64,000 nucleotides of DNA from Candidatus Poribacteria bacterium (lineage in GTDB: Bacteria > Poribacteria > WGA-4E > WGA-3G): the NCBI GenBank assembly GCA_965215265.1, contig OZ244048.1:576001-640000 (forward strand), in the 5' to 3' direction. A program made the translations under genes and the position numbers. Positions within the stretch are counted from its first letter, which is position 1, and the number at the start of each line of letters is the position of its first letter. The notes under the pieces are model-generated. The model made no database searches, was not told the origin of the DNA, and worked only from the letters and a program-made list of their open reading frames with translations. Positions 1 through 64,000 of this stretch are shown piece after piece.

Positions 1-450
1 TGCTGCGCGTTCGCCTTGATATGCAAGCCATATCGCGTGTGTTGTTGCCCGCGCCCCCTTTATGCCTTCCGGATGGTTGTGACTAATAACGGTTACTTGG
101 TCGGCAGCATTGAGGGCTGCATCCAGGTCTTCGCGATTCAAAAACGCCGCAGGTGAGACGCGCATAGCTGCACCGTTGCGGAAAGTGCAGTTCGGTGCAG
201 CTTTTTCAAAACGGATCCACTTCGTAAATATCTGGCTGAAACCACAGCCGAGATACCGGTGGCCCCATGCACGCATCGTTTCTGCCGGTGGTAAACCGTG
301 CAGCAGAATATCCGCTACAGCCGCAGTGCAAACCGAATCGTCTGTAAAACGGCAACTTTCGCTGAAGAATGGAAAATCTTTAGTTTTAATCCGCTTATCC
401 TTCGGTTCGTAGATAGAGCCGGCAATGTCGCCAATAATTGCACCTAACAT
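1..450 (-). CDS. ADP-ribosylglycohydrolase family protein (partial, runs off window start)
   Basis: Manual translation from ATG at 450: MLGAIIGDIAGSIYE...FTDDSVCTAAVA, the GD..G and TDD motifs of DraG/ARH enzymes. Confidence 0.85.
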   Translation of the reverse strand, partial: MLGAIIGDIAGSIYEPKDKRIKTKDFPFFSESCRFTDDSVCTAAVADILLHGLPPAETMRAWGHRYLGCGFSQIFTKWIRFEKAAPNCTFRNGAAMRVSPAAFLNREDLDAALNAADQVTVISHNHPEGIKGARATTHAIWLAYQGERAA

Positions 451-561
451 AGTTTTTTGAAAAAAAGAGGAGAAGGGTAGGTTAAACCTGCCTTCTGTTT
501 CAAGGTTAAGAGAAATGGCGAGGGACATAGACCTCGCCATATAATACAAGCGTCTGCAGTG

Positions 562-1398
562 CTATTTCAAAGTCCGTTGTGCTTTGATGTCTGCCCAGGT
601 GGTTGTGAATTTATCTTGTGGTTCAACGCTCGTCACGACTGCGGCATACTCTGTGAAATCGGATTGGTCAAAAGCGGAACCGTAGACAACGACTTCATCT
701 ATCATACCACCGAAGTAGTGAATATCTGTGCCTTCACCATCTTCATCGTGGAAGACTGCGTTGGCATTGACGTGCGCGATACCGATATCGTCTCCGTGGC
801 CATAGAGTCCCCCACCTTCTTCACTAGCAATCAGTTCACCATCTAACCACATCTCAAATTTTCCGGGCTCGACAGCTGCACCGCCTTCACGGATAACCAG
901 GCCGACGTGATACCACCGATTTGACTCTATTGGAGCAGAGGGCCACGCCCCATTCCAATTGTATTCGGCGCGGTTCCATCCGGCGACGTAGACTTCACCA
1001 TCAAATACATTGATGACGAGCCCACGTGTACGTCCACCTTCTTCATAAATTGTCTGCTTCTGCTCGGTGATGTTTACATCGGTGCAGTTAAAGTAAAGAG
1101 CGACTGTCCGATTGCTGTAGTATTCAGGTTGTGGAATTGTATTAATGCCGATGGAATCGGGGAGTTTTATCCCATCATCGTCTCCGTCAAACAGTAACGC
1201 TGTGCCGACCACACCGTCAACGATTTCTGGGTCGCCGACGATAGTTCCGTCCAAACTCTTTCCGGAGGTATCTGCGGCATCTCCATTATCAAAATTCCAA
1301 ACGCCTTCTACTGTCGTTTCATCTTTTGCTGCAAAGGTTGCGACGGCGGTTAGCATTAGGAATACACTTAATATCGAAAAGGAACTCAATTTTACCAT
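562..1398 (-). CDS. Secreted LamG-like jellyroll domain protein
   Basis: Signal peptide (MVKLSSFSILSVFLMLTAVATFA), WNFD..GDAAD, ALLFDG, WYHV, FGGMIDEV motifs; C-terminal VEPQDKFTTTWADIK. Start moved from 1458 to ATG at 1398. Confidence 0.85.
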   Translation of the reverse strand: MVKLSSFSILSVFLMLTAVATFAAKDETTVEGVWNFDNGDAADTSGKSLDGTIVGDPEIVDGVVGTALLFDGDDDGIKLPDSIGINTIPQPEYYSNRTVALYFNCTDVNITEQKQTIYEEGGRTRGLVINVFDGEVYVAGWNRAEYNWNGAWPSAPIESNRWYHVGLVIREGGAAVEPGKFEMWLDGELIASEEGGGLYGHGDDIGIAHVNANAVFHDEDGEGTDIHYFGGMIDEVVVYGSAFDQSDFTEYAAVVTSVEPQDKFTTTWADIKAQRTLK

Positions 1399-1559
1399 TT
1401 GGCATATCTCCTTTATATGTTTTTTTTCTCTCTGCCCGCGGCGCTTCCTTTTTGACAAAGATGCTTGTCGAAACGGTACAGGCAGAGACTACATTATAAA
1501 TTTGCGATTAACGCAGCGGGTCAACGCGTGCTAAAACGGTTTTCAATGCACGGTTAAGG

Positions 1560-2381
1560 CTATCTTTCAATCCGTCGGTCTTTCAGGTTTGCCCACGTTG
1601 TCGTGAATTTGCCTTGAGGTTCTACGCTGAGCGGCTGCGCGAGTTTTGCAAAGTCAGCCTCGTCGAAAGCCGAACCGTAGACGATGACTTCGTCAATTAA
1701 ACCACCAAACCAATCAATGTCAGTTCCAGAGCCACCCTCATCGTGATAGACAGCGTTCTGGTTGGTGTGTCCGATACCAATATCATCGGAGTGTGCATGG
1801 AGTTGACCCCCTTTTTCTTGGGCGATCCGCTTTCCATCCAACCACATCTCAAATTTTTTGTTTTCTACCTTAGCGGCTGCATTGCGAATCACTAAACCGA
1901 CGTGATACCACCTCTTCGATTTAACATCTGCAGAAGGCCATTCACCGTTCCAGTTGTATTCGGCACGATTCCAGCCGCCGACGTAAACTTTCTTGTCGTG
2001 CACATAGATGACTAAACCACGTGTGCGTCCGCCTTCTTCATAGATCACCTGTTTCCGGTCCTTCACACCGACATCGTCGCAATAGAAGAGTGCTGCGACT
2101 GTTCGATCGGTGTAGGGACCGCTTGTATTGATATCGGCGGAGTCAGGGAGTTTTATACCGTCGTTGTCTCCGTTAAACTGCAACGCTTTCCCGGCGATAC
2201 CGTCAACCCCTTTCGGATTCCCAACAAAGTTCCCGTTGACTCCTTTTTTGGAATTGTCTTTCGCACTGCCGTCATTGAACGTCCAGTTTGCTGCAACTGT
2301 AGCTTCATCTCGCTGCGCTTCTGTTGAACTAATCGAGAATAACAGCGTAGCACAACACGTAAAAATTAACACTCGAACCAC
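1560..2381 (-). CDS. Secreted LamG-like jellyroll domain protein (tandem paralog)
   Basis: Highly similar to 562..1398 (shared IYEEGGRTRGLVI, GWNRAEYNWNG); signal peptide; C-terminal VEPQGKFTTTWANLK. Confidence 0.85.
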   Translation of the reverse strand: MVRVLIFTCCATLLFSISSTEAQRDEATVAANWTFNDGSAKDNSKKGVNGNFVGNPKGVDGIAGKALQFNGDNDGIKLPDSADINTSGPYTDRTVAALFYCDDVGVKDRKQVIYEEGGRTRGLVIYVHDKKVYVGGWNRAEYNWNGEWPSADVKSKRWYHVGLVIRNAAAKVENKKFEMWLDGKRIAQEKGGQLHAHSDDIGIGHTNQNAVYHDEGGSGTDIDWFGGLIDEVIVYGSAFDEADFAKLAQPLSVEPQGKFTTTWANLKDRRIER

Positions 2382-2622
2382 TTTTATCCCTCCTTATCAA
2401 TCTCCTTTTTCAGATATAGGGGTTAAATTTTTTTCGACACGAGCGTATGTCGACTCTCAAAATTCTGAGTGATAATTTTTATTATTGCAAAATATGAAGA
2501 TTTTTTCAATAGAAAAATGTTTTTCTTCCACCACGGAAGGTTTTAAAACTGTTGGCGCGGACAGAAAACCGTATGTTAGGACAGATTTCGGTTTTCCGCT
2601 TCATGAGCCGACAAGTACTATT

Positions 2623-3036
2623 TTAGAGTGACAATTCATTGCCTTGCTGCGAAGAATCGGCTCGAAAACTGTAATAGCCGAGGAATGCGATGTCCCGCAG
2701 CCCACGGAACAGGAGGCGGCACACCCGGAAGCGGCTCCCCGCCCAGGTTTCGATGTAGTGCACGGCATCACGCGCGGAAAGCTGTGTAAAACGGCGCGGT
2801 TTTCCAATAAACAGAAGTGGACACCATTCAAAAACTTGTAGCCCGGAACGGAGTTGCGTTTGCAACGGTTTGGGCAGCCGCGACACGAAGGTGTCAATTG
2901 CAAGAAGCGGTTCATCTAATGCGGTGTCAGTAGGAATGCCAACCATATAGATAAACACAGATTTGAGGATGCAGCGTTCCGCTTGCGTGAAGAACGTTTT
3001 ATCATTTAACGCTGTTTTGAGCATCGTCTTGTTCAC
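2623..3036 (-). CDS. Hypothetical protein, possibly gluconate-2-dehydrogenase subunit 3-like
   Basis: 137-aa ORF overlapping the upstream gene; RFTQLS...LGYYS pattern resembles that family. Confidence 0.45.
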   Translation of the reverse strand: MNKTMLKTALNDKTFFTQAERCILKSVFIYMVGIPTDTALDEPLLAIDTFVSRLPKPLQTQLRSGLQVFEWCPLLFIGKPRRFTQLSARDAVHYIETWAGSRFRVCRLLFRGLRDIAFLGYYSFRADSSQQGNELSL

Positions 3037-3970
3037 GTTGTTGCGAGAGAGATTCGCACAGTTCTCTTGCTTCTACAACCTGTTCTGCTTCACCGTGTTG
3101 AATTTCCAAAACTTTTAGAACATCAGAGGGGAACTGCATGAACACCTCATCCCAATCCATGTCGCCGGTCCCTGGCGGATGGTACGCCTCAAGTCCTTGC
3201 ATATCGTGGAGGTTTACACCGATGAGATGTTCTGTGTAAGCCATTAACCACTTTTCTGCCTGGCACAACCCGAGTCGTTCCTGAAGTGCTGCGTGTGCAA
3301 CATCGTGCCAATAGCGCATAGGGCTGCCGTAGAATTCCTCAAAGAGCAAGCCGACTTCGTCAAAATTCGGAATCTGATAATAGTGTGGGCGGTTCTCAAT
3401 CGCGAGATGGAGCTCCATCCGCAAGGCGCGTTCATTCAATTCATCAAGGCTTCGGAGGACAGCATCATGGTGTTTTGCCTCTTTGCGCTTGCGCCACTCA
3501 GTGGCTTCTGTGACTTTCTGGCTGAAAGCTTCAAACTCGCGTTCGCCATACGTGTAAAGGGCTACCATTAGGTGTGACCTATCGTAGGTATCTACTTCAC
3601 CGAGGTGCAGCACCACCGTTGAGATTTCCAATTCACTCGCGAGTTCCATCGTTCGCACGGTTCTGCGTACCGCTTCCTTTCGTTCGTCAGTGTCAAGACT
3701 GGCAAGTTGAACGGCATCAGTTCCCGTCTTTATGAACCGGGCTTTGCTCTGGAATCCCCTTGTCGGATCGTACTGTGGACAGAAATTATGGATGGAACAA
3801 GGCAACCCCACAGTATTGTCGCGTAATAACGGCTTGAGCTGCTCAATCTGATCTGCGGTAAGGTGTCTACTGAGTTCAATGCTCGCAAAACCGAGGGCTT
3901 TTAGTTCATCAAACAGCACGGCACCATCAGGCTGTTTCAACGCATTCCACATTGTTGAAATTGCTAACAT
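3002..3970 (-). CDS. Sugar phosphate isomerase/epimerase (AP endonuclease 2 TIM barrel)
   Basis: SIHN, VVLH, AIEN, WHDVAH, LHD, PGTGDMDW, VLE motifs. Confidence 0.8.
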   Translation of the reverse strand: MLAISTMWNALKQPDGAVLFDELKALGFASIELSRHLTADQIEQLKPLLRDNTVGLPCSIHNFCPQYDPTRGFQSKARFIKTGTDAVQLASLDTDERKEAVRRTVRTMELASELEISTVVLHLGEVDTYDRSHLMVALYTYGEREFEAFSQKVTEATEWRKRKEAKHHDAVLRSLDELNERALRMELHLAIENRPHYYQIPNFDEVGLLFEEFYGSPMRYWHDVAHAALQERLGLCQAEKWLMAYTEHLIGVNLHDMQGLEAYHPPGTGDMDWDEVFMQFPSDVLKVLEIQHGEAEQVVEARELCESLSQQREQDDAQNSVK

Positions 3971-4587
3971 TTTTCTGCTTCACTGTCCTGAATGATAACT
4001 TTTCTACCTTCGACCTTTAGTTGGCCTTGCGCGTACCACCTAATAACTTGTGGATAGAGTTTATGTTCTTCAATCTGAATCCGGGCGTGCAAACTTTCTT
4101 CATCGTCTGTGTCCAAAACTGGGACAACCGCTTGTGCAATAATAGGACCTGAGTCAACTTCTTCATCAACGAAGTGGACGGTAACACCGGTCACTTTAAC
4201 CCCATACGCCAACGTATCGGCGACTGGCTGTGCGCCCGGAAACGCTGGCAGGAGCGTCGGATGCACGTTAATAATTCGGTTCTGGTACCTCCGGACAAAC
4301 GGAGGTTGAAACAGTTTCATAAAACCTGCAAGTACTATCAGTTCCGCAGCATAACGCTCAATCTGCTTTGAAATCTCCGCGTCAAAATCGGTTCGATTGT
4401 CAAAATCTCGGGTTCTGACAACTTGTGTTGGAATGCCGGCGGCTTTCGCCCGCGTGAGTGCATACGCCTTTTCCCGGTCGCTAATCACAACAGCGATTTT
4501 GATGCTACAAGTTTCGTCTCCATGTAATTTTTCTATCAGTGTCTGCAGATTGGTACCGCTTCCTGAAACAAGAACTGCTATTTTCAT
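3964..4587 (-). CDS. purN: Phosphoribosylglycinamide formyltransferase
   Basis: VSGSGTNLQ, LAGFM, INVHPTLLPAFPG, GVTVHFV..EVDSGPII. Confidence 0.97.
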   Translation of the reverse strand: MKIAVLVSGSGTNLQTLIEKLHGDETCSIKIAVVISDREKAYALTRAKAAGIPTQVVRTRDFDNRTDFDAEISKQIERYAAELIVLAGFMKLFQPPFVRRYQNRIINVHPTLLPAFPGAQPVADTLAYGVKVTGVTVHFVDEEVDSGPIIAQAVVPVLDTDDEESLHARIQIEEHKLYPQVIRWYAQGQLKVEGRKVIIQDSEAEKC

Positions 4588-4643
4588 ATCTCATCGGATT
4601 AAAACACGGTTTATCGCTTAGATCGACAAAAAACTCTATTTCT

Positions 4644-6524
4644 TTACCAATATGAATTATTTGAGGTGTGGCCCCCTGGGATGGGTATCCATACGCCGCC
4701 GGTTCTCACAGCTACCTCATGTTGGAAATCGTCGTAAGTGCCAATAACGCTGACTATAGCGTGTTTGCCTTGCAAAAGTTGGATAGTGGCTAACGCTGAG
4801 TACTTGCCCTTAGCAGGTTCATCCGTAACCAAAATCAGATAAAGTTGTGCGTTTGTCCGTAATTTGACCCGCCGCAGTCCTTCCTCAATGGCATCTAACA
4901 GCGTTTCATCCTCTTGGTACGGCAGAGCTGCGATTTTCTGAATCTGCACCAGCGTTTGCGGTGGACTGAAAACGTTTACCATATTTACGGAGGCACGCGT
5001 ACGGAAACGCACCACGCCGATTTCGTAATCAATGAATGCGTTATCCCAATTTCGAAGCATCAACTCGAATTGCTTCAGAAGGTTAGGCAATTTATCCTCC
5101 ATGCTTTTGCTACTATCAATGAACAAGATAATATCAACCGGAGTGTGGCTGTGTTTTTGAAGCAGATGATCTCCAATCTTTTCGACGTTTGTCCATTCTG
5201 CAAGGCGTAATGTCTGTGCCATAGCCCGCGGTGTCGTAGCGGTGTTGAGATGCATAAGAGGCGGGGCATCTTCAGGAATAACGTGCCATTTACCTCCGGT
5301 TTGTGTTGCCAGTGCCTGATGCTCAGCTGTAGGAAGCCCGAGGACGTTGACATAGATACCGAATTCACGGCAGTAGGCGATAGCATCACTCACCGTCAGT
5401 CCCTCAAGGCTTGTGAACGGTTCATCTGTCACGAGAATAAAATGTCTTTTGGAGGTAGGACGAAATTGGAGCTCCTTCACCGTCTGGACAATTGCATCGA
5501 GCGCGTTTTCGTCTTGATGCGGCATGATTGTTCGGATGGCCCGTTTATAGACTGAAAGATTTTTTGTCAACTGCAGCACGTTAATTGTGTTTTTCTTCTC
5601 CTTCGGATCTCCCCAGAATTCTGTCAAACCGAGCGCGTAATCAATTTTAGAGGAACGGTATACGTCAATCATCTCTGTCAAATGTTCTGCAACTGCTTTG
5701 ATATTATTCCTCATACTCCCACTCGCATCAATTACAAACACGACATCAATTGGACCGCCCTCACTCGTGTCAACAATCTGCTGAGCAAGCCCTTTCATCA
5801 GTTTGTTAAATCGATTCTGGGAAATAACGGCCGGCTTTTTTCTGTCAAATGCAAAATCGCTATCACCCTCTACCTCTGTGATATCGAGGAGCCTAGTGGT
5901 CCCTTCTTGTCCATGGTCTCGCAGTGGCGCGCGTTGAATACCTAACTTCCCACTTCGTTTTGAACCAAATGAACCTGTTCCTGAAACACCAGCTACTTCC
6001 GTTGTAGAGAGCTCTTGGGCCAAGTTCCGAAGAGCACGAGACGTTGTACTTACCTCGGATGGAACCTCCGGTTCAAGAGGGGCTTGCTTAAGACGTGGTT
6101 CAGTGCGATTTACTAGAGGGACTGACCTGATACTCGGTTGAATGCCTATTTCCGGCGTGATACTTTCAACCTTTGCGATAGGTACGTTTGCAGAAACATC
6201 ACGCGGTGTCTCATGAAAACGAAGTATGCTCTTTTTCGGACGCGATTTTGGTTCCTTCAAGACCTTCCCTACTGCAATCAGTTCTGCCTCTATGCTCACT
6301 GTGTTTGATGATATTGGCTTCTTCTGCACTACGACGTAAAATGTCAGGACGAAAAATACGAGGTGTAATATTAACGATATAAATAAAGCACTACTAGTTA
6401 TAGATTTTAGTCTCGCTTCCGTAAAAACCTGATTGTTTCGTTTTCGCGGTAGGCGCGACTTCAGGTTGTGAGCTCTAACATTTTTTCTATTCAAACTTCT
6501 TAAACGAACGTTTGGGTTCTTCAT
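4644..6524 (-). CDS. Membrane-anchored protein with two vWA domains
   Basis: N-terminal TM (ISLILHLVFF); two MIDAS motifs DASGSM and DSSKSM, each followed by ILVTDEP. Confidence 0.85.
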   Translation of the reverse strand: MKNPNVRLRSLNRKNVRAHNLKSRLPRKRNNQVFTEARLKSITSSALFISLILHLVFFVLTFYVVVQKKPISSNTVSIEAELIAVGKVLKEPKSRPKKSILRFHETPRDVSANVPIAKVESITPEIGIQPSIRSVPLVNRTEPRLKQAPLEPEVPSEVSTTSRALRNLAQELSTTEVAGVSGTGSFGSKRSGKLGIQRAPLRDHGQEGTTRLLDITEVEGDSDFAFDRKKPAVISQNRFNKLMKGLAQQIVDTSEGGPIDVVFVIDASGSMRNNIKAVAEHLTEMIDVYRSSKIDYALGLTEFWGDPKEKKNTINVLQLTKNLSVYKRAIRTIMPHQDENALDAIVQTVKELQFRPTSKRHFILVTDEPFTSLEGLTVSDAIAYCREFGIYVNVLGLPTAEHQALATQTGGKWHVIPEDAPPLMHLNTATTPRAMAQTLRLAEWTNVEKIGDHLLQKHSHTPVDIILFIDSSKSMEDKLPNLLKQFELMLRNWDNAFIDYEIGVVRFRTRASVNMVNVFSPPQTLVQIQKIAALPYQEDETLLDAIEEGLRRVKLRTNAQLYLILVTDEPAKGKYSALATIQLLQGKHAIVSVIGTYDDFQHEVAVRTGGVWIPIPGGHTSNNSYW

Positions 6525-7227
6525 GCCGAATTACCTCAAATGAGATTAACTTTTCGCTGGACAGCGGATACGTTTTTTTCAACGTGTGCTGAGAAAAATC
6601 TGCGCTCTGGTTTCCGCGCGGTGCGTAAAGCGTTACACCGACCATGCTAAAAACAGCGAAGGTCAGCACAAACGTGTAAATCGGACTGTGTGTTTGAATA
6701 TTCTGTCTTATCCATCCGAACAGTGGTTCTAAAAGCCGCGGATTCTTGTGTTTTTTATACCTCTCAGTATCGGAATGTGTATGCAAGTCGAAATCTTGTC
6801 TTTCAGGAGACTTGCGAAGAGGCCACCAAGACAGACAGGACTGCTGCTGTACATTCATTGCTTGTGCTTTTGCGATTACTCCTGCTACGAAGCCATTGGA
6901 TGCTTTAACCGGCTCCACGTGGCGAAGAAACAGGTCTGTCTCTTCCAGCCTTAATACGTGAGACGCGCAGCTCGGACATCGTTTCAGGTGTTGCCGGATG
7001 AGAATCCCTTTCCATGTTGGCAATTCCTTGTCGATATAGGCGGACAGTTCAATAGAGATTCTTTCTGGGAGTGTCAACTTCTCCGAACAATTCCCGACAA
7101 GCACTTGTAGTTTCTTACAAGAAAACGTGGGTGGATGGTTTCTCACTTGCCGCTGTGCATGTTTTGGTAGAAGCGATCGGCTCGCCTGGTCCTTGTCTTT
7201 ATAGTTTTTCATCGGTTTTTTCCCCAA
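6487..7227 (-). CDS. Anti-sigma factor (zf-HC2)
   Basis: LSAYIDKEL...HLKRCPSC HxxxCxxC motif plus a C-terminal TM; follows an ECF sigma. True start may be slightly downstream. Confidence 0.85.
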   Translation of the reverse strand: MGKKPMKNYKDKDQASRSLLPKHAQRQVRNHPPTFSCKKLQVLVGNCSEKLTLPERISIELSAYIDKELPTWKGILIRQHLKRCPSCASHVLRLEETDLFLRHVEPVKASNGFVAGVIAKAQAMNVQQQSCLSWWPLRKSPERQDFDLHTHSDTERYKKHKNPRLLEPLFGWIRQNIQTHSPIYTFVLTFAVFSMVGVTLYAPRGNQSADFSQHTLKKTYPLSSEKLISFEVIRHEEPKRSFKKFE

Positions 7228-7807
7228 ATCCGGCTTTAATAAGCAATTTTTTCATTCTTTGGCGTGCTCGGTGAATCAGTGCTTTCACTGCACCAACGGA
7301 GCAATTCAAAATTTCAGCAACCTCTTCATAACGTAAGTCTTGATATGTGACGAGCGTTAGCGCGAGACGTTGATTTTCCGGGAGCTGCTCGAGTGCTTTT
7401 CGGACAATTTCGCGCTGCTCCTTTTTCTCGCACATCACATCCGGCAAGTAGCGTGTATCGTGCATGATGTCCGAGTGATACACATCCGTCTGTTCTTCTA
7501 CCATATCTTCAAAGAAATAGGTATTCCGGCGAGAGCGATTGCGAACCTCATTTTTACATAAATTGGTGGCGATCGTGTAAAGCCAACTTTTAAATGAGGC
7601 TGAAGGCCGGTACCGGTTCGCATTTTTGAAGACCCGGAGGAATGTCTCTTGGGAAAGGTCCTCGGCGCGATGATAATCGTTTATGGAGCGGTGAATGTAG
7701 TTGATTAGTGGATCTTGATACCGGTGAACCAGTAACTCAAATGCACTCATGTCGCCTTTCGCGCATTTTGCAATCAAATCTTCGTCTGAAACAAACATGA
7801 ATTCCAC
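7199..7807 (-). CDS. ECF RNA polymerase sigma factor
   Basis: AEDLSQETFLRVF, FKSWLYTIATN, YEEVAEILNCSVGAVKALIHRAR. Confidence 0.95.
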   Translation of the reverse strand: MEFMFVSDEDLIAKCAKGDMSAFELLVHRYQDPLINYIHRSINDYHRAEDLSQETFLRVFKNANRYRPSASFKSWLYTIATNLCKNEVRNRSRRNTYFFEDMVEEQTDVYHSDIMHDTRYLPDVMCEKKEQREIVRKALEQLPENQRLALTLVTYQDLRYEEVAEILNCSVGAVKALIHRARQRMKKLLIKAGFGEKTDEKL

Positions 7808-7894
7808 TCCTTTTGTGCGGAATCATCAAGTAACTCAGATAAAGGTATAGGCCCAAAAATCTCTGCCGGGTTACGCCACGGGGCGTTTCTGCCA

Positions 7895-8464
7895 CTATTT
7901 CTTTCCGGCTGTTAGTTTGAGTCGCATCGCTGCTTTGTAAGCGTCTACTGCCTCCCGTCGCTTCCCTTGAAACGTGTAAACCGCTGCTAGTTCAGAGTGC
8001 AACTCGGCGTTCTGAGGCATAAACTGGATCGCGCGCGTATAAACATCAACAGCTTCATCGTAGCGTTTCAGTAGTCGATACGTAGCAGCGAGGTTGAGAT
8101 GTACCATTACTTCACTCGGTTCACACGCAATCGCCATTTTGTAAGCATCTATGGCACTTTCATAGGCACCCAGCATAAAACGTGCTAATCCGAGATGAAA
8201 GTGTGCCTCTGCTGATTCATAGTTGTGTTGAAGGGCGGCTTTAAATTCTTCGATCGCCTTTGTATACTCCCTTGCGTTTAATGCATCCGCGCCCTGTTTC
8301 AAGTGCTTTGATACTGTCTGATGAATGTGAAGAGCTACGTATCCACGATGGATGTGTGCTTCTTGCTTCCGTTTTTCGGATACTGTCGGTTCGCCTTGCG
8401 TTCTTGCAACAGTAGTCGTCTGTGAACTGTGCCCTGAGTTTTGATTCTGATTTTCTTTTGACAT
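7895..8464 (-). CDS. TPR repeat protein
   Basis: About four TPR-like helical repeats (AHFHLGLA, VHLNLAATY, LHSELAAVY). Confidence 0.85.
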   Translation of the reverse strand: MSKENQNQNSGHSSQTTTVARTQGEPTVSEKRKQEAHIHRGYVALHIHQTVSKHLKQGADALNAREYTKAIEEFKAALQHNYESAEAHFHLGLARFMLGAYESAIDAYKMAIACEPSEVMVHLNLAATYRLLKRYDEAVDVYTRAIQFMPQNAELHSELAAVYTFQGKRREAVDAYKAAMRLKLTAGKK

Positions 8465-8488
8465 TTTTCACAAAGGTTTTAAAAATTG

Positions 8489-9391
8489 CTACGGGTATGC
8501 AACACGGAATCCGATGACGAATTCAGCGTATCCCGTGCTAAAAAAATCGTAACTGGTGCAGGTACTATAGTCGTGGTTGTAGTACCAGGCACCGCCGCAA
8601 GCCACCCGAAATTGCTCCTTATCATCATAAGGGGTGCCTGTCCATTCCCAGACATTGCCGAGCATGTCGTAGCAGCCGAAGGGACTGATACCGTCAGGAA
8701 ACGCGCCAACAGGAGTCGTCCCCCCGGCTCCAAGTTCTGCCGTGTTGCACCGCGGTTTGTCAATTTCATTGCCCCATGGAAACAGTCTATCATCATTCCC
8801 ACGTGCGGCGTACTGCCACTCTGGAAACGTGGGTAATCTACCACCGGCATAACGGGAATACATTTCCGCATTTTCGCATGTCACCCAAACAACCGGATGG
8901 TCACCCTTATTCTCCGGGTAGCTCCCATTAATCCAATCTGGAGGTGGTTCACTGCCAGTGTCCTGAACGAACTGATAGTAGTGCGCGTTCGTCACCGGAT
9001 AGACACTCATCTCAAATTTGTCAATCTCCAAAGGTGCACATTCTTCACCAATGCGTGCTGTTCCGCTAGGAATACGAACGGTTGCAGTTAGCACCTTCAG
9101 TGCTGCATTGCGAACCTGTTTATCCGGATGCCCAAGTGCGTAACCGAGCGGTGAGATAATTTCCCCAACCGGTGGCGTTGTCAAAATTGGCCTCTTCTCC
9201 CAACCGAGTTCCATGCTTAACAGTAGAAGCACCGCATCAGATAGCGATTCCTCAAAGTGCCACAACCAATAATCAGAGAGTAGTTGCTGCAACGCTTCTG
9301 TATCACCACGTTCAGTACGCGCAAGGCGGGATGCCTTTGCCTTTGAGATATTGAGAATATTTTGGCTTGGAATGTTATTCAAAACTGCCAT
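8489..9391 (-). CDS. Formylglycine-generating enzyme (FGE/SUMF1) domain protein
   Basis: PVTNAHY, HPVVWV, RLPTFPEWQYAARG, FPWG, DMLGNVWEW, GFRVA. Confidence 0.9.
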   Translation of the reverse strand: MAVLNNIPSQNILNISKAKASRLARTERGDTEALQQLLSDYWLWHFEESLSDAVLLLLSMELGWEKRPILTTPPVGEIISPLGYALGHPDKQVRNAALKVLTATVRIPSGTARIGEECAPLEIDKFEMSVYPVTNAHYYQFVQDTGSEPPPDWINGSYPENKGDHPVVWVTCENAEMYSRYAGGRLPTFPEWQYAARGNDDRLFPWGNEIDKPRCNTAELGAGGTTPVGAFPDGISPFGCYDMLGNVWEWTGTPYDDKEQFRVACGGAWYYNHDYSTCTSYDFFSTGYAEFVIGFRVAYP

Positions 9392-9440
9392 TTTATTATA
9401 TTATATCATAAAAAAAGAATTTTGTGCAAGGTATTTTTCT

Positions 9441-9777
9441 ATTGTCACTTACCCCTTTTTTTTGAGAGTAGTCTGTGTGTGATATTGTTAGGTTTATCTG
9501 TGAGAAAAGTGGCAGGATAAGTATTCTTTATTTCTCCTTTCAGGAGAGATAAGATTACCTTTTAACTGCCACCCACTAGGCAGTGCTGTTGTGCCAACTC
9601 AGAATGGTTTTTTCAAAACGAGATTTCTAAATCCGAAGCCACTCTTTATATCTCGGAAGCCTTGTTCAATCTGCATGCGTCTGAGGTATTTTATCATAAA
9701 CCCACTGCTTTCCTCACGCTTTTCCAAACAAAAACCTTTCACCACAAACCTTCAAAAAAAATGGGGTTAGTGACAAT
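9441..9777 (-). mobile_element. Internally deleted IS4-family element (MITE-like)
   Basis: 15-bp imperfect TIRs (attgtcacttacccc at 9441; ggggttagtgacaat ending at 9777); minus strand 9641-9688 encodes YLRRMQIEQGFRDIKS, the IS4 Y-R-E-K motif. Confidence 0.75.
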
Positions 9778-9849
9778 GTGGTGACAATGGGCTTGCGATG
9801 GATGAAAATGACATTCAGGCATCACTCGATAATTGAACGCAATTCGCTA

Positions 9850-12800
9850 TCATGCTAGCGGCGGCAGCTGCCCCACAAGCTTCACTGTCTCTAGACTCAC
9901 CGACACAACCCGTCCGATTAATTCCACAATATATTTCGGGGCATCCGCACGGTTCGGATCGTTCACAATACCGCTCCGTTTGTCTACCTTCACACGATAC
10001 CCATCCACTACCCACTCCAACGCACTACGCGCACCTAAACGATACGCAAAAACCTCATCCGGAATACCGGCTATCGTCAGGAAGTCGTTGTAGTCCAACT
10101 GCGTCTTCTCTTTCGAGAATCTCATCTTCTCTACGCGCCAATCCCGCTGGACATTAGGTGTCTCAATAAACTGCAAGCCTGCAGATTCGGGCTGCGTTTC
10201 ATAGTTGACGTGAAGTTCTGCTAACCGCGCACCAATGTTCACGAACGCCCAGAAATCTGGTGCAAATGGGATGTGAGGTAAATCGCGCTTGAGATTCATC
10301 TGATAAGTTTCGCGATAGTCCGGCTGATGCAATAGCGCATAGATGTAATGAAAGATGTCCCACTTGCTGATAGTGTCCTCGCCGTAGTGAGTTCTGAACG
10401 CTGCCAATGCCCACTCCGTGATGTTTTCACGGCGGTTGCTGCCGTCCTCGGCGTAGATATAGAAAGGGAAACATTGCGTTTTTTCAAATCCCACATCTAA
10501 ATTGGGAATCATATTTGTTGCGAGACAACCAAAGCCTTTCCAATTTCCAACACCCGCTACACAAATTACCTGGTTTTCCTTTTCTGTCTCAGGAGTCGGA
10601 AAGATGAAACGAAAGAGTCCGGGCCGGTCTACTAGCATCCGATCAAAGTAGAGCGCCCGCTTCGTGAAAGGGCGGTAGAGGCATCGCCGCAGTTTTGAGT
10701 CATTAAATTCAGCGAAATGTCCGCTATTCAGATGCCGTTTTAACGTGGAACTCCATTTAATTTTCGTGGCATCAGCATCCACAAAATCATCAACGTTGGC
10801 ACCTCGAGCGCTCTGATGCTGCCACTTGAAAACTTGCATGTTGTAGTTCTCAATCATCCGCTGCATATTTTGAGAGAGCGCTTGGGCGTTGAAGTTGAGG
10901 CTCCACGCATCGCGGTTCGTGCTAATACCGAGGCTGTAAGTTTTGAAAATAACATCCACAGCCTCCCCTTTTGCTTTCTTTGCTTGCTGCGTTCCGAGAG
11001 GAATAAAGGTATCAAACGCTGCGTTGAGTCCTTCCGTGAGCCACGTGTATCGGGCATCCGGGGCGATGGTTTGCCACTCAATATTCCCAGCATGTTGGCG
11101 TTCATTCAGAAAATCAAACTTCCGTTGTCTGTTCCACAGTTCATCGAGGCGATGGTAACAGATACGGCAGGGCTCCGGTGATTTTTGATGTTTCTTCACA
11201 AACAGGTTGATACTGACACCGACCTGGATTCCGAATACATTTGTGTCAGAGACCTTTAAGCCTCGCCTCGCATTGCCCCCCAAGTCCAGAACATAGAGCG
11301 CATCGCAGTCGGCCGCGAGGTGTTTCCGCATCCCGTCGAAAGCCAATCCGTCAAGGAAGCTATTGTTCGTTATCAAGGCGACAATACCTTCATCGCCTAT
11401 CCTATCCAACCCCCATCGAATTGCCTTCACATACGGGTCATACAGCTTATTTTTTAGGGCCGCCTTAGAATCCTTGGCGTATGTCTCTGCGATGCGTTTA
11501 TCCATCGCCGGATACTGCCGATTTTTGTTGTTATCGTTCTCATTCACCTGGCCAGCGTTGTAGGGCGGATTCCCGAGAACTACAAACATCTCCGACGCTT
11601 TCTGACGCTCCACCCGGGCCGTGTTTTCACGCGTGAAGAGTTGCGCCTGCTCTGATTCAAGCAACTCAAACGTATCAACAAGGCAGATGCCTTCAAACGG
11701 CAGGTATTCACCCGTCCGGCGGAAATATTCATGCTCTATGTTCAAACTGGAGATGTAATACGGCAACAGCATCAGTTCGTTGCAGTGGAGTTCCGCCCGG
11801 TATTTCTCCTCCAACATTGTGCCTTCAATGTCTTGCATCAGACGCACGATGAAGTTACCGGTACCAACGAACGGGTCGATGATGTGAACACCCGGCTCGG
11901 AAAGCGAACGGTTAAACTCGGTTTCTAAGAGGTATTCCACACTTTTCACCATGAAATCGACTATCGGTTGCGGCGTATAGACAATCCCATGCGTATCCGC
12001 AACCTCTATAGAGAATCCTTGGAAAAACTGCTCGTAAACCGTGTTCAAAAAATGTTGTTTTTGCGAGAAATCCGTGCAGAGCGTAGCCGCTTGCTCAATC
12101 GCACGATAGAACGGCTCAAGACGCCGCATGAAGCCGTCTCGACTGAAAGCGTGGTGCGTGAGTGCATCAATAACGGTTTCAATGTCGCGGGCGATGATAT
12201 TTCTGCGTGTAAAATCCGGATTATCAAAGACGGTGCGGAAAATGCGTTCTGTGAGCAGGTGTTGGATGAGCATCTCTTCCACTGCGGCTTTAGACAGATT
12301 CGGATTGATTGATGCGCGGCACTGCCGGTAAAAATCAGCAAAAGCGCTGGTGAAGCGTGTATTGGTTTGGTGCTGTTGCCGGATGAGTTGAGCGAGTTCT
12401 CGCCCGAGCGCAGGGACCCTCTCTTTGAATGCAGAAACAGCGGCATGCCACTTCTCAATCGCGGCAAACGGCTCTGAAAACAGACGATGCACTGCCTCAA
12501 GGAGCCTGTCAGGCTGCGTCATGTCTACGTCAAGCACTCTCTTGTCGTTCTGATAGAGGACACCGCGCTGCGGCGTGTAGAAGAAGATATTGGATGTCGG
12601 GTAACCCGCGTCAATCTTTCGTATGATTTCGCGCTCCAGATCATCTGCCATATCTTTCGCTTCACAATAAGCGAAAGGGAGTTCGTATTCGTCAAGAATC
12701 GCACCGTCAAGCACGATACGGTTTCCGCGTTCCGTACGCATAGCATATTGCGGCACAAATACCGCCTCTACCTGTCGCGCACACGTTTGCAGCAGCGTCC

Positions 12801-12915
12801 CCAGCGGAATACTCACCGCACCTTCGTGAACGATGTGGCTCTGTTCGTAGCGTTCCAGCGTCGTGTAGTAGTCACGGACAGATTTACTGTTGGAGTTCAG
12901 CCTCAAGTTTTGCAT
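9850..12915 (-). CDS. Type ISP/IIG-like single-chain restriction-modification enzyme (N6 adenine MTase plus C-terminal specificity domain)
   Basis: GIVYTP, DPFVGTGNF, GNPPY motifs; C-terminal YRPF, RDLPHIP, SALEWVV; N-terminal D...EAK nuclease-like motif. Likely start is ATG 12915. Confidence 0.85.
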   Translation of the reverse strand: MQNLRLNSNSKSVRDYYTTLERYEQSHIVHEGAVSIPLGTLLQTCARQVEAVFVPQYAMRTERGNRIVLDGAILDEYELPFAYCEAKDMADDLEREIIRKIDAGYPTSNIFFYTPQRGVLYQNDKRVLDVDMTQPDRLLEAVHRLFSEPFAAIEKWHAAVSAFKERVPALGRELAQLIRQQHQTNTRFTSAFADFYRQCRASINPNLSKAAVEEMLIQHLLTERIFRTVFDNPDFTRRNIIARDIETVIDALTHHAFSRDGFMRRLEPFYRAIEQAATLCTDFSQKQHFLNTVYEQFFQGFSIEVADTHGIVYTPQPIVDFMVKSVEYLLETEFNRSLSEPGVHIIDPFVGTGNFIVRLMQDIEGTMLEEKYRAELHCNELMLLPYYISSLNIEHEYFRRTGEYLPFEGICLVDTFELLESEQAQLFTRENTARVERQKASEMFVVLGNPPYNAGQVNENDNNKNRQYPAMDKRIAETYAKDSKAALKNKLYDPYVKAIRWGLDRIGDEGIVALITNNSFLDGLAFDGMRKHLAADCDALYVLDLGGNARRGLKVSDTNVFGIQVGVSINLFVKKHQKSPEPCRICYHRLDELWNRQRKFDFLNERQHAGNIEWQTIAPDARYTWLTEGLNAAFDTFIPLGTQQAKKAKGEAVDVIFKTYSLGISTNRDAWSLNFNAQALSQNMQRMIENYNMQVFKWQHQSARGANVDDFVDADATKIKWSSTLKRHLNSGHFAEFNDSKLRRCLYRPFTKRALYFDRMLVDRPGLFRFIFPTPETEKENQVICVAGVGNWKGFGCLATNMIPNLDVGFEKTQCFPFYIYAEDGSNRRENITEWALAAFRTHYGEDTISKWDIFHYIYALLHQPDYRETYQMNLKRDLPHIPFAPDFWAFVNIGARLAELHVNYETQPESAGLQFIETPNVQRDWRVEKMRFSKEKTQLDYNDFLTIAGIPDEVFAYRLGARSALEWVVDGYRVKVDKRSGIVNDPNRADAPKYIVELIGRVVSVSLETVKLVGQLPPLA

Positions 12916-13345
12916 GCCTTTATCATAGCAGAATTCAAAACAAATAGCAAGCCGATTTTCCTCTGTGAATGTGAAAATCAAACTTTTCTAAACCAAATTT
13001 ATTTAGGAAATCCGTCTAAACACTTAATGTGACGATGAACACGAATTTTTATGTAATTTACGTCATATAAAGCACGTTTAAGTACTGACATATCAAAAAA
13101 GGTGGGGTCCTACCAAGGTTAGCTAAGCGAAAGCGCTTATTCTGATTATTTTTCCTTCTGCCACCACTATGCTATGAGGAACTACGCCTCAGCTGTGCCC
13201 TCGCGTCACCTGACTTGGCTACTTTCTTAATGCAAGTGTCTCATTTCCGTGCACAGATGCCCAGGGCATCTTTGTGGAACGAAATAATTAACCCATTCAT
13301 TCCCGGTAACCCTTGCAAGTAGTTATAGGCTTGTTTCACTTTAGG

Positions 13346-13375
13346 TTGACAACAACGTATTTTGGGTGTTATACT
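13346..13375 (+). promoter_or_regulatory. Putative sigma70 promoter upstream of pckG
   Basis: TTGACA-N18-TATACT with extended -10 TG. Confidence 0.5.
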
Positions 13376-13566
13376 ATACATGCTGCATTCAGTTTTGTCT
13401 GATGCTTAATTCGGTTTTTAACTTGCTATGTGATAAAAATTCATCTAAGATATTTTGAAAAAATGTAGAACCTATTTCATACTTTGGAAGTGCGCGTTCC
13501 TTACGATGAGATGACTTTAGGGTACCGGCTTCAGGAAAATATGGTGCCCTGATACAGGAGGATTGA

Positions 13567-15360
13567 ATGACAAACAACAAGAAGCTGCTCAGTTGGGTTG
13601 AAGAAACCGCGAAATTATGCCAACCGGATAACATCTATTGGTGCGACGGCTCTCAAGAAGAGAACGACCGGTTGTGTGAAGAATTGGTTCAGAAAGGGAC
13701 TTTTGTCCGCTTGGATCCGGAGAAGCGGCCGGGGAGTTACCTCGCGCGTTCTAACCCGGAAGATGTCGCCCGTGTTGAAGGGCGTACCTTTATCTGTGCA
13801 AAAAACCCAACTGAGGCAGGACCGACGAACAATTGGCACGATGCCGATGAGATGAAAGCGACGTTAAACGGACTTTTCAACGGATGTATGCGAGGGCGTA
13901 CAATGTACGTTGTACCGTTTAGCATGGGGCCCCTCGGTTCACCTATTTCGCAGATCGGGGTAGAAATCAGCGATTCGCCCTACGTCGTTGTGAATATGCG
14001 GATTATGACACGCATGGGCAGCGCAGTATTAGAGATTCTCGGTGAAGACGGCGATTTTGTGCCGTGCTTGCACTCCGTCGGCATGCCACTCGAACCCGGG
14101 CAGGATGATGTCGTCTGGCCGTGCGATCCGGATAACAAATACATTGTTCACTTCCCAGAAGAACGTTCGATCTGGTCGTATGGAAGTGGCTACGGTGGCA
14201 ACGCACTCTTGGGGAAAAAATGCTACGCGCTTCGTATTGCCTCTACTATGGCAAAAAATGATGGCTGGATGGCAGAACATATGCTAATTGTGGGCTTAAC
14301 GAGCCCGGAAGGTGGAAAAACATATATCGCGGCCGCATTTCCGAGCGCTTGTGGTAAGACGAACCTCGCTATGCTGACCCCAACTATCCCCGGGTGGAAA
14401 GCGGAATGCGTGGGCGATGATATTGCCTGGATGAAATTTGGCGAAGATGGGCGACTCTACGCGATTAATCCGGAATCAGGTTTTTTCGGTGTTGCTCCTG
14501 GTACGTCAATGGACACGAATCCGAACGCAATGCACACCTTAGCATCCAACTCTATCTTCACGAATGCTGCACTCACGCCCGATGGCGACGTGTGGTGGGA
14601 AGAGATGCGTGATGAAGCCCCGGAAACAGTAACGAGTTGGCTAAACGAAGCATGGCACCGTGGCGATGAAAAGACAGCGGCACACCCTAACTCCCGTTAC
14701 ACAACCCCGGCATCGCAATGCCCGATTATCGACCCAAATTGGGAGAACCCAGCAGGCGTGCCGATCTCCGCAATTCTCTTCGGAGGTAGGCGTGCAACGA
14801 CGGTCCCGTTGGTTTATGAAGCATTTGATTGGCAACACGGCACGTTTATTGGGTCCGCGATGTCTTCTGAGCGTACGGCTGCAGCTGCAGGAACAGTCGG
14901 CGAACTGCGCCGCGACCCGATGGCCATGCTACCGTTCTGCGGATACAATATGGGTGACTACTTCGCGCACTGGCTGCAGCTTGGGAAACAGACGGCTGAA
15001 AGCAAACTCCCCAAAATTTTCTATGTCAATTGGTTCCGGAAAGATGCAGACGGCGGCTGGCTGTGGCCCGGTTTTGGCGAAAACAGTCGTGTGCTTAAAT
15101 GGATTGTGGAGCGCGTCACCGGAAAAGGCGAGGCAGTAGAAACGCCGATCGGATACCTTCCTGCACCTGGTGCAATTGATACCAGCGGCTTAGACGTAAC
15201 CCAAGAACAGATGGAAGAACTCCTGAAAGTTGATGTGGAAGAATGGCTTGGCGAAATTCAATCCATTAAGGAGCATTACGAACGTTTTGGCGATAGGCTG
15301 CCGACAGCGTTATCGGATGAGTTAGCAGCACTGGAAGCCCGTTTGCGCACAGCAGAGTAA
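13567..15360 (+). CDS. pckG: Phosphoenolpyruvate carboxykinase (GTP)
   Basis: [51 protein letters not shown]. Confidence 0.97.
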
Positions 15361-15525
15361 ATTAATTGATGTCTTGTTTAGCGTTGAATGGCAAGCGTGG
15401 TTAGCCTTCCTTGCCATTTTTCTTCTCATGGCACGCTTCTGGAAATCGTTCCCATAAGGATTCAGAGACGTGTCTGGATGGGGATATCAAGATGAATCGG
15501 ATTCACATAATAAAAGGAGTTGGCA

Positions 15526-16510
15526 ATGGAGGAACAGACCTACCGTGTTGCACCGCCGGGATTTACACCGGCACAGTGGAAAACGTTCAACGAAGATGGT
15601 ATTATCTTTATTGAAGATGCCATCTCCGACGAAGACATCCAACGTTACATTGATGGGATAGACCGGGCTGCGGAGGCTCACCCGAAATATACACCAGGTG
15701 GGTATTTCGGGGTGGAAAACATCGTTGAACGTGACCCGGTTTTCACAGAGCTCATAGATCATCGTCGACACGTCGGTTTTGCCTACGATTTGTTCGGCGA
15801 ATTGCTCAAGTTGCATCAGAGCCAGTTTTTTCTCCGCCCTCCCGGAGGCAAGCAGTATAACCAATGGCACCCCGACGGTGCACGGGCACTCCCTTACGGT
15901 GTCTTTTCCCCGCAATTGCCCCTTACAAATCAGAATTGGGTACTGGCTAACCGACCTGCCGACAGAGAAAATGGGCAACCTGGTTGTTTTACCGGGTAGC
16001 CATCGGCATCAGTATATGGATGGCTATGATACGCACAAAAGCATCCATGGCGAAAAACTCATCTGCCTGCGGAAAGGCACCATGACAGTTTTGATTCAAA
16101 ACAACGAAGGGCTCCGACGAGATGTACATCGGATTTAACAATACATAACCCTTGATGGGGCTGAAATATACAAAAAGATGCATTCCTGCATCTGGCATCG
16201 TGTGGAACAGAACGAGAGTGATGTGGTGCGTTATAAAATCTTTGTTGCGTACTGTCCATCTTGGCTGACTCCGGCAGATCGGTTTCATTCGTCGCCAGAG
16301 TGGTTGAAAACGCTCAACCGCGAACAACGCATCATTATGCGGAGTTACAGCCATGCATACCACAATGCGAAACCACCTGCGTCAGAATTCCCGCTGTTCT
16401 TGGAACGAGATACCACTACTGAGGCAGATACTGGGGCGTATAGTGAACATGTGCAGCTGCACCGACGGAAACGCCTGACGATGCATGAGCGACTTGCTTC
16501 ACAATTGTAG
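15526..16510 (+). pseudogene. Disrupted phytanoyl-CoA dioxygenase (PhyH) family gene
   Basis: Three fragments (WHPD / VLPGSH..KGTMTV / MHSCIWH); one extra base in a C run near 15920; 87-bp stop-containing insertion at 16091-16177. Confidence 0.8.
16091..16177. repeat. Short dispersed-repeat insertion
   Basis: tcggatttaacaatacataacccttgatgg (16129-16158) is identical to 62078-62107; ends in ctgaaatatacaaaaag like copies near 16.7, 17.95, 20.1 and 62.1 kb. Confidence 0.75.
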
Positions 16511-16724
16511 CCGGGTATTTCGTCTCTTTCAGCCCATCAGCGCCTGATATTTTTTCGTATAGTGCAGCACAACACCAATCTATGCTATGATAACCCTTGT
16601 ACAAATCTCGTCGGAGATTTTCTATGCTATGAATCTAAACATCTAAAGGCTCTGGCGAGATTTGTGCTAAGGTGTTCATAAAATCAATCAGTGTTGTGCT
16701 GAAATATACTAAAAAGCGAAAATT

Positions 16725-17855
16725 ATGAAAACATTTTTTCTTAAAGACATGCAGTACCGCCGGGCCCGTGCGATGCTAACCGCACTCGGCATCACTGTGC
16801 TCATCTCCCTAATTCTGTTGCTAGGCGGTATTATGAACGGCATGCAGATTCAGGCTCGGCAGTACGTTGAGTCTACCGGCGCGGACATTTGGGTCTCTTA
16901 CGAGGGCTCCGGTGGTGCTTTCATCGGATTTTCGCTGCTCGCTGAAGAACACATGGTATTCCTTAACTCAGAGCCAGGCTTAGTAGCGAATTCTGCATCA
17001 CCCTTGATTTTCGCACAAGCGAGACCTACAGTGCATGGAAAATCTACGAAGGCAATTGTTGTCGGCTATAAAGCAGGGCAGCTGGGCGGTCCCAAGCAAG
17101 CAATTGAAGGCAGAATGTTCACAGGAAGCCAATTCAAGGATTATAGGCCCGAAGACCCAATTCCTTATGAGGTCGTTGTCGATGAAAAGATGGGACTTGA
17201 GATCGGCGAGCAGATTACGCTTGGTAATGAAAAGGCCCGGGTTGTCGGGAAAACGAAGAGCTTAATGTTTGTTTTGGATACACCATTACTGTTTATGGAT
17301 GTTCGTATTGCTCAGAAGTTACTCTTCGATAACTACCCGCATGTTAATATGATGATTGCCAAAAGCAATGAAAATGCAGCGCCTGCACAGCTGGCTGCAA
17401 CTTTAGACAGTTACGAAACTATTGACGCGCACACTGTCCAGCAGACACTTGGAAATATCATTGAGTACTATGTTGACGAACCGATGAAAGCGGTGCAATT
17501 CCTGCGGGTCATGCTCTGGTTAGCGGCGGGCCTCCTCGTCGGAATGATTACTTATGTGACGATGCTCGAAAAGACACAGGAAATCGGAGTGCTGAAGGCC
17601 ATTGGTGCCTCAAACAGATATGTTATGGGGATGCTCTTGAAGCAGGTAGCACTGATTTCTGTGAGTGGTGTTGTGTGTGGCTTAATTCTCGCCTATCTGT
17701 TTGCGGCCGTGGCTCCAATTTTTGTTGCAGTCCACTTTGCTGAATCGCTCATCGTAGCAGGCATCAGTCTGATTGTGTGTGGTGTAAGCGGCTATTTAGC
17801 AGCCCGTAAGGCAATTCGCGTAGATCCGATGATAGCGTTCCGAGGGGAAATTTAA
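16725..17855 (+). CDS. ABC transporter permease (MacB/FtsX-like)
   Basis: N-terminal TM, periplasmic domain, EIGVLKAIGAS, C-terminal VDPMIAFR. Confidence 0.9.
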   Translation: MKTFFLKDMQYRRARAMLTALGITVLISLILLLGGIMNGMQIQARQYVESTGADIWVSYEGSGGAFIGFSLLAEEHMVFLNSEPGLVANSASPLIFAQARPTVHGKSTKAIVVGYKAGQLGGPKQAIEGRMFTGSQFKDYRPEDPIPYEVVVDEKMGLEIGEQITLGNEKARVVGKTKSLMFVLDTPLLFMDVRIAQKLLFDNYPHVNMMIAKSNENAAPAQLAATLDSYETIDAHTVQQTLGNIIEYYVDEPMKAVQFLRVMLWLAAGLLVGMITYVTMLEKTQEIGVLKAIGASNRYVMGMLLKQVALISVSGVVCGLILAYLFAAVAPIFVAVHFAESLIVAGISLIVCGVSGYLAARKAIRVDPMIAFRGEI

Positions 17856-17976
17856 AGGCGCATCCACACGATTTTTTCGTATACTGTAGCACAACAACTA
17901 CTGCTGTTTTGATATCACTGTTTTTACATAACAACTGCCTTTATTGTGCTGAAATATACAAATAAAAGGGGGCATT

Positions 17977-18651
17977 ATGGCAGCGATTGTAGAAGGAACC
18001 GGATTAACCAAACGTTTTGGAGCAGGAGATGCAGCCGTCATCGCAGTCAATTCTGTAGATATCCGAATCGAAGCCGGGGAATTGGTGATGATTATGGGCG
18101 ATAGCGGATGCGGAAAAACAACCTTGATTAGCCTCCTCGGCTGTATTTTGACACCAGATGAGGGTGAACTCCAAATTGATGGTGGCTCTATTGACGGGCA
18201 GGTGCAAGACATGAGCGTGGTACGCCGAGAGAAAATTGGGTTTGTCTTTCAACTGTTTCATCTCCTTCCCTACCTGACTGCGCTCGAAAACGTGATGATT
18301 GCTATGGACATAGCCCGAACGGATACAAATGATGCAGCGTCACGTGCTGAAGCACTGCTCGCCCAGGTCGGGTTAGCCGAACGCCTCCATCACCGTCCTG
18401 CTCAGCTGTCAGGCGGTGAAAAACAGCGTGTCTCTTTTGCGCGTGCCCTCGCCAACCGGCCGAAAATTATCTTCGCCGACGAACCAACTGCGAACTTAGA
18501 CAGCCGCCAAAGCGATAACTTAATGGGCCTCATTCAGGAACTCCGCCAAGAACACCAAACCACTATCGCCATAGTCACTCATCACGAAGGTTTGAAATCA
18601 GATGCAGACCGGGTTATCCACATGAAAGATGGAAGGATTGTTACTGCATGA
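17977..18651 (+). CDS. ABC transporter ATP-binding protein (LolD/MacB-like)
   Basis: GDSGCGKTT, GFVFQ, LSGGEKQRV, DEPTANLD. Confidence 0.95.
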   Translation: MAAIVEGTGLTKRFGAGDAAVIAVNSVDIRIEAGELVMIMGDSGCGKTTLISLLGCILTPDEGELQIDGGSIDGQVQDMSVVRREKIGFVFQLFHLLPYLTALENVMIAMDIARTDTNDAASRAEALLAQVGLAERLHHRPAQLSGGEKQRVSFARALANRPKIIFADEPTANLDSRQSDNLMGLIQELRQEHQTTIAIVTHHEGLKSDADRVIHMKDGRIVTA

Positions 18652-19979
18652 ACAGAAAGGCGCTTGCTGCCCTGACTGCTGGAATGCTCGTTTTCGTTTT
18701 TAATCTAAATTTTTCGGTTTACTCTGAGGCGGAAAAATCGCCTGCTCCCTCTTTAAACACCGGATTACATGCCCTGGGGTTATCCTTTATTGACGGCAAT
18801 ACTTACACCCGCTTTCAACTTCAGCCGGATATTCCGCTTGGCAAAATCGGCATCGGATTGGGTTTAGTTGTCCTTTACAACCCGCTTGCTGAAGCGGCTG
18901 AACCGCAATTTCTCGCTGAAGACGCAGAATCTTGGGACAGTCCAAGCACCTGGTTGCGGTTAATTCGTTACATCCGCTACGGGCAGCCTTACGATGCGTT
19001 TCACTTCCGTTTTGGGGAATTAGATTACCTAACAATCGGGCACGGGTTAATTATGTCCGGTTATTCTAACCACGATAGGCGCGGGATACGTCTGAATTTC
19101 CGCGGTTCAAGCAATAAATTTGGGGTGGAGACGGCGCTGAATGATTTCGGAAATCCGACTATTTTTGGCGGGCGCACGTTCATTCGGCCCTTCCAAGGCC
19201 CCGAAGAGAGTAACCTCTATACCAGATTCGAACTCGGAGCTACTTACATTACTGACATAGATCCAATCCTGGTGGAGATAGGCGAAGAGCCGCTAATAGG
19301 CGTTGGTGTTGATGCAGGGCTCCCTATTTTTGAAACGAGCACGTTTCGCTTCGACCTGTATGATGACATCGCTTTCCTTAATACCTTAGCCAATACTGAC
19401 GAAGAAAACGCTTCCACGACAGAACTTGCCTGGGGCAACGCCATTGGTGTTGGGTTTTCTTGGACAAAATCACTCTTTAAACTTGAGTACCGGATTCTGG
19501 GAAACGGTTTTTACCCTTCCGTGTTTGATTACACCTATGAACCGGCGAAAACAGTGGATGCAATTCCGAATCGAGAACACGCTACAGCAGTACAAAGACG
19601 CGGATTCTTTTCAGAACTCAATTGGAATCCGAGCCCCCAAATTCATTTCTTCGGTACCTTTGAAGATTACACGGACAGTGAACCGAAACTCTATCTTGGG
19701 ATAAGCGAGTCCGAGTTAATCCCGCGCATCGCGTTTCGGGCATACTACACAAAACGCGATATTGGTGAGTCTGGTGAGACCGGTTTCTTCTCGGACCTGT
19801 TCGATCTTGACGAAAAGTCTGCGTTTGCGGTTGAAGTGCGCTACGAGCTCTTACCGGCTATTGAGACGATTATTACGCACGAATACCGGTTCCGGCGCGT
19901 TACAACAGCGGACGGAATTTCGCAGTTTGAACCGATTCATAAAACGTCGTTTATGGTAGGCAGTACAGCGAATTTTTAA
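18648..19979 (+). CDS. Exported hypothetical protein, probable outer-membrane beta-barrel
   Basis: Signal peptide, amphipathic beta strands, terminal Phe; overlaps the ATPase stop. Confidence 0.65.
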   Translation: MNRKALAALTAGMLVFVFNLNFSVYSEAEKSPAPSLNTGLHALGLSFIDGNTYTRFQLQPDIPLGKIGIGLGLVVLYNPLAEAAEPQFLAEDAESWDSPSTWLRLIRYIRYGQPYDAFHFRFGELDYLTIGHGLIMSGYSNHDRRGIRLNFRGSSNKFGVETALNDFGNPTIFGGRTFIRPFQGPEESNLYTRFELGATYITDIDPILVEIGEEPLIGVGVDAGLPIFETSTFRFDLYDDIAFLNTLANTDEENASTTELAWGNAIGVGFSWTKSLFKLEYRILGNGFYPSVFDYTYEPAKTVDAIPNREHATAVQRRGFFSELNWNPSPQIHFFGTFEDYTDSEPKLYLGISESELIPRIAFRAYYTKRDIGESGETGFFSDLFDLDEKSAFAVEVRYELLPAIETIITHEYRFRRVTTADGISQFEPIHKTSFMVGSTANF

Positions 19980-20069
19980 CGTCTGGAAACTGAGCTCAGC
20001 AAATCTCTCCCACAAGCAGATAGGTGACAGAAACATCCGGATTGGCAGATTGTTCTTAAGGACGGGCAA

Positions 20070-20445
20070 TGAACCTTGATAGGACTGAAATATACAAATA
20101 TGCGGCACCTAAGGGTCTCCGGCGAGATTTGTAAAGATTTTAGAAAAACATCAGATGGTAACGTGCTGAGATATACAAAAAGACGAGATTTTTCACAGGT
20201 TTTAACATTGCAGCAGCCTTGTTACGGGCTCCTGTAGACGAAAGAACGATATAACCCTTCACCACTGCCGAGGCCAAATTCAACGTTATCGTCGCTTTTA
20301 CCGGACTTGTCGCAAAAAATGTTTCCGTAGACGTGTCCATCACCGAATGCTGCGTTTGATATTTCAAACGGATATATCCAAACAGCTTTTTCGTATATCT
20401 CCGTACCATCAACGCTTATAATTTTGACGGTACGGAGATATACAA
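20070..20445. repeat. Composite cluster of dispersed repeats
   Basis: Two ctgaratatacaaa units; 20197-20244 is the reverse complement of 62031-62078 (1 mismatch); palindrome gtatatctccgtaccatcaa...ttgacggtacggagatatac at about 20393-20443. Confidence 0.65.
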
Positions 20446-20487
20446 CTCAGACATGTTGGATATTCAGGCTCGATTGAATTTTGCTGT

Positions 20488-21462
20488 CTACCCGAAGGAA
20501 ACCCCCAATTTGACACTCCGTTCCGGATGTTTATCCATTTCCTCGTAGGCTCGTGCGGAATCAGCAAAAGGCACCACTGGAGCTACGATATCCTCACACT
20601 GGAATTTTCCATCAGCGAGCCATTTCCAGCAAGTGTCAATGATCCGTCCGAAATTCCAACGTGGATGGTCGCGGTTAGGGTCGCTGTTCGCGCGTGCGAA
20701 GATGAGGTTCGGGATATTGAAATGCGCCACGGCACCGAGGTCAAGCCCGCCAGTACACTCCTTTGCCCAACCGGCGACAACAACGGTGCCTTCAAATGCG
20801 ACGCTGCGGATGGCATCGTCAAGCGCGTGGTAGTTCGCACTCGTTTCAATGGCAACATCCACACCGAGGCCGCCGGTGGCCTCCTTTAGCACTTCTCCAA
20901 CGTCGCAGGCGGTTGGATCTAAAACGAGGTCTGCGCCGGTTTTCTCAGCGACGGTGCGTCGCCTCTCAATCGGGTCTACGGCGACGACGAAATCAGCGCC
21001 TGCGACATGTGCAAATTGCTGCGTCACTAATCCTATTGCGCCAAGTCCGAAGACAGCCACCCGGTCACCGACGCGCACCTGACCGTCGCGAATTGCCGAA
21101 AGCGCAAAATGCGCAGGATCGTAGCAGACAGCCTCTTTCCAGCTCATCCGTTCAGTCATTCTCAGCAGTCGTTCCGCTTTCCACGTGTGCGTCTCCTTCA
21201 GGTGACCGTGTCCTGCGACACGTTCACCGAGCTTAACGTTTTCAACTTCAGCCCCGAGCTCAACAACTTTACCGACACACATATTTCCAAGTCCTTGCGG
21301 GAATCCTGCACCGCGGAGTCCGTAATACATTGTCATCTCGGTGCCGCGTTTCGGGGCACCGAATTCAACTTGGACTCGGACGCTATCAGCCGGTAGAGGT
21401 TCGTCTCGATATTCCCTCAAGACCGGTTGTCGAGGGGCAAGGGCAACTAATTCTTTTGGCAT
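20488..21462 (-). CDS. Zinc-binding (MDR) alcohol dehydrogenase family protein
   Basis: VGKVVELG, VFGLGAIG Rossmann motif, GVDVAIETS. Confidence 0.88.
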   Translation of the reverse strand: MPKELVALAPRQPVLREYRDEPLPADSVRVQVEFGAPKRGTEMTMYYGLRGAGFPQGLGNMCVGKVVELGAEVENVKLGERVAGHGHLKETHTWKAERLLRMTERMSWKEAVCYDPAHFALSAIRDGQVRVGDRVAVFGLGAIGLVTQQFAHVAGADFVVAVDPIERRRTVAEKTGADLVLDPTACDVGEVLKEATGGLGVDVAIETSANYHALDDAIRSVAFEGTVVVAGWAKECTGGLDLGAVAHFNIPNLIFARANSDPNRDHPRWNFGRIIDTCWKWLADGKFQCEDIVAPVVPFADSARAYEEMDKHPERSVKLGVSFG

Positions 21463-21521
21463 GGCTTTCTCCTTATGTGAATTTGTTTAAGAAGTTCTCC
21501 CTGCAAAGCAGGACGAATTCC

Positions 21522-24020
21522 TTAATGCGGAATCCCCAATTGGTGCATTCGACGATGAATCGCTTCACGTGCTTGCTGGAACGGACGAGAGAGAAATTCT
21601 AAGTGATCTTCCTCGCCGTGGTGATGTGTTACAGTGCCGGGGGCGTGGTGACGTGCGGTGCTTTGGATATACGACAATCCGCCTTCAATCAATGTGAGCA
21701 TATAGTTGGCAGTTTCAGAGTCAAACATCCACCATTCTCCGCCGACGGCGATATAGACAGGGGAGGTATGGGCGATGATGCCGCGTCCCCATCCGTCATG
21801 GTGTGGAACGGCTTGGGCATAGCCGGGACCGCCACATCGCGCTGCAAGCCATGAATGTTTGTTAACTTTTACGTTCGCTTTCAGGCGCAATTGCCGAGTG
21901 CCATTTTTGTCTTCTGTAGACGCAACAACGCGGCCTGCTTGAACGATTTCTAAGGTATGAATCGGGAAAATCGAATCGGCGGCTGCCTCCACTTCAACCG
22001 TACCGCCGTTACCGGGTAGGTTAATCGTGCTACCGACCGGTTCGCCGTTAACAGTCAGCCGAATCATCGGTCCGCCGCTGAGGAACGTGTTGCCTGCCCG
22101 CATGTATTTGCACCAATTGTCGTAGTTGAATTCCTCATCAGCCGGAATGTGAACGTAGGTACGATACACGCCAACCGGTACATCACTGCTCATCTTATCG
22201 GTTCCACCAACGAGAGGCAACTTGTACCCACAATTAAGGTAGCGATAGTATTCAATGTGGCCATACATCGCGTTGGTTAGATATTCAACGGCATCGACTC
22301 TGCCGGTTGCGATGAGCGTGGCGGGTTCGCAGTTCGGGTTCGGAATGTGCGGCAAAACGACGGTGCCGCCTTGTTCGTGACATGCATCCGCCCAATGTGA
22401 TAGCGTAACTTCCAGATTCCCCCCGAGCTCCGCTTCGCCGGGACCATCGGAGCACCACGGAGAAATGTGTTCCTTCAAACCGAGCAGTGTGAGATGTCCG
22501 AGGAGATGTTGGCGATTTTCTTGGGTGGCATAGACTATGCTACGCCCGTCATCCGATACGGTGGGCCTGCCGATGAATTCCTCGGTATTTGTGAAGAGAT
22601 GCCCCCATTGAGAGAGGAGGAGGTTGACGACACCAAGGTCCTCCCCTTGTGCTTCGGTATGCGCGCCTTGTGTCGAGAGAAAATGGACATGGGTATCGCC
22701 GCTAAAATAGCGTTCATCGTTCATATTACACCAACGCTTGAGCCGCAGCTTCAATTCGCGTTGTCCCGGTTTTATCTCAACGGTGGTGCGCAACGGCGTA
22801 TATTCATAGCCGCGAGCGACATCTACGATGACATCGCCGCGAGGCAGCCATCCCTGACAGGTGCCGTCAATGTAGGCGTAACTGATTTGCCCGAGCCGGA
22901 CATCTCCTCCGACATCTATATGCCAAGTCCCCATGTTGGAATTAACATGCGCATGGTGGCCATGTGGTGCGTACGGCACTCCATGAGGAGAACGGAAATG
23001 GATGCGGCACGGCACCGGTTTGCCGGTGTCCTCATCAACAACGGTGGTATGCACCCAGTTTCTGCCAGTGTCAATGATTTCTACCTTGACGCGCTCATTC
23101 GGCTGCACACTGCATTTCTCTTGCACCTCGCCCCAGTTAACGGTTCCGAGGGTTTCGCCGTGGTTTTTAATGTCGAGACTGGCAGACGGAGCCGCAGAGA
23201 CTTCAACGTATGCGGGACTGCTCTTGTTGTTTTGAGCCTCTCCCCAGCCTTTGAAATCATCGTCGAGGAACTGTTCTGCGGAATCTTCAGGTAACGGATA
23301 GGGATACGTAGCAGTGCCGCGGTCGACATCGACTTCAATATCAAACGGTTTTTCGACATCGTCAGGATTCTGGAGAGTAATTTTGACTTCGCGTCTCGCA
23401 CGGCGTGGAATCGGGTCTTCATCTCGGTGCCCAAGCGTTACACCGGCAATCAGGAATTTCTGGGTCTCCGGCTGAATTTCAAGAAGCTCTATTGTTAGAT
23501 GCGGTTTCGGGTTTTTCCACACCCATAAGTAGTAGTCGCGCGGTCCTCCTTGTGTAGCTTCCGTTTGCCGGTTCCCGGCGGAGCCCCAATTGCCTTCGTG
23601 TCGAGGCATCACTCCATCTTTCTCGTCTGGCCAGGCCAGGAAAGGATGTTGCCCCCATCCGGGCGGCACAACCGCAATCTCAAATCGTTCACGAATTGGA
23701 ACAGTGTAGGTTTCACCACCCGCGTATTGGAAGACATAGTGAGCAATCAGTTTCCCGACCGGCTCGCCCGCAAAAATGTCGGATTGCAAGAGCCGATGGG
23801 CGACAATTATGTTCTTTGCGGTGGTGTTAATAGGAATCTTTAAAGGTTCAGTGCTAATACCATCGCCGAAGCCCAAAAAACAGTTGTCCCCTTCTCCAAT
23901 CAGGAAAGGAAGCCCATGGAACGTTTGTGAACCGACGTTCGGCGTTGCCTGCGAGTTAATGATTCCAACACCGGCATTGCACAAAGTCGAAAGTGAAATA
24001 GGTTGGTAGTCTGGCATCAT
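21522..24020 (-). CDS. CehA/McbA family metallohydrolase (PHP-like)
   Basis: SGDTHVH, QENRQHLLGH, YYRYLNCG..LPLVGGTD, AHTSPVY. Confidence 0.8.
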   Translation of the reverse strand: MMPDYQPISLSTLCNAGVGIINSQATPNVGSQTFHGLPFLIGEGDNCFLGFGDGISTEPLKIPINTTAKNIIVAHRLLQSDIFAGEPVGKLIAHYVFQYAGGETYTVPIRERFEIAVVPPGWGQHPFLAWPDEKDGVMPRHEGNWGSAGNRQTEATQGGPRDYYLWVWKNPKPHLTIELLEIQPETQKFLIAGVTLGHRDEDPIPRRARREVKITLQNPDDVEKPFDIEVDVDRGTATYPYPLPEDSAEQFLDDDFKGWGEAQNNKSSPAYVEVSAAPSASLDIKNHGETLGTVNWGEVQEKCSVQPNERVKVEIIDTGRNWVHTTVVDEDTGKPVPCRIHFRSPHGVPYAPHGHHAHVNSNMGTWHIDVGGDVRLGQISYAYIDGTCQGWLPRGDVIVDVARGYEYTPLRTTVEIKPGQRELKLRLKRWCNMNDERYFSGDTHVHFLSTQGAHTEAQGEDLGVVNLLLSQWGHLFTNTEEFIGRPTVSDDGRSIVYATQENRQHLLGHLTLLGLKEHISPWCSDGPGEAELGGNLEVTLSHWADACHEQGGTVVLPHIPNPNCEPATLIATGRVDAVEYLTNAMYGHIEYYRYLNCGYKLPLVGGTDKMSSDVPVGVYRTYVHIPADEEFNYDNWCKYMRAGNTFLSGGPMIRLTVNGEPVGSTINLPGNGGTVEVEAAADSIFPIHTLEIVQAGRVVASTEDKNGTRQLRLKANVKVNKHSWLAARCGGPGYAQAVPHHDGWGRGIIAHTSPVYIAVGGEWWMFDSETANYMLTLIEGGLSYIQSTARHHAPGTVTHHHGEEDHLEFLSRPFQQAREAIHRRMHQLGIPH

Positions 24021-24236
24021 AAGCCCCCTCTGTTCGTGCGTTGTATTGTCGATTTCTCTGTGTGAAGTTATAGTGCTTGCTTGGGATTATAGCAGAAGTG
24101 CTAAATTTTTGCAAGGGACGATCAAGAATATCGTTATTTCCCAAAGATGGCAAGGAACTGGCGTGTTAAGTAATTCGCATCCTTTTCTCTACTGCTTGTG
24201 CTTCTTATTTTCCAGAAGTTGTGGGAGACAAAAAAG

Positions 24237-25070
24237 TCAGTAATTTTTAATAAACACCTCGTTTCCTTTGGCGGCACGCTTTTGGCGGTAATTGTTCATA
24301 CCGTATTGGAGCGACCATTGGCGAATTTCGGCAAAATTGAAGAGTTCTCGAATAATCGGGGAGTCGTCATAGGTAATCAGCCATTTGTGGGGGCACCTTT
24401 TCATATTTTCGGCGAACTGTTCATGGTCAAACGAAGTATGCAATGTCCCTTTCACACCGTAGAGTTTAGAGGCTGTCGCCTTCCAATACGGCGGATCTAA
24501 AAAGATAAAGACATCCTCGCCTTTTTGGAAAAGTAATTCGGCATAATCGCCGCACGTAATTTTGACATCGGCGAGATATGGTGCGACTTGCTCAATTCGT
24601 GTAATTGATGAGGCTGTCCACCGTTTTTCATAAGCCGCGGGCGAATACCCCCCGGAGTCCACTACGCCTGAAAAGGTAATGCGATTTAGCACGAAGAATC
24701 TGACCGCACGCTCAAATTCGGAGAGCAGTGTCCGGTTTTGGCTCAGCAGTTCTTTTGTCTTCGTTAATTCTTTAAACAAGGCACGTCCATCTGCAGTGTT
24801 TGCACGCGTATCTGTCAACGTTGAGACTAGGTCCGGGACGTTGTCGCGTACCTGCTTCCAGAAACAGTACAGCTCGTAGTTGAGTTCATTAATCCAATAC
24901 GTATGAATTCGGTTTTGGAAAATACTTCGGATTGCCAAAAAAACGGAGCCGCCGCCCACGAAAGGTTCTCGAAATTCTGAAATGTTCACGGGTATAAGAG
25001 GCAGGATGTGTTTTAGTGCACGAGATTTGCCGCCAGGATATCGTAATGGGCTTTTAGCTAGTTTAGGCAT
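24237..25070 (-). CDS. Dam-family (D12 class) DNA adenine methyltransferase
   Basis: LRYPGGKS, EPFVGGGS, FLDPPY. Confidence 0.92.
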   Translation of the reverse strand: MPKLAKSPLRYPGGKSRALKHILPLIPVNISEFREPFVGGGSVFLAIRSIFQNRIHTYWINELNYELYCFWKQVRDNVPDLVSTLTDTRANTADGRALFKELTKTKELLSQNRTLLSEFERAVRFFVLNRITFSGVVDSGGYSPAAYEKRWTASSITRIEQVAPYLADVKITCGDYAELLFQKGEDVFIFLDPPYWKATASKLYGVKGTLHTSFDHEQFAENMKRCPHKWLITYDDSPIIRELFNFAEIRQWSLQYGMNNYRQKRAAKGNEVFIKNY

Positions 25071-25396
25071 AGCGTGGTGTTATCCATATCTGTAATTTGT
25101 CATTTTCGGCTGCTTCTTGGTTTAGCAAGGTGAGTTTTTTCCGTTTGCTTTGCCTTAAGCGATTTTCAGGGAGTGTATATTACATCTTTCACGAATCCTT
25201 TTAAGTTCAGTGTGCTCATTTCGTCCTCTATACGAGACAAATTTGCGGGTACTTGCATTAAAGTGTGTCGGTTAAATGAACGTCTAAGTTTTTATTTGTT
25301 GTTCCGTGTGAAAGTTTGAAGGTTCACAATCAGAAGATGGCTCCCGAATCCGAACAGCACACGGTGCGGGAGCTCACTTCTATAGCAGAAGGACAG

Positions 25397-26392
25397 TTAA
25401 AGCGGTAAGTCAATCGAGCGTCCCTGTTCAGATGACATATAGAATGCCTGCATCAGTTCTGTCAGGTTGCGTCCGTCTTGGATGTTAATAGTCATGGGTT
25501 CATCGCGGAGGATGGCGTTAATCCACTGCTGCATCGGTTCAGGTGGTGCTGCGGGGGCGTTGGCGATGTACTCTGCTTTCTCTTCATCGGAGAGTTTGCG
25601 GGTTTGAAAGTGCATCTCTCCATGCCCAGCGACGAAAGAGCCTTCCGTGCCGTAAAGTTCCAATAAATTAGGACCAGAACGGTGTATCCAGGCGACATCA
25701 ATGATGCCGAGTGCCTTGTTCGCGAATTCAACGACGGAGACGCTGTTGTCGTCGATTGGGAAATTCCCGGTAAAGTTGTTAATCTTTGCGATGGCACTTT
25801 GGGGTTCCCCCATCAACCACCGGATGACATCCACTCGGTGGCATCCTAGGTCAAACAAAGCTCCGCCCCCGGCCCGTTCTGCGTCTGCGAACCAGGCGCT
25901 TGTCCCGCTGAACCATTTGTCAAGTGCGGCGGAGTGCGCGATTCGTCCGCGCCCGAAGGTAAGGGCACCGAGCAGCCCGTCCTCAATCACTTTTTTTGCC
26001 AACAGGATTTCGGGATGGCATCGGGACGGTAAGGAAATCATAAACTTTACGTTGGCTTTCTCAACGGCGGTAATAATGGCATCACACCCGGCAACATCAA
26101 TGGCAAGGGCTTTCTCCGTGAAGATATGTTTTCCGGCTTCGGCGGCAGCAAGCATGATGCGCGGATGGTCGGACGTGATGGCATCGACGGCGACTGCGTC
26201 TACGTCTTCACGGCTAAATAACTCATCCAGTTCAGTATAGAAGGGCACCCCGTACTGTTCCGCCGCACTTCTACCCCCGTATTCCTCTTCGTCCCAGACA
26301 GCGGCGAGCTCAGTTTCTGGGTTTTCGTGAATTTTCCGGGCGTATCCGCCGGCATGGACATGTGCCATACTCAATTTTGCAACTTTAATCAT
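25397..26392 (-). CDS. Gfo/Idh/MocA oxidoreductase
   Basis: GKHIFTEKAL, GGGALFDLGCH. Confidence 0.92.
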   Translation of the reverse strand: MIKVAKLSMAHVHAGGYARKIHENPETELAAVWDEEEYGGRSAAEQYGVPFYTELDELFSREDVDAVAVDAITSDHPRIMLAAAEAGKHIFTEKALAIDVAGCDAIITAVEKANVKFMISLPSRCHPEILLAKKVIEDGLLGALTFGRGRIAHSAALDKWFSGTSAWFADAERAGGGALFDLGCHRVDVIRWLMGEPQSAIAKINNFTGNFPIDDNSVSVVEFANKALGIIDVAWIHRSGPNLLELYGTEGSFVAGHGEMHFQTRKLSDEEKAEYIANAPAAPPEPMQQWINAILRDEPMTINIQDGRNLTELMQAFYMSSEQGRSIDLPL

Positions 26393-26403
26393 TAGGTTTC
26401 TCC

Positions 26404-27180
26404 TTATCGGATGCGAGCTACCGAAGAACGGGTAGCGAGGTGATTCCAGCCACGTAGCACCAATTGTACGTTCGTGTGGCGATTTTGGGCTTCAATTTCA
26501 TCGTCGCCGGCATGCATTTGGACGAGGACGCTTTTTCGCGTCTGTTTAGAACGATTGGGCATGGAGCCGTGCAGCGTAAAATAACTGAAGAAGAGCACAT
26601 CGCCTGGCTCAGCCTCCAAGATAGTCGCATTCTTAATAGGGTATTGCTCGCTCATCTCAGCGTTCTGTCCACTGCCCATCATGCCGTCGGTTCTGCCGAG
26701 GCACTTGTGTGAACCGGGATAGACGCGGACGCATCCCATCTCATCTGTGGCGTGTGAGACATAAATGATTGCAGCTATCATAGTATCCTTGACAGATGGG
26801 AAGTACTGCCAATCCTGATGCATCGGGAAGGGCGCCCCTTTTTCTGGCGGTTTGCAGAAAAGTTTCGAATGGTGCAGCATAATATCCGGGCCGAGGATGG
26901 CCTCTGTGATGTCAAGAAACTGTTCCTGCAAGAACGCCTGCATCCATACTGCAGAAAAACTCTGTATATTATGGGTATGAATGATAACCGATTCTCCGCC
27001 ATCCAGGGCATCCATCAGTCTGCCACCCCAGCGAGCATTGACGTTTTCATCACTCTTCAGGAGCTGATCGACGACACGGTCAAAGTCATGTTCCATCGTG
27101 TGAATCTCTTCTAGCGAGTACACGCCTTTAGCGAAGTAATATCCGTTTTCGTGAAAAAATGTTCCGATATTTTTTGACAT
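26404..27180 (-). CDS. Phytanoyl-CoA dioxygenase (PhyH) family protein
   Basis: HQD, VYPGSH, GDVLFF..TLHGS..N.S..R; likely start is ATG 27180. Confidence 0.92.
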   Translation of the reverse strand: MSKNIGTFFHENGYYFAKGVYSLEEIHTMEHDFDRVVDQLLKSDENVNARWGGRLMDALDGGESVIIHTHNIQSFSAVWMQAFLQEQFLDITEAILGPDIMLHHSKLFCKPPEKGAPFPMHQDWQYFPSVKDTMIAAIIYVSHATDEMGCVRVYPGSHKCLGRTDGMMGSGQNAEMSEQYPIKNATILEAEPGDVLFFSYFTLHGSMPNRSKQTRKSVLVQMHAGDDEIEAQNRHTNVQLVLRGWNHLATRSSVARIR

Positions 27181-27911
27181 TATGGGTTTGTTACCTCCAA
27201 AAATAGTTCCACAAGCCAATTTGATCTGTTCTCAGTTTCCATGAACTCTTGCTGCAGCTGGGTGAGGGTATTAAAAACAACGAGTTGTCCGTTGTTCAAA
27301 ATGCCGACTTTATTGCACATCTTCGGTACATCCTCAAGACGATTGGTCGCAATGACGATGCTTTTTCCCATCGCCCGGAGCTCGCCCAAAAGCTGTATCA
27401 TCTCAATTTGGCCTCGTGCATCCAAGGGCGCAAGAGGTTCGTCAAGCAGCCAGAGTTGTGGTTCGTGCAGAAAGGTTTTCGCAAACAGGAGCCGTTGTCG
27501 TTCACCTATTGATAACGTGCCGGTTTTTCTATCACGCAGATGCCCGATGTCCATAAGTTCCAGTACAGCGTCAATTGAAGCGGTGCGTTCATCGCGTGCT
27601 AAGCGGTATGCAGATGCGAAAAAATTCAGGTAGTTTTCTCCAGATAATTCTGGGTATCCCTCAAAAGCTGCCGGTACATATCCGATGAGTGGTCGCACTT
27701 TCTTCAGGTTCCGAAACGCGTCGCAGTCATCAATAGAGAGTGTGCCGGATGTGGGTTCCACCAGCGTTGCCAAAAGGTTAAGCAGGAGTGTTTTGCCCGA
27801 GCCGTTTCTGCCGAGTAGCGCGAGGCACTCACCAGCCGCCACGTCAAACGTAAGACCCGTCAGGGACGGCTGCTTACCAAAGGATTTACACAAGTTTTGT
27901 ACATCAAGCAT
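27180..27911 (-). CDS. ABC transporter ATP-binding protein
   Basis: GRNGSGKT, LSIGERQR, LLDEP. Confidence 0.92.
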   Translation of the reverse strand: MLDVQNLCKSFGKQPSLTGLTFDVAAGECLALLGRNGSGKTLLLNLLATLVEPTSGTLSIDDCDAFRNLKKVRPLIGYVPAAFEGYPELSGENYLNFFASAYRLARDERTASIDAVLELMDIGHLRDRKTGTLSIGERQRLLFAKTFLHEPQLWLLDEPLAPLDARGQIEMIQLLGELRAMGKSIVIATNRLEDVPKMCNKVGILNNGQLVVFNTLTQLQQEFMETENRSNWLVELFLEVTNP

Positions 27912-27925
27912 GGATAGCGGTTCAA

Positions 27926-28927
27926 TTAACCGAGGTCTACTTTAACAGGCCTACCGAGCCTCGCGGATTGCCAGGCGGCTTCCGTTAACTGAATCACGCG
28001 CAATCCGTTCTCAACGCCGATAGGGTTCTCTGTCCGTTCGCCACGGATCAATTCAATGAAAACAGCATCTTTCTTGGCACCTGTTGGCATCTCAGATTCT
28101 GGGACCTGAATGGGTCCACCGTCTTTTTCTTGACGGTAGAGTTTCCCCGCACGCAGGTAGAGCGTGCCTTCTTCCATCCAGATCGAAAAGTCTTCTTGTA
28201 CGCCGCCGTATGCGTGTCCGACAATGCTGATATTGCAAAGTGCACCGGTATCAAATTTAATGGACATTGCGCTCAGCACATCGACCTCAATATCTAAGTT
28301 GTCGATCATCGCAAAAACGGTGTCAGGACTGACTTCCATTACCCACAAAAGGATATCGATGAGGTGGCTCCCAGAATCGTTCAGCTGCCCGCCCCCGCCG
28401 AGGAACGCATCTTGGCGCCATTTGCCCCGCTGATTCCGGTACCAATTCTGTGATTGATGCGCCTCAACGAAATGGACGGGGCCCAGCTCGCCGCTCTGGA
28501 CAACCCGGCGGCAGTATTGATATGTCGGACTCAGATGCCGCTGGTAGCCGATGAGTAGATGCAACCCAGTTTCTTCAACCTTTGCCATAACCTGTTTCGC
28601 GTGCTCAACCGTGCAAACCATCGGTTTTTCGGTATGCACGTGACAGCCGGCATCAAGTGAAGCCATGATATGCTCAAAATGGAGGCCGTGCGGGGAACTG
28701 ATGACGACAGCATCCGGTTTGATGTCGTCTAACATCTCGCGATGTTCAGCATACGTGGGGAGAGACGGGTCCAAGCCAACGTTCTCCTTGAAAGCCGCAA
28801 GGGAGTTTTCACTCGGGTCTGCAAGGGCGACAATCTCTACATCTTCTATATTGGAGACGCTGCGCCCGTGCCCACGTGCATTGCCCCCACACCCGATAAA
28901 TGCAACGTTTATTTTTTGTTTCGACAT
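27926..28927 (-). CDS. Gfo/Idh/MocA oxidoreductase
   Basis: FIGCGG, HVHTEKPM, GGGQLNDSGSH. Confidence 0.92.
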   Translation of the reverse strand: MSKQKINVAFIGCGGNARGHGRSVSNIEDVEIVALADPSENSLAAFKENVGLDPSLPTYAEHREMLDDIKPDAVVISSPHGLHFEHIMASLDAGCHVHTEKPMVCTVEHAKQVMAKVEETGLHLLIGYQRHLSPTYQYCRRVVQSGELGPVHFVEAHQSQNWYRNQRGKWRQDAFLGGGGQLNDSGSHLIDILLWVMEVSPDTVFAMIDNLDIEVDVLSAMSIKFDTGALCNISIVGHAYGGVQEDFSIWMEEGTLYLRAGKLYRQEKDGGPIQVPESEMPTGAKKDAVFIELIRGERTENPIGVENGLRVIQLTEAAWQSARLGRPVKVDLG

Positions 28928-29186
28928 AATTCATCCTCGTTCAATAATGGGTCTCGGTTTTTTACCACAGTCTTCTCTATTCGCTTTAGGATATCATAAT
29001 TAGCATCACAAATCAAGGAATTAATGCGAATGAATTCGAATCTTTCGTTAAAAGTGTTCAAAAAATGAACAGCATTCCACAAATTATGTGCTAAAAATAG
29101 CAAAATAGCACGATTAACTGACAATTCAGATTGGCATACAATTTGCACAATATATTACAAATTACAGTTAGCACGAGGCAAAAATT

Positions 29187-29843
<657 letters not shown>

Positions 29844-29862
29844 AATGGCGTGAAAAAGATTT

Positions 29863-32241
29863 ATGACTTACTTTTCAACTTCGTATGAATTCACTCAGAA
29901 TAAACTTAGGAGTAGTGCTATTATGAAAAAATTATTTTATGTTTTCTTCTACCTCTGCATTGGACTGCAAGCCAGTTTGCTTTCAGATGTCTACTCGAAA
30001 TCAGATAAAAACGTGGAAAGCGTAAAGGAATTGGAAGAAGTCGCTGTGACGGCGACGCGCGTTGCGAAAGAACCTTTCAAAACCCCAAACGCCATCTCGG
30101 TACTGACTTTAAAAGAATTGGAACGAACCAACGCCGATATTACGTCGAATTTGCTTCGCGATGTCGTCGGTGTGATTGCACAGCAGACAACAGTTGGGCA
30201 AGGCTCACCGATGCTCCGGAGCCTGACCGGCTACCAGACGTTGATACAAGTGGACTGGGTGCGTCTCAATAATTCGACGTTCCGTTCAGGACCAAACCAA
30301 TATACGGCAACGCTTGCACCGGAAACGTTAGAACGGGCAGAGGTGCTACTCGGCTCAAGTTCCATGTTATATGGAAGTGGGGCGATGGGTGGTGTTATCA
30401 GCGTCTTTACGAAATCGGTCCCGCTGAACCCAGAACAGCAGACGTGGGAGATACATCCACGCCTCCTCGCCCGCTACACGACTGCGACACAAGAACGACT
30501 CGGTAAATTAGAGTTAACGGGGAGCAAAGGACGATTCGGTTTTATTGCTGGCGGGGGCGTTCGGTTCTATGGCGATGTCAACCCGGGCAGCGGATACGAT
30601 CTCCACTACAAAAATCGGAAGTTTGAAATCGTGGACGAAAAACCGAGCGGCGTGAAACTTTTTGATAGTTTGCCGGAAACACCGCCTGAGAGATGGCTCA
30701 TTGACAATGAAGGTCCTTTGGGTTGGAAAGCCTATGATGCCGATGCAAAAATTGCCTACCAACTCAACGATACGAGTCGTATCAACGTTGCATACCAAAT
30801 GTGGCGACAACCGCAAACCCCACGCTATGATAAAATCGCCCCACGTGAGTTTGACGAATTCTATTTTGAACCGCAAAATCGGGACCTTGTCTACGCGAAC
30901 TATACGGTAAATCCGGTCAATAGCCGTATAGATTTATTCCGTCTCACCACCTCTTACCACCGCCAAAAAGAGGGACGCAACGAGGTAAAACTCGACGCGA
31001 CATCGCGGAGACATCGGTTTGATACGGTTAATACAGTCGGCTTAAGCGCACAAGCCGTGAGTAGCGTGCTCCCCCGACAACGTTTGGTAGCAGGTGGCGA
31101 ATTCTACCTTGACATGCTGCAGAGCCGCACTGTGAAAACAGATCTGGAAACCGGACAGGAGGATGTTGACGAAAATCTCGCACGATTTATCAACGGTTCG
31201 CAGTTCTGGGATACAAGTCTATTCCTTCAAGATGAAATTAGAGTTCACGAACGGGTCGAGTTGACACTCGGTGGCCGTGCGACTTTTTACCAGACAAACG
31301 CCGACCTTAGCTTGCGAGCACCGGATTTCGACGAATTCAATGAATTTGACAGCAGCTTGACAGGTAGTGGCGGGATTGTCGTCGGCTTAACAGATTCGTT
31401 GAACTTTGTGAGCAGTTTCGGAACCGCGTTCCGTGCACCATCTCTAAATGATACAACAGCAGTAGAGGTTACGAATGAGGGAGTTACGGCTCCTAGCCCG
31501 GATTTGGATGCCGAAACGTCCTGGACAATTGAGGGTGGCCTCAAGGCAAAACATTCCTATTTCAGTGGCACCTTAACGGTATTCCATAGCCGCGTCAACG
31601 GTCTAGTTACGCGTAAACCTGTTCAAGAAGCATACGCAGGGGAAGCACTGCCGCAACTCCATCAAGACTTAATCAAAGAATACGAAGGTATTGATGTCCT
31701 GGTGTTTGATAACGTCGATGAAGCACAGTTTCAAGGCGTTGAGTTAGCAGGGCTTATCACGCTTCTTCCGGGTTGGTCGGTTTACGGCAATGCGGCGTTG
31801 CTGCGCGGGACGGTCCTCAAACTGAACGGTAAAGCCCCAGATGCGAAAAAGCCGTGGGAGGCACGTACTCGTAGGGAACCACCATTGAATGGGGTTGTAG
31901 GCATCGAGTGGGAACCGTTGAATACGCAGTTCTGGGCAACTCTGTTTGTGCGAGGCGCAGCAGAGCAGAGACGACTGAATCGGAGCGACATCAGAGACCC
32001 ACGCATCCCCGGAAAAACACGAGATCCGGCAGAAGTCGAATTTGACAGTGCCGGCAACGCAGTTGATGCAGGAACGCCAGGGTGGTGGACGCTCAACCTG
32101 CACGGCGGTGTCAAACTCTTTGAATATACGCGTTTGACGTTAGCACTCGAAAATTTGCTAGATCAGCGGTATCGTCCGCATGGCTCGGGTGTCAACGCAC
32201 CGGGTTTCAATGTGAGTCTAAGTTTAGACAACCGGTTTTAG
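29863..32241 (+). CDS. TonB-dependent receptor
   Basis: LEEVAVTATR TonB-box region, plug motif SSMLYGSGAMGGVI, AFRAPSL, ENLLDQRY, terminal Phe; real start probably the MKKLF ATG. Confidence 0.93.
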   Translation: MTYFSTSYEFTQNKLRSSAIMKKLFYVFFYLCIGLQASLLSDVYSKSDKNVESVKELEEVAVTATRVAKEPFKTPNAISVLTLKELERTNADITSNLLRDVVGVIAQQTTVGQGSPMLRSLTGYQTLIQVDWVRLNNSTFRSGPNQYTATLAPETLERAEVLLGSSSMLYGSGAMGGVISVFTKSVPLNPEQQTWEIHPRLLARYTTATQERLGKLELTGSKGRFGFIAGGGVRFYGDVNPGSGYDLHYKNRKFEIVDEKPSGVKLFDSLPETPPERWLIDNEGPLGWKAYDADAKIAYQLNDTSRINVAYQMWRQPQTPRYDKIAPREFDEFYFEPQNRDLVYANYTVNPVNSRIDLFRLTTSYHRQKEGRNEVKLDATSRRHRFDTVNTVGLSAQAVSSVLPRQRLVAGGEFYLDMLQSRTVKTDLETGQEDVDENLARFINGSQFWDTSLFLQDEIRVHERVELTLGGRATFYQTNADLSLRAPDFDEFNEFDSSLTGSGGIVVGLTDSLNFVSSFGTAFRAPSLNDTTAVEVTNEGVTAPSPDLDAETSWTIEGGLKAKHSYFSGTLTVFHSRVNGLVTRKPVQEAYAGEALPQLHQDLIKEYEGIDVLVFDNVDEAQFQGVELAGLITLLPGWSVYGNAALLRGTVLKLNGKAPDAKKPWEARTRREPPLNGVVGIEWEPLNTQFWATLFVRGAAEQRRLNRSDIRDPRIPGKTRDPAEVEFDSAGNAVDAGTPGWWTLNLHGGVKLFEYTRLTLALENLLDQRYRPHGSGVNAPGFNVSLSLDNRF

Positions 32242-32285
32242 AACTTCACAATTTAGTGGGTGCAGGTATCGCCTGTGCCCACGAC

Positions 32286-32798
32286 TTACAACACATTAAA
32301 TTTCCGCTTGATAAATTCTACAACAATCGGCGGGACCATCTCCAACAGTTTTTCCTCACTGACTTTTCCCTGTCCCATCTCTACAACCTCCATGACAAGT
32401 GTCGAGCTAATATGCGCATACTCGGTATTCGCCATCATAAAGAGCGTATCAATATCCGGGGCGATGTGCTGATTCATCCGTGCCATTTTAAATTCCCACT
32501 CAAAGTCTGAGACTTCCCGCAACCCTCGAATGATAACGCACGCACCTTGTTTCTCTGCGTACTGTACTGTTAGACCTGTATACTGATTGATTTCGGCTTG
32601 TGGATGCGGTTGAATGACTGTCTCCAGCATCCGGATGCGTTGTTCAAGCGTGAAACGCGCGGCTTTGGCCGGGTTGGTGCCGATGGCAACAATGAGCCGG
32701 TCAAAGATACCAAGGTTACAAACCCGTCCAATGAGATCGGCGTGGCCGTTGGTAACCGGGTCAAAACTCGCAGGGAAGATAGCGGTTTTGGTGGACAT
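32286..32798 (-). CDS. coaD: Phosphopantetheine adenylyltransferase
   Basis: AIFPASFDPVTNGH, IIRGLR..SDFEWE, ISST; start at MSTKTA. Confidence 0.95.
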   Translation of the reverse strand: MSTKTAIFPASFDPVTNGHADLIGRVCNLGIFDRLIVAIGTNPAKAARFTLEQRIRMLETVIQPHPQAEINQYTGLTVQYAEKQGACVIIRGLREVSDFEWEFKMARMNQHIAPDIDTLFMMANTEYAHISSTLVMEVVEMGQGKVSEEKLLEMVPPIVVEFIKRKFNVL

Positions 32799-32820
32799 AT
32801 AGATTCCTTTTTGATGTAAA

Positions 32821-34908
32821 TTATGGAGTTTTAAGCAGTTCTGCTGCAAACTGATTGATGTCGAATTCCCGCCATGTCATGTTTCCATACATATCAATAG
32901 TAGATAATTGGACCTTGTTGATGTTCTTATACGGTAATTCAAATGCCACAGTAGTCTCTTTTTCACCATTCAATTTTTGCCACCCATGCAAGATGAATCC
33001 CCCTTTCTTCTTTTCCTCTATCCAGTACCTCTTGTTTCGTTGTTTATTCTGATTTATCTGGTATCCTGGTGGCGGCGTATAGGATGTTGGGGGGACCTGA
33101 AACTGAATTTGATGGATGCCATCGTTATCTGTTACGACAAACCGGAGACGTGTTATCTTGGGTTGTGCGGGAGTCGATGGTAATTTCTCACGAGAAGAAT
33201 TTTCTAACGCAGCCTCTTTAGATTTATTAATCGTTGCCCGTTCATTGAAAAAGGGTTGGTTAGGATTAAAGAAGCGACTTTTACTTAACCATTCTGCGGC
33301 ACATTTAGACAATCGGTTTTTGGTTTTGCCATAAGACATAATATGGTTGGGATGCCGAAAATCGTGTTCTAATCCAAAGGCGTGTCCGAGTTCATGTGCG
33401 ATAATCTCCCACTTAAGTTCTTCACGGGAATTGTAAATGAAAGCACTTCCGCCATGGGTTGCTCCCATCAATTCTTTATTATATAGAAATAGATGAGGAG
33501 AGCCTGTTCCGCTTATCTTATCACTTTTATTATTCACGACTACAACCCAGACATTCTTTGACCGATCAAAATGTTTAGAAATTTCCTGCTTGATTTTTGA
33601 TGCTGCGTTCCCGTCATAGTACTTTTGAGAGTATTGTCCTTTGACAAGATAAACTTTGGCTTTACCGCGAGCATCAGTTTCAAAAGTGAAGGTTTTTCTG
33701 CCGAATCCATGGTATTCCATCTGATCTGCGTAAAACCGCTGCACTTTACTGATGACCCTATTCAGTTTTACCCGGATGGTTCTCTGTGGTGTGCCATCAG
33801 ACGGCAAGAAGTAAATCATGCGAACGACATCAGCGTTCATCGTGTCAAGCGTTGCTAATTGCTGGGGTGTGACATCCCACAAGTAGAGAATTCCATTACT
33901 ATTGCCAGTAGCAAGTACGCTGCCGTCTCGTGAAAAGTCGACAGCGCGAGCGTCCTCCTCAAATAGTACGATGGGTGCACCATTCTCCACTGCCCATAGT
34001 CCTATTCCGTTAATATGGGCACCTGCCCACAGTTTTCGCTGTGGCGCGAACGCCAAATCCAAAGTCCTTCCACGCTGCACCTCACCATGCAGGTGCAGCT
34101 GAGGTAAAGTCAAAATGGCGTTCCCATCATATCCGCCACTCGCAAGGAATCGGTTATCAGGAGAAAACTTGACAGGTAGCGTCTTGTCTGGCACGCCTTT
34201 GAAGGACTTTATGAGCTGTGCACTCTCTATATCCCAGATATTCACGTTTCCGCCAGTGTCGCCGGCAACGAGCCAGTTGCCGTCCGGTGAAAAGTCAAGT
34301 CCAAATATTATATTTTTACCCTCGTCTAATTTGGAAGTCTCGTGAGGTAGCGTCCCTATTTTCGTTATCTCATTCGGATTCCGGATGTTCCAGAGCGTCA
34401 CGTATATAGCAGCACTAGCGAGTTGATGCCCAGTCGGAGAAATGGCAACAGTAGTGACAGGGATTCGACTAACAGAATTGATTTTCCTACCAGAGGAAAC
34501 ATCCCACAATATAGTACCATCTAAACTGCCACTAACAAGAAAATCTCCCGCCGGAGAAAAGGCGATGCATCTAACTGTCTTAGTATGACCGATGCAAGTT
34601 ATCTCATTCCCGTTGATGTGATTCCAGAGTTTAATAGTGTTATCGGCGCCTGCACTCGCAACGAGAGAAGAATTCACCGGTGAAACAGCCACAGAGTGAA
34701 TATCAGCCCCATGATTAAACTCCGCGTACGGATTTACCTTTTCTGGTGGTTTTGCAAATGTCCAGTTGGAATTTTGCAGCCACGTGAAAAAATCAACCAA
34801 CTCAGTAATAGTGAAAGTACGGAAGAAATAGTCAATCACGCCAAAAAGCACGAATACAAGGCACAATCTCATTATTACCGATTTAAGCTGTTTTTGATGG
34901 GATTCCAC
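32821..34908 (-). CDS. WD40 beta-propeller plus metzincin-type metallopeptidase domain protein
   Basis: WD40 repeats (VAVSP..LVASAGADNTIKLW) followed by HELGHAFGLEH..IMSY. Confidence 0.85.
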   Translation of the reverse strand: MESHQKQLKSVIMRLCLVFVLFGVIDYFFRTFTITELVDFFTWLQNSNWTFAKPPEKVNPYAEFNHGADIHSVAVSPVNSSLVASAGADNTIKLWNHINGNEITCIGHTKTVRCIAFSPAGDFLVSGSLDGTILWDVSSGRKINSVSRIPVTTVAISPTGHQLASAAIYVTLWNIRNPNEITKIGTLPHETSKLDEGKNIIFGLDFSPDGNWLVAGDTGGNVNIWDIESAQLIKSFKGVPDKTLPVKFSPDNRFLASGGYDGNAILTLPQLHLHGEVQRGRTLDLAFAPQRKLWAGAHINGIGLWAVENGAPIVLFEEDARAVDFSRDGSVLATGNSNGILYLWDVTPQQLATLDTMNADVVRMIYFLPSDGTPQRTIRVKLNRVISKVQRFYADQMEYHGFGRKTFTFETDARGKAKVYLVKGQYSQKYYDGNAASKIKQEISKHFDRSKNVWVVVVNNKSDKISGTGSPHLFLYNKELMGATHGGSAFIYNSREELKWEIIAHELGHAFGLEHDFRHPNHIMSYGKTKNRLSKCAAEWLSKSRFFNPNQPFFNERATINKSKEAALENSSREKLPSTPAQPKITRLRFVVTDNDGIHQIQFQVPPTSYTPPPGYQINQNKQRNKRYWIEEKKKGGFILHGWQKLNGEKETTVAFELPYKNINKVQLSTIDMYGNMTWREFDINQFAAELLKTP

Positions 34909-35139
34909 ATCAGGCGACTCCTATGAGCATTCTTTAAGTTTTATAGCATTATAGCAGAAAAAAAGGTGATGGGCAAGTCCGAGAAGTTAATCTCAGACCG
35001 GACGGCCAAATCCGACTGTGATGAAGGGCGGAACATGTTCACGTAATTGAAAACCAAATTGTACTATGGCGAACATTAGTTTGTATTTTTAACGAACGTG
35101 TGATATAATGGTATCATTATATACTAAGGAGGCAAGACA

Positions 35140-35769
35140 ATGGGAAAAATTAATACACTCGTTTTCGCAGGTGGTGCGATTCATGATTGGAAAGGCTGCA
35201 GTGACGAAATTGTGAAAGCCCTCTCACAGCGAGATGAATTTGAAATTACCAGAGTTGAAGAAGATCTGGATGCGCTGATTTCGCCCAACCTAGATGCTTA
35301 CGACCTTGTCGTTTTTTATTATACGATAGGCGAGATTTCAGATGCCCAGAAGAACGGCTTACTCAATCATATCGCGTCCGGCAAGGGTTATGTAGGTGTG
35401 CATTCGGCGGCGGATTCGTTCCGGGGATGTCCCGAGTACCGTTCCATGGTTGGTGGTTATTTTGTAACGCACCCGCGCTACCGTGAATATCAGGTTAGCA
35501 TCGTCGATAACGAACACGATATTACGAAAGGCCTTGATGAATTCGTTGTCACAGATGAGCAGTACATTCTTGATTACGATACTAGGAATCATGTACTTGC
35601 ATCAGCCTTGTGGAAAGGCGATGCAGTGCCTGTAGCGTGGACCAAGAATTGGGGCGAGGGCCGTGTTTTCTATCTGGCACTGGGCCATGATGCTTCAGCA
35701 TGTCAGCATGAAATGTTTGGTACGCTGCTGCAGCGGGGCGCTCTCTGGGCAGGCAGCAACAATGCTTAA
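35140..35769 (+). CDS. ThuA domain protein
   Basis: HDW, GKGYVGVHSA, F.THP, DEQY, GRVFYLALGH. Confidence 0.9.
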   Translation: MGKINTLVFAGGAIHDWKGCSDEIVKALSQRDEFEITRVEEDLDALISPNLDAYDLVVFYYTIGEISDAQKNGLLNHIASGKGYVGVHSAADSFRGCPEYRSMVGGYFVTHPRYREYQVSIVDNEHDITKGLDEFVVTDEQYILDYDTRNHVLASALWKGDAVPVAWTKNWGEGRVFYLALGHDASACQHEMFGTLLQRGALWAGSNNA

Positions 35770-35987
35770 GCACAAGTTTTTAGAGAGATAGCACCTCAAA
35801 CGCACATTATCTATGTCTAGCACAAAGATAGTTTTCAGGTAGGGCACGGGAAGACGCACTGACAGCGCGTGCTGCGGCGCGCTTACAAAAATCAGAAAAT
35901 CGTCTCCTATTCTTGCGCACAGCAGGCAAAATATCTCTGAGAGACGACTAATACCGACGCGTCTCTCAGCCGTTTCTACGACAAAAG

Positions 35988-36611
35988 ATGAAACAGAAAA
36001 TCACCAATATTCAGGTACTACCTGAAATGCCTACGCATTGTCAACTTTTCCTGGACGGCAAACCCTTTGTCGTTGCTCAGACTGCTCTGATTGTCAATTC
36101 CGGTTTGCGCGTCGGGCTGGAAATTGAGGCAGAAATCGTCGACAGGCTCATCGCTGCCGACGAGGTGATACGGGCGAAAAACTATGCACTCAGTCTGCTC
36201 CGGGAAGAAATCCAGAGTAAAGGACAGATGGAAACCCGGCTTGAACAAGAAGGTTTTACAGAACAAGCCATTCACACCGTCATTACCGAATTAATTCAGG
36301 CCGGGAACATCCGAGACCGGAAGTATGCTGAGAATTGGGTGCGGCGGCGGCAAAAATCAAATCCGCGTGGGAAAACCGTGTTGAAGCAGGAACTCGTTGA
36401 GAGAGGTATAGACCTCAAAACCGCTGAAAAGGTTGTAGCTGAGGTAGAAATAGAAGATGAGGAACGGCTGGCACTGGAGCTGGCACAAAAACGGGCGAAG
36501 CAGTATAAGCGGCTGCCGCTGCACGTGGCGAAACGGCGTTTACATGGCGTACTAGCGCGGCGCGGGTTTGACGCAGAAACCATTCAGCAGGTTCTTAATC
36601 AAGTTTTTTAA
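35988..36611 (+). CDS. recX: Regulatory protein RecX
   Basis: DRKYAENWV, G..VLKQEL..RGI, LARRGF; directly upstream of alaS. Confidence 0.85.
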   Translation: MKQKITNIQVLPEMPTHCQLFLDGKPFVVAQTALIVNSGLRVGLEIEAEIVDRLIAADEVIRAKNYALSLLREEIQSKGQMETRLEQEGFTEQAIHTVITELIQAGNIRDRKYAENWVRRRQKSNPRGKTVLKQELVERGIDLKTAEKVVAEVEIEDEERLALELAQKRAKQYKRLPLHVAKRRLHGVLARRGFDAETIQQVLNQVF

Positions 36612-36681
36612 TATGGCGTTACTGAAAGCACAAGACGGAGCTAAAACCGAACGCCCAGACAAACTGCCCCAAAATATTTTC

Positions 36682-36710
36682 TTGACTTCTCTGCGGAAAT
36701 GGGGTATAAT
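36682..36710 (+). promoter_or_regulatory. sigma70 promoter for alaS
   Basis: TTGACT-N17-TATAAT. Confidence 0.7.
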
Positions 36711-36735
36711 GAAATAAAGGGGAGCAAGTTGGAAG

Positions 36736-39399
36736 ATGACATCAGATGAAATCAGAACCAGTTTTTTAGAGTACTTCCGTAAGCACGGGCACACAGTCGT
36801 CCCGAGTGCATCGCTTATACCCGCAGGCGATGAAACGTTGCTGTTTACGAACGCAGGGATGAACCAATTCAAAGAGGTTTTTCTCGGAATTGGACAGCGC
36901 GAATATACGCGTGCCGTCGATACGCAGAAATGCCTACGCGTCAGCGGTAAACACAACGATTTGGAAGAGGTCGGATACTCACCAAGCCACCATACCTTCT
37001 TTGAAATGCTCGGAAACTGGTCTTTCGGGGATTATTACAAACAGGAAGCCATCGCTTTTGCCTGGGAATTGGTTACTGAACTCTGGAAAATTCCACAAGA
37101 ACTTTTGTGGGCTACGGTATATATTGACGATGACGAGTCAGAAAAACTCTGGCTCCAAGAGACAGAGCTCCCCCTTTCACGTATCCGCCGTTGTGAAAAG
37201 GACAATTTCTGGGAAATGGGCGAGACCGGCCCTTGCGGCCCGTGTAGTGAACTTTTTATCGATATGGGTGTGGATGCCTTTCCTGAAACTGCAAATGATC
37301 CGGACGCAGGCCCCAACACAAGCGACCGGTTCCGCGAATTCTGGAATCTGGTGTTTATCCAATACAATCGCGATGAAAAGGGAACCCTGTCGCCACTGCC
37401 TGCAACGCATGTAGATACAGGGATGGGTTTCGAACGGATTACCTCCATCTTGCAAGGAGTTGATTCTAACTACAAAACAGATCTGTTTACGCCGCTCTTA
37501 GCGACGATTTCTGATATGACAAATACTGCCTATTTTGACGATGAACGCGGGTTGCCGCATCGCGTAATTGCAGACCACGTACGATGCTTAACGTTCGCCA
37601 TCGGGGACGGTGTCATGCCGTCTAACGAGGGGCGCGGGTACGTCATCCGGCGAATTTTGCGGCGTGCGGTACTATACGGTAAAAAACTACAGATGAATGA
37701 AGCGTTCATCTACCAACTTGTGGACAAAGTCATCGGCTTGCTCGGCGATGTTTTCCCTGATGTGATGCCGCGCTACGATTTTATCAAAAAAACAATTCAA
37801 GCCGAAGAGAGCCGCTTCCATCAAACATTGGAGCGCGGCTTGGAGATGCTGGACCTGTCTTTAGAGGAACTCGCCGCTGAAGATAAGACGTGCCTTGACG
37901 GCAAACGTGCGTTTGAACTTTACGATACGTTTGGATTTCCACTCGATTTGACGCAGATTTTAGCACGCGAACGTGGATTTTCTATTGATGAAGCTAGCTT
38001 TGAGACGAGCATGGAAGCGCAACGTGAACGTGGGCGCGCGGCATGGCAGGCAGCAGGCGGTGGCGTAAAAGATGCTGAGGTTTCCGTATATGCAGAAGTA
38101 CTCAAAGAAGGCAGCGCTACTGAATTTGTCGGTTACACGCAAGAGAGTACGGAAGCAGAAATTGTCGCCTTAATCGCTGACAAGGAATCGGTAGCAAGTG
38201 CAAAACAGGGAGACAAGGTGGCCGTACTGCTCAACCGCACACCTTTTTACGGAGAAGCCGGCGGCCAGGTCGGCGATATCGGCACGCTTGAAAGCCAGAA
38301 TGCAAAATTGGCGGTATTAGATACACTTAAACCTTCTGCTGATTTAACTGTACACCACTGCAAGGTACTTGAAGGGGAGCTCACACCGTATACGACTGTG
38401 CACGCCCAAATTGATGTGGCACACCGAAACGCGGTAACTGTGAGCCACACCGCTACACATCTCTTACACAGTGGTTTGCGACACATCCTTGGAACGCACG
38501 TCGGACAAGCAGGTTCACTCGTTGAAGCCGGTAGATTACGATTCGATTTTTCACATTACGAAGCCGTTTCATCAGCAGATTTGCGCGAAATTGAGGACTT
38601 TGTCAACCAAAAAATTCGTGAGAATGACGAACTCCGTATTGCCGAGATGCTGTTAGACGAGGCCAAATCCCGTGGCGCGCTCGCCTTCTTCGGCGATAAA
38701 TATGGTGACACCGTCCGTGTCGTACAAGCCGGTACATACAGCATTGAGTTATGCGGCGGCACGCACGTCCAAGCGACGGGTGACCTCGGTTTTGTTAAAC
38801 TGATAAGCGAGAGCAGCATCGCCGCGGGGGTTCGCCGCGTTGAAGCACTCACCGGCGAAGCAGCCACGGCAGCGGTTCAGGATGACTATGCCCTCCTTGG
38901 GAACCTTGCCAACTTGCTGAAGACTCCTAAAACCAGTTTGACGGAACGGGTTGAACGGCTACTTCAAGAACAGCGTGAATTAGAGCAACAACTCCGACAG
39001 TTGAAAGGACAGATAGCCGTTTCTAACATCAGCACTTTAGTGGAATCGGCGAAGGTCATAGAAGGGGTGAAACTTGTCGCCTCGCGCGTAGAAGGTACGG
39101 ATAGGAACGGCTTGCGCCGGCTGGTTGATGAGCTCAAAACGCGCCTTGAATCTGGCGTTGTCGTACTCGCCTCTGTGACGAATGGAGAGATAGCGTTCGT
39201 TGTGGGCGTAACTGCAGAACTGGTTAAGACACGTGGGTTGCATGCCGGTAAAATTATTGCAGAAGTCGCCGATATTGCCGATGGCCGCGGCGGGGGCCGC
39301 CCGGAACTCGCGCAAGGTGGCGGCAAAAATCTTAGTCAACTGGAAACGGCAATTCAAGCCGCAGAAAACATCGTTGGAAAACATCTTGGAACATGCTAA
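36736..39399 (+). CDS. alaS: Alanine--tRNA ligase
   Basis: LLFTNAGMNQFK, HHTFFEMLGNWSFGDY, DTGMGFER, HTATHLL, ELCGGTHV, GGGRPELAQGGG. Confidence 0.98.
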   Translation: MTSDEIRTSFLEYFRKHGHTVVPSASLIPAGDETLLFTNAGMNQFKEVFLGIGQREYTRAVDTQKCLRVSGKHNDLEEVGYSPSHHTFFEMLGNWSFGDYYKQEAIAFAWELVTELWKIPQELLWATVYIDDDESEKLWLQETELPLSRIRRCEKDNFWEMGETGPCGPCSELFIDMGVDAFPETANDPDAGPNTSDRFREFWNLVFIQYNRDEKGTLSPLPATHVDTGMGFERITSILQGVDSNYKTDLFTPLLATISDMTNTAYFDDERGLPHRVIADHVRCLTFAIGDGVMPSNEGRGYVIRRILRRAVLYGKKLQMNEAFIYQLVDKVIGLLGDVFPDVMPRYDFIKKTIQAEESRFHQTLERGLEMLDLSLEELAAEDKTCLDGKRAFELYDTFGFPLDLTQILARERGFSIDEASFETSMEAQRERGRAAWQAAGGGVKDAEVSVYAEVLKEGSATEFVGYTQESTEAEIVALIADKESVASAKQGDKVAVLLNRTPFYGEAGGQVGDIGTLESQNAKLAVLDTLKPSADLTVHHCKVLEGELTPYTTVHAQIDVAHRNAVTVSHTATHLLHSGLRHILGTHVGQAGSLVEAGRLRFDFSHYEAVSSADLREIEDFVNQKIRENDELRIAEMLLDEAKSRGALAFFGDKYGDTVRVVQAGTYSIELCGGTHVQATGDLGFVKLISESSIAAGVRRVEALTGEAATAAVQDDYALLGNLANLLKTPKTSLTERVERLLQEQRELEQQLRQLKGQIAVSNISTLVESAKVIEGVKLVASRVEGTDRNGLRRLVDELKTRLESGVVVLASVTNGEIAFVVGVTAELVKTRGLHAGKIIAEVADIADGRGGGRPELAQGGGKNLSQLETAIQAAENIVGKHLGTC

Positions 39400-39445
39400 A
39401 GGGGCTCGATGATGCCCCTCATGCTGAGATTAAGAAGGAGAAGTT

Positions 39446-39994
39446 ATGGATTGGGCGATAGTCGCTTCACTGTTTTGGAAAATCGGCCTCGGTATTTTTC
39501 TACTTGCCTTGACAGTACTCGCTGGCTATATGTGTGCAACCTTTGGCAGCCTCCGAAACTCGCTAAATAGCATCCAAAACACACTGAATTCTACCGAAAA
39601 TCTCGTGAATCAAGAACTCGGAGAATTGATTAATGAGATGCATCAGACTGTCAAAGAGGTGAACAAAGAATTACCGGAATTGCTACAAAATCTAAACGGA
39701 TTGACAGCTTCGTTTCAAGACATTAGCAACTCTGAACTTCAACCGACCGCACATAATATTCAAGAGATGAGTGAGGCTCTGAACCAGAGCATTAGGGAGC
39801 TCAGTGCCTTAGTTGAAAAAGCGAGTCAGTTTTCGGGCCAGACGCTTGAACAAGCGACGTTTTTCCGAAACCAACTTGCGACATCCCTGGCGGAACTCCT
39901 AAGTTTATGGCAGGGAATCAAAGCAGGCTGGGAAAACTTCCGGTCGAATTCCTCACAACCCGCACCCGCGGATGAGGAAGACACTGCTGCATAG
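39446..39994 (+). CDS. DUF948/YoxC-like membrane-anchored coiled-coil protein
   Basis: N-terminal TM then heptad-rich helix; precedes a YtxH gene. Confidence 0.6.
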   Translation: MDWAIVASLFWKIGLGIFLLALTVLAGYMCATFGSLRNSLNSIQNTLNSTENLVNQELGELINEMHQTVKEVNKELPELLQNLNGLTASFQDISNSELQPTAHNIQEMSEALNQSIRELSALVEKASQFSGQTLEQATFFRNQLATSLAELLSLWQGIKAGWENFRSNSSQPAPADEEDTAA

Positions 39995-40157
39995 AAACAA
40001 AATGGCGAAAAAGGCAGAAGACGTTTACGCTGTCAGAATAGACCGAATCCTATTTCGTATATTCTAAACGTGTCGTACCACTTCTTACGAGAAAAACTGT
40101 AGCAAAAGATGTTTGAAAAAAACAATCTGAACCTAAACCTAATTGAAAGGAAAAAAA

Positions 40158-40568
40158 ATGAATAATAATGGACAGAACAGCGGGCTTGCAATGATATTCG
40201 CTTTCTTTACCGGTTTTTTAGCCGGGGCAGTTATCAGTCTACTCTATGCCCCCAGCTCAGGCAAGGAGACTCGCAAGAAGATACGCGAGAAATCCGTTGA
40301 TGCGAAAAACCGGACCGTAGAATTGGCACATCAAGCCTCCGAAAGCACACAAGAGAGCATTCATAACCTTGTTGAACAAGGTCGAGAAAATGTCCAAGGG
40401 CTCGTTGACCAAGGGAAAGAACGTCTTCATGATGCCGGTGAACAAGTAAAACAGGCTGTTGAAACAGGTCGACGTGTCTCCTCAGAGGTTCGCACGAAAC
40501 TGGCGAACTCCATTCCAAACATCAGCCAATCTGAAGAGGCTGATGAAGAAACGACCGAAAAATCCTAA
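40158..40568 (+). CDS. YtxH domain protein
   Basis: [24 protein letters not shown]. Confidence 0.88.
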
Positions 40569-40584
40569 GGCACGTGTCTTTAGC

Positions 40585-41334
40585 ATGGAAACTGAAAAGT
40601 TAAGGACCCTGCTTGAACAGGTCGAACGCGGAGAGGTTGACGTGGATGAGGCCGTGCAATCTCTCCGCACACTTCCGTTTGAAGACTTAGGGTTCTCAAA
40701 AATAGATCATCATCGGCAGCTCCGAACTGGATTTCCAGAAGTCATCTTCTGTGAGGGGAAAACGGTGACGCAAGTGCAGCAGATTAGTGAACGCATCCTC
40801 GCAGCAGGCCATCCTCTCTTGGCGACACGCGCTACGCCTGAAATGTACAACAAGGTGAAGGAAATTCACACTGCTGCCCGGTATAATCCACTGGCTCGAA
40901 CTATCACTGTCTCACGTTTCGCTGAACAAGGCACTCCGGGTATTCTAATCGTCGCTGCCGGTACGTCCGATCTGCCGGTGGCTGAAGAAGCCGCTGAGAC
41001 GGCGCAGATTATGGGTAACTTCCCCGAACGTCTTTACGATGTCGGCGTTGCCGGGCTCCACCGTTTAATAGGCAACCATGACAAACTCCTCTCCGCAGAT
41101 GTCATCATCGTTGTTGCCGGGATGGAGGGTGCCTTGCCAAGCGTCGTTGGCGGATTGGTGGATAGTCCTGTAATTGCCGTGCCGACAAGCGTAGGTTACG
41201 GCGCTAATTTTGGTGGACTTGCGGCCTTATTGGGAATGCTCAATAGTTGTGCTTCGGGTGTTACCGTGGTCAATATAGACAACGGCTTCGGGGCAGGCTA
41301 TAGTGCTTCGCTTATGAATCGTCTCAGGACTTAG
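40585..41334 (+). CDS. larB: LarB-like nickel pincer cofactor biosynthesis protein (PurE-related)
   Basis: [60 protein letters not shown]. Confidence 0.9.
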
Positions 41335-41388
41335 TTTACAAGCCTATCTTCAAAAGTCAGCCCCTAAAAAACTCTCATATCTCTTTCT

Positions 41389-42004
41389 CTATTCCTCTCC
41401 GTCCTTACGTTTAACCTTCAACTCAATAACTTGACTGCTCCCTTGCTGCCCGGCGCGTTCCGCTTTTAATCGGACGAATTCGGCATCTGAATCTGAATCA
41501 GTTTGAATGCTGAGTGTGATGATATCGTCTCCAATTTTACATCGAACGGTGTTTCCTAGTACTCGCGTGTGGGGTTTCCAGACAACGCCTGATGCTTGGG
41601 CGTAGGTAGTCAATCCTGCTTGGATCGCCTTTGAAATTGTGCCGTTGGCATTCCGTACCTGCTGCGCAGCTTTCGCGGCATCGTTTGCAGCGGCTGATAG
41701 GCGCGTTCGGACCGGTTCATCAGATTCATCTGGCTCCATTTTACTTTTTCGCACGGCGAAGTAGATAGCAGTTGCCAGAATTCCGACAAATCCGGCGGTT
41801 ATCAGTAAAACAGTAACTTGTAATTCGCGACGGCGTGCCATGCTTTCAAAATCCTCACGATGGTGAGGATAGATGGCATCGTGAGCAGATAGCACGGGAC
41901 TCCAGCACAAAAAAAATCCGATAAACAGCATCGCGAAAATGTAGCAAACCATAGCGTGCCGTCTGCAACCGCAGATTGTAACGTCAGGACGTATCTTAGC
42001 CATA
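41389..42004 (-). CDS. Hypothetical membrane/exported protein
   Basis: Long ORF with a signal-like segment and one TM; start uncertain (up to 42147). Confidence 0.5.
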
Positions 42005-42227
42005 TCCCATTGCCTTAAATTGTCTTGTCTGCTTTTCCATATACAATATACCATATACAATGAGATAGCGTTACTACAATCCCACCGCATATCAGTATAA
42101 CAAAAAGCAGGGGACGGATCAAGATCCAATTTGGATATTATTTCCATCTTTTGTCTGAATCAGGATTAACAGGATTTTAAGATTCTCATGAGAACGGTTC
42201 TGCAAAAAACTTGACAGATTATGGATT

Positions 42228-44165
42228 TTGTTGATAATAGATTATATGCGAACAAGTAGCTCTGTCTTAACTCGCGGTGTTACGGTAAAATCCGTTACAC
42301 TGGCACTCATTTTCATTCCGATTAACTGCTATTGGATTATGTATACGGAAATGGTCTGGTGGGGTCTTTTCCCCACTACCATGTCGCTCTTTTTCAATGC
42401 AGTCTTCTTTCTTTTTTGTATTACGCTTCTCAATCTACTGTTACGAAGATATATGCGGCAGTGGGCCCTGACACACGGCGAGCTGCTTGTCATCTATATC
42501 ATGCTTTGTATGGCGAGTGCGATTGCATCGCACGACCACGCGCAGGTGCTTATCCCTATGATCGGACACGTTTTTTGGTTTGACACCCCAGAAAACGAGT
42601 GGCGGGAGCTCCTCTATAGATACATGCCCGAGTGGGCAACAGTCCAAGATAAACAGATTCTCGAGGGGTTTTATGAAGGCGAAACCCCGTTTTACCAGAT
42701 AGAAATTTTGCAGGCCTGGCTTGGACCGACTTTGTGGTGGACAAGCTTTATTGTCGTGCTAGTGTTTGTCATGGCTTGCATCAACGTCATCCTCCGTAAG
42801 CAGTGGACAGAACGTGAGAAACTCGCCTATCCGATTATACAACTGCCCTTAGAAATGACCCGTGAGAGTGGTGCCAAATTTTTCCGGGGCGGCCCTTTTT
42901 GGACCGCCTTCGTGCTGGTTTCACTCCTCAATCTCATCAACGGCCTCAGTTACCTGTTCCCGACGATTCCGATTATCGGTGTGCGGTTTCGGAATATCAG
43001 TCACTTTTTCACCGACAAACCGTGGGACGCGATTGGCTGGACCCCGTTTTCTATCTATCCGTTCGTGATCGGGCTCGGGTTTTTCATGCCGTTAGACCTG
43101 TCCTTCTCGTGTTGGTTCTTTTACCTATTTCGCAAGATGCAACGTGTCGGCGGTGCGATACTGGGGGTACGAGGATTGCCGGGTTTCCCTTATGATAGGC
43201 AGCAGTCGCTGGGTGCCTATCTTGGACTCGCAATTTTCGCTGTATGGGCAAGCCGGAAATACCTACTTCAGGTCTTCAAGCAGGTGACAACTGGCCGCTC
43301 AAGTCTTGATGAATCAGTTGAACCGCTGCCCTATCGCATCGCTATTTTAGGAATTGTCTTGGGGGGCATCTATCTCGTCGCGTTTTCAGTGAAACTCGGG
43401 ATAAGCATTTCGCTCGGTATCGCCTTTTTTGTCATCTACTTTGCTCTCTCAATGGGCATTACGCGGATGCGAGTTGAATCTGGCGCACCTGCACACGATC
43501 TGCATTTCATGGGACCAGATTACGCGCTTCCGACGATCTTAGGCTCCCGTCGTATGGGTGGCGGCAATTTGACAGCGCTCTCTTTTTTATTTTTCTTTAA
43601 CCGTGCGCACCGCAGTCACCCGATGCCACATCAATTAGAAGGGTTTCAACTCGCCTCTCGCGCAGGATTTAACCCAAAACCGCTGTTCTGGGCAATGCTC
43701 CTCGCTGTTCTCGTCGGTTCGGTGGCCTCGTTCTGGGCATATTTACACGATGTCTACCAATTCGGCTCAGCAGGAAGTTTTGCGAGGCACCCGTTTAACC
43801 GGCTGCAACAGCAACTTAACTTCCCCACGGGTCCGAACATCCCTGAAGTGACATTTATGGGTATCGGGATGGGGTTCACATTTCTGCTAATGTTTTTACG
43901 GATGCGTTTCTTCTGGTGGCCCTTCCATGCGGTTGGGTATGCAGTTTCTGGAGCATCAGATTGGTGCATGAACTGGCTGTGGATATCTCTCCTGATTAGC
44001 ACGGTGGCGAAATGGCTGATTATCAAGCAAGGTGGTTTGCAGTTACATCGAAAGGCTGCACCGTTCTTTTTCGGCCTAATTCTCGGGGAATTTGTGGCGG
44101 GGAGTGTGTGGAGTTTTTACGGCATGGCGACAGAGACGCGAATTTTCCCCTTTAAGGATTGGTGA
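42228..44165 (+). CDS. Polytopic membrane protein, DUF6785/OPT-like putative transporter
   Basis: Many TM helices; LRKQWTEREKLAYPI.QLP, WWPFHAVGY, FF.GLILGE. Confidence 0.75.
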   Translation: MLIIDYMRTSSSVLTRGVTVKSVTLALIFIPINCYWIMYTEMVWWGLFPTTMSLFFNAVFFLFCITLLNLLLRRYMRQWALTHGELLVIYIMLCMASAIASHDHAQVLIPMIGHVFWFDTPENEWRELLYRYMPEWATVQDKQILEGFYEGETPFYQIEILQAWLGPTLWWTSFIVVLVFVMACINVILRKQWTEREKLAYPIIQLPLEMTRESGAKFFRGGPFWTAFVLVSLLNLINGLSYLFPTIPIIGVRFRNISHFFTDKPWDAIGWTPFSIYPFVIGLGFFMPLDLSFSCWFFYLFRKMQRVGGAILGVRGLPGFPYDRQQSLGAYLGLAIFAVWASRKYLLQVFKQVTTGRSSLDESVEPLPYRIAILGIVLGGIYLVAFSVKLGISISLGIAFFVIYFALSMGITRMRVESGAPAHDLHFMGPDYALPTILGSRRMGGGNLTALSFLFFFNRAHRSHPMPHQLEGFQLASRAGFNPKPLFWAMLLAVLVGSVASFWAYLHDVYQFGSAGSFARHPFNRLQQQLNFPTGPNIPEVTFMGIGMGFTFLLMFLRMRFFWWPFHAVGYAVSGASDWCMNWLWISLLISTVAKWLIIKQGGLQLHRKAAPFFFGLILGEFVAGSVWSFYGMATETRIFPFKDW

Positions 44166-44240
44166 GCTCCTTAAAGTGTTCTTGGTAACTTGTAGGTTGC
44201 CAAGATACCTTTCCCTTCGGGGGACTGGTTCGATTTCGTT

Positions 44241-46049
44241 TTAAGAAATTAAGGGGTTTTTCACCTTTTGTCTCGAATCCGGTGCGGTTGGAATGCAGGT
44301 CGCAATCTGATATGCGTATCCGTCGCGTTTCTGGATTTTGCGAAGTTGTTTGATATTGCCACCGACGCGATCGTCTCCGTCCCACGATTTTTTTACACGC
44401 AGTTTTTGAGGTTTTCCTTCAGATGTTTTATCAAACGAGTTGATATGTCCCACAACTTTCCCTTTGTGTGTGAGCATTTCGACCATATCCAGTTTTTGAA
44501 AACCGCCCGCGTGTTCAACACGCGTATAAGGTCGTTTGAATCCGGGCGCGGTCTGCTTTGTTTGGCAATTGCCTAAATCTCTGCGATGCCCGTATCCTAC
44601 TGCATGGATACCTAGCACAGAAAGCGGCATGTTTGGCAGTTTGACAACCCCTGCGACACACGCTGCATCATAGTAGTGTGTTTTTGGCAACCCCGCTTGT
44701 GAACGATGATATTTCGTTTTTCCACCGGTGCCACAGAAGACTTCAAGCCCCGTCGCTTTTAGCGTCTCTACAATCTTCCAACGAATCGTGTTGACTGCGG
44801 CAGCATCCTTTAGCGGTTTTTTGGCAGCTGCTGATGCTTTTTTCACACGTTCCGCAAAATCTTTACCATGTTCCTCTTCATTTATCTCATCAGGGTGTAG
44901 GTTACCTTTTTTGGTATTACACGGGCCACATGACAATGTCAGGTTATCCACACGGTTTGTACCTCCTTTCGCTTTCGGGATAATATGCTCTATTTCGAGA
45001 GGCACGTTCTTTTCCTTGCAATAATAACATTTCCGACCGAACTTCTCAAGTAGGTATTCCCGTATTTCATATCCTTGAAGTTTACCCTGTTGGTATTCCT
45101 CTCCCGATATTTTAGAGTTATCCATCAGTTGCATATCAAACTTCACGTGTTCAACTGCTAGCTTTTTGATAGGATAAAGCTTTGAAAGCCTGTTCACCCA
45201 TGTCGCGATATTATAGATACGTGACATCAAGGATGGTGCTACCCAACCATTATCGGGGTTCTCTTCTTTTTCGATAAAAGAAAAATATAATTGCGGTTCT
45301 TCACGGCGGTTGCGCTTTTGGGCGTTGCTATATTCACGTTTTAAGACACGCCGCCACCTTTTCTTTACAGAATGCTTTTTCGGGCTATAGGTGTACACCT
45401 TTTTTGGATAACGCTTTTTATACTGCTTATGTGCCTCGTTATTGCTATTATAGCGATAATATTTACCTCCTTTTTCATAGTAAATATCGCCAGTACGCAT
45501 GCGTTTCCCGTTGGCGTAATAGAGCCGTGTCTTCTCTCTATGTTTTGCAGGCGAAGGGCGTAACCGCGTCCACTCGTAACGCTTATCTTTCAGCATGGCA
45601 TCGCTGACACGATGGAATGTGTTTTCCGTTTTCCGGGTATTCTTGACTTTTTCATATATCCACTGCCCGTTTACAAGGCGAGGACTCTGACGAGAACGGT
45701 TATCAAATCGGGGGGCACGGTGACGACAGTTCCGAGTCCGCCTACTCCGACGATGCCCGCTTCTATCCGACAACGCTTTCTTAATGCTTTTCCGGTGATG
45801 CAACTCAAAAAAAGCAACGACGGTGTTCTCTGAATCTGTAATCGCCATGCCAGTGCATTTTGAGCCAGGGTCAATTGAGAGGGTATAGTCGCCTGTTTGT
45901 GACTCAGGCACCTCAAGTTTCAAGATAATGGTGAATGGATAACGTTTGTAGACCGCAGCCTTCTCCTCGCGAAGTAAACGCCTCGCAACAGCAGGATGGC
46001 ACGGTTCTAATACGCGTTTCTTTGTATCTAATACAGGAACTTTTGACAT
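44241..46049 (-). CDS. iscB: Enlarged RNA-guided endonuclease IscB (CRISPR-associated)
   Basis: PLMP/RRXRR-like N-terminus (VLEPCHPAVARRLL..YPFTIIL); RuvC-I SIDPGSK; bridge helix RSGHRRSRRTR..RFDNR; GWVAPSL; RuvC-II VEHVKFD; HNH CYYC..EHIIP..GGTN..NL..CGPCN; RuvC-III THYYDA. Confidence 0.95.
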   Translation of the reverse strand: MSKVPVLDTKKRVLEPCHPAVARRLLREEKAAVYKRYPFTIILKLEVPESQTGDYTLSIDPGSKCTGMAITDSENTVVAFFELHHRKSIKKALSDRSGHRRSRRTRNCRHRAPRFDNRSRQSPRLVNGQWIYEKVKNTRKTENTFHRVSDAMLKDKRYEWTRLRPSPAKHREKTRLYYANGKRMRTGDIYYEKGGKYYRYNSNNEAHKQYKKRYPKKVYTYSPKKHSVKKRWRRVLKREYSNAQKRNRREEPQLYFSFIEKEENPDNGWVAPSLMSRIYNIATWVNRLSKLYPIKKLAVEHVKFDMQLMDNSKISGEEYQQGKLQGYEIREYLLEKFGRKCYYCKEKNVPLEIEHIIPKAKGGTNRVDNLTLSCGPCNTKKGNLHPDEINEEEHGKDFAERVKKASAAAKKPLKDAAAVNTIRWKIVETLKATGLEVFCGTGGKTKYHRSQAGLPKTHYYDAACVAGVVKLPNMPLSVLGIHAVGYGHRRDLGNCQTKQTAPGFKRPYTRVEHAGGFQKLDMVEMLTHKGKVVGHINSFDKTSEGKPQKLRVKKSWDGDDRVGGNIKQLRKIQKRDGYAYQIATCIPTAPDSRQKVKNPLIS

Positions 46050-46054
46050 AATGT

Positions 46055-46256
46055 CCTCTACTTTCGCAAGTAGGTAATGTAAGCCTCGATAATGTTAGTA
46101 TCGCTTTTGGGTCAAGGTTGACTGCGTATTGTACAGCTGTTTACAGAGCCTCCACAGAGCCTCAGACTGGCTTATGTATCCAAGGGTGTGATAACGAAAC
46201 TAACGTAGTTAAAAACTAAATCTTGATTACACTGTAGCCTACTTTTGTGTCGCAAC
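46055..46256 (-). ncRNA. omegaRNA scaffold with 5' CRISPR anti-repeat (tracr-omegaRNA)
   Basis: Minus strand: anti-repeat GTTGCGACACAAAAGTAGGCTACAGTGTAATC (46225-46256), then omegaRNA/HEARO-like blocks ACTACGTT, ACCCTTGGAT, CCAGTCTGAGGCTCTGTG, GTAAACAG, ACATTATCGAGG, TTACC, ending just before the iscB start. Ends approximate. Confidence 0.85.
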
Positions 46257-46260
46257 TTTT

Positions 46261-46350
46261 GCCGTCAACCTCCCAATAAAAATACATTATTGGGGGTCGA
46301 CTGCAAACTCTTCACGCTGGAGCTATACGCTCACTGCGTTCTCACATAGC
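46261..46350 (+). promoter_or_regulatory. Putative CRISPR acquisition leader with inverted repeat
   Basis: gtcaacctcccaataa...ttattgggggtcgac inverted repeat (46264-46301) about 50 bp before the first perfect repeat; the degenerate repeat is at the opposite end. Confidence 0.55.
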
Positions 46351-48177
46351 GTTGCAACCTAAGCAAGCTACAGCGTAAACTCAAAATATGCTACAATACT
46401 AATATCAATTAAGAAGTTGCAACCTAAGCAAGCTACAGCGTAAACGCGTTAAGAGCGTTCGGATTCGTTGTCAAACAAATGTTGCAACCTAAGCAAGCTA
46501 CAGCGTAAACCAGGCAGCATATAACAAGTTCGCACTGTTATCAGATAGTTGCAACCTAAGCAAGCTACAGCGTAAACGAAGCCCTTTTCATACTAACAGA
46601 TGAAAGCAAACGGGTTGCAACCTAAGCAAGCTACAGCGTAAACGTATTCTATGATATGCCAACCGTGGATGCGGTTTGTGTTGCAACCTAAGCAAGCTAC
46701 AGCGTAAACTGCTACGAGGTTTTTCATATTGAAAGCATGACGCAGGTTGCAACCTAAGCAAGCTACAGCGTAAACTAAACCGAATGCTATGACTACTAAC
46801 GTCATGCCAGCGTTGCAACCTAAGCAAGCTACAGCGTAAACTACGTACGATCCACTGTGCATACGTCTGCCCAGGGATCGTTGCAACCTAAGCAAGCTAC
46901 AGCGTAAACGAGGGTTACCTTTTCTGAAATCATTTCATCCCCCCAATGGTTGCAACCTAAGCAAGCTACAGCGTAAACTGAAGCCCTTTTCATACTAACA
47001 GATGAAAGCAAACGGTTGCAACCTAAGCAAGCTACAGCGTAAACAGTAACCCAATCAGCCAGCTGCAGCACACACTGCAGCGTTGCAACCTAAGCAAGCT
47101 ACAGCGTAAACTATTACACAAGCGCGTTGGGAGAGCAAACTGAAAGAGTTGCAACCTAAGCAAGCTACAGCGTAAACTTGATTGAGTATCTCAACTTCAT
47201 TCGTTGGCCATACAGTTGCAACCTAAGCAAGCTACAGCGTAAACACAGAAGCGTCGCCTGATGAAATCCGTAAGGTCCAAAGTTGCAACCTAAGCAAGCT
47301 ACAGCGTAAACCGCGTCCTCGAAAGGATCCACGGTGAATCTGCTCTGGTTGCAACCTAAGCAAGCTACAGCGTAAACTGCTCTCTTTCTGCTCTTATAGC
47401 ATCGACTGTGTCTGTGTTGCAACCTAAGCAAGCTACAGCGTAAACTTAGATATGCAAATGAAAGCTGGCATGCTTGATTCTAAGTTGCAACCTAAGCAAG
47501 CTACAGCGTAAACTTTACGATTTTGAGAACTGTCGGCTGGTATCATGAACGTTGCAACCTAAGCAAGCTACAGCGTAAACCTCGCTACGTCAACCCCGAC
47601 GGCACGCAATGTCTCTGGTTGCAACCTAAGCAAGCTACAGCGTAAACCTTGCAAGGATATTCTCATTAAATTCACTTATTGGAGTTGCAACCTAAGCAAG
47701 CTACAGCGTAAACATGTAGGATATGAGATTGCCTGCTTCGTGTGCCTCGTTGCAACCTAAGCAAGCTACAGCGTAAACTACTTCAATGTTTCGATCGGTT
47801 CGTATCCTGCGGCCTGTTGCAACCTAAGCAAGCTACAGCGTAAACATCGGAAAGGGGGATACGCTGAAGTTGACAGAACACGTTGCAACCTAAGCAAGCT
47901 ACAGCGTAAACATGAAAAAGATTTTTCATCTCAACCGTCCTTTTGAAAGTTGCAACCTAAGCAAGCTACAGCGTAAACTTACTGTAGTATCCTTCGATTT
48001 CCGCAACTTCTGCCGTTGCAACCTAAGCAAGCTACAGCGTAAACTCTTTTGACTTTACCGTATCCTTGTGTCCGTTTTTTAGTTGCAACCTAAGCAAGCT
48101 ACAGCGTAAACGCATTACGCCCAACCCACACAAGCAACGATTCTGACGCTGTAACATAAGCAGGCTACCACGTAAAC
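46351..48177 (-). CRISPR. CRISPR array: 28 repeats (27 identical plus 1 degenerate), 27 spacers of 35-39 bp
   Basis: 30-bp repeat, plus strand GTTGCAACCTAAGCAAGCTACAGCGTAAAC; terminal copy 48148-48177 has 6 mismatches. Minus-strand expression is inferred from the promoter and anti-repeat wobble pairs. Confidence 0.99.
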
Positions 48178-48179
48178 AT

Positions 48180-48208
48180 ATTATATCTTAACTTGCAAAA
48201 AAAGTCAA
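48180..48208 (-). promoter_or_regulatory. sigma70 promoter pointing into the array toward iscB
   Basis: Minus strand TTGACT (48203-48208), 17-bp spacer, TATAAT (48180-48185); predicted TSS inside the degenerate repeat. Confidence 0.8.
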
Positions 48209-48222
48209 GTTAAAGTTGCAGC

Positions 48223-48301
48223 CTCTCATTTACCCCCATTTTTTTTGAAGGTTTGTGGTGAAAGGTTTTTGTTTAGAAATGTGTGAGAAAAGCAGTGGGT
48301 T
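48223..48301 (+). mobile_element. Solo degenerate end of the IS4-like element
   Basis: 48234-48301 closely matches the reverse complement of 9699-9766 (ccccattttttttgaaggtttgtggtgaaaggtttttg...gcagtgggtt). Confidence 0.7.
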
Positions 48302-48555
48302 AGAGATACCCGAACCGGGTAAATCCCACATCTCTGATAACCCGTTTTCAAGACACCTTCAAGGCTTCTGGGACCTCCGCCCCTAGCCCGATGCCACCGG
48401 CACCGAAGACAGCAGCCCTCTGCTTGCAGGGAGACATGAGGTTACCATCAAAAATCTAAAAAAAGAGTGACTTTTTTTCCCATCTGTGTTATACTTCTTT
48501 GCGAGCCAAGTGGCAAACTGGAAAAATGCAGCTTGCGGCAGGCAGGTAAAAAACG

Positions 48556-48633
48556 ATGAAAAAGAATTTCACTACCATTCGGCTCTGGGATGTCAACACA
48601 GGCGAACCCCTCAAAACTCTCATGTCTGTCTAA
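48556..48633 (+). pseudogene. WD40-protein gene remnant (25 aa)
   Basis: MKKNFTTIRLWDVNTGEPLKTLMSV*; TIRLWDVNTGEPLKTL is a typical WD40 junction. Confidence 0.55.
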
Positions 48634-49727
48634 GTGTGCAAGGCTTGTAGGAACGCTTCAAAACTGGGTGTCTCAACGGCGATGAGATGCAGCTGCTTGA
48701 GCCGCACCAGGTCTGGTATGGCTTCAAGGTGCGGTTGAGTCGTCTGCACGTCGCTCTGCGGGAACCGTGCGGTGAGCACCGTGATGACGTTTTCTATCGC
48801 ATTCCGGCGTGCACCTTGTTCAATGCCTTGCTCAATGCCTTGTTTGAGTCCTTGTTGCACCAGGACTTCTGCCATTGTCTCTGCCATCTGTTTTACCTCC
48901 ATCTTATCTTCTGCGAGTTGCTCCACTAATGCGACTAAGCCACTTTGTTCTGATAGCGGCCGACGATGCAAGATGAGTAGCAGGAAATAGACTATCGCCT
49001 CACGCCGCTGTTCGGCACCAACCGTATCAAACTCATCAAGGTGTGCTATCGCCGTGCGTAACGCATCCCGTATCTCCGCCTCGTCTGCTCTCTCTTTTTG
49101 CAGCACCGTCAAAAGCCACCCGAACGGATGATGCGTTTGAGTCAGTGTGGCGACATCGGTTTGCTTCACGCTCAAAAACAGCGTCTCAAAGGCAGGAACG
49201 AACCGGGCGAGTTCAGCAGGGATGTCCATCAGTGCCTCAAGTGTCAGCGGGGTTTTCCACTGCTGCTCGCCGGTATAAAACACAATCGGCAGTATCGGGG
49301 GCAACCGCCGCGCCGGTTTGGGCACCTTGTCGTGTTCCCATTGCCTGCGATGTGCGTCCCAAATCAGCATCATATAAAACAGCACCCGAAACCCCATCGT
49401 CGCATCCACCGTCGATTGATGTTCGACGAGCAGATAGATGAGCAGCGCCTCGGTGGCTGTCTCGGTTCTAAACGGGACGCGGAACACGCTATCCGCTTCC
49501 TGCTCCCGCAGCACTTCCGGCAGCAGGCTTCTCGGGAGTGGAACGAGTTGGCTAAAATCTATGCGTTCTGCGATGTCAGCGGCGACGATTTCTAGCACAC
49601 CCCGGACGTTTTCGCCGTTTTGTAGCAAGCGCCGCACACTTCTGTCGGCGAAGTGTTCAACGCGTCCATCAAGCAGCGCGCGGATATGCTGCATCTGCGT
49701 ATCCACGGCTTTGGTTTCTTGCGTCAT
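48630..49727 (-). CDS. Rpn/YhgA-like PD-(D/E)XK protein
   Basis: EADSVFRV, IYLLVEHQS, FRVLFYM, LPPILPIVFYTG..W; C-terminal QGIEQGIEQG repeats. Confidence 0.9.
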   Translation of the reverse strand: MTQETKAVDTQMQHIRALLDGRVEHFADRSVRRLLQNGENVRGVLEIVAADIAERIDFSQLVPLPRSLLPEVLREQEADSVFRVPFRTETATEALLIYLLVEHQSTVDATMGFRVLFYMMLIWDAHRRQWEHDKVPKPARRLPPILPIVFYTGEQQWKTPLTLEALMDIPAELARFVPAFETLFLSVKQTDVATLTQTHHPFGWLLTVLQKERADEAEIRDALRTAIAHLDEFDTVGAEQRREAIVYFLLLILHRRPLSEQSGLVALVEQLAEDKMEVKQMAETMAEVLVQQGLKQGIEQGIEQGARRNAIENVITVLTARFPQSDVQTTQPHLEAIPDLVRLKQLHLIAVETPSFEAFLQALHT

Positions 49728-49910
49728 TTCTCTCCTCAGTGCCGGGGGCCTGCCATTCGGGCAGCCCGCCGGTAAAAAGCGGTGAAGACTTAACTCAAAT
49801 TATACTACTTTTGGCAGTAAAGATGCCACCCTTTTTTTTCTGGCGATTTCGTTTTCGCTTCTGACAGCGGAGGTTGTGGACTAAAAAAAGCAAAAACCGC
49901 TCACTTTTCC

Positions 49911-49939
49911 TTGACAATACCTCAAAAATAATGTATAAT
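49911..49939 (+). promoter_or_regulatory. sigma70 promoter for the mod gene
   Basis: Exact consensus TTGACA-N17-TATAAT. Confidence 0.75.
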
Positions 49940-49976
49940 TAAAACAAAACAAACCAATAACCTGAAAACAACACTC

Positions 49977-52900
49977 ATGCGAACACCAAAACAGAAACTC
50001 CAAACGCTTCTCCAACAACTCTTCCGTACCGATGCCGCCGAACTCGACTTCGGCATCTACCGCATCATTAACTACCGCCGCAACCAAATCCAAAACTTTA
50101 TAGATACCGAGCTCCCCACCCTCATCAACGACGCGCTCCACGCAGACACACACGCAGAAAATGCACACCAACAGATAGAAACCCTCGCAAAACAGATACA
50201 ACAAACCCTCGGCGACACCGTCTTAGACGCAGACGGAAACCTGCTCAACGAGAACTTCAGACAAGCCCCACTTGTCCAGCAATACCTCACCGCAAAACAA
50301 CAACTCGGCACCCCCAGAACCCAAACCGAGCGCGCCGATGCCGTTTTCAATCACCTCTACACCTTTTTCTCACGCTACTACGAAAATGGCGACTTCCTCC
50401 CACGCAGACGCTACACGCAAACCCAACGATACGCCATCCCGTATAACGGCGAAGAAGTCTACCTCCACTGGGCAAACCGAGAACAATACTACGTCAAAAG
50501 CGGAGAGCATTTCACCGGTTACACGTTCAAAGCCGAAGCGATTACTGTCACCTTCTCGCTCCGCACCATAGACATAGAAAAGGACAACGTCAAAGGCGCG
50601 AAACGCTTCTTCATTCCGCTCTCTGCCGAAACGCAGTATCGCCCGGAAACCAAGCAGCTGGAGCTCCCGTTTGAACATCGTCCGCTCACTGATGCGGAAA
50701 AGAAGCGCTACGGCAAGCAGAAACAACAAGAGAAAATCCTGGATGCCGCTGAACCTGAAATCCTAGCAAACCTGAGCGCTCACTATGAAGTGCTGTCTGC
50801 CCTAGAGCGCCGCACGGATGAACTAAGCACGCTGAAGAAACACCTGCGCACCTACACGCGCCGCAACACGTCGGACTTCTTCATCCACAAGGCGCTGAAG
50901 CGATTCCTGACGCGTGAGTTAGATGTATATCTAAAAAACGAGGTTATCCCTCTGTCTGGCTTTATACTTAACACATATCAAGGGGGGGGGCGGTACGGGC
51001 AAATGGAAACGGCCCCACGCCGCCACCTTGGCTTGAAACCGCACAACTCGTTCACCGCATCGCCACACAACTCATCCACTTCCTCGCTGACATAGAAGAC
51101 TTTCAGAAACGCCTCTGGCTCAAAAAGAAATTCGTCCTCTCTACCGACTACTGCCTCACGCTCGACCGGGTCCCGGAAGCGTTCTACCCCGAAATCGCTC
51201 ACAACCGCGCACAACGCGAGGCGTGGCAGCACCTCTTCGCCATTGAGGATATCGCAGGCCACCTCATCAACACCGACTATTCTGAGCCGCTCACGGTGGC
51301 ATTCCTCCAGCAAAACCCGAACCTCGTTCTGGATACCTGTCACTTCGACGCAGACTTCAAAGACCGGCTGCTGGCACACTTCGACGAACTGGATGCCCAA
51401 ACCGATGGACTGCTCATTCATGGAGAGAATTTCCAAGCGTTAAACCTCCTCACCGCGAAATACCGAGACACCGTGAAAGCCATCTACATAGATCCGCCCT
51501 ATAACACCAAAGGCTCCCCAATTTTGTATAAGAATGACTATAAAGATTCATCATGGATGTCTCTCATGGCTGACCGAATTGCTATTTCCCGGGAGTTATT
51601 AACAAACAACGGTACCTTCTGTGCCGCCATTGATGAAGTGGAAGCTCCTAACCTTTGGCAGCTTCTCCAACAGCTATTTGGCAAAGAAAATGAACTTGGG
51701 GTTGCAGTGGTCTGTACAAACATATCCGGGGTCACAACACCTAAGAGACTCGCTGCATGTCACGAATATGCCATGTTCTTCGGCAAGAAACCTGACGTAA
51801 AGGTCGGACATGTTAAATGGACGGAAAAACAACTCAAAAACTATAAAGATATTGACAATCAAGGCCGCCGTTTCAGATGGGTAAATCTCAGGAATGATGC
51901 CGGAGGCCCTAATAAACTGCGGGAAAACAGCCCGCGTATGTTCTACCCGCTTTTCGTGAGCGATCAGAACATACGCATTCCGAAAATTGAGTGGGATGAA
52001 GAAGCTAGGCAGTGGCAACTATTAGAATCCCCTACCCCGAATGAAACAGAAGTATTACCGATTCAGCCAAATGGAAATGAAGTGACATGGCAATACTCGA
52101 TAGAACGGGTGGAGGCGATGTTATCATCATCCGAACTGTATGCGAGAAAAGATAAAAATGGGAATATCCGAATCCGCTTAAAGTGGTTCCTAAAAGAGGA
52201 GGGTATATTGCCAAAAACATGGTGGGATAAAAATGTATACGCTGCTGGTAGATATGGAACGACTTTTCTCACAGATATGTTCAGCGACAATTTTGCATTT
52301 CCATATCCGAAGTCCATCTATCTCGTAGAGGATTGCCTCCGCGTCTCTTCGCTGGGTAAAAACGATACTGTCTTAGACTACTTCGCAGGTTCTGGCACCA
52401 CCGCCCACGCCACCATCAACCTGAACCGCCAAGACAACGGCAACCGAAAATATATTCTCGTAGAAATGGGACACCACTTCAACACCGCTCTCAAACCCCG
52501 GCTCCTCAAAGCCATATACGCACAAAACTGGAAACACGCAAAACCCACATCACGCCAAAGCAAACTCTCACACCTCTTCAAATACCAACGCATAGAATCC
52601 TACGAAGATACACTCAACAACATCCAGTTCAAAACACACCAAAATCCGCTCTTTCAAGAACCGATGCTACGCTATCTGTTAGGAAACGAAACCCATGAGA
52701 GCCCAACGCTGCTCAACATTGAGAAGCTCCAAACCCCATTTCACTATCAACTCAACATCGTCACCGGGCTAAACACACAAACACAAACCATAGACATTCC
52801 GGAAACCTTCAACTACCTGCTTGGGCTCACCGTCAAAACCCGGCGCGTCTTCTACGATAAAGCCAGACGCTACCTCGTCTACCGTGGCACTCTCCAGGCG

Positions 52901-53092
52901 AAGAGCGTCACGATTATCTGGCGAGAGACGCACGGCTGGCAACCGGAAGATTGGGAAAGAGACTCTCGTTTTATTCAACACCATAAACTCACGGAACACG
53001 CAGACACGCTCTATGTGAACACCGACAGCATCGTCCCCGAGGCAAAAGCGTTGGACGTGCTCTTCAAACAGTTAATGTTCACCGAACCGTGA
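49977..53092 (+). CDS. mod: Type III R-M methyltransferase (Mod), frameshifted at a G9 tract
   Basis: LDFGIYRI, YNGEEV.LHWAN, DFFIHK in the first frame; IEDFQK.LW.KKKFV, YIDPPYNT, YPKS, DYFAGSGTT in the second frame, open from 50972; G9 at 50982-50990. Confidence 0.85.
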
Positions 53093-53218
53093 ACCGGCGG
53101 GCGCGAAAATGTTACCGGTTCCGCCTTTTTTTGGGGGGGGGAAATATGAGAGAAAACGCCTCTGCACCTATACAGGGCGTGCGTTATCAACTAGATGCAA
53201 CATGTTACCAAAAACAGA

Positions 53219-53244
53219 AAAACGTTACCAAACGGTAACGTTTT
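53219..53244. promoter_or_regulatory. Perfect inverted repeat (operator or hairpin)
   Basis: aaaacgttacc-aaac-ggtaacgtttt just before the RBS of 53261; extra gttacc half-sites upstream. Confidence 0.4.
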
Positions 53245-53260
53245 AAGGAGAAATAAAAAG

Positions 53261-53998
53261 ATGAAATTCAAAGAAAAACACAAGCAATTCGCCGTCAAAT
53301 GCTACGCGCGATTTATGAAACGCTCTGATGTCCTTGCGGCATTCATGTCAGAATTTTTTCACGATGTATTGCAGCCACACCTCGAAGAAAGCCTTGAAGA
53401 GAACGCCTCGGTGGAGCTTATAGAAAAAGCGGCCGATTTATTCAAGGCATTAAACATGCGAATAGAAGCCACGGAGAAAAGAATGGAGTCGTGGAATCTC
53501 CCCCCAGAGTCGGATATCACCAGCGCCGACGTAATCACCAGCTTGGCATCCTATTTTGGAAACCCAGGACTGCCTAAGGAATTTATGATCACAGTCACCA
53601 AAAAACTCTCAGAGCAACTTCGCAGGTTCGACATTACCCATCGCCAATTTCCTAAAAAATACGAGACACTGTTTTACGAAACCCGCAGAGACTTTTGTGC
53701 CAGCTACAACGATGCCAACCTGCAAAACGCAGATAACATCGCTACGGAATTGAACAACCTCTACGGCTACACCAAACAACTCGCCTTTCAAGAAGAAGAA
53801 CCGGAAAAGGCCATAAAACACGTGAACCTCGCACACCAACTCCTCAAAACCCTGATTACCTACAAAGCACTCAACGCAGAGCAAAACCTCGTAGATGTCA
53901 CCCCCGGAACCGCAAAAGACATGATAGGAGCTCCGAAACATTTAACGCAACAATTAGAGAAGAACGCAGAAACAACAAACGGGAAACAACCGTCATGA
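53261..53998 (+). CDS. Hypothetical protein, weakly DUF2280-like
   Basis: AGGAG RBS; KQFAVKCYARF and KKYETLFYETRRDF resemble DUF2280 segments from memory. Confidence 0.55.
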   Translation: MKFKEKHKQFAVKCYARFMKRSDVLAAFMSEFFHDVLQPHLEESLEENASVELIEKAADLFKALNMRIEATEKRMESWNLPPESDITSADVITSLASYFGNPGLPKEFMITVTKKLSEQLRRFDITHRQFPKKYETLFYETRRDFCASYNDANLQNADNIATELNNLYGYTKQLAFQEEEPEKAIKHVNLAHQLLKTLITYKALNAEQNLVDVTPGTAKDMIGAPKHLTQQLEKNAETTNGKQPS

Positions 53999-54035
53999 GT
54001 GTCCGAACAGCCCCTATTGTCTTTCGCTAAAGCAA

Positions 54036-57000
54036 ATGTCTACTTTTCAAGGAATTCGCACTATGTCCAAACCTCGCAGCCTAGAAACCGAGCTCCTCCG
54101 CCACGCCTGGCTCAATCACAACTTCGGCTACAACACCACCGGCGAGCTGCTCCACGCCATGAAAAACGAAGCGGAACGCCTCAGCCAAGACGGACACGCC
54201 GCCCTCACTGAAGCGCTCCGCGCACGCGCCACACCGCCAATCGCAGACGCACTCCCAACCTACGATGCCAACATCCAACGCCACCTCAATGCCATCAACC
54301 GCACCCGAATCCAACCCATCCGCCTCCGCTATTTCCAATACCTCGCACTCCTCTACACCGAAATCTGCCTCGATTGGACATTGAATAAACGCACCGCCTT
54401 CTTGCACCACCTCAACGCCTTCGTCCAACAACGCAACGCCGACAAAGCCCCCGGCGAACCCCAACACGCCCGCTTCACCGACGCAGAACTCGATAAACTC
54501 GCCTTCTGGATGGCGACAGGGGCAGGCAAAACCCTCATTCTCCACATCAACTACCACCAGTTCCGACACTACTGCCAAACCCCGTTGGATGACATTCTGC
54601 TCATCACGCCCAACGAGGCTTTGAGCGAACAACACCGGCGCGAACTCGCAAACTCTGACATCCCCGCAGAACGCTTCCAAATGCACCGAAACCGCATCGC
54701 ACACACACACAACGCCATACAGATACTCGAAATCACAAAACTCGTCATCCAAAAAACAGGAGAAGGCGACACCATACCCGTTGAGGCGTTTGAGGGCAAC
54801 AACCTTATTTTCGTTGATGAGGGACACAAAGGCACCGGCGGAGATGTCTGGCGCCACCTTCGCCAACAACTCGCCCAGACAGGCTTCACCTTTGAATACA
54901 GCGCCACCTTCGGACAAGCGCTCGCCGCCGCAAAAAACCGAGAACGCGTTGAGGAATACGGCAAAGCCATCGTCTTCGACTATTCATACCGCCACTTTTA
55001 CGCAGACGGCTACGGAAAAGACTTCCGCATCCTCAACCTCAAACACGACGAACACACCCAAACCGAGACGCTCCTCCTCGCCAATCTCCTCGCTTTCTAC
55101 CAACAGCACCACTACTTCACACACAACCGAGACATCGCACACACCTATGGATTAGACGCACCCCTCTGGGCGTTCGTCGGCAGCAAAGTCAACGCCGTCT
55201 ATACCGAAAAGCACACAAAACGCTCCGATGTCCTCACCGTCCTCCGATTCCTCCACCGATTCCTAAAAAACCCGCACAACTGGGCCATCCGCACCCTCGC
55301 CAAAATCCTGAATGGAGAGAGCGGGCTCACCGATGAAAACGGCACCGATGTCTTCGCCAACCAATTCCCTCTGCTCTCTCAACTTCACAAAACCCCAGCC
55401 GACATATACACCGCCATCCTCACAGAAGTCTTCCATACCGATACCCATGGCGCACTGCATCTCTCTCACATCCGAAACGCACCCGGCGAAATCGCACTCA
55501 AAGCCACACACGGCCGCCAGAACTTCGGACTGCTCTACATCGGCGATACCGCTTCCTTCAAAAAACTCGTTGAAACCGATGATGCCGCCATCGTCTTCGA
55601 CACCGATAATCTCATCACGGAGAGCCTTTTCACCCACATCAACACGCCCACGAGCCCCATCAATCTCCTCATCGGCGCCAAAAAGTTCATAGAGGGCTGG
55701 GACAGCTGGCGTGTCACCGCCATGGGACTGCTCAACATCGGCAGGCAAGAAGGCGCACAAATCATACAACTCTTCGGGCGCGGAGTGCGCCTGCGCGGCA
55801 AACAGATGAGCCTAAAACGCAGCAGCGCCCTCGACGGCGAACATCCACCCCATCTCCGGCTATTGGAAACCCTCAACATCTTCGCCGTCCGGGCAAACTT
55901 CATGGCACAATTCCGAGAATACCTCACCCGTGAAGGTATCCCTGCAGAAGAACCTGTCCACATAGAAATCCCCATCAAACCCAACAAAGATTGGCTACAG
56001 GCACCGCTGTTTGTCCCAGAAGTCCCAGCCTACCGCGACGACGCGAAAGACACCTGCGTGCCCTTAGCCGTCAACCCAGGCATCTATATCACCCATCGCA
56101 CCCAAACCGTTGAAATCCTACAAAGTCGCAACACCGAAAGCATACAAGACAGCACCGCACAACCCGCCATAACCCACGCACACATCCCACACGACAGCCT
56201 CAACCTCCTCAACTGGGAAGCAATCTACCTCCAACTCATCGAATACAAACAGCAAAAGCAGTATCACAATCTCATCTTCGATACCCCCACCCTCAAACGC
56301 ATCATCGCCCCAGACGCTGGCACCTATCAACTCGCCATCAGAGACGAAACTGACATCATACCCACGTCTCTCACAGAACTCGCCCGGGTAGAGCAACTCG
56401 TCCTCACACTGCTCCGCAAGTATCTCACCAAATTCTACGGCACCATCCAGAAACGGTGGAGTGAGCATCGCATCCGCCTCCGCATCTTAGACGAAAAAGA
56501 CACGAACTTCACCAACTGGCGCGTCGCCATCTCCCAAAACAACGCACAGGAACTGGTGCCGCACCTCACAGCCCTCATAGAGGCTGGCACCATCTACGGC
56601 CCCGACTTCACCGCGCTACCCACCGCCTATAACGAATGCCACCTCTACCAACCCCTCCTCGCCGAGGACAACCGCACCATAGAACGCACCACCCCACCCC
56701 CTTTGAACGCAAGCGAAAAAGCGTTTGTCGAAGATATGCACCGCTACATCCGAAAACATCACAACAGAAAACAGATTGTCCTCTTACGCAACCACAGCCG
56801 AGGCAAAGGCATCGGATTCTATCAAAACCACGGATTCTACCCCGACTTCATCCTCTGGATGCTTCACGACGGCAAACAACGCATCGTCTTCATTGAACCG
56901 CACGGCCTGATGCATGAAGCCATCAACCCACACAACCACAAAATCACGCTATTCAAAACACTCCGCCACATCAGCGATACACGGTTCCGCAGGCAGCCCG

Positions 57001-57152
57001 TCGAAATGGATGCCTATATCATCTCCAGCACCGATTTCACACAGATGCAGAAAAAATGCGGACTCGACAAACTGACTTTCGAGCAGTGGCATATCCTTTT
57101 CCCAAACCCTACCGATACCACATACCTCGAACCAATTTTCAGACAGACGTAA
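54036..57152 (+). CDS. res: Type III restriction subunit (Res), SF2 helicase plus nuclease
   Basis: FWMATGAGKT, VDEGH, EYSATF, QLFGRGVRLRG, C-terminal FYPDFILW..FIEPHG. Confidence 0.92.
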   Translation: MSTFQGIRTMSKPRSLETELLRHAWLNHNFGYNTTGELLHAMKNEAERLSQDGHAALTEALRARATPPIADALPTYDANIQRHLNAINRTRIQPIRLRYFQYLALLYTEICLDWTLNKRTAFLHHLNAFVQQRNADKAPGEPQHARFTDAELDKLAFWMATGAGKTLILHINYHQFRHYCQTPLDDILLITPNEALSEQHRRELANSDIPAERFQMHRNRIAHTHNAIQILEITKLVIQKTGEGDTIPVEAFEGNNLIFVDEGHKGTGGDVWRHLRQQLAQTGFTFEYSATFGQALAAAKNRERVEEYGKAIVFDYSYRHFYADGYGKDFRILNLKHDEHTQTETLLLANLLAFYQQHHYFTHNRDIAHTYGLDAPLWAFVGSKVNAVYTEKHTKRSDVLTVLRFLHRFLKNPHNWAIRTLAKILNGESGLTDENGTDVFANQFPLLSQLHKTPADIYTAILTEVFHTDTHGALHLSHIRNAPGEIALKATHGRQNFGLLYIGDTASFKKLVETDDAAIVFDTDNLITESLFTHINTPTSPINLLIGAKKFIEGWDSWRVTAMGLLNIGRQEGAQIIQLFGRGVRLRGKQMSLKRSSALDGEHPPHLRLLETLNIFAVRANFMAQFREYLTREGIPAEEPVHIEIPIKPNKDWLQAPLFVPEVPAYRDDAKDTCVPLAVNPGIYITHRTQTVEILQSRNTESIQDSTAQPAITHAHIPHDSLNLLNWEAIYLQLIEYKQQKQYHNLIFDTPTLKRIIAPDAGTYQLAIRDETDIIPTSLTELARVEQLVLTLLRKYLTKFYGTIQKRWSEHRIRLRILDEKDTNFTNWRVAISQNNAQELVPHLTALIEAGTIYGPDFTALPTAYNECHLYQPLLAEDNRTIERTTPPPLNASEKAFVEDMHRYIRKHHNRKQIVLLRNHSRGKGIGFYQNHGFYPDFILWMLHDGKQRIVFIEPHGLMHEAINPHNHKITLFKTLRHISDTRFRRQPVEMDAYIISSTDFTQMQKKCGLDKLTFEQWHILFPNPTDTTYLEPIFRQT

Positions 57153-57433
57153 AAAAACTTGCCAATTAACCCAAAAATCGGTTATTATAAACATGATATC
57201 AAATTATTCTCTCTTGATAAGGGCTCTCTGTTATCTACAAAAGCAGGCAGTTCGGGCAGGGCACCTCCATAGGGGTGCGGGCTCCACCCCGCCGGCGCTT
57301 GTAGAACCGTTGTCACGTGTTCACACGCGCCGAATGCCCAAGCACAGCCATTAACGCATTCATAACGTTGAAGCTGATGCTGGCACTCGCATCCATGATT
57401 TCGACAAGCGCGTACGGACAGGTCCAGTAGAAC

Positions 57434-58819
57434 ATGAAACACGACACCTTAAAAAAAGCACATAATGAGCTCCGGACCCTACTCGGAACCCAATTTAACA
57501 CAGATCATGGAACCCGGGAAGTGCATGCACGCGATGCATCCTATCACCGCGGACCACTCCCTGCCGCCGTCGCGTTTCCCAAAACCAACACACAAGTCGT
57601 ACACATCGTCAAAATCTGTGCAAAATACAATATCCCAATAGTCCCATACGGCACCGGCACCGGCGTAGAAGGCGCTGTCATCCCTATCGATGGGGCGCTC
57701 TCTATCTCACTTAAACAGATGAACCGCATCTTACGCGTCAGCAAACACGACAGAGATGCCACAGTCCAAGCCGGTGCCACACGCCTACAACTAAACGCCC
57801 ATCTCGCACACATCGGCACGCAGCTCCATTTCCCTGTTGACCCCGGTGCAGACGCATCACTAGGCGGCATGGCGGCTACACGCGCCTCCGGCACCAGCGC
57901 CGTCAGATACGGAACAATGCAAGACAATACCCTCGCACTCTCTGTCGTCACAGCAGACGGCACAATGCTACAGACAGGCAACCGGGCAAGGAAATCCGCC
58001 GCCGGCTACGATCTGACCCGGCTCTTCATCGGCTCCGAAGGCACCCTAGGCATCATCACCGAAATTACACTCAAATTAACACCACTACCCCAAGCCGTTG
58101 CCGCCGCCGTCTGTGCCTTTCCAAACGTTAATGCCGCCATCAATACCGTCATTCAACTCATACAAGAACAGTGCAACGTCGCACGCATCGAACTCCTTGA
58201 CGAACGCCTGATGAACGCCGTCAACAATTATGCCGGACTCGCCTATCAAGTCGCACCAACCCTCTTCTTTGAATTCCACGGCTCAACCCAAACCGTCACA
58301 GAAAACTCAAAACTGGCACAAGCCATCGCAGCACAATACACACACACCGAATTCCAATGGGCTACTGAAGAAAAGCAACGACAAAAACTCTGGAAAGCAC
58401 GATACGATAGCTACTACGCCGCTCTTAATATGCGCCCCGGTTCCGTCGGGTATGTCACCGACGCATGCGTACCAATATCACACCTCGCCGAATGTATCAC
58501 TAAAACACAGCAGCTACTTGACAATTCCGAAATGCTCGCCGCTTTATTGGGGCATGTCGGAGACGGAAACTTCCACGTCGTTTTCCCTCTAGAACCGAAC
58601 AACCCGCACGAACTGGCAAACGCTCGCCATCTCAGCCAACAAATCGTTAACATCGCCCTAGAACTCAACGGCACCTGCACCGGCGAACACGGCATCGGTA
58701 TCGGAAAACGGGACGCATTAAAAAAAGAGAATCCAAACGCATTTCACTTAATGCGCACCATCAAACACGCACTCGACCCGAAAAACATTATGAACCCCGG
58801 CACGCTCTTCACAGAATAG
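57434..58819 (+). CDS. FAD-linked oxidase (D-lactate dehydrogenase/GlcD family)
   Basis: FPVDPGA, AGYDLTRLFIGSEGTLGII, GHVGDGNFH, GEHGIG, DPKNIMNPG. Confidence 0.93.
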   Translation: MKHDTLKKAHNELRTLLGTQFNTDHGTREVHARDASYHRGPLPAAVAFPKTNTQVVHIVKICAKYNIPIVPYGTGTGVEGAVIPIDGALSISLKQMNRILRVSKHDRDATVQAGATRLQLNAHLAHIGTQLHFPVDPGADASLGGMAATRASGTSAVRYGTMQDNTLALSVVTADGTMLQTGNRARKSAAGYDLTRLFIGSEGTLGIITEITLKLTPLPQAVAAAVCAFPNVNAAINTVIQLIQEQCNVARIELLDERLMNAVNNYAGLAYQVAPTLFFEFHGSTQTVTENSKLAQAIAAQYTHTEFQWATEEKQRQKLWKARYDSYYAALNMRPGSVGYVTDACVPISHLAECITKTQQLLDNSEMLAALLGHVGDGNFHVVFPLEPNNPHELANARHLSQQIVNIALELNGTCTGEHGIGIGKRDALKKENPNAFHLMRTIKHALDPKNIMNPGTLFTE

Positions 58820-58839
58820 GAACAATCGCACAAACACCA

Positions 58840-59880
58840 ATGTCTATAACGCATACCGACAAAAACATGTTCCACGATAGAAACAAAAAATGGAGCATCC
58901 TACTCACCGATTACGCATGGGCCTCCGTTGAAACTGAGCGCCAGCTTCTCAGTGAAATTGGGGCAGAGCTCACTGTCGCTAAAACCGGGGACGAAACCGA
59001 ACTCCTTGAACACGCACCAACAATCGACGGCCTCCTCACATGCTGGAAACCCGTCCAATCAAACGTCATCAGTAGCGCCAAGAAATGTCAAATTATCGCC
59101 CGGTGCGGCATCGGCTTAGATAACATCGATGTCGAAACCGCAACACAACACGGCATCGTTGTCACCAACGTACCCGCCTACTGTGTAGACGAAGTCTCTG
59201 ACCACGCTCTCGCGTTGCTCCTCGCCAGTGCACGCAAAATACCACGTTTTAACACCGCCGTCAAAAACGGCACCTGGGAACAGAATATCGGCCCGCACAT
59301 CTACCGCTTGCGCGGCAAAACCGTGGGCATCGTCGGATTCGGAAAAATCGCCAAAGCATTCCTACCAAAAGCACGCAGTTTGGGACTAAAAGTCATCGTC
59401 TATTCGCCGCGCACATCGCAGCAACATATTGAAAACCACAGCGCACTAAAGGTAAACTTTCATCAACTCCTAAACGACGCTGATTTCATTACCATACACG
59501 CACCGCTCACATCTGAAACGGAGGGCATGTTCGCAACTGTAGAATTTCAGGCAATGAAACCTACCGCCGTCTTGATTAACACTGCACGCGGAGGCATCGT
59601 CAACACCGAAGCACTCACAACAGCACTCGTAAATAGAGACATCGCCGGTGCCGCTCTCGATGTCCTTCAAATCGAACCACCGCAACCCAATCATAAACTC
59701 TTAAAATGTGATAATGTTATACTGACACCACACGCAGCCTTTATATCAGAAGAGGCCCTTCTCGAACTTCAAGTCACTGCCGCTTCATGCGTGACACAAC
59801 TCCTCACCGGTCAGCTGCCCGAATCTGTTGTCAACCCAGAGGTACTGGAACGCCCAAACCTCCGGGCAAAATTCAATTAA
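58840..59880 (+). CDS. D-2-hydroxyacid dehydrogenase family protein (CtBP-like)
   Basis: [41 protein letters not shown]. Confidence 0.93.
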
Positions 59881-59909
59881 GTCTTTTACACACACACACG
59901 GAGACACAA

Positions 59910-61103
59910 ATGCAACAACTCCCTGATGCAACAGGACATTTTGGACAATTCGGAGGGAGATACGTCCCTGAAACCTTAATGCCTGCTTTACTTGAGCTCG
60001 AAGAAGCATACAACACCCTCAAAACCAATCCGGAGTTTCAAAATGAATTTCACGAATACCTCCGAGAATACGTCGGCAGACCCAATCCGCTCTATTACGC
60101 AGAACGCTTGACACACGCACTCGGTGGCGCAAAAATATATCTCAAACGTGAAGATCTCAACCACACCGGTGCACACAAAATTAACAGTGCCATCGGACAA
60201 ATCCTGCTCGCTCGCTGGATGGGCAAAAAACGGATCATCGCCGAAACCGGTGCCGGACAGCACGGTGTCGCTACTGCAACCGTCGCCGCAAAATTCAACA
60301 TGCAATGCGAAGTCTACATGGGCGAAGAGGACATCGAACGCCAGGCACTCAACGTCTTCCGTATGCAACTCATGGGCACAAAGGTCATACCGGTTAATTC
60401 CGGCTCTCGCACTCTCAAAGATGCAATCAACGCATGCTTCCGGGACTGGGTAACCAATGTCCGTAGCACATATCTCTTACTCGGCTCTGTCGTCGGCGCA
60501 CACCCATACCCCATGATAGTCCGAGATTTCCAAGCTGTCATCGGTGAAGAAACAAAAGCACAAATCATAAAAAAAGAAGGCAAATTGCCCGACTGCATCG
60601 TCGCATGCGTCGGCGGCGGCAGCAACTCGCTCGGCATGTTCTATCCTTTTTACGCCGATAAAACCGTCAAACTCATCGGCGTTGAAGCAGCAGGCGAAAG
60701 CATCTGCAGCAGGAGACACGCAGCACCTCTTACTGCCGGCACCATCGGTGTCTTCCACGGAGCCAAGTGTTACCTCTTGCAAGAAGACGACGGGCAGATA
60801 ACACCAGCACACTCTATCTCTGCAGGATTAGATTACCCCGGAGTCGGACCCGAACACAGTTATTATCGACAAACCGGTAGAGCTGAATACGTACCAATCA
60901 CCGATGCAGAGGCCGTCGAAGGATTCCAACTGCTCTCCCAAACCGAAGGCATCATACCCGCATTAGAATCCGCACACGCAATCGCATACCTCCCAAAACT
61001 CGCAACCCAAATGGACAAACAACAGACTATCGTCGTCTGCCTCTCCGGACGCGGAGACAAAGATGTATACACCATCGCAGACCAAGTGGGAGTAACACTA
61101 TAG
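59910..61103 (+). CDS. trpB: Tryptophan synthase beta chain
   Basis: [49 protein letters not shown]; start at MQQLP. Confidence 0.98.
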
Positions 61104-61211
61104 AAGCATAGAAGCAACGCAGCCCAAACCCAGTGGGTGGCAGGTAAAAGGTTATCTTGTCTCATGGACAGAGAAAGAATACCTATCCTGCCACTGCTAC
61201 GAGGTGGCATA

Positions 61212-61826
61212 ATGACACGAAAAGCAAACCCACCATTCAAAAACCGAACGCTATCCCAAAAAATCCGAACCGGTATTCATTGGCTTTCACACCCAGACGG
61301 CCCCCTCCGGAACTGGCGATACATTCCAACGCGACTCCTACTCCGCAAATTGCACTCCACATCCTATGAAATTCGAGCCTATGCCGCTGAAGGACTCGGG
61401 GCCGTCGGAGACATCCATGCAATCATCCCCCTCATTGAAGCGCTCAGCGACAGCAACGCAACCGTCCGACGCTTCGCTATCTCATCACTCGGACACCTTC
61501 GCGACGAGCGCGCAATTGAACCGCTCATCCCATTTCTACACGATGATGAACCAGATATGCGATGTGCCGCCGTCGTCGCACTCGGGGAACTAGGACTGAG
61601 CGATGAACGCACCGCAAAACCACCTGTCCGAATCATAGAGGCTCTAATCGCCAGCATCACTGACAACGACAGAGCCGTCTGCTCTGCCGCCGTCGTCGCA
61701 CTCGGCAGAATCGGCAATACACAGGCCATCTCTGCACTCAAGACACTCGCCCAAAATACCGAAAGCGAATGGATCCGACGATATATCAGCGAAGCACTCC
61801 ACCAAATCAACGAACAGAACCTCTAA
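61212..61826 (+). CDS. HEAT-like repeat protein
   Basis: Repeated R..AA.ALG.I.D..AI..LI..L.D units. Confidence 0.88.
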   Translation: MTRKANPPFKNRTLSQKIRTGIHWLSHPDGPLRNWRYIPTRLLLRKLHSTSYEIRAYAAEGLGAVGDIHAIIPLIEALSDSNATVRRFAISSLGHLRDERAIEPLIPFLHDDEPDMRCAAVVALGELGLSDERTAKPPVRIIEALIASITDNDRAVCSAAVVALGRIGNTQAISALKTLAQNTESEWIRRYISEALHQINEQNL

Positions 61827-62030
61827 CCGGTTCCTGTCTGTTTGTAGTCGTGCACTTCATTGCCTATCTCTCGCAATACCGCCTTGACATCCCACTATTA
61901 GCAGTTGAGGCTATACTTTAAACAAAAGGAGACATCCGCCATGCTCGCTTTTAAAAAATTGCTGGATTTAGTTCTACCAACATTCCCCGCTTGGCGTGTT
62001 TGGGAGGAAGCCTTCACCGCATTTGACAAA

Positions 62031-62126
62031 CTTTCGTCTACAGGAGCCCGTAACAAGGCGGCTGCAATGTTAAAACCTCGGATTTAACAATACATAACCC
62101 TTGATGGTACCAAGATATACAAAAAG
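62031..62126. repeat. Composite dispersed repeat
   Basis: Joins the 20197-20244 module (inverted) to the 16129-16177 module. Confidence 0.75.
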
Positions 62127-62158
62127 CTGAAAATATCTCGTAAACCAGAGAACTTTCC

Positions 62159-62187
62159 TTGACAATCCAACCCACACAAGGTATAAT
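62159..62187 (+). promoter_or_regulatory. sigma70 promoter for trpA
   Basis: TTGACA-N17-TATAAT. Confidence 0.7.
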
Positions 62188-62225
62188 TTAAGAAAACTAA
62201 CAGAAAGTCTAAATCCATTCACCCT

Positions 62226-63026
62226 ATGAACCGAATAGACCAAAAATTTCAACAACTCCGAGCCAAAGGCACCACTGCCTTCATGCCCTACCTCTGTGCC
62301 GGGGACCCGACACCCGCTTTAACCAGCGAACTTCTCCTCACACTGGAAGACGCAGGCGCAGAACTCATTGAACTCGGCATCCCGTTCTCCGATCCCATCG
62401 CAGACGGGCCAACCGTCCAACGTGCCAGCGAACGTGCACTCGCACACAACATCTCACTCCAACAAATCTTGGAACTCGTCGCAACGCTACGTCAACGCAC
62501 AGAAATCCCCATTGCCCTCATGAGCTACTACAACCCCATCTTCCGGATGGGGGAATCGGCTTTCTGCCAGAACGCACAAGCTGCCGGCGTTGACGGCATC
62601 ATCGTCCCAGATCTGCCGCCAGAACAAGCAGAACCGCTACTAAAAGCAGCCCCGCAATACAACCTCGCCACCATTTTCCTCGTGGCACCCACCAGCCCCC
62701 CCCAACGGATGAAACTCATCGCATCCGTCAGCACAGGGTTCGTCTACTGCGTCTCATTAACAGGCGTAACAGGCGCACGCGCCACGTTGTCAACCGAAAT
62801 CGAACCGATGATGCGCGAACTCCGCAACCAGACAGACAAACCCATCGGTGTCGGCTTCGGTGTCTCCACCCCAGAACAAGCCAGACTGGTAGCACATCTT
62901 GCCGACGGCGTGATTGTCGGTAGTGCAATCATCAACGTCATCGAGGAAAATATGCACAAAAAAGCCAAATTGCTTTCAGCCGTGAAAACCTTTGCGGCGG
63001 ATTTAGCCCTCGGCGTTAAACAGTAA
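62226..63026 (+). CDS. trpA: Tryptophan synthase alpha chain
   Basis: IELGIPFSDPIADGPTVQ, VPDLP, SLTGVTG, VGFGVS, DGVIVGS. Confidence 0.98.
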   Translation: MNRIDQKFQQLRAKGTTAFMPYLCAGDPTPALTSELLLTLEDAGAELIELGIPFSDPIADGPTVQRASERALAHNISLQQILELVATLRQRTEIPIALMSYYNPIFRMGESAFCQNAQAAGVDGIIVPDLPPEQAEPLLKAAPQYNLATIFLVAPTSPPQRMKLIASVSTGFVYCVSLTGVTGARATLSTEIEPMMRELRNQTDKPIGVGFGVSTPEQARLVAHLADGVIVGSAIINVIEENMHKKAKLLSAVKTFAADLALGVKQ

Positions 63027-63067
63027 ACTCGCCGTCATTTTGTCTTATGCCTGACTTAAACGTAAAC

Positions 63068-63090
63068 GGCGCGGAGGAAAACCGCGCCGC
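63068..63090. terminator. Hairpin between convergent trpA and aldo/keto reductase genes
   Basis: ggcgcgg-aggaaaa-ccgcgcc stem-loop. Confidence 0.5.
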
Positions 63091-63128
63091 CCCTTTCTCA
63101 CATACCACTTATGCTATTAATCCCTGAT

Positions 63129-64000
63129 TTACACACCACGCCGAATCCCAAATTCCGACTCAAATGCCTCCCAGATATCTGACGCAATATCAACCGTGGC
63201 GGCTTCATACCCGTCTTCCACTTGTGCCGTATCCGCCGGACCGAACATCACAACACCGTCAATCGGGGCAGCAAGGCAAAACTGCATCGCCAAATGCCGA
63301 ATGTTAACACCGTACTCCTGACACCAACGCCACATCGCATGTGCCCTCGGCTCCGCATCCGGGTTACGCCGACGCTCCGTTTCAACGTCCGGTTCCGAAC
63401 CTGTCAAACTCCCCATACCCAGCGGGCTTGCTAAGATAATGCCCACATCGTGTTCACGCGCCAACGGCAAGGTTGTACGCGCAACAGTTTGGGAAAGCAA
63501 GGTATAGTCCAAAAAGGTCAGAATGATATCAATCTCTCCGGTTTCAATCAACGCTTTGTGGAATTCGTGTGAACGCACCCCGGCACCGATATGCCGAACG
63601 TAGCCTTCCGCCTTCATTTCCTGAAGCGTCTCCAACGCCTGCCCAGGCGCTAAGACACTCTCCATATCAACCGGATCGTGGATAAGCACCGCATCTAAAT
63701 AATCCGTGCGCAGCTGCTTGAGGCTATTCATCACGCTCCACCGCGTACCAGCCGCAGAGAAATCCTTACGCCGCTCCGGGTGCGTCCCGACCTTCGCTTG
63801 CAGATAAATCTGTTCACGCAATCCCTCTGAAAGTGCTTCGCCCCACAGATGTTCAGCGTGCCCCGGGTACGTATCAATATAGTTAATACCCAATTCAACA
63901 GCACGTCGGATAGCACGAATCACCTCAGCATCCGGTTTCTGCCATAACCAGGCCGCACCCAGCGCAAGTGCATGCGGACGCATCTCTGTCCGTCCCATCC
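63129..64000 (-). CDS. Aldo/keto reductase (start beyond window end)
   Basis: GINYIDT, SLKQLRTDYLD..LIHD, G.VRHIG, SPLGMG.L. Confidence 0.9.
   Translation of the reverse strand, partial: MGRTEMRPHALALGAAWLWQKPDAEVIRAIRRAVELGINYIDTYPGHAEHLWGEALSEGLREQIYLQAKVGTHPERRKDFSAAGTRWSVMNSLKQLRTDYLDAVLIHDPVDMESVLAPGQALETLQEMKAEGYVRHIGAGVRSHEFHKALIETGEIDIILTFLDYTLLSQTVARTTLPLAREHDVGIILASPLGMGSLTGSEPDVETERRRNPDAEPRAHAMWRWCQEYGVNIRHLAMQFCLAAPIDGVVMFGPADTAQVEDGYEAATVDIASDIWEAFESEFGIRRGV

Follow-up and report, generated by a model that had tools for sequence, protein, structure and literature searches.

How does an IscB nuclease come by a filled CRISPR array when no adaptation genes lie beside it? This question is raised by a Poribacteria locus within a 64-kb window (the whole stretch of DNA analyzed here, C1:576001-640000). 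In the portions of the literature on CRISPR-associated IscBs available to us, no explanation was found for the spacer supply of arrays without cas1-cas2. The locus is composed as follows, in positions of the window:

44241..46049, minus strand: iscB, an open reading frame of 602 aa with an N-terminal RRXRR/PLMP-type domain, RuvC, an arginine-rich bridge helix, HNH and a C-terminal TAM-interaction region
45252..45641, minus strand: insertion of ~130 aa at the REC position of IscB
46074..46224, minus strand: omegaRNA scaffold, a tracr-like body that stops just short of the iscB start codon and is the strongly aligned part of the HEARO match
46225..46256, minus strand: anti-repeat, able to pair with the minus-strand reading of the repeat
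46259..46306, plus strand: leader-type hairpin, TTGCC-GTCAACCTCCC...GGGGGTCGAC-TGCAA
46307..46350, plus strand: remaining part of the leader-like gap; its last five letters, ATAGC (46346-46350), adjoin the first repeat
46351..48177, minus strand: CRISPR array, 28 repeats (30 nt each) separated by 27 spacers that represent 26 distinct protospacers
46578..46613, minus strand: spacer 4, derived from the protospacer that also gave spacer 10 (46979-47014), with a 1-nt offset
47045..47081, plus strand: spacer 11, identical in 36 of 37 nt to I-B array spacer 96 (C1:530608-530644)
48148..48177, minus strand: degenerate terminal repeat with six mismatches, at the iscB-distal, promoter end
48180..48208, minus strand: sigma-70-like promoter TTGACT-17-TATAAT, oriented so that transcription would cross the array before the omegaRNA and iscB

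A sequence-only reading of the window had proposed most of this anatomy, and its description was borne out. The minus-strand promoter and 27-spacer array lie where it had placed them, the gap from the proximal repeat to the anti-repeat (46350-46257) is exactly 94 nt, the anti-repeat (46256-46225) lies within the omegaRNA-type match at 46074-46301, and the 602-aa minus-strand frame (44241-46049) carries Pfam RRXRR and HNH.

Sequence analysis of the 602-aa protein identified RRXRR (9.2e-57) and HNH (3.3e-12), together with HNH_5 and HNH_4. As in other IscBs, a PLMP/RRXRR N-terminal domain is combined with a split RuvC that holds an inserted HNH, and with an arginine-rich bridge helix. Among PDB sequences, IscB chains rank best, including TbaIscB (9.7e-36) and OgeuIscB (1.5e-22), and the top-ranked Foldseek structures are likewise IscBs (4e-21 to 1e-12). 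Each of the RuvC and HNH residues that had been described as intact (D60, E300, H355, N378, H458 and D461) is either invariant or conserved in no fewer than 90% of 58 homologues; by analogy with the family, these are the presumed catalytic positions. The insertion at the REC position is complete in 8 of the 14 rows of alignment A1 and absent from four. An AF2 model predicts it to be partly folded, with pLDDT of 80-91 at residues ~180-220 and below 50 at 242-269, and an Atlas search with it gave no informative look-alike (best score 0.85). IscBs with REC-position insertions have already been published, and the accessible text ties the insertion to longer effective guides (PMC13180657). The Cas9 model TIGR01865 reaches only 24.6 bits against a cut-off of 100, over the HNH part only; the protein thus lacks a Cas9-level score, and at its REC position holds only the partly folded ~130 aa. 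In both the sequence and the fold comparison, the solved structures closest to it are IscBs, which supports its assignment as an IscB, not a Cas9.

Directly upstream of iscB, on the same strand, the Rfam model HEARO (RF02033) aligns to 46074-46301 over model positions 1-211 of 211 (E 1.7e-14). The score of 75.6 bits falls below the gathering score of 83, which is passed by the relatives L026 (83.4 bits) and L053 (83.3 bits). The segment 46074-46380 folds at -105 kcal/mol (z -5.68), as good a fold being found in 0 of 100 shuffles, and its MFE structure has almost all of the repeat base-paired with the anti-repeat. Ten further Poribacteria loci carry a homologous 30-nt repeat. Across ten related loci, 82.6% of repeat/anti-repeat cells are paired, compared with 27-42% when the partner is slid, and 9 of the 37 pairs changed on both sides. 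This covariation supports the predicted use of crRNA together with a tracr-like omegaRNA, as the sequence-only reading had claimed. With an array beside iscB and the anti-repeat within an omegaRNA-like RNA, the locus has the arrangement of a CRISPR-associated IscB. The layout recurs at the ten other loci, and, counting the window, 8 of 11 loci have an anti-repeat that starts 93-95 nt past the final repeat.

The array holds 27 perfect repeats and one degenerate copy, with spacers of 35-39 nt. Searching the 4.83-Mb genome for the repeat gave 27 forward and 0 reverse matches, with none in controls and no copy outside the array. The promoter at 48208-48180 matches 11 of 12 consensus positions and is the best of eight promoter-like sites in 44000-48700, a region for which shuffled sequence gives a mean of 5.8 such sites. 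By eye, the L024 and L026 arrays have comparable TTGCAA-17-TATACT boxes at their distal ends. The promoter is near-consensus and, a point that the sequence-only reading had missed, sits at the old, degenerate end of the array: across the 11 arrays, the distal-most repeat is degenerate in seven, and no proximal-most repeat differs from the chosen consensus by more than one mismatch. The 1-nt offset between spacers 4 and 10 indicates two acquisitions rather than a duplication. Spacer content varies among all related genomes, and in run X6 a variant strain carries a repeat-spacer-repeat unit whose spacer is absent from the window (joint 46645>46414).

Analysis of the whole genome revealed a type I-B/III-A locus about 98 kb from the window locus, with cas6, csm1-5, cas8b1, cas7, cas5, cas3, cas4, cas1b and cas2, followed by an array of 170 repeats of 30 nt with a variant repeat at its trailer end. 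The genome has cas1/cas2 copies at C1:522674-523963 and C1:1468327-1469595. None was found within the window, and the locus thus has no cas1-cas2 of its own, the nearest being the I-B type ~98 kb off. That tnpA, cas1, cas2 and cas9 are missing from the window, as the sequence-only reading had noted, agrees with these searches, with the TIGR01865 score and with a genome-wide search for Y1 TnpA (PF01797) that found none. Having the window alone, that reading had missed the I-B cas4-cas1-cas2 module and the leader-type hairpin in the gap.

Several features connect the two arrays. Both have 30-nt repeats and spacers of about 36-37 nt. Spacer lengths are 36.6 ± 1.0 nt in the IscB array and 36.7 ± 1.3 nt in the I-B array (Mann-Whitney p 0.58); those of the array linked to RT-Cas1, 37.9 ± 2.0 nt, differ from the IscB array (p 0.003). 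One of the 27 spacers is common to both arrays: spacer 11 and I-B spacer 96 coincide at both ends and point the same way with respect to their repeats, the match was also found by an independent search, and its chance expectation is ~5e-17. Furthermore, the hairpin pattern occurs twice in the genome, at 46259-46306 and in the I-B array leader (C1:524128-524165). As CCGTCRACCTCC...GGAGGTCGACNGCAA, it precedes the first repeat of each array and faces the repeats the same way in both. Among 111 family genomes, the pattern CCTCC-N14-28-GGTCGACNGCAA gave 28 matches in 23 genomes, against two control matches. Twenty-two sit 73-87 nt upstream of I-B arrays and three sit 44 nt upstream of IscB arrays; the remaining three adjoin no array, one of them being the same hairpin on the other strand. 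In one genome, the I-B leader L089 and the IscB flank L053 have 26 of 26 nt in common. ATAGC or ATAGG closes the flank in 9 of 11 IscB arrays, while ATAGC closes three of four I-B leaders and AAAGC the fourth. Across the family, the hairpin is typical of the leaders of type I-B arrays, and the junction motif is common to these leaders and the IscB flanks. The IscB array differs from a genuine I-B array in its repeat, which by eye matches the I-B repeat CTTTTAATCG...GAAAC in no more than 15 of its 30 positions, and in its transcription. An I-B leader carries a promoter reading away from it; here the promoter lies at the opposite end and on the opposite strand, and no promoter-like site was found on the plus strand beside the array, from 45890 to 48466.

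The anatomy of the locus, the covariation, the leader homology, the shared spacer, the matching spacer lengths and the array polarity enable us to propose a putative model. The system is probably a domesticated, single-copy CRISPR-associated IscB, whose array is loaded in trans by the I-B Cas4-Cas1-Cas2 and read antisense towards the omegaRNA. Minus-strand transcription would start at the promoter 48208-48180, each unit reading 5'-spacer-repeat-3'. The repeat would then pair with the anti-repeat at the 5' side of the omegaRNA-type scaffold. Processing of the RNA in the Cas9 style is not to be assumed, since searches with PF14622, PF00636 and TIGR02191 turned up no RNase III, TIGR02191 yielding only a 23.9-bit dsRBD-like match. 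The IscB-RNA complex may cut matching DNA beside a 3' TAM by means of RuvC and HNH. The array would be filled not by IscB but by the Cas4-Cas1-Cas2 of the co-resident type I-B system, through an I-B-type leader that has kept the hairpin and ATAGC junction without the I-B promoter. Because this leader lies at the iscB-proximal end, new spacers are expected to enter there, immediately before the repeat that lies in cis to the anti-repeat, and each acquisition would therefore rewrite the guide of a natural single-guide omegaRNA. Since the array is antisense to the I-B array, the I-B PAM, 5' of the protospacer, would come to stand physically at the TAM position of IscB, presumably 3' of the guide-identical strand.

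More tentatively, we suggest how this arrangement arose: an I-B array unit may have been captured head-to-head against an omegaRNA, such that Cas4-Cas1-Cas2 inserts spacers at the cis guide position and antisense reading turns the I-B PAM into an IscB TAM. The locus would then be a living example of a transposon nuclease becoming an adaptive class 2 effector by way of a class 1 adaptation module. Loading by the I-B proteins has to be weighed against the single shared spacer, the 15/30 repeat agreement, the hairpin distance of 44 nt compared with 73-87 nt in I-B leaders, and the points below from related genomes, from the protospacer search and from the HEARO alignment of the hairpin.

Alternatively, the array may be a relic, an I-B leader-repeat piece captured once in which loading has ceased, leaving frozen guides, or the proximal cis guide only, for defense against old targets or for a host function. 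We regard this as unlikely, although it accounts for several observations. The protospacer search suggested by the sequence-only reading found none with the array spacers. In three other genomes, 0 of 56 IscB-array spacers match the genome's own I-B array over full length, with one partial match of 17 nt, and the relatives L018, L019 and L020 have arrays of only one or two repeats. I-B-like cas1 is present in all five genomes holding the six arrays of at least 13 repeats and in two of five with arrays of 4-9 repeats, three genomes thus keeping short IscB arrays without an intact I-B-like cas1; because the genomes are kin, these counts are not independent. Against a relic stand the 27 of 28 perfectly conserved repeats, the spacer content that differs in every related genome and in the variant strain, and the 1-nt-shifted double acquisition, which together with the spacer shared with an active-looking 170-repeat I-B array points to fairly recent loading.

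It is still less probable that the hairpin belongs to the omegaRNA, as the left end of an IS200/605-type element, and passed from IscB elements to the I-B leaders of the family, the IscB array having grown otherwise, by another Cas1 or by guide-adaptor duplication of the kind put forward for how type II arrays arose. The hairpin could be derived from an omegaRNA or IS end because Rfam aligns it, at low posterior, as the 5' part of HEARO, to the 5' CCCC/GGGG stem, both here and in L053; arrays have also been proposed to derive from omegaRNAs, in the text accessible to us (PMC10691335, PMC9581776). The hairpin nevertheless keeps a fixed distance in 22 I-B leaders, several in genomes without an IscB match (G003, G004, G008, G011, G017 and G027, at E<=1e-30), and the second leader motif co-occurs at the junction. 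Moreover, the omegaRNA of L021, a relative without an array, has no hairpin, the HEARO match of L026 begins at the anti-repeat and not at the hairpin, and the spacer lengths fit I-B, not the RT-Cas1 array.

An ordinary mobile OMEGA element, with IscB and omegaRNA serving transposon retention or homing and the array an unrelated neighbor, is highly improbable: IscB is typically IS-borne and the locus borders, at 48225, on a Transposase_31 element present in multiple copies, but with no PF01797 match and one iscB copy in the genome there is no sign of carriage by an IS200/IS605-type element, and both the covariation and the recurring 93-95-nt geometry speak against it. An assembly artefact joining array to iscB, the misjoin between 46050 and 46350 considered by the sequence-only reading, can be dismissed, since contigs of three runs bridge the join with 0 differences (X1 record 1, 44279-46377; X2 record 9, 44241-46380; X4 record 17, 44241-46377) and ten other genomes share the layout.

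For trans loading of the IscB array by the I-B proteins, the signals open to testing are the hairpin and junction motif of an I-B leader at the array end nearer iscB, the matching repeat and spacer lengths, the shared spacer and the reversed transcription. If it holds, the spacer supply is explained, the TAM is predicted to be the reverse complement of the host I-B PAM, and the locus offers a system in which the initial step from OMEGA towards CRISPR could be studied by experiment. If the capture of an I-B unit holds as well, it would provide a direct path from IscB to Cas9, open to testing, in which a class 1 adaptation module was used before one was owned. Of the two origins that the sequence-only reading had offered, an IscB-to-Cas9 intermediate or an independent parallel one, the first found no backing, as no evidence here places this protein on the line to Cas9.

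That reading had left it in doubt whether the clade was already described. CRISPR-associated IscB as a type is already described, judging from the available parts of the sources: it was reported by Altae-Tran 2021, as quoted in PMC10691335, PMC10734277 and PMC11610941, and one member, DelIscB, has been characterized and engineered as an editor (PMC12660989). For DelIscB only, TAM-dependent DNA cleavage with array-derived guides has been demonstrated (PMC12660989). The present system shares with it and other CasIscBs an IscB effector preceded by an array, the fusion of the anti-repeat to a scaffold resembling omegaRNA, and a locus without adaptation genes, and the ~100 nt removed between repeat and anti-repeat to build the DelIscB sgRNA (PMC12660989) fits the repeat-94 nt-anti-repeat layout. 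By description it differs from DelIscB in its size (602 aa vs 457 aa), ~130-aa REC-position insertion and 27 spacers, and from CasIscBs in its I-B-type leader and in having a spacer in common with the I-B array of its own genome, features of which no mention was found in the literature portions available. In practical terms, it would add a RuvC/HNH effector to the compact ones known, one of 602 aa that naturally has a crRNA/tracr layout and carries an insertion at the REC position.

With canonical OMEGA IscB (OgeuIscB, PDB 7XHT/7UTN), the system has the protein fold and HEARO-type scaffold in common; here, however, the CRISPR repeat supplies the ascending strand of the guide-adaptor stem, and iscB is single-copy without a transposase. 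A crRNA:tracrRNA-type duplex, RuvC and HNH, and a REC-position insertion are shared with type II Cas9 (II-D Cas9d, II-C), and the array upstream of the effector is shared with II-D, according to the accessible text of PMC10691335. Unlike type II, it scores 24.6 bits vs a cut-off of 100 with the Cas9 model, has II-D structures below IscBs in its fold ranking, retains a full omegaRNA scaffold and lacks its own cas1-cas2. Effector and array without adaptation genes, these being present elsewhere in the genome, are also found in effector-only loci served in trans. Type III effectors using type I arrays are one such case, with adaptation provided by another system. Loci of the Cas12f branch without cas1/2/4 have been described as well, in the part of PMC10691335 available. 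In contrast to such loci, the IscB array has its own repeat and the donor's leader hairpin, and reads opposite to the donor's arrays.

The open reading frame on the minus strand of the window encodes an IscB, and the features assigned to its locus are as follows.

44241-46049, minus strand: iscB open reading frame, 602 aa, matching Pfam RRXRR (9.2e-57) and three HNH models
46074-46301, minus strand: HEARO (omegaRNA), matched by Rfam over all 211 model positions (E 1.7e-14; 75.6 bits, slightly below the gathering score of 83)
46256-46225, minus strand: anti-repeat, exactly 94 nt off the proximal repeat
48148-48177: the one degenerate repeat of the array, which otherwise has 27 perfect 30-nt repeats, with 27 spacers of 35-39 nt
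48208-48180, minus strand: promoter-like site TTGACT-17-TATAAT, 11 of 12 consensus positions, the best in the region

The promoter, 27-spacer array, 94-nt gap, anti-repeat fused to an omegaRNA scaffold and iscB, all proposed in a sequence-only reading, were thus borne out, positions included. The degenerate repeat comes straight after the promoter-like site, and the array repeat is confined to this locus in the genome (4.83 Mb, single contig). In the predicted fold of 46074-46380 (-105 kcal/mol, z -5.7), the repeat is paired with the anti-repeat over almost its full length. A misjoin between 46050 and 46350, raised earlier as a risk, is excluded, as contigs of three sequencing runs span this interval with no differences. 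In the sequencing run X6, contigs of 54-84 nt cover the omegaRNA, the hairpin within the gap (46259-46306, plus strand) and the proximal repeat (window 46085-46379) at word depths of about 3,000-10,500, and a contig over iscB has a depth of 42.8; the library kind of X6 is not recorded, and these depths are not taken as evidence of expression. The loose ends of the short contigs resemble what we take to be Illumina adapter sequence.

The earlier class assignment agrees with the Pfam matches and with two further comparisons. In the sequence comparison, TbaIscB (9.7e-36) and OgeuIscB-type IscBs (about 1e-22) are the closest of the solved chains, with type II-D Cas9 chains ranking after them (4e-12 to 6e-10). 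A Foldseek search with the AlphaFold2 model of the protein (mean pLDDT 75.8, pTM 0.67) likewise placed IscB complexes first (4e-21 to 1e-12) and II-D Cas9 next (about 1e-10 to 1e-11). Compared with ~470-aa relatives about 70% identical elsewhere, the protein has a ~130-aa insertion (residues ~137-266), present in full in eight rows of a 14-row alignment and missing from four. This insertion is modeled confidently only in part, and its comparison with the ESM Atlas was uninformative (top score 0.85). IscBs with insertions at the REC position are already described in the available text of PMC13180657.

Among the best 120 of 7459 proteins with E<=0.001, the closest homologue is 66% identical, and several of the 120 listed carry the name Candidatus Poribacteria. 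A search of one genome per species yielded 45 related loci. The array-IscB layout of the window recurs in ten Poribacteria loci. At each of the ten, a 30-nt repeat that is homologous and reads GTTxxCGCT...GTTGCAAC in the iscB sense is present in 4-26 copies, and the anti-repeat starts 93-95 nt past the last repeat in 8 of 11 loci with the window counted. In a 10-locus alignment, 82.6% of the repeat/anti-repeat and hairpin cells are paired, versus 27%-42% with the partner slid by 1-3 columns, and both sides have changed in 9 of the 37 pairs. Other related loci have mini-arrays of one (L018, L020) or two repeats (L019), and L021 and L048 are without such an array. At L018:2267-2343, about 3.7 kb upstream of the IscB relative in this Poribacteria MAG, RF00029 matches a group II intron domain (70.2 bits). 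Immediately downstream of an IscB relative without an upstream array, 11 repeats with a period of 72-73 nt form an array (L021:7466-8236).

The distribution of IscB is patchy, with a match at E<=1e-30 in 5 of 60 related genomes and none at this threshold in a same-genus genome. A quick tree of 41 chosen rows (22 of the 45 genome loci, the window protein and 18 of the 120 listed proteins, omitting partial ORFs and most ~470-aa near-duplicates) groups the window protein with the homologous protein P0002 (support 99); arrays are present in both main Poribacteria sub-clades, and L031 forms a long branch. Metagenomes contributed 80 loci at <=50% identity. The Poribacteria hairpin motif occurs in none of these 80, seven of which have short repeat arrays near iscB (L136, L141, L142, L155, L169, L172 and L183), in six cases no more than about 400 nt upstream.

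Two cas1-cas2 pairs are encoded in the genome, both outside the window.

C1:522.7-524.0 kb: first cas1-cas2 pair, in a block of cas6, type III-A (csm1-5) and type I-B genes (cas8b1, cas7, cas5, cas3, cas4, cas1b)
C1:1463325-1469595: second CRISPR locus, with cas1, cas2 and an array of 64 repeats, each 37 nt long

The I-B block, ~98 kb from the IscB locus, is followed by a 170-repeat array of 30-nt repeats. Viewed in the I-B orientation, the 94-nt gap resembles an I-B leader. Two sites in the genome carry the hairpin pattern CCTCC-N14-28-GGTCGACNGCAA, one in the I-B leader and the other in the gap. Across 111 family genomes it was found in 23, giving 28 matches versus 2 control matches: 22 sit 73-87 nt upstream of I-B-type arrays, three sit 44 nt upstream of IscB-type arrays, and three are without a nearby array, one being the same hairpin read on the opposite strand. 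At least six genomes with the hairpin have no IscB match at E<=1e-30. At the repeat junction, the leader ends in ATAGC or ATAGG in 9 of 11 IscB arrays, and the I-B leader in ATAGC in three of four cases and AAAGC in the fourth; in one genome, the I-B leader and the flank of the IscB array have 26 of 26 nt in common. In I-B leaders, a TTGACA-17-TATAAT promoter separates the hairpin from the repeat, a segment missing from IscB flanks. The iscB-distal end holds degenerate repeats in 7 of the 11 IscB arrays, and in none does the repeat nearest to iscB have more than one mismatch. Furthermore, an I-B-like cas1 is present in all five genomes holding the six arrays of at least 13 repeats and in two of five genomes with arrays of 4-9 repeats; as these genomes are kin, the co-occurrence is only suggestive.

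Spacer lengths are alike in the I-B and IscB arrays (36.7 +/- 1.3 vs 36.6 +/- 1.0 nt; Mann-Whitney p 0.58). The second locus has its cas1 within a 548-aa open frame, possibly an RT-Cas1 fusion; the RT-Cas1-type array, with its 37-nt repeats, has spacers of 37.9 +/- 2.0 nt, differing from the IscB array (p 0.003). IscB spacer 11 and I-B spacer 96 agree in 36 of 37 nt, with identical ends and the same orientation to the repeats; the match was recovered independently in a second search, and its chance expectation is about 5e-17. Given the different flanking repeats, simple recombination does not account for this match. Spacers 4 and 10 represent a single protospacer acquired twice with a 1-nt offset. 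At C1:3910350-3910760, intergenic hairpins (CCTGCTGCAGCACACACTGCAGCAGG) lie ahead of small genes; one of them agrees with I-B spacer 11 in 28 of 37 nt, and the 20-nt core of this match is also found in I-B spacer 96 and IscB spacer 11. These hairpins may represent a resident relative of the mobile element being targeted.

Taken together, the IscB array probably uses the leader of the co-resident class 1 system with reversed transcription, and probably its adaptation proteins as well. In the putative model, the I-B Cas4-Cas1-Cas2 would recognize the hairpin/ATAGC leader and extend the array at its iscB-proximal end by new repeat-spacer units, while the distal promoter would have the array read in antisense relative to the I-B direction. 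This would put the newest spacer immediately 5' of the repeat in cis with the anti-repeat, yielding a natural single guide, and older repeat-spacer units might pair in trans. The PAM of type I systems is located 5' of the protospacer, and the TAM of IscB/Cas9 3' of the guide-identical strand. Antisense reading would thus bring the I-B PAM side to the TAM side, with the TAM predicted to be the reverse complement of the I-B PAM. Against these steps, only a single spacer is shared, and replication failed in three other genomes (G061 0/25, G062 0/19 and G063 0/12 spacers, 0/56 in all); the IscB-array and I-B repeats coincide in just 15 of 30 positions; the hairpin-repeat spacing is 44 nt versus 73-87 nt in I-B leaders; and Rfam counts the hairpin within HEARO. 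Furthermore, no protospacer was found in the own genome (where the I-B array copy is the sole full-length spacer match outside the array), GenBank phages, IMG/VR (two exact spacer patterns), JGI metagenomes (one pattern) or 150 genomes of the same order (only two candidates scored per genome). Phage matches in 12 GenBank records (79.7% identity, E 0.2) were rejected as noise. Also against it, RNase III was undetected by PF14622, PF00636 and TIGR02191 in this single-contig genome, rated 95% complete, although its absence is not claimed. The sole match in that search was dsRBD-like (C1:2777-3004, 23.9 bits).

The value of the locus lies in evidence on a leader, and probably adaptation proteins, borrowed from a class 1 system, which makes spacer supply to a Cas9-ancestor nuclease directly testable. 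Altae-Tran 2021 (Science) is reportedly the founding paper on CRISPR-associated IscBs. The literature searched gave no account of IscB in Poribacteria; the content of that paper and its supplements lies outside the search and could bear on novelty. According to the available parts of PMC10691335 and PMC10734277, the association of IscB with CRISPR arrays arose several times independently, with which the arrays at 7 of 80 distant metagenome loci are consistent. The available text of PMC12660989 describes DelIscB (457 aa, TAM NAC), whose ncRNA includes repeat, spacer and anti-repeat and which was engineered for editing, and that of PMC13180657 uses the name 'CasIscBs'. As to whether this clade is already described, which the sequence-only reading left undecided, its kind is therefore not new: the class of CRISPR-associated IscBs is already known from the available text of these four sources.

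The IscB locus is located in a variable ~15-kb stretch together with a type III restriction-modification-like pair.

48225-49900: multi-copy element of about 1.65 kb, with a YhgA/Rpn-like Transposase_31 gene at 48630-49727
49977-57152: type III restriction-modification-like module
51296-53092: N6_N4 methylase, 598-aa ORF
54036-57152: ResIII helicase (ResIII/SNF2), 1038 aa

A 372-aa ORF with no Pfam match runs straight into the methylase ORF, so the two may form a single split gene; next come a 267-aa ORF and the helicase. This module and the IscB locus form a small defence island. In the same-genus genome G001, the flanks of the locus are 0.55 Mb apart, in opposite orientations and not syntenic, leaving no clean empty site. 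The Transposase_31 element adjoins the IscB locus, starting 16 nt upstream of the -35 box of the array promoter, and the contigs of three runs part at exactly 48224/48225; it has at least eight further genomic copies at 94%-99% identity and many end fragments of ~140 nt.

Follow-up and report, generated by a model that had tools for sequence, protein, structure and literature searches.

A probable CRISPR-associated IscB system in a Poribacteria sponge symbiont, with an array repeat that pairs with an anti-repeat at the omega-RNA scaffold

Introduction

What kind of guide RNA would serve a small nuclease of the IscB family, the ancestors of Cas9, whose gene is preceded by both a CRISPR array and an omega-RNA scaffold, and how could the one be joined to the other? 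CRISPR-associated IscBs, e.g. DelIscB, are an already described class, which the available text of PMC12660989 credits to Altae-Tran et al. (2021, Science), a work also covered in the available portions of PMC10734217 and PMC9755519. The 5' stem of omega-RNA has been described as having become a repeat:anti-repeat pairing (PMC9581776). The locus studied here adds a new member to this class. It lies in the 4.83-Mb, one-contig genome of a sponge-symbiont Candidatus Poribacteria, within a stretch of 64,000 nucleotides that was analysed as a whole (hereafter the window), and our literature search found no publication linking Poribacteria with IscB.

In this study, we describe the anatomy of the locus, the pairing of its repeat with an anti-repeat, and the covariation and strand bias of that pairing among related loci, all of which were observed directly. 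Our overall reading, which we hold with considerable confidence, is that the locus is a CRISPR-associated IscB system, probably read as one unit from the minus strand, in which the repeat pairs with the anti-repeat.

Anatomy of the locus

The features, in the order in which they occur on the minus strand, are as follows.

48180 to 48208, minus strand: promoter-like site (TTGACT, 17 nt, TATAAT; 11 of 12 consensus positions matched)
46351 to 48177, minus strand (the strand proposed for IscB use): CRISPR array of 27 identical 30-nt repeats and one degenerate repeat
46257 to 46350, strand unassigned: type I-B-like CRISPR leader between the array and the anti-repeat (by leader alignment)
46225 to 46256, minus strand: anti-repeat, the 3' strand of the guide-adaptor stem (by cofolding and covariation)
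46074 to 46224, minus strand: omega-RNA (HEARO) scaffold, the tracrRNA-like body (by RF02033)
46050 to 46073, minus strand: short 6-bp hairpin and ribosome-binding stretch 5' of the start codon (by folding)
44241 to 46049, minus strand: iscB, 602 aa, with RRXRR/PLMP, RuvC and HNH domains (by Pfam and NCBIfam)

Judged from its sequence, the 602-aa protein belongs to the IscB family, with an RRXRR/PLMP N-terminus, a split RuvC domain with an inserted HNH, and an arginine-rich bridge helix. It scores 384.5 bits with the NCBIfam model guided_IscB (cut-off 175) and has Pfam matches to RRXRR (9.2e-57) and HNH (3.3e-12), and six of its residues, D60, E300, H355, N378, H458 and D461, which we take to be those with catalytic roles, are invariant in an alignment of 15 sequences. 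Its scores stay well under the cut-offs of the Cas9 model (22.7 bits, cut-off 100) and the Cas9d model (43.7, cut-off 375). In the predicted structure, with a mean pLDDT of 62, no REC lobe is folded with confidence, and most of the insert at the REC position is below 55; across the same clade that carries the arrays, this insert takes sizes of 0, about 20, about 55, about 120 and about 150 aa. In a phylogenetic tree, 15 Poribacteria IscB proteins form a single clade (100/100 support), and arrays are present in all three of its subclades. A metagenome scan with the IscB alignment returned 80 loci, with ordinary IscBs of about 420 aa and 41–55% identity. TbaIscB is the best PDB sequence match (9.7e-36), with an alignment that covers the conserved core only, and we draw no special kinship from it.

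The array lies 302 nt upstream of the iscB start codon, on the omega-RNA strand, and holds 27 mismatch-free copies of the 30-nt repeat at 46351-48111 (chance expectation 0), a degenerate copy at its far end (48148-48177), and 27 spacers of 35–39 nt, one of them present twice. This repeat is absent from the rest of the genome. Its family was found at IscB loci alone in the window's own genome, G077, G150 and G065; outside IscB loci, G066 has one weak match and G152 none. The layout of array and iscB is repeated in 11 further loci, and in eight of the 12 arrays (the window, L015, L017, L020, L022, L025, L026 and L051) the repeats that differ from the iscB-proximal one are found at the far end only, a pattern absent in L018, L023, L027 and L029. 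The single spacer common to L015 and L018 also has a far-end position. Since the far-end repeat has no upstream spacer in the minus sense, it could decay through disuse alone. Loci with one or two repeats (L014, L016 and L019) were considered as array precursors and rejected; they are more likely reductions, because they are nested beside the window protein in a clade with arrays in all subclades and because they retain leader and anti-repeat. A search with the array found no protospacer among 50,697 phage records and, in 176 genomes of the phylum, only weak matches straddling repeat borders; in their own genome the spacers matched only a spacer of array 1, the I-B/III-A array described below, and short chance sites. 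Beside the array, a neighbouring gene (48630-49727) has a match to Transposase_31 (YhgA/Rpn-like).

The repeat:anti-repeat duplex and the omega-RNA scaffold

In a cofold of the repeat with the 46225-46256 RNA, both taken from the minus strand, 18 bp are followed by a 2x4 internal loop and a further 8 bp (-37.5 kcal/mol), and adding the G1-C pair beyond a U-U mismatch yields a stem of 20 positions. An earlier, sequence-only reading of this DNA had described just such a structure (a 20-bp stem with one U-U mismatch, an internal bulge and an 8-bp stem), and cofolding reproduced it. The plus-strand versions of repeat and anti-repeat form a duplex of only -23.3 kcal/mol. Four pairs are G-U, at repeat positions 7, 15 and 17 and, as a U-G, in the distal 8-bp stem, and all four become A-C on the opposite strand, which confirms the substitutions noted in that reading. 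Among 15,506 minus-strand segments of the 64 kb, none pairs more stably with the repeat than the anti-repeat does (-37.9, against a background mean of -12.6, sd 3.9). The runner-up (-32.5), in a coding region near 34100 and within a 695-aa ORF, was judged a chance site and not a real partner. In the fold of a 376-nt minus-strand stretch, the repeat:anti-repeat pairing closes a multiloop with two hairpins (-123 kcal/mol, z -5.3).

The HEARO alignment runs on directly past the anti-repeat. The first strongly conserved omega-RNA motif, CUACGUUA, starts at 46208, 17 nt downstream of the anti-repeat, in good agreement with the earlier placing of omegaRNA-like motifs about 16 nt beyond it. A search with an omegaRNA model, which had been proposed as a check, did return a match to RF02033 at 46074-46301 on the minus strand (E 1.9e-14), but with 75.6 bits it did not reach the gathering score of 83; model positions of about 53 to 211 align well, and the 5' multi-stem is unmatched. 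Non-CRISPR relatives, which score 134, 121.8 and 107.3 bits with the HEARO model, retain the 5' stem, and HEARO stem A, kept in canonical relatives, is missing in the Poribacteria clade. These observations support the view that the repeat:anti-repeat duplex occupies the position of the canonical omega-RNA 5' stem. What the earlier reading had missed is that the anti-repeat provides the 3' strand of the stem only, with the repeat as the 5' strand.

Covariation across related Poribacteria loci

Pairing was compared over 16 related Poribacteria loci (the window and 15 others), which have 0 to 28 repeats and fall into three repeat families. A local anti-repeat is present in all 16 and covaries with the local repeat, even at L171, where the repeat is an unrelated one of 37 nt. 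The junction between repeat and anti-repeat is conserved: repeat position 1 is a G-C pair in 14 of the 16 loci, position 2 a U-U mismatch in 15, and positions 3–6, which follow, are paired in every locus through two to five pair types apiece. Over positions 3–14, the window repeat pairs with its own anti-repeat at 12 of 12 positions and with those of the 15 other loci at only 5–8. Cognate pairings total 174, a value reached by none of 20,000 shuffled pairings (mean 143.1, sd 5.3); the covariation across homologous loci that the sequence-only reading had proposed as a check is present.

The sense duplex is stabler than the antisense one in 14 of the 16 loci, the antisense being stabler in L022 and L171, and G-U pairs are in excess over A-C both within the first seven positions (14 to 1) and within the first 14 (24 to 5). 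Together, the anti-repeat at every locus, the pairing of positions 3–6, the shuffled pairings and the G-U bias bear out the proposal that selection acts on a minus-strand RNA duplex.

Transcription and formation of the guide

We infer transcription, processing and DNA cleavage at the locus from this anatomy. In the minus-strand order, a promoter-like site, the 28-repeat array, the leader, the anti-repeat, the omega-RNA scaffold and iscB follow one another and are probably read as one transcript. On the minus strand, the promoter-like site closely precedes the outermost repeat; it is a consensus match in a region with two such sites against 2.5 expected by chance. Of the other arrays, L026 (12 of 12) and L051 (9 of 12) have a comparable far-end site oriented like iscB, and L023 has none; between the array and the anti-repeat, none was found in the window. 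A guide would consist of a spacer and its downstream repeat, with the repeat paired to the anti-repeat and the duplex standing in for the 5' 'guide adaptor' stem of canonical omega-RNA, which would put the 3' end of the spacer at the junction of the canonical guide. The leader-adjacent unit can pair with the anti-repeat in cis, and the remaining units would have to do so in trans; the loop or the precursor would then be cut, by a nuclease that is probably other than RNase III.

Among the sequencing runs listed for the locus, none is recorded as RNA; a hint of expression comes from the depth pattern of one run, X6, the kind of which is not on record and the contigs of which carry no information on transcript ends, strand or processing. 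Over 46082-46275, X6 contigs have depths of 119,326 and 69,745, compared with 42.8 over iscB, and have adapter letters attached to them. Immediately past the anti-repeat, on its 5' side, the depth is about 12-fold lower (5,667 at 46258-46325 vs 69,745). Two DNA-like runs, X1 and X4, show flat depth over the 46082-46275 stretch.

It is conceivable, though unlikely, that only the leader-adjacent spacer is active, within a long omega-RNA in the order spacer, repeat, leader loop, anti-repeat and scaffold, and that the other spacers are a store or a relic. The minimum-energy fold does contain a cis pairing of the last repeat and the anti-repeat, the loci with one or two repeats (L014, L019 and L016) retain the same layout, and the native ncRNA of DelIscB is presented in the available text of PMC12660989 as a single RNA whose repeat/anti-repeat hairpin may be shortened. 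However, 27 identical repeats with distinct spacers would be hard to maintain without use or turnover, and X6 holds a spacer that is missing from the window. The X6 depth over the leader, far below that over the scaffold, also hints that the leader loop is not attached in most molecules.

Another arrangement, in which a separate tracrRNA pairs in trans with the pre-crRNA and RNase III cuts the duplexes as in type II-A Cas9, we regard as improbable. A duplex as long as this one (20 + 8 bp) would suit RNase III, and the drop in X6 depth past the anti-repeat fits either a cut or a transcript start, but in the window no promoter-like site was found in the array-to-anti-repeat interval, and three models found no RNase III catalytic domain in the one-contig genome. 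TIGR02191 reaches no more than 23.9 bits (cut-off 166), in a protein of 175 aa with a dsRNA-binding domain at its N terminus and no catalytic one, PF14622 and PF00636 had no match in the genome, and TIGR02191 was above its cut-off in none of 21 genomes (the window's own and 20 relatives); the same searches were positive in 8–9 of 14 control genomes. The probable processing by RNase III put forward in the sequence-only reading is thus unsupported, and the apparent absence of the enzyme turns the maturation route into a testable question.

The leader and the origin of the spacers

In the one-transcript layout that we favor, 94 nt with a conserved hairpin (46264-46301) separate the array from the anti-repeat. 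This CRISPR leader between repeat and anti-repeat had been overlooked earlier. On sequence grounds the segment is a type I-B-like CRISPR leader: 19 columns are invariant in an alignment of five IscB leaders with three I-B leaders, the IscB leader and the I-B leader within G152 are nearly identical over about 48 nt, and the hairpin motif of about 45 nt also occurs in I-B array leaders beside cas2 in three genomes, with no IscB there. The promoter segment of the I-B leader is not part of the IscB leader, and BLAST of the leader against the whole genome, by itself, gives an E of 3.6. Alternatively, the hairpin could be left over from the 5' multi-stem of omega-RNA (stem A and hairpin 1 of HEARO) and not be a leader element: cmscan aligns it to the first inner HEARO hairpin, and its start (GUCGAC) and end (GUUGAC) closely resemble GUCA...UGAC in the model. 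That alignment, however, has low posterior values and many non-pairs, and together with the occurrence of the motif in I-B leaders away from IscB this makes such a derivation quite improbable.

One spacer of the IscB array (47045-47081) agrees in 36 of 37 bases with a spacer of the genome's 170-repeat I-B/III-A array, the two having identical ends and the same orientation. This suggests that spacers are taken up in trans and that IscB reads the array antisense. The case for uptake in trans relies on this one shared spacer. Repeat-spacer units measure 65–69 nt in the IscB array and 63–70 nt in the I-B/III-A array, with a mode of 66 in both. The far-end placing of deviant repeats in the eight arrays, and of the spacer common to L015 and L018, also speaks for the link to type I-B. 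Against uptake in trans, the two repeats have only about 14 of 30 bases in common, and far-end repeats could have decayed through disuse alone. The genome contains I-B and III-A genes, its only Cas1 matches lie at 522674 and 1468732 (97 kb and 846 kb from the locus), and, as a further point against such uptake, G150 has an IscB array in a genome without a Cas1 match.

The notion of an orphan class 1 (I-B/III-A) array functionally unconnected with IscB, its 'anti-repeat' being a decayed inverted repeat copy, can draw on the I-B-like leader, the 30-nt repeats and 35–39-nt spacers, the shared spacer and the resident I-B and III-A genes, but is strongly disfavored, and very improbable indeed, given the anti-repeat/repeat covariation in 16 loci including L171, the G-U excess over A-C of 14 to 1, an omega-RNA scaffold that always adjoins the anti-repeat, a repeat family found only at IscB loci in the four genomes named above, and the missing I-B promoter segment.

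As to where the array came from, we give roughly even chances to the proposal that array and leader are of I-B origin, are refilled by the I-B Cas4-Cas1-Cas2 97 kb away and are read antisense by IscB. New spacers would then enter at the iscB-proximal leader through this machinery. Slightly short of even is the version in which a captured I-B array is still refilled in trans while IscB reads it in reverse, starting from a promoter at its old end and running towards the leader. Among the publications listed by our literature search, none dealt with IscB spacer uptake in trans. If the proposal is true, antisense reading would turn the I-B 5' PAM into a 3' motif on the IscB non-target strand, and would place the PAM-proximal end of the spacer at the 3' end of the guide, the seed end nearest the scaffold. 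The spacer acquired last would adjoin the anti-repeat and could fold onto it in one molecule, an antisense-read, trans-refilled array would function without RNase III, and the clade would form a living series from omega-RNA towards crRNA:tracrRNA.

Comparison with known systems

DelIscB, as described in the available text of PMC12660989, resembles the Poribacteria system in its IscB nuclease, in an array upstream of the ORF, in an ncRNA composed of spacer, repeat, anti-repeat and then an omega-RNA-like scaffold, and in a repeat/anti-repeat hairpin that can be viewed as a single transcript. Compared by description, DelIscB has 457 aa, whereas the Poribacteria IscB has 602 aa and an insert at the REC position; an I-B-like leader, a shared spacer and a missing RNase III are not mentioned for DelIscB in that portion of the source. 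Compared with canonical omega-RNA (RF02033), the Poribacteria RNA has a match below the gathering score over the scaffold (model positions of about 53 to 211), the same site just upstream of iscB and, as proposed, the same guide-scaffold junction. The canonical 5' stem folds back on itself, whereas the Poribacteria stem is split, with a CRISPR leader between repeat and anti-repeat. Unlike transposon-borne IscB (IS200/IS605), the Poribacteria iscB is present as one copy in its genome, and none of the eight flanking ORFs scanned around the locus matched Y1 TnpA.

The likeness to Cas9 crRNA:tracrRNA lies in a guide of spacer then repeat, in an anti-repeat at the 5' end of the scaffold, and in a long duplex with wobble pairs and an internal loop. 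The Poribacteria system differs from type II in that its nuclease fails the Cas9 and Cas9d models and is without a confidently folded REC lobe, in that no cas1/cas2 is found beside iscB, and in that the scaffold is probably a full omega-RNA. Types II-A and II-B mature their crRNA with RNase III, an enzyme for which the Poribacteria genome showed no catalytic domain. RNase III-independent II-C systems and compact II-D systems exist among type II.

Leader motif, repeats of about 30 nt and spacers of about 36 nt are shared with type I-B arrays; in contrast to these, the IscB repeat is unique to its locus, which is not adjacent to I-B cas genes. A precedent for uptake in trans is type VI-B, which takes up spacers via type II-C machinery, as given in the available text of PMC8092290. 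The Poribacteria locus is alike in having no adaptation genes, in a leader that resembles that of another resident type, and in a spacer content that differs between populations; it would differ in that the borrower is an OMEGA-type nuclease and in that the array would be read opposite to the donor sense. If the I-B leader reading is true, the locus would show how an effector without adaptation genes can gain immune memory, and would offer a simple reason for the position of the spacer 5' of the repeat in Cas9-type guides. The Poribacteria clade is also a source of compact editors of 450–620 aa, and its 16 loci are a ready data set on how repeat and anti-repeat recognize each other. No living systems come closer than the CRISPR-associated IscBs to modelling the passage from a transposon nuclease with a one-piece guide to Cas9 with its crRNA and tracrRNA.

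Organization of the IscB locus

The locus is composed of the following features:

44241-46049, minus strand: iscB, 602 aa (NCBIfam guided_IscB, 384.5 bits against a cut-off of 175; Pfam RRXRR and HNH)
46074-46301, minus strand: match to the omega-RNA (HEARO, Rfam RF02033), 75.6 bits, E 1.9e-14
46225-46256, minus strand: anti-repeat, which pairs with the repeat
46351-48177, upstream of the HEARO match in the minus sense: CRISPR array of 27 identical 30-nt repeats and one degenerate repeat
48148-48177: the degenerate repeat, at the far end of the array

The HEARO match lies below the gathering score of 83, with the 5' multi-stem of the model poorly paired and the remainder well aligned. The array holds 27 spacers of 35-39 nt, of which one occurs twice (46578-46613 and 46979-47014); likewise, spacers 4 and 6 of 12 are the same in the array of a related locus (L051), and these duplicates point to internal duplication or repeated uptake. 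Adjoining the far array end is a 365-aa ORF (48630-49727, minus strand) with a Transposase_31 (YhgA/Rpn-like) domain, and a nearby 598-aa N6/N4 DNA methyltransferase (51296-53092, plus strand) could belong to a restriction-modification system. Just past the array, at 48216-48400, contig depth was far above the surroundings in all four sequencing runs examined (18,648 vs 589 in run X1), accompanied by numerous variant letters and loose ends, the picture expected of a multi-copy repeat element; the genome (G000) is rich in short tandem-like repeat families.

Repeat:anti-repeat pairing is conserved across related loci

An earlier, sequence-only reading had described a 20-position stem followed by 8 bp between repeat and anti-repeat, and cofolding of the minus-strand RNAs recovered it as 18 bp, a 2x4 internal loop and 8 bp (-37.5 kcal/mol), the 18-bp helix making up the 20-position stem together with the G1-C pair beyond the U-U mismatch. 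Its four G-U pairs were located at repeat positions 7, 15 and 17 and in the distal stem, the asymmetry it claimed between strands was reproduced (-23.3 kcal/mol for the plus-strand versions), and the omegaRNA-like motifs it placed about 16 nt later correspond to a HEARO alignment that continues right after the anti-repeat, with the first strongly conserved motif 17 nt on. Among 15,506 minus-strand windows the anti-repeat was the top partner of the repeat (-37.9; mean -12.6, sd 3.9), the runner-up (-32.5) lying inside a coding region near 34100. The sequence-level observation of an anti-repeat is confirmed.

Scanning a single genome for each species yielded 47 related loci, the nearest from Candidatus Poribacteria MAGs; within the phylum, 21 of 176 genomes had a homologue with E of at most 1e-30, and none was found in the other surveyed genome of the window's genus. 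At 11 loci an array immediately preceded iscB and shared its strand, one or two repeats only were present at L014, L016 and L019, and L171 had an unrelated 37-nt repeat. One compared locus, L021, had no repeat and looks like a one-piece omega-RNA, apparently without any 5' stem; there, a seemingly close TTGACA-17-TATAAT match, found by eye, sits directly ahead of a short guide-like stretch and the scaffold (L021:5700-5760). The Poribacteria MAG of L014 holds at least three IscB copies, and a group II intron domain match (L014:2267-2343, 70.2 bits) lies ~3.7 kb upstream of its single-repeat IscB locus.

Every one of the 16 repeat-bearing loci had a local anti-repeat just before the scaffold, and in 14 of them the sense duplex was more stable than the antisense one.

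Repeat:anti-repeat pairs at 16 loci, by repeat position counted outward from the junction
Position 1: G-C in 14/16
Position 2: U-U mismatch in 15/16
Position 3: U-A in 11, C-G in 5
Position 4: U-A in 4, A-U in 11, C-G in 1
Position 5: five pair types, paired in 16/16
Position 6: C-G in 14, A-U in 2
Position 7: G-U in 8, G-C in 7, A-C in 1

Across positions 1-7 the ratio of G-U to A-C was 14 to 1, and across positions 1-14 it was 24 to 5, an excess that fits selection on the iscB-sense RNA. Over positions 3-14, the window repeat paired at 12/12 with its own anti-repeat and at 5-8/12 with each of the other 15, and the cognate pairing total of 174 was reached by none of 20,000 shuffled assignments (mean 143.1, sd 5.3), figures that overstate independence because the loci are kin, although they comprise three distinct repeat families. 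Selection on an RNA duplex, the core of the earlier reading, is borne out by covariation and G-U bias over the 16 loci.

A type I-B-like leader and a possible supply of spacers in trans

The 94 nt between array and anti-repeat (46257-46350) align with the leader of the 170-repeat array of the same genome (G000:524239-535568), which comes after a type III-A csm operon and type I-B cas8b1, cas7, cas5, cas3, cas4, cas1 and cas2. This III-A (csm1, csm3, csm4, csm5) and I-B locus with its ~170-repeat array occupies G000:C1:506000-535600, ~40-70 kb upstream of the window start, and a second near-identical copy of the I-B leader is found at about 4319778-4319937, beside a small array. By BLAST alone against the whole genome the match reaches only E 3.6; what lends it weight is that the position agrees and that it recurs in three genomes: a ~45-nt hairpin motif has 19 invariant columns across five IscB and three I-B leaders, and in one genome (G152) the two kinds are nearly identical across it. 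I-B leaders differ in an extra A-rich, promoter-bearing segment that IscB leaders lack. Judged by these alignments, 46257-46350 is more than a loop, namely a CRISPR leader like that of type I-B; that its hairpin is instead the HEARO first inner hairpin, where cmscan set it with low posterior values, is improbable.

New spacers may enter at this iscB-proximal leader, supplied by the I-B machinery, as several observations suggest. One spacer (47045-47081, 37 nt) agrees with a spacer of the I-B/III-A array at 36/37 bases, the two also sharing both ends and their orientation relative to the plus-strand repeats, and unit lengths are alike (65-69 nt vs 63-70 nt; mode 66 in both). Against uptake in trans, however, this is a single shared spacer, the IscB and I-B repeats agree at only ~14/30 bases, and no Cas1 match was obtained in G150, a single-contig genome that carries an IscB array, although Cas1 was present in four other array-bearing genomes. 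The IscB repeat family, moreover, was matched only at IscB loci in the window's genome, G077, G150 and G065, with one weak match elsewhere in G066 and none in G152. As for polarity, degenerate repeats occupy the iscB-distal end in 8/12 arrays, as does the sole spacer common to two species (L015, L018); the outermost repeat, however, lacks a spacer on its upstream side (minus sense), and disuse could let it decay. Run X6 contained a spacer between two repeats that is absent from the window. A palindromic 20-mer at G000:C1:3910682-3910701 recurs in spacers of the 170-repeat array (524942 and 530608) and in IscB spacer 47045-47081, and could represent a recurring mobile or terminator-like element that is often taken up as a spacer.

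Direction of reading, expression and maturation

The minus strand carries both omega-RNA and iscB and is also the one that the wobble bias favours, and a promoter-like site (48208-48180, minus strand; 11/12 consensus) stands right before the outermost repeat; comparable far-end sites occur at L026 (12/12) and L051 (9/12), and none at L023. Were spacers taken up in the I-B sense, on the plus strand with the leader on the iscB side, IscB would be reading the array antisense. In type I systems the PAM is 5' of the protospacer, and for IscB and Cas9 the motif is 3' of it; read in antisense, the I-B PAM would become a 3' motif for IscB, and each spacer would have its PAM-proximal end beside the scaffold. 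Such a reading sense for IscB is an inference. Searches for protospacers in phage records, the window's own genome and 176 genomes of the phylum found none.

Of the runs recorded as RNA, none contained the locus. Contigs of run X6, whose kind is not on record, crossed 46082-46275 at depths of 119,326 and 69,745, falling to 5,667 at 46258-46325, 3,168 at 46296-46379 and 42.8 over iscB, with adapter letters attached at 46099, 46111, 46184, 46193 and 46220; depth in X1 and X4 was flat across this stretch. The X6 pattern hints at a very abundant short RNA with anti-repeat and scaffold, contigs being unable to show ends, strand or level.

Processing by RNase III, as earlier proposed, found no support. 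In G000 (one contig, 95% complete by marker genes), TIGR02191 gave only 23.9 bits, to a 175-aa protein with a dsRNA-binding domain and without the catalytic domain, and PF14622 and PF00636 had no match. In a set of 21 genomes, made up of 20 relatives plus that of the window, none passed the TIGR02191 cut-off, while controls were detected in 8-9 of 14 known genomes; such matches as appeared were to the dsRNA-binding domain alone, in frames of about 180-230 aa. Since no RNase III catalytic domain was found, maturation probably proceeds by another nuclease, or not past trimming.

The protein and its insert

Insert at the REC position of IscB
None: L014, L016, L019, L021 (0-2 repeats)
~20 aa: L027, L029
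~55 aa: L023, L025, L026, L051
~120 aa: L015, L017
~150 aa: window

Common motifs at both ends indicate that the inserts are homologous; the AlphaFold model is poor over the insert. REC-like inserts at the same site are known in IscBs (PMC13180657). All 15 Poribacteria proteins form one clade (support 100/100) with arrays in all three subclades, and the window protein is sister to short forms, which suggests one old CRISPR association with a probable later reduction in the short forms.

Relation to known systems

The canonical HEARO stem A, a closing helix and two inner hairpins with the guide just 5', is kept in full in non-CRISPR relatives (L030, 134 bits; L036, 121.8; L031, 107.3). In the Poribacteria clade, in contrast, it is missing and the anti-repeat 3' end falls, in the alignment, at the end of the stem A 3' strand, and in the minimum-energy fold of 46040-46415 (minus strand; -123 kcal/mol, z -5.3) the last repeat and anti-repeat close a two-hairpin multiloop. 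Taken together, these assign the two strands of the guide-adaptor stem to the repeat (ascending) and the anti-repeat (descending), an idea that is already published (PMC9581776). What gives the locus its value is the series of related loci for comparison, a type I-B-like leader together with a shared spacer, and an apparent lack of RNase III. PMC12660989 describes DelIscB, a CRISPR-associated IscB whose ncRNA comprises spacers, repeats and an anti-repeat, and the window system is a member of this known kind, CRISPR-associated IscB.

Follow-up and report, generated by a model that had tools for sequence, protein, structure and literature searches.

A CRISPR-associated IscB locus of Candidatus Poribacteria whose array most likely grows at the IscB-proximal end and is transcribed from the other, with type I-B adaptation as the likely supplier in trans

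CRISPR-associated IscBs are regarded as steps from transposon nucleases to Cas9, and were reportedly described by Altae-Tran et al. in 2021. The locus analysed here lies in a window of 64,000 nt (the whole stretch of contig OZ244048.1 under analysis) from Candidatus Poribacteria, a sponge symbiont. It carries an array of 28 repeat units (46351-48177) upstream of an iscB-like gene and no cas genes adjoining that array, both Cas1 genes of the genome being outside the window, which raises the question of how such an array is filled and from which end it is read. No worked-out account of spacer supply for CRISPR-associated IscBs was found in the literature searched. The locus is a CRISPR-associated IscB system of a kind already published; what is new here is the evidence on array filling. 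Taken as a whole, we consider it rather probable that this is a domesticated, chromosomal IscB defence locus of Candidatus Poribacteria in which growth and transcription occupy opposite ends of the array and spacers are supplied in trans by type I-B. The features on which the argument rests are collected in Table 1.

Table 1. Features of the IscB locus, in window coordinates
Feature	Position	Strand	Remark
iscB-like gene	44241..46049	-	602 aa; RuvC and bridge helix (Pfam RRXRR) plus HNH
Omega/tracrRNA-like scaffold	46050..46224	-	Directly upstream of iscB
Anti-repeat	46225..46256	-	Diverged inverted copy of the CRISPR repeat
Conserved linker hairpin	46258..46307	-	Between proximal repeat and anti-repeat; contains GTCAACC...GGTCGAC
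ATAGC junction motif	46346..46350	+	Abuts first repeat; possible integration (leader-anchoring) motif, putative function
27 perfect 30-nt repeats and 27 spacers	46351..48147	-	
Spacer 4	46578..46613		Same protospacer as spacer 10 (46979-47014), 1-nt shift
Spacer 11	47045..47081	+	Counterpart of spacer 96 in the genome's I-B/III-A array (array A)
Degenerate terminal repeat	48148..48177	-	6 mismatches; predicted first repeat transcribed
Sigma-70-type promoter TTGACT-N17-TATAAT	48180..48208	-	Directed into array; 11/12 consensus positions

The product of the iscB-like gene matched Pfam RRXRR (9.2e-57) and HNH (3.3e-12), with RuvC-I and the bridge helix at the N-terminus and the HNH domain within RuvC. 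Its closest solved structures were IscBs (PDB chains of TbaIscB, 9.7e-36, and OgeuIscB, 1.5e-22), and PDB chains named Cas9 scored far more weakly. In alignments, D60, H355, H458 and D461 were invariant across six relatives, and a K/R/Y-rich insert of about 85 aa was present here and missing from relatives. With this short insert only, the protein is not a REC-lobe Cas9, nor does the locus contain cas1-cas2, the combination that would mark it as type II. The I-B leader, I-B repeat and adjacent cas genes of a type I-B array were likewise absent from the IscB array. The domains of the protein and the structured omega-RNA directly upstream on the same strand are those of an IscB (OMEGA) system, and the placing of the array upstream of iscB, separated from the scaffold by an anti-repeat, is that of CRISPR-associated IscBs.

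Read along the IscB strand, the locus begins with the promoter and the array; the linker hairpin and the anti-repeat come next, ahead of the omega/tracr-like scaffold and, last, iscB. This layout was seen in 11 of 16 homologous Poribacteria loci, and a scan of 24 non-Poribacteria loci found it in none; here and in all cross-locus counts below, related arrays are kin and not independent samples. The locus is single-copy, with a second full-length match absent from the genome, and is bordered by housekeeping genes on one side and a restriction-modification cluster on the other, so neither copy number nor neighbouring genes indicated residence in an IS200/IS605-type transposon. A stepwise evolutionary build-up of the array (1, 2, 4 and then 28 repeats) was considered and dropped, since loci with 0-2 repeat units are nested next to the window's protein in the tree and therefore look like collapsed arrays.

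The flank between array and gene encodes an RNA, and covariation among 14 related loci supports its structure. The consensus contains 45 pairs, 23 of them with compensatory changes, and was matched by none of 500 shuffles; 95.5% of its cells were paired, compared with 30-42% when the partners were slid, and the fold of the window's RNA gave z = -5.3. Helix 1, to which the anti-repeat contributes, had seven of its 10 pairs changed on both sides, helix 3, the linker hairpin, was 99.1% paired over the 14 loci, and compensatory changes were present in helices 5-9, which form the scaffold. The scaffold could be aligned with sequence that precedes IscB genes in Firmicutes, and no Rfam family matched the omega-RNA region at gathering score. 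The anti-repeat was linked to the CRISPR repeat by an inverted-repeat pair detected in the repeat search (46227-46244 and 46361-46378), and the repeat:anti-repeat duplex was estimated at -38.1 kcal/mol on the IscB strand and -23.3 on the opposite strand, compared with -12.6 ± 3.1 for shuffles. One pair of helix 3 is G-U in 10 loci and can form on the IscB strand only. The G-U pairs and the duplex energies thus favour the sense (IscB) strand as the one that carries the RNA.

This result bears on the inverted repeat GTCAACC...GGTCGAC, which the original prediction had placed about 50 bp left of the first perfect repeat and likened to an I-B leader motif. The element does lie there, at 46264-46301, ending 50 nt short of the first repeat; the minimum-free-energy fold pairs it into a stem of 15 bp, and it was missing from the listing of the automated repeat search. 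As a leader motif it did not hold up, being seen in 0 of 30 I-B leaders of this family, and it is instead the linker hairpin of the IscB RNA. Compared with the same 30 leaders, the left flank showed no resemblance to the well-conserved I-B leader past 5 nt. Those 5 nt are the junction motif, as 15 of the 30 leaders end in ATAGC and 26 in AGC, and among 15 IscB-proximal junctions ATAGC occurred in six and ATAGG in four. Retention of ATAGC could also have an RNA reason.

It had further been proposed that IscB captured a class 1 array together with its leader and reads it backwards; arrival of IscB next to an existing I-B array of this kind is a variant of the same idea. The 30-nt repeat, the I-B-like spacer lengths, the spacer shared with the I-B array and the ATAGC junction would all fit such an origin, as would an identity of 11-15 of 30 positions between the IscB repeat and I-B repeats (15 for array A), which exceeds that of shuffles (7.3 ± 2.4). 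That identity, however, is equal in both orientations and so no higher antisense than sense, and the supposed leader is IscB guide-RNA with compensatory base changes in its linker hairpin and anti-repeat, the I-B leader conserved over 30 loci being missing from the flank. Repeat and anti-repeat also co-vary from locus to locus, and loci with only one or two repeat units retain the same repeat-linker-anti-repeat RNA. We therefore regard capture as unlikely, and take the flank to be part of the IscB system itself. Nor is antisense reading needed to place the spacer 5' of the repeat, as had been suggested, because either strand gives every spacer two flanking repeats. What depends on the strand is which of the two spacer strands is transcribed and whether the adaptation motif falls 5' or 3' of the target.

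The degenerate repeat and the promoter were both found at the right end of the array, as the original prediction had stated. The promoter is the sole minus-strand site within 45800-48700, and its -10 box lies 2 nt from the degenerate repeat. Sites with at least 9 of 12 consensus positions on both strands numbered three, compared with 3.0 ± 2.2 in shuffles, so that the promoter is distinctive by quality and position alone. Of 13 related arrays, six have a promoter-like sense-strand site distally, and one has an antisense site in its proximal flank. A plus-strand candidate beside the first repeat of three relatives (TTGACA...TATAGG, found by eye) failed the scan thresholds and was discarded. The array is thus most likely transcribed from its right end on the IscB strand, antisense to the apparent I-B loading polarity. 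The consensus promoter would drive a long minus-strand transcript in which each spacer precedes a repeat whose 5' part could pair with the anti-repeat, and the resulting guides would be Cas9-like, with a 5' spacer and a 3' scaffold.

The end at which the array grows was judged from repeat decay and from spacer sharing in related arrays. Among 12 arrays with at least four repeats, the distal-most repeat was mutated in 10 and the proximal repeat was the commonest form of its array in 11. In one related locus (L042), a derived G-to-A repeat variant occupies the four proximal repeats. Only one spacer is shared between species: L042 and L043 both carry it at their distal ends, with an identical core of 18 nt, and also have both flanks in common. 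The distal repeat decay, the L042 variant and the distal position of the L042/L043 spacer together argue that growth most likely occurs at the IscB-proximal (left) end. New spacers would accordingly enter at the IscB-proximal repeat, away from the promoter end.

The canonical polarity would instead make the promoter-side flank the leader; spacers would enter on the right, and the degenerate repeat there would be an accident. Promoter and acquisition end do coincide in most CRISPR systems, and TTAACTTGAC is common, by eye, to the promoter region and the -35 region of the I-B leader. That 10 of 12 related arrays carry their decayed repeat on the promoter side is hard to reconcile with this arrangement, as are the L042 variant pattern, the distal shared spacer and the mere 2 nt between -10 box and repeat, and spacer 11 would be inverted relative to the I-B rule. 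We consider the canonical polarity very unlikely. The prediction of growth on the left and transcription from the right thus stands as the most likely reading, on the combined evidence of repeat decay, the L042 variant, distal promoters and spacer 11.

The content of the array was next related to possible sources of spacers. The repeat occurs 27 times in the genome (at up to three mismatches), always within this array, and an exact search of metagenome contigs returned 0 matches. Spacers measured 35 nt (3), 36 nt (11), 37 nt (9), 38 nt (3) or 39 nt (1), and all 27 are distinct save for one slipped duplicate, spacers 4 and 10, of 36 nt each and identical over 35 of 35 positions at a 1-nt offset. 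This slip points to two separate acquisitions and to real integrase activity. Parts of the stretch occur in 13 public sequencing runs, with no RNA among those listed. Four runs were compared as unitigs of about 95 nt (repeat-spacer-repeat) with patchy cover of the interior; a piece of 180-186 nt spanning spacer 27, the degenerate repeat and the promoter had 0 differences in runs X1, X2 and X3, and in all four the left-flank contig broke off within the first repeat or at its end.

The two Cas1 genes of the genome are located at 522.7 kb and 1468.7 kb. Array A (G000, 524241-535579) is active-looking, with 170 repeats of 30 nt and spacers of 33-40 nt (mode 36), in agreement with the earlier description of the IscB array as I-B-like. 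Spacer 11 matches spacer 96 of array A at 36 of 37 bases, with equal length and the same first and last base, and is co-oriented with the leader-to-trailer direction of array A when the IscB array is read on the plus strand; it is the only shared spacer, and its orientation match is by itself a 1-in-2 event. Spacer lengths did not differ between the IscB and I-B arrays (Mann-Whitney p = 0.55). I-B Cas1 was present in the genomes checked that hold large IscB arrays (G000, G184 and G185). The spacer 11 match, the lengths, the 30-nt repeats, the ATAGC junction, the slipped duplicate and the co-occurrence with Cas1 all point to I-B as the supplier, and growth at the IscB-proximal end through I-B adaptation in trans is likely. 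The I-B Cas4-Cas1-Cas2 module (G000, 522.1-524.0 kb), about 100 kb away, would measure by the 30-nt repeat and recognise as its leader the flank on the omega-RNA side (...ATAGC), the IscB locus having no such module of its own.

Other comparisons did not add to this case and in part weigh against it. The base composition of spacer ends (736 I-B and 149 IscB spacers) did not separate the two orientations, and no spacer was shared between IscB and I-B arrays in four more genomes (G033, G007, G030 and G010; 256 I-B spacers). Searches for protospacers gave partial matches only in the own genome (best 20 nt, spacer 11), a best E of 0.004 in 176 Poribacteria genomes, 80%-identity noise in INPHARED phages, and 0 matches in each of the exact scans of viral contigs (five) and metagenome contigs (one). 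Spacer 2 of array C has a self-match of 37/38; the repeat of array C differs, and the flank of this match was therefore left unused for the PAM.

A supply by the I-D Cas4/Cas1 fusion and Cas2 at 1.468 Mb, or by both modules, appears highly improbable. This is the only other Cas1 of the genome, and it is the sole Cas1 type in G179, which has a four-repeat IscB array. Spacers of the I-D array (array B) are, however, longer (mean 38.8 vs 36.6 nt, p = 1.6e-6), its repeat is 36 nt, and the longest sharing with array B spacers was 13 nt.

It is also conceivable that the array is a relic or self-generated, through duplication of omega-RNA segments or the work of a now-lost integrase, and that acquisition here has ended. 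Serial duplication of omega-RNA segments is discussed as one array origin in PMC10691335. Arrays survive without I-B Cas1 in G179 and in G181, where nine repeats are kept and no Cas1 match was found, and G182 has an I-B Cas1 fragment only; the arrays of these three genomes may be relics or may have another supply route. Arrays collapsed to one or two units also nest beside the window's protein in the tree. For the array studied here, the 27 different spacers (one slipped duplicate excepted), the identity of all 27 non-terminal repeats and a spacer nearly identical to one of an active-looking 170-repeat I-B array speak against a relic, and we consider it improbable. Supply by I-B in trans remains the preferred reading.

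Several known systems share parts of this arrangement. The available text on DelIscB (PMC12660989) describes, as here, an array upstream on the nuclease's own strand, an ncRNA with direct repeat and anti-repeat separated by a long loop, and loci without cas1 or cas2; it leaves RNA processing open. The present loci differ in forming a chromosomal Poribacteria clade, in arrays of up to 28 repeats, in protein size (602 aa vs 457 aa for DelIscB) and in that both the filling agent and the filling end are addressed by evidence. Type II-D (Cas9d) likewise combines a compact RuvC-HNH effector with an upstream array and is viewed as an IscB-Cas9 intermediate in PMC10691335, whereas the protein here scores far better with IscB than with Cas9-named chains and retains a large scaffold of the omega type, with homology to the scaffolds of IscBs that lack arrays.

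The original prediction had also cited type II-C as showing similar polarity, and acquisition at the 3' end relative to transcription is indeed reported for II-C (e.g. Neisseria) in PMC12638026. II-C loci, however, own cas1 and cas2, and have promoters within each repeat, 36-nt repeats and 30-nt spacers, whereas adaptation here appears to be borrowed, with one external promoter and, by eye, no conserved promoter in the repeat. The use of II-C adaptation by type VI-B in Flavobacterium, as reported in PMC8092290, is similar in that an effector locus without cas1 or cas2 relies on a same-cell integrase of another type; here the proposed donor is class 1 (I-B) and the proposed user a pre-Cas9 OMEGA-type nuclease reading the opposite strand. 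Array A itself resembles the IscB array in repeat length, spacer length distribution, the shared spacer and ATAGC before the first repeat, and differs in its repeat sequence, in adjoining cas genes and in having, where spacers are acquired, a conserved leader that carries a promoter of its own, with the single variant repeat at the trailer end.

If this model is correct, IscB would read spacers antisense to type I-B crRNA, and the type I 5' PAM would thereby come to lie 3' of the IscB target, the side on which IscB requires a target-adjacent motif. The newest spacer would adjoin the anti-repeat and scaffold, the ancestral position of the omega-RNA guide. It is possible, and we put this forward tentatively, that a pre-Cas9 nuclease has plugged into class 1 memory by having the 5' stem of its omega-RNA serve the host's I-B Cas4-Cas1-Cas2 as the repeat and the adjoining RNA gene as the leader. 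In that case the IscB TAM would be the reverse complement of the I-B PAM, with the 5' PAM becoming a 3' TAM, and two effectors of different classes would have a single integrase and a single PAM duplex in common, each reading the strand opposite to the other's.

A candidate donor (I-B) and user (IscB) thus occur in one genome, linked by a shared spacer, and the consistent polarity of related loci yields a concrete, testable model that bears on how guides are designed for compact IscB editors with repeat/anti-repeat RNAs. If true, it would explain the uncoupling of acquisition and promoter ends in early type II-like arrays, and would offer a present-day illustration of one way in which type II systems may have gained adaptive memory.

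The 602-aa protein encoded beside the array was most similar among solved structures to IscBs (TbaIscB, 9.7e-36; OgeuIscB, 1.5e-22), and Cas9-named chains gave far weaker scores than IscB chains. Past the bridge helix it carries an insert of about 85 aa rich in lysine, arginine and tyrosine (IscB residues about 176-260, window 45270-45530), which is missing from its five nearest array-bearing relatives. CRISPR-associated IscBs were reportedly described by Altae-Tran in 2021, and they feature in published work (PMC12660989, PMC11610941 and PMC10691335). The literature search found no paper about Poribacteria IscB, nor any in which an IscB array receives its spacers from a class 1 module.

The original prediction had placed a degenerate repeat and a minus-strand promoter at the right end of the array and an inverted repeat about 50 nt to the left of its first perfect repeat; all were real (table). 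The 27 spacers are 35-39 nt long (mode 36), and all 27 matches to the repeat in the 4.83-Mb genome lie inside this array, with none elsewhere. The promoter-like site stops 2 nt short of the degenerate repeat and was the only such minus-strand site within 45800-48700, an interval in which no terminator-like site was found. Just past the promoter, window 48225-48480 holds a MITE-like dispersed repeat of about 140-250 nt, which BLAST matched at 28 other places in the genome (6 matches of at least 137 nt, the others partial) and which has very high depth in public sequencing runs. The genes in 48630-57152 suggest a defence-island context, with a type III restriction-modification system adjoining the IscB locus.

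Features of the IscB locus and of the CRISPR-Cas loci elsewhere in the same genome (G000)
Feature	Position	Strand	Detail
iscB ORF	44241-46049	minus	602 aa; Pfam RRXRR (RuvC-I and bridge helix) and HNH
Anti-repeat	46225-46256		read on the IscB strand
Inverted repeat	46264-46301		50 nt short of first repeat
IscB array	46351-48177		28 repeat units: 27 identical 30-nt copies, 1 degenerate
Terminal degenerate repeat	48148-48177		6 mismatches
Promoter-like TTGACT-N17-TATAAT	48208..48180	minus	11/12 consensus positions
YhgA-like PD-(D/E)XK transposase	48630-49727	minus	
N6/N4 DNA methylase	51296-53092		
ResIII/SNF2 helicase-nuclease	54036-57152		
Array A, with Cas6, type III-A and type I-B cluster	G000 524241-535579		Cas8b1, Cas7, Cas3, Cas4, Cas1b; 170 repeats of 30 nt
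Type I-D locus			Cas4/Cas1 fusion and Cas2; 65-repeat array, 36-nt repeats

On the IscB (minus) strand, the proximal repeat is followed by a 45-nt linker, a hairpin, the anti-repeat, a scaffold of about 175 nt reaching into the iscB start codon, and iscB. The perfect repeat:anti-repeat duplex was predicted at -38.1 kcal/mol on this strand vs -23.3 on the other, with shuffled-repeat controls at -12.6 +/- 3.1 kcal/mol, and the 370-nt RNA folded with z = -5.3. A consensus structure from 14 related loci contained 45 pairs with 95.5% of cells paired, falling to 30-42% once partners were slid by 1-3 columns; changes on both sides were found at 23/45 pairs vs 4-10 in the slid controls, and none of 500 shuffles matched the observed pairing and covariation. 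In helix 1, formed by the first 12 nt of the repeat and the anti-repeat, 7/10 pairs were compensatory. Several consensus pairs are G-U in most loci, a pairing possible on the IscB strand alone, and the 3' two-thirds of the scaffold could be aligned with the region upstream of array-less Firmicutes IscB genes. Because of this covariation, the G-U pairs and the scaffold alignment, the hairpin (GTCAACC...GGTCGAC) is, on sequence grounds, part of an omega/tracr-like RNA rather than the I-B leader element originally proposed, a motif seen in 0/30 I-B leaders of the family. The repeat-loop-anti-repeat design is the same as that of the DelIscB ncRNA, whose processing is stated as unknown (PMC12660989). 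An 11-nt complement (10/11 bases) between 46115-46125 and 46261-46271 joins the scaffold's strongly conserved GTCAACC segment to one arm of the linker hairpin, and might fold into a pseudoknot in place of that local hairpin.

Arrays lie directly upstream of iscB at 11/16 Poribacteria loci, with 4 to 27 repeats each. The remainder comprise one locus with two repeats and one spacer, two with a lone repeat unit whose pairing with an anti-repeat is retained, one with neither and one on a contig too short to score. In the first set of relatives arrays were present at 5/6 loci, the sixth lying on a contig that stops 51 nt upstream of the gene; no array was found at the 24 non-Poribacteria loci scanned. 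Repeat sequences vary among loci and the anti-repeats change in step. In a quick maximum-likelihood tree the Poribacteria proteins formed one clade (100% SH-aLRT), and those of loci with 0-2 repeat units were nested beside the window's protein, so that these loci look like collapsed arrays and not an ancestral state. One Poribacteria iscB without repeat or anti-repeat, at locus L035, has a perfect TTGACA-N17-TATAAT promoter (5740-5770) about 25 nt upstream of the apparent scaffold start, and an unrelated array of 37-nt repeats downstream. Arrays have joined IscB several times, probably deriving from omega-RNAs, according to PMC10691335.

The predicted polarity, with growth at one end and transcription from the other, was borne out as likely. 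Among arrays of at least four repeats, which are kin so that counts overstate independence, the distal, promoter-side repeat was mutated in 10/12 (1 to 10 mismatches) and the proximal repeat was the commonest form in 11/12. The exception, locus L042, has a derived G-to-A variant in the four proximal repeats, the ancestral form mid-array and two decayed repeats distally, as expected if the proximal repeat is the template for each new one. L042, L043 and L044, from different species, have both flanks in common, and their sole common spacer (18 identical nt, the rest diverged) sits distally in both L042 and L043. Promoter-like sites on the IscB strand occur at the distal end of 6/13 arrays, vs 1/13 with an opposite-strand site in the proximal flank. 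Repeat decay, proximal repeat identity, the distal common spacer and the distal promoter-like sites thus make it likely, from sequence comparison, that the array grows at the IscB-proximal end. The IscB-array repeat was absent from metagenome contigs, and public sequencing runs were short unitigs in which spacer order is lost. The remark that type II-C arrays show similar polarity agrees with the 3'-end acquisition reported for II-C (PMC12638026).

The genome's two Cas1 genes both lie outside the window. In the IscB array, spacer 11 (47045-47081) is 37 nt long, as is spacer 96 of array A, the genome's own I-B/III-A array; the two have identical first and last bases, differ at one position and are co-oriented if the IscB array is taken on its plus strand, antisense to IscB. 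This lone mismatch favours two separate acquisitions, from variant targets, through a common selection and ruler mechanism. Mean spacer length was 36.6 in the IscB array vs 36.7 in array A (p = 0.55); the I-D mean of 38.8 was unlike the IscB array (p = 1.6e-6). Spacers 4 and 10 derive from one protospacer with a 1-nt shift, as integrase slippage typically gives. The I-B leader is conserved, with leader and first repeat matched in 81/112 genomes of the family, and ends in ATAGC at 15/30 loci and in AGC at 26/30. Read antisense, the IscB-proximal flank ends in ATAGC at 6/15 loci including the window, in ATAGG at four and in another AGC ending at two. The flank holds nothing of the I-B leader beyond this junction motif and belongs to the omega/tracr-like RNA, so capture of a class 1 array, as first proposed, was not supported. 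I-B Cas1 was found in three genomes with large IscB arrays (G000, G184, G185) and in G176-G178, G180 and G183. Other points go against I-B supply or do not decide it: G179 and G181 lack I-B Cas1 and G182 has a fragment, yet these keep 4-9 IscB-array repeats; the IscB-array and I-B repeats are identical at 11-15/30 positions in either orientation; and four other genomes had no additional common spacers (256 I-B vs 149 IscB spacers). With one line of evidence strong and several weak, filling of the IscB array in trans by the type I-B module is plausible; trans-adaptation between CRISPR types is known for VI-B with II-C (PMC8092290).

Several further observations lie outside the window, mostly in G000. 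Two palindromic-element copies with a CTGCAGCACACACTGCAG core, between small ORFs at C1:3910388-3910706, partially match IscB-array spacer 11 and array A spacers 11, 96 and 122, and are perhaps remnants of a targeted mobile element. Some spacers recur as exact copies, with one or three others in between, in array A (59/61, 159/163) and in the L046 IscB array (p9/p7); these may reflect local duplication rather than re-acquisition. Array C (C1:4319418-4319956), an orphan with six copies of a different 29-nt repeat, has a leader 95% identical to that of array A over 188 nt, so that one leader family serves two unrelated repeats; 37/38 bases of its spacer 2 match the chromosome at 3206665-3206701. 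Two more I-B leader copies (C1:4751189-4751292 and 24019-24114) resemble solo or minimal arrays, each having no more than one to three repeat-like units after it.

Alongside the observed gene order, RNA structure, repeat decay and common spacer, we propose that a single distal-end promoter would give a minus-strand precursor running through array, scaffold and iscB, from which repeat:anti-repeat pairing would yield Cas9-like guides. I-B Cas4-Cas1-Cas2 would integrate at the scaffold-side junction and transcription would start from the distal end, so IscB would use the strand complementary to the would-be I-B crRNA. The original rationale for antisense reading, a spacer positioned 5' of the repeat, fails, since this arrangement exists on either strand. 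In type I systems the crRNA-like strand carries the PAM 5' of the protospacer, and IscB and Cas9 read their motif 3' of the protospacer; antisense reading would place the type I PAM 3' of the protospacer on the strand copied by the IscB guide. The newest spacer would also adjoin the transcript's only anti-repeat, occupying the ancestral omega-RNA guide position, and may be favoured by that position.
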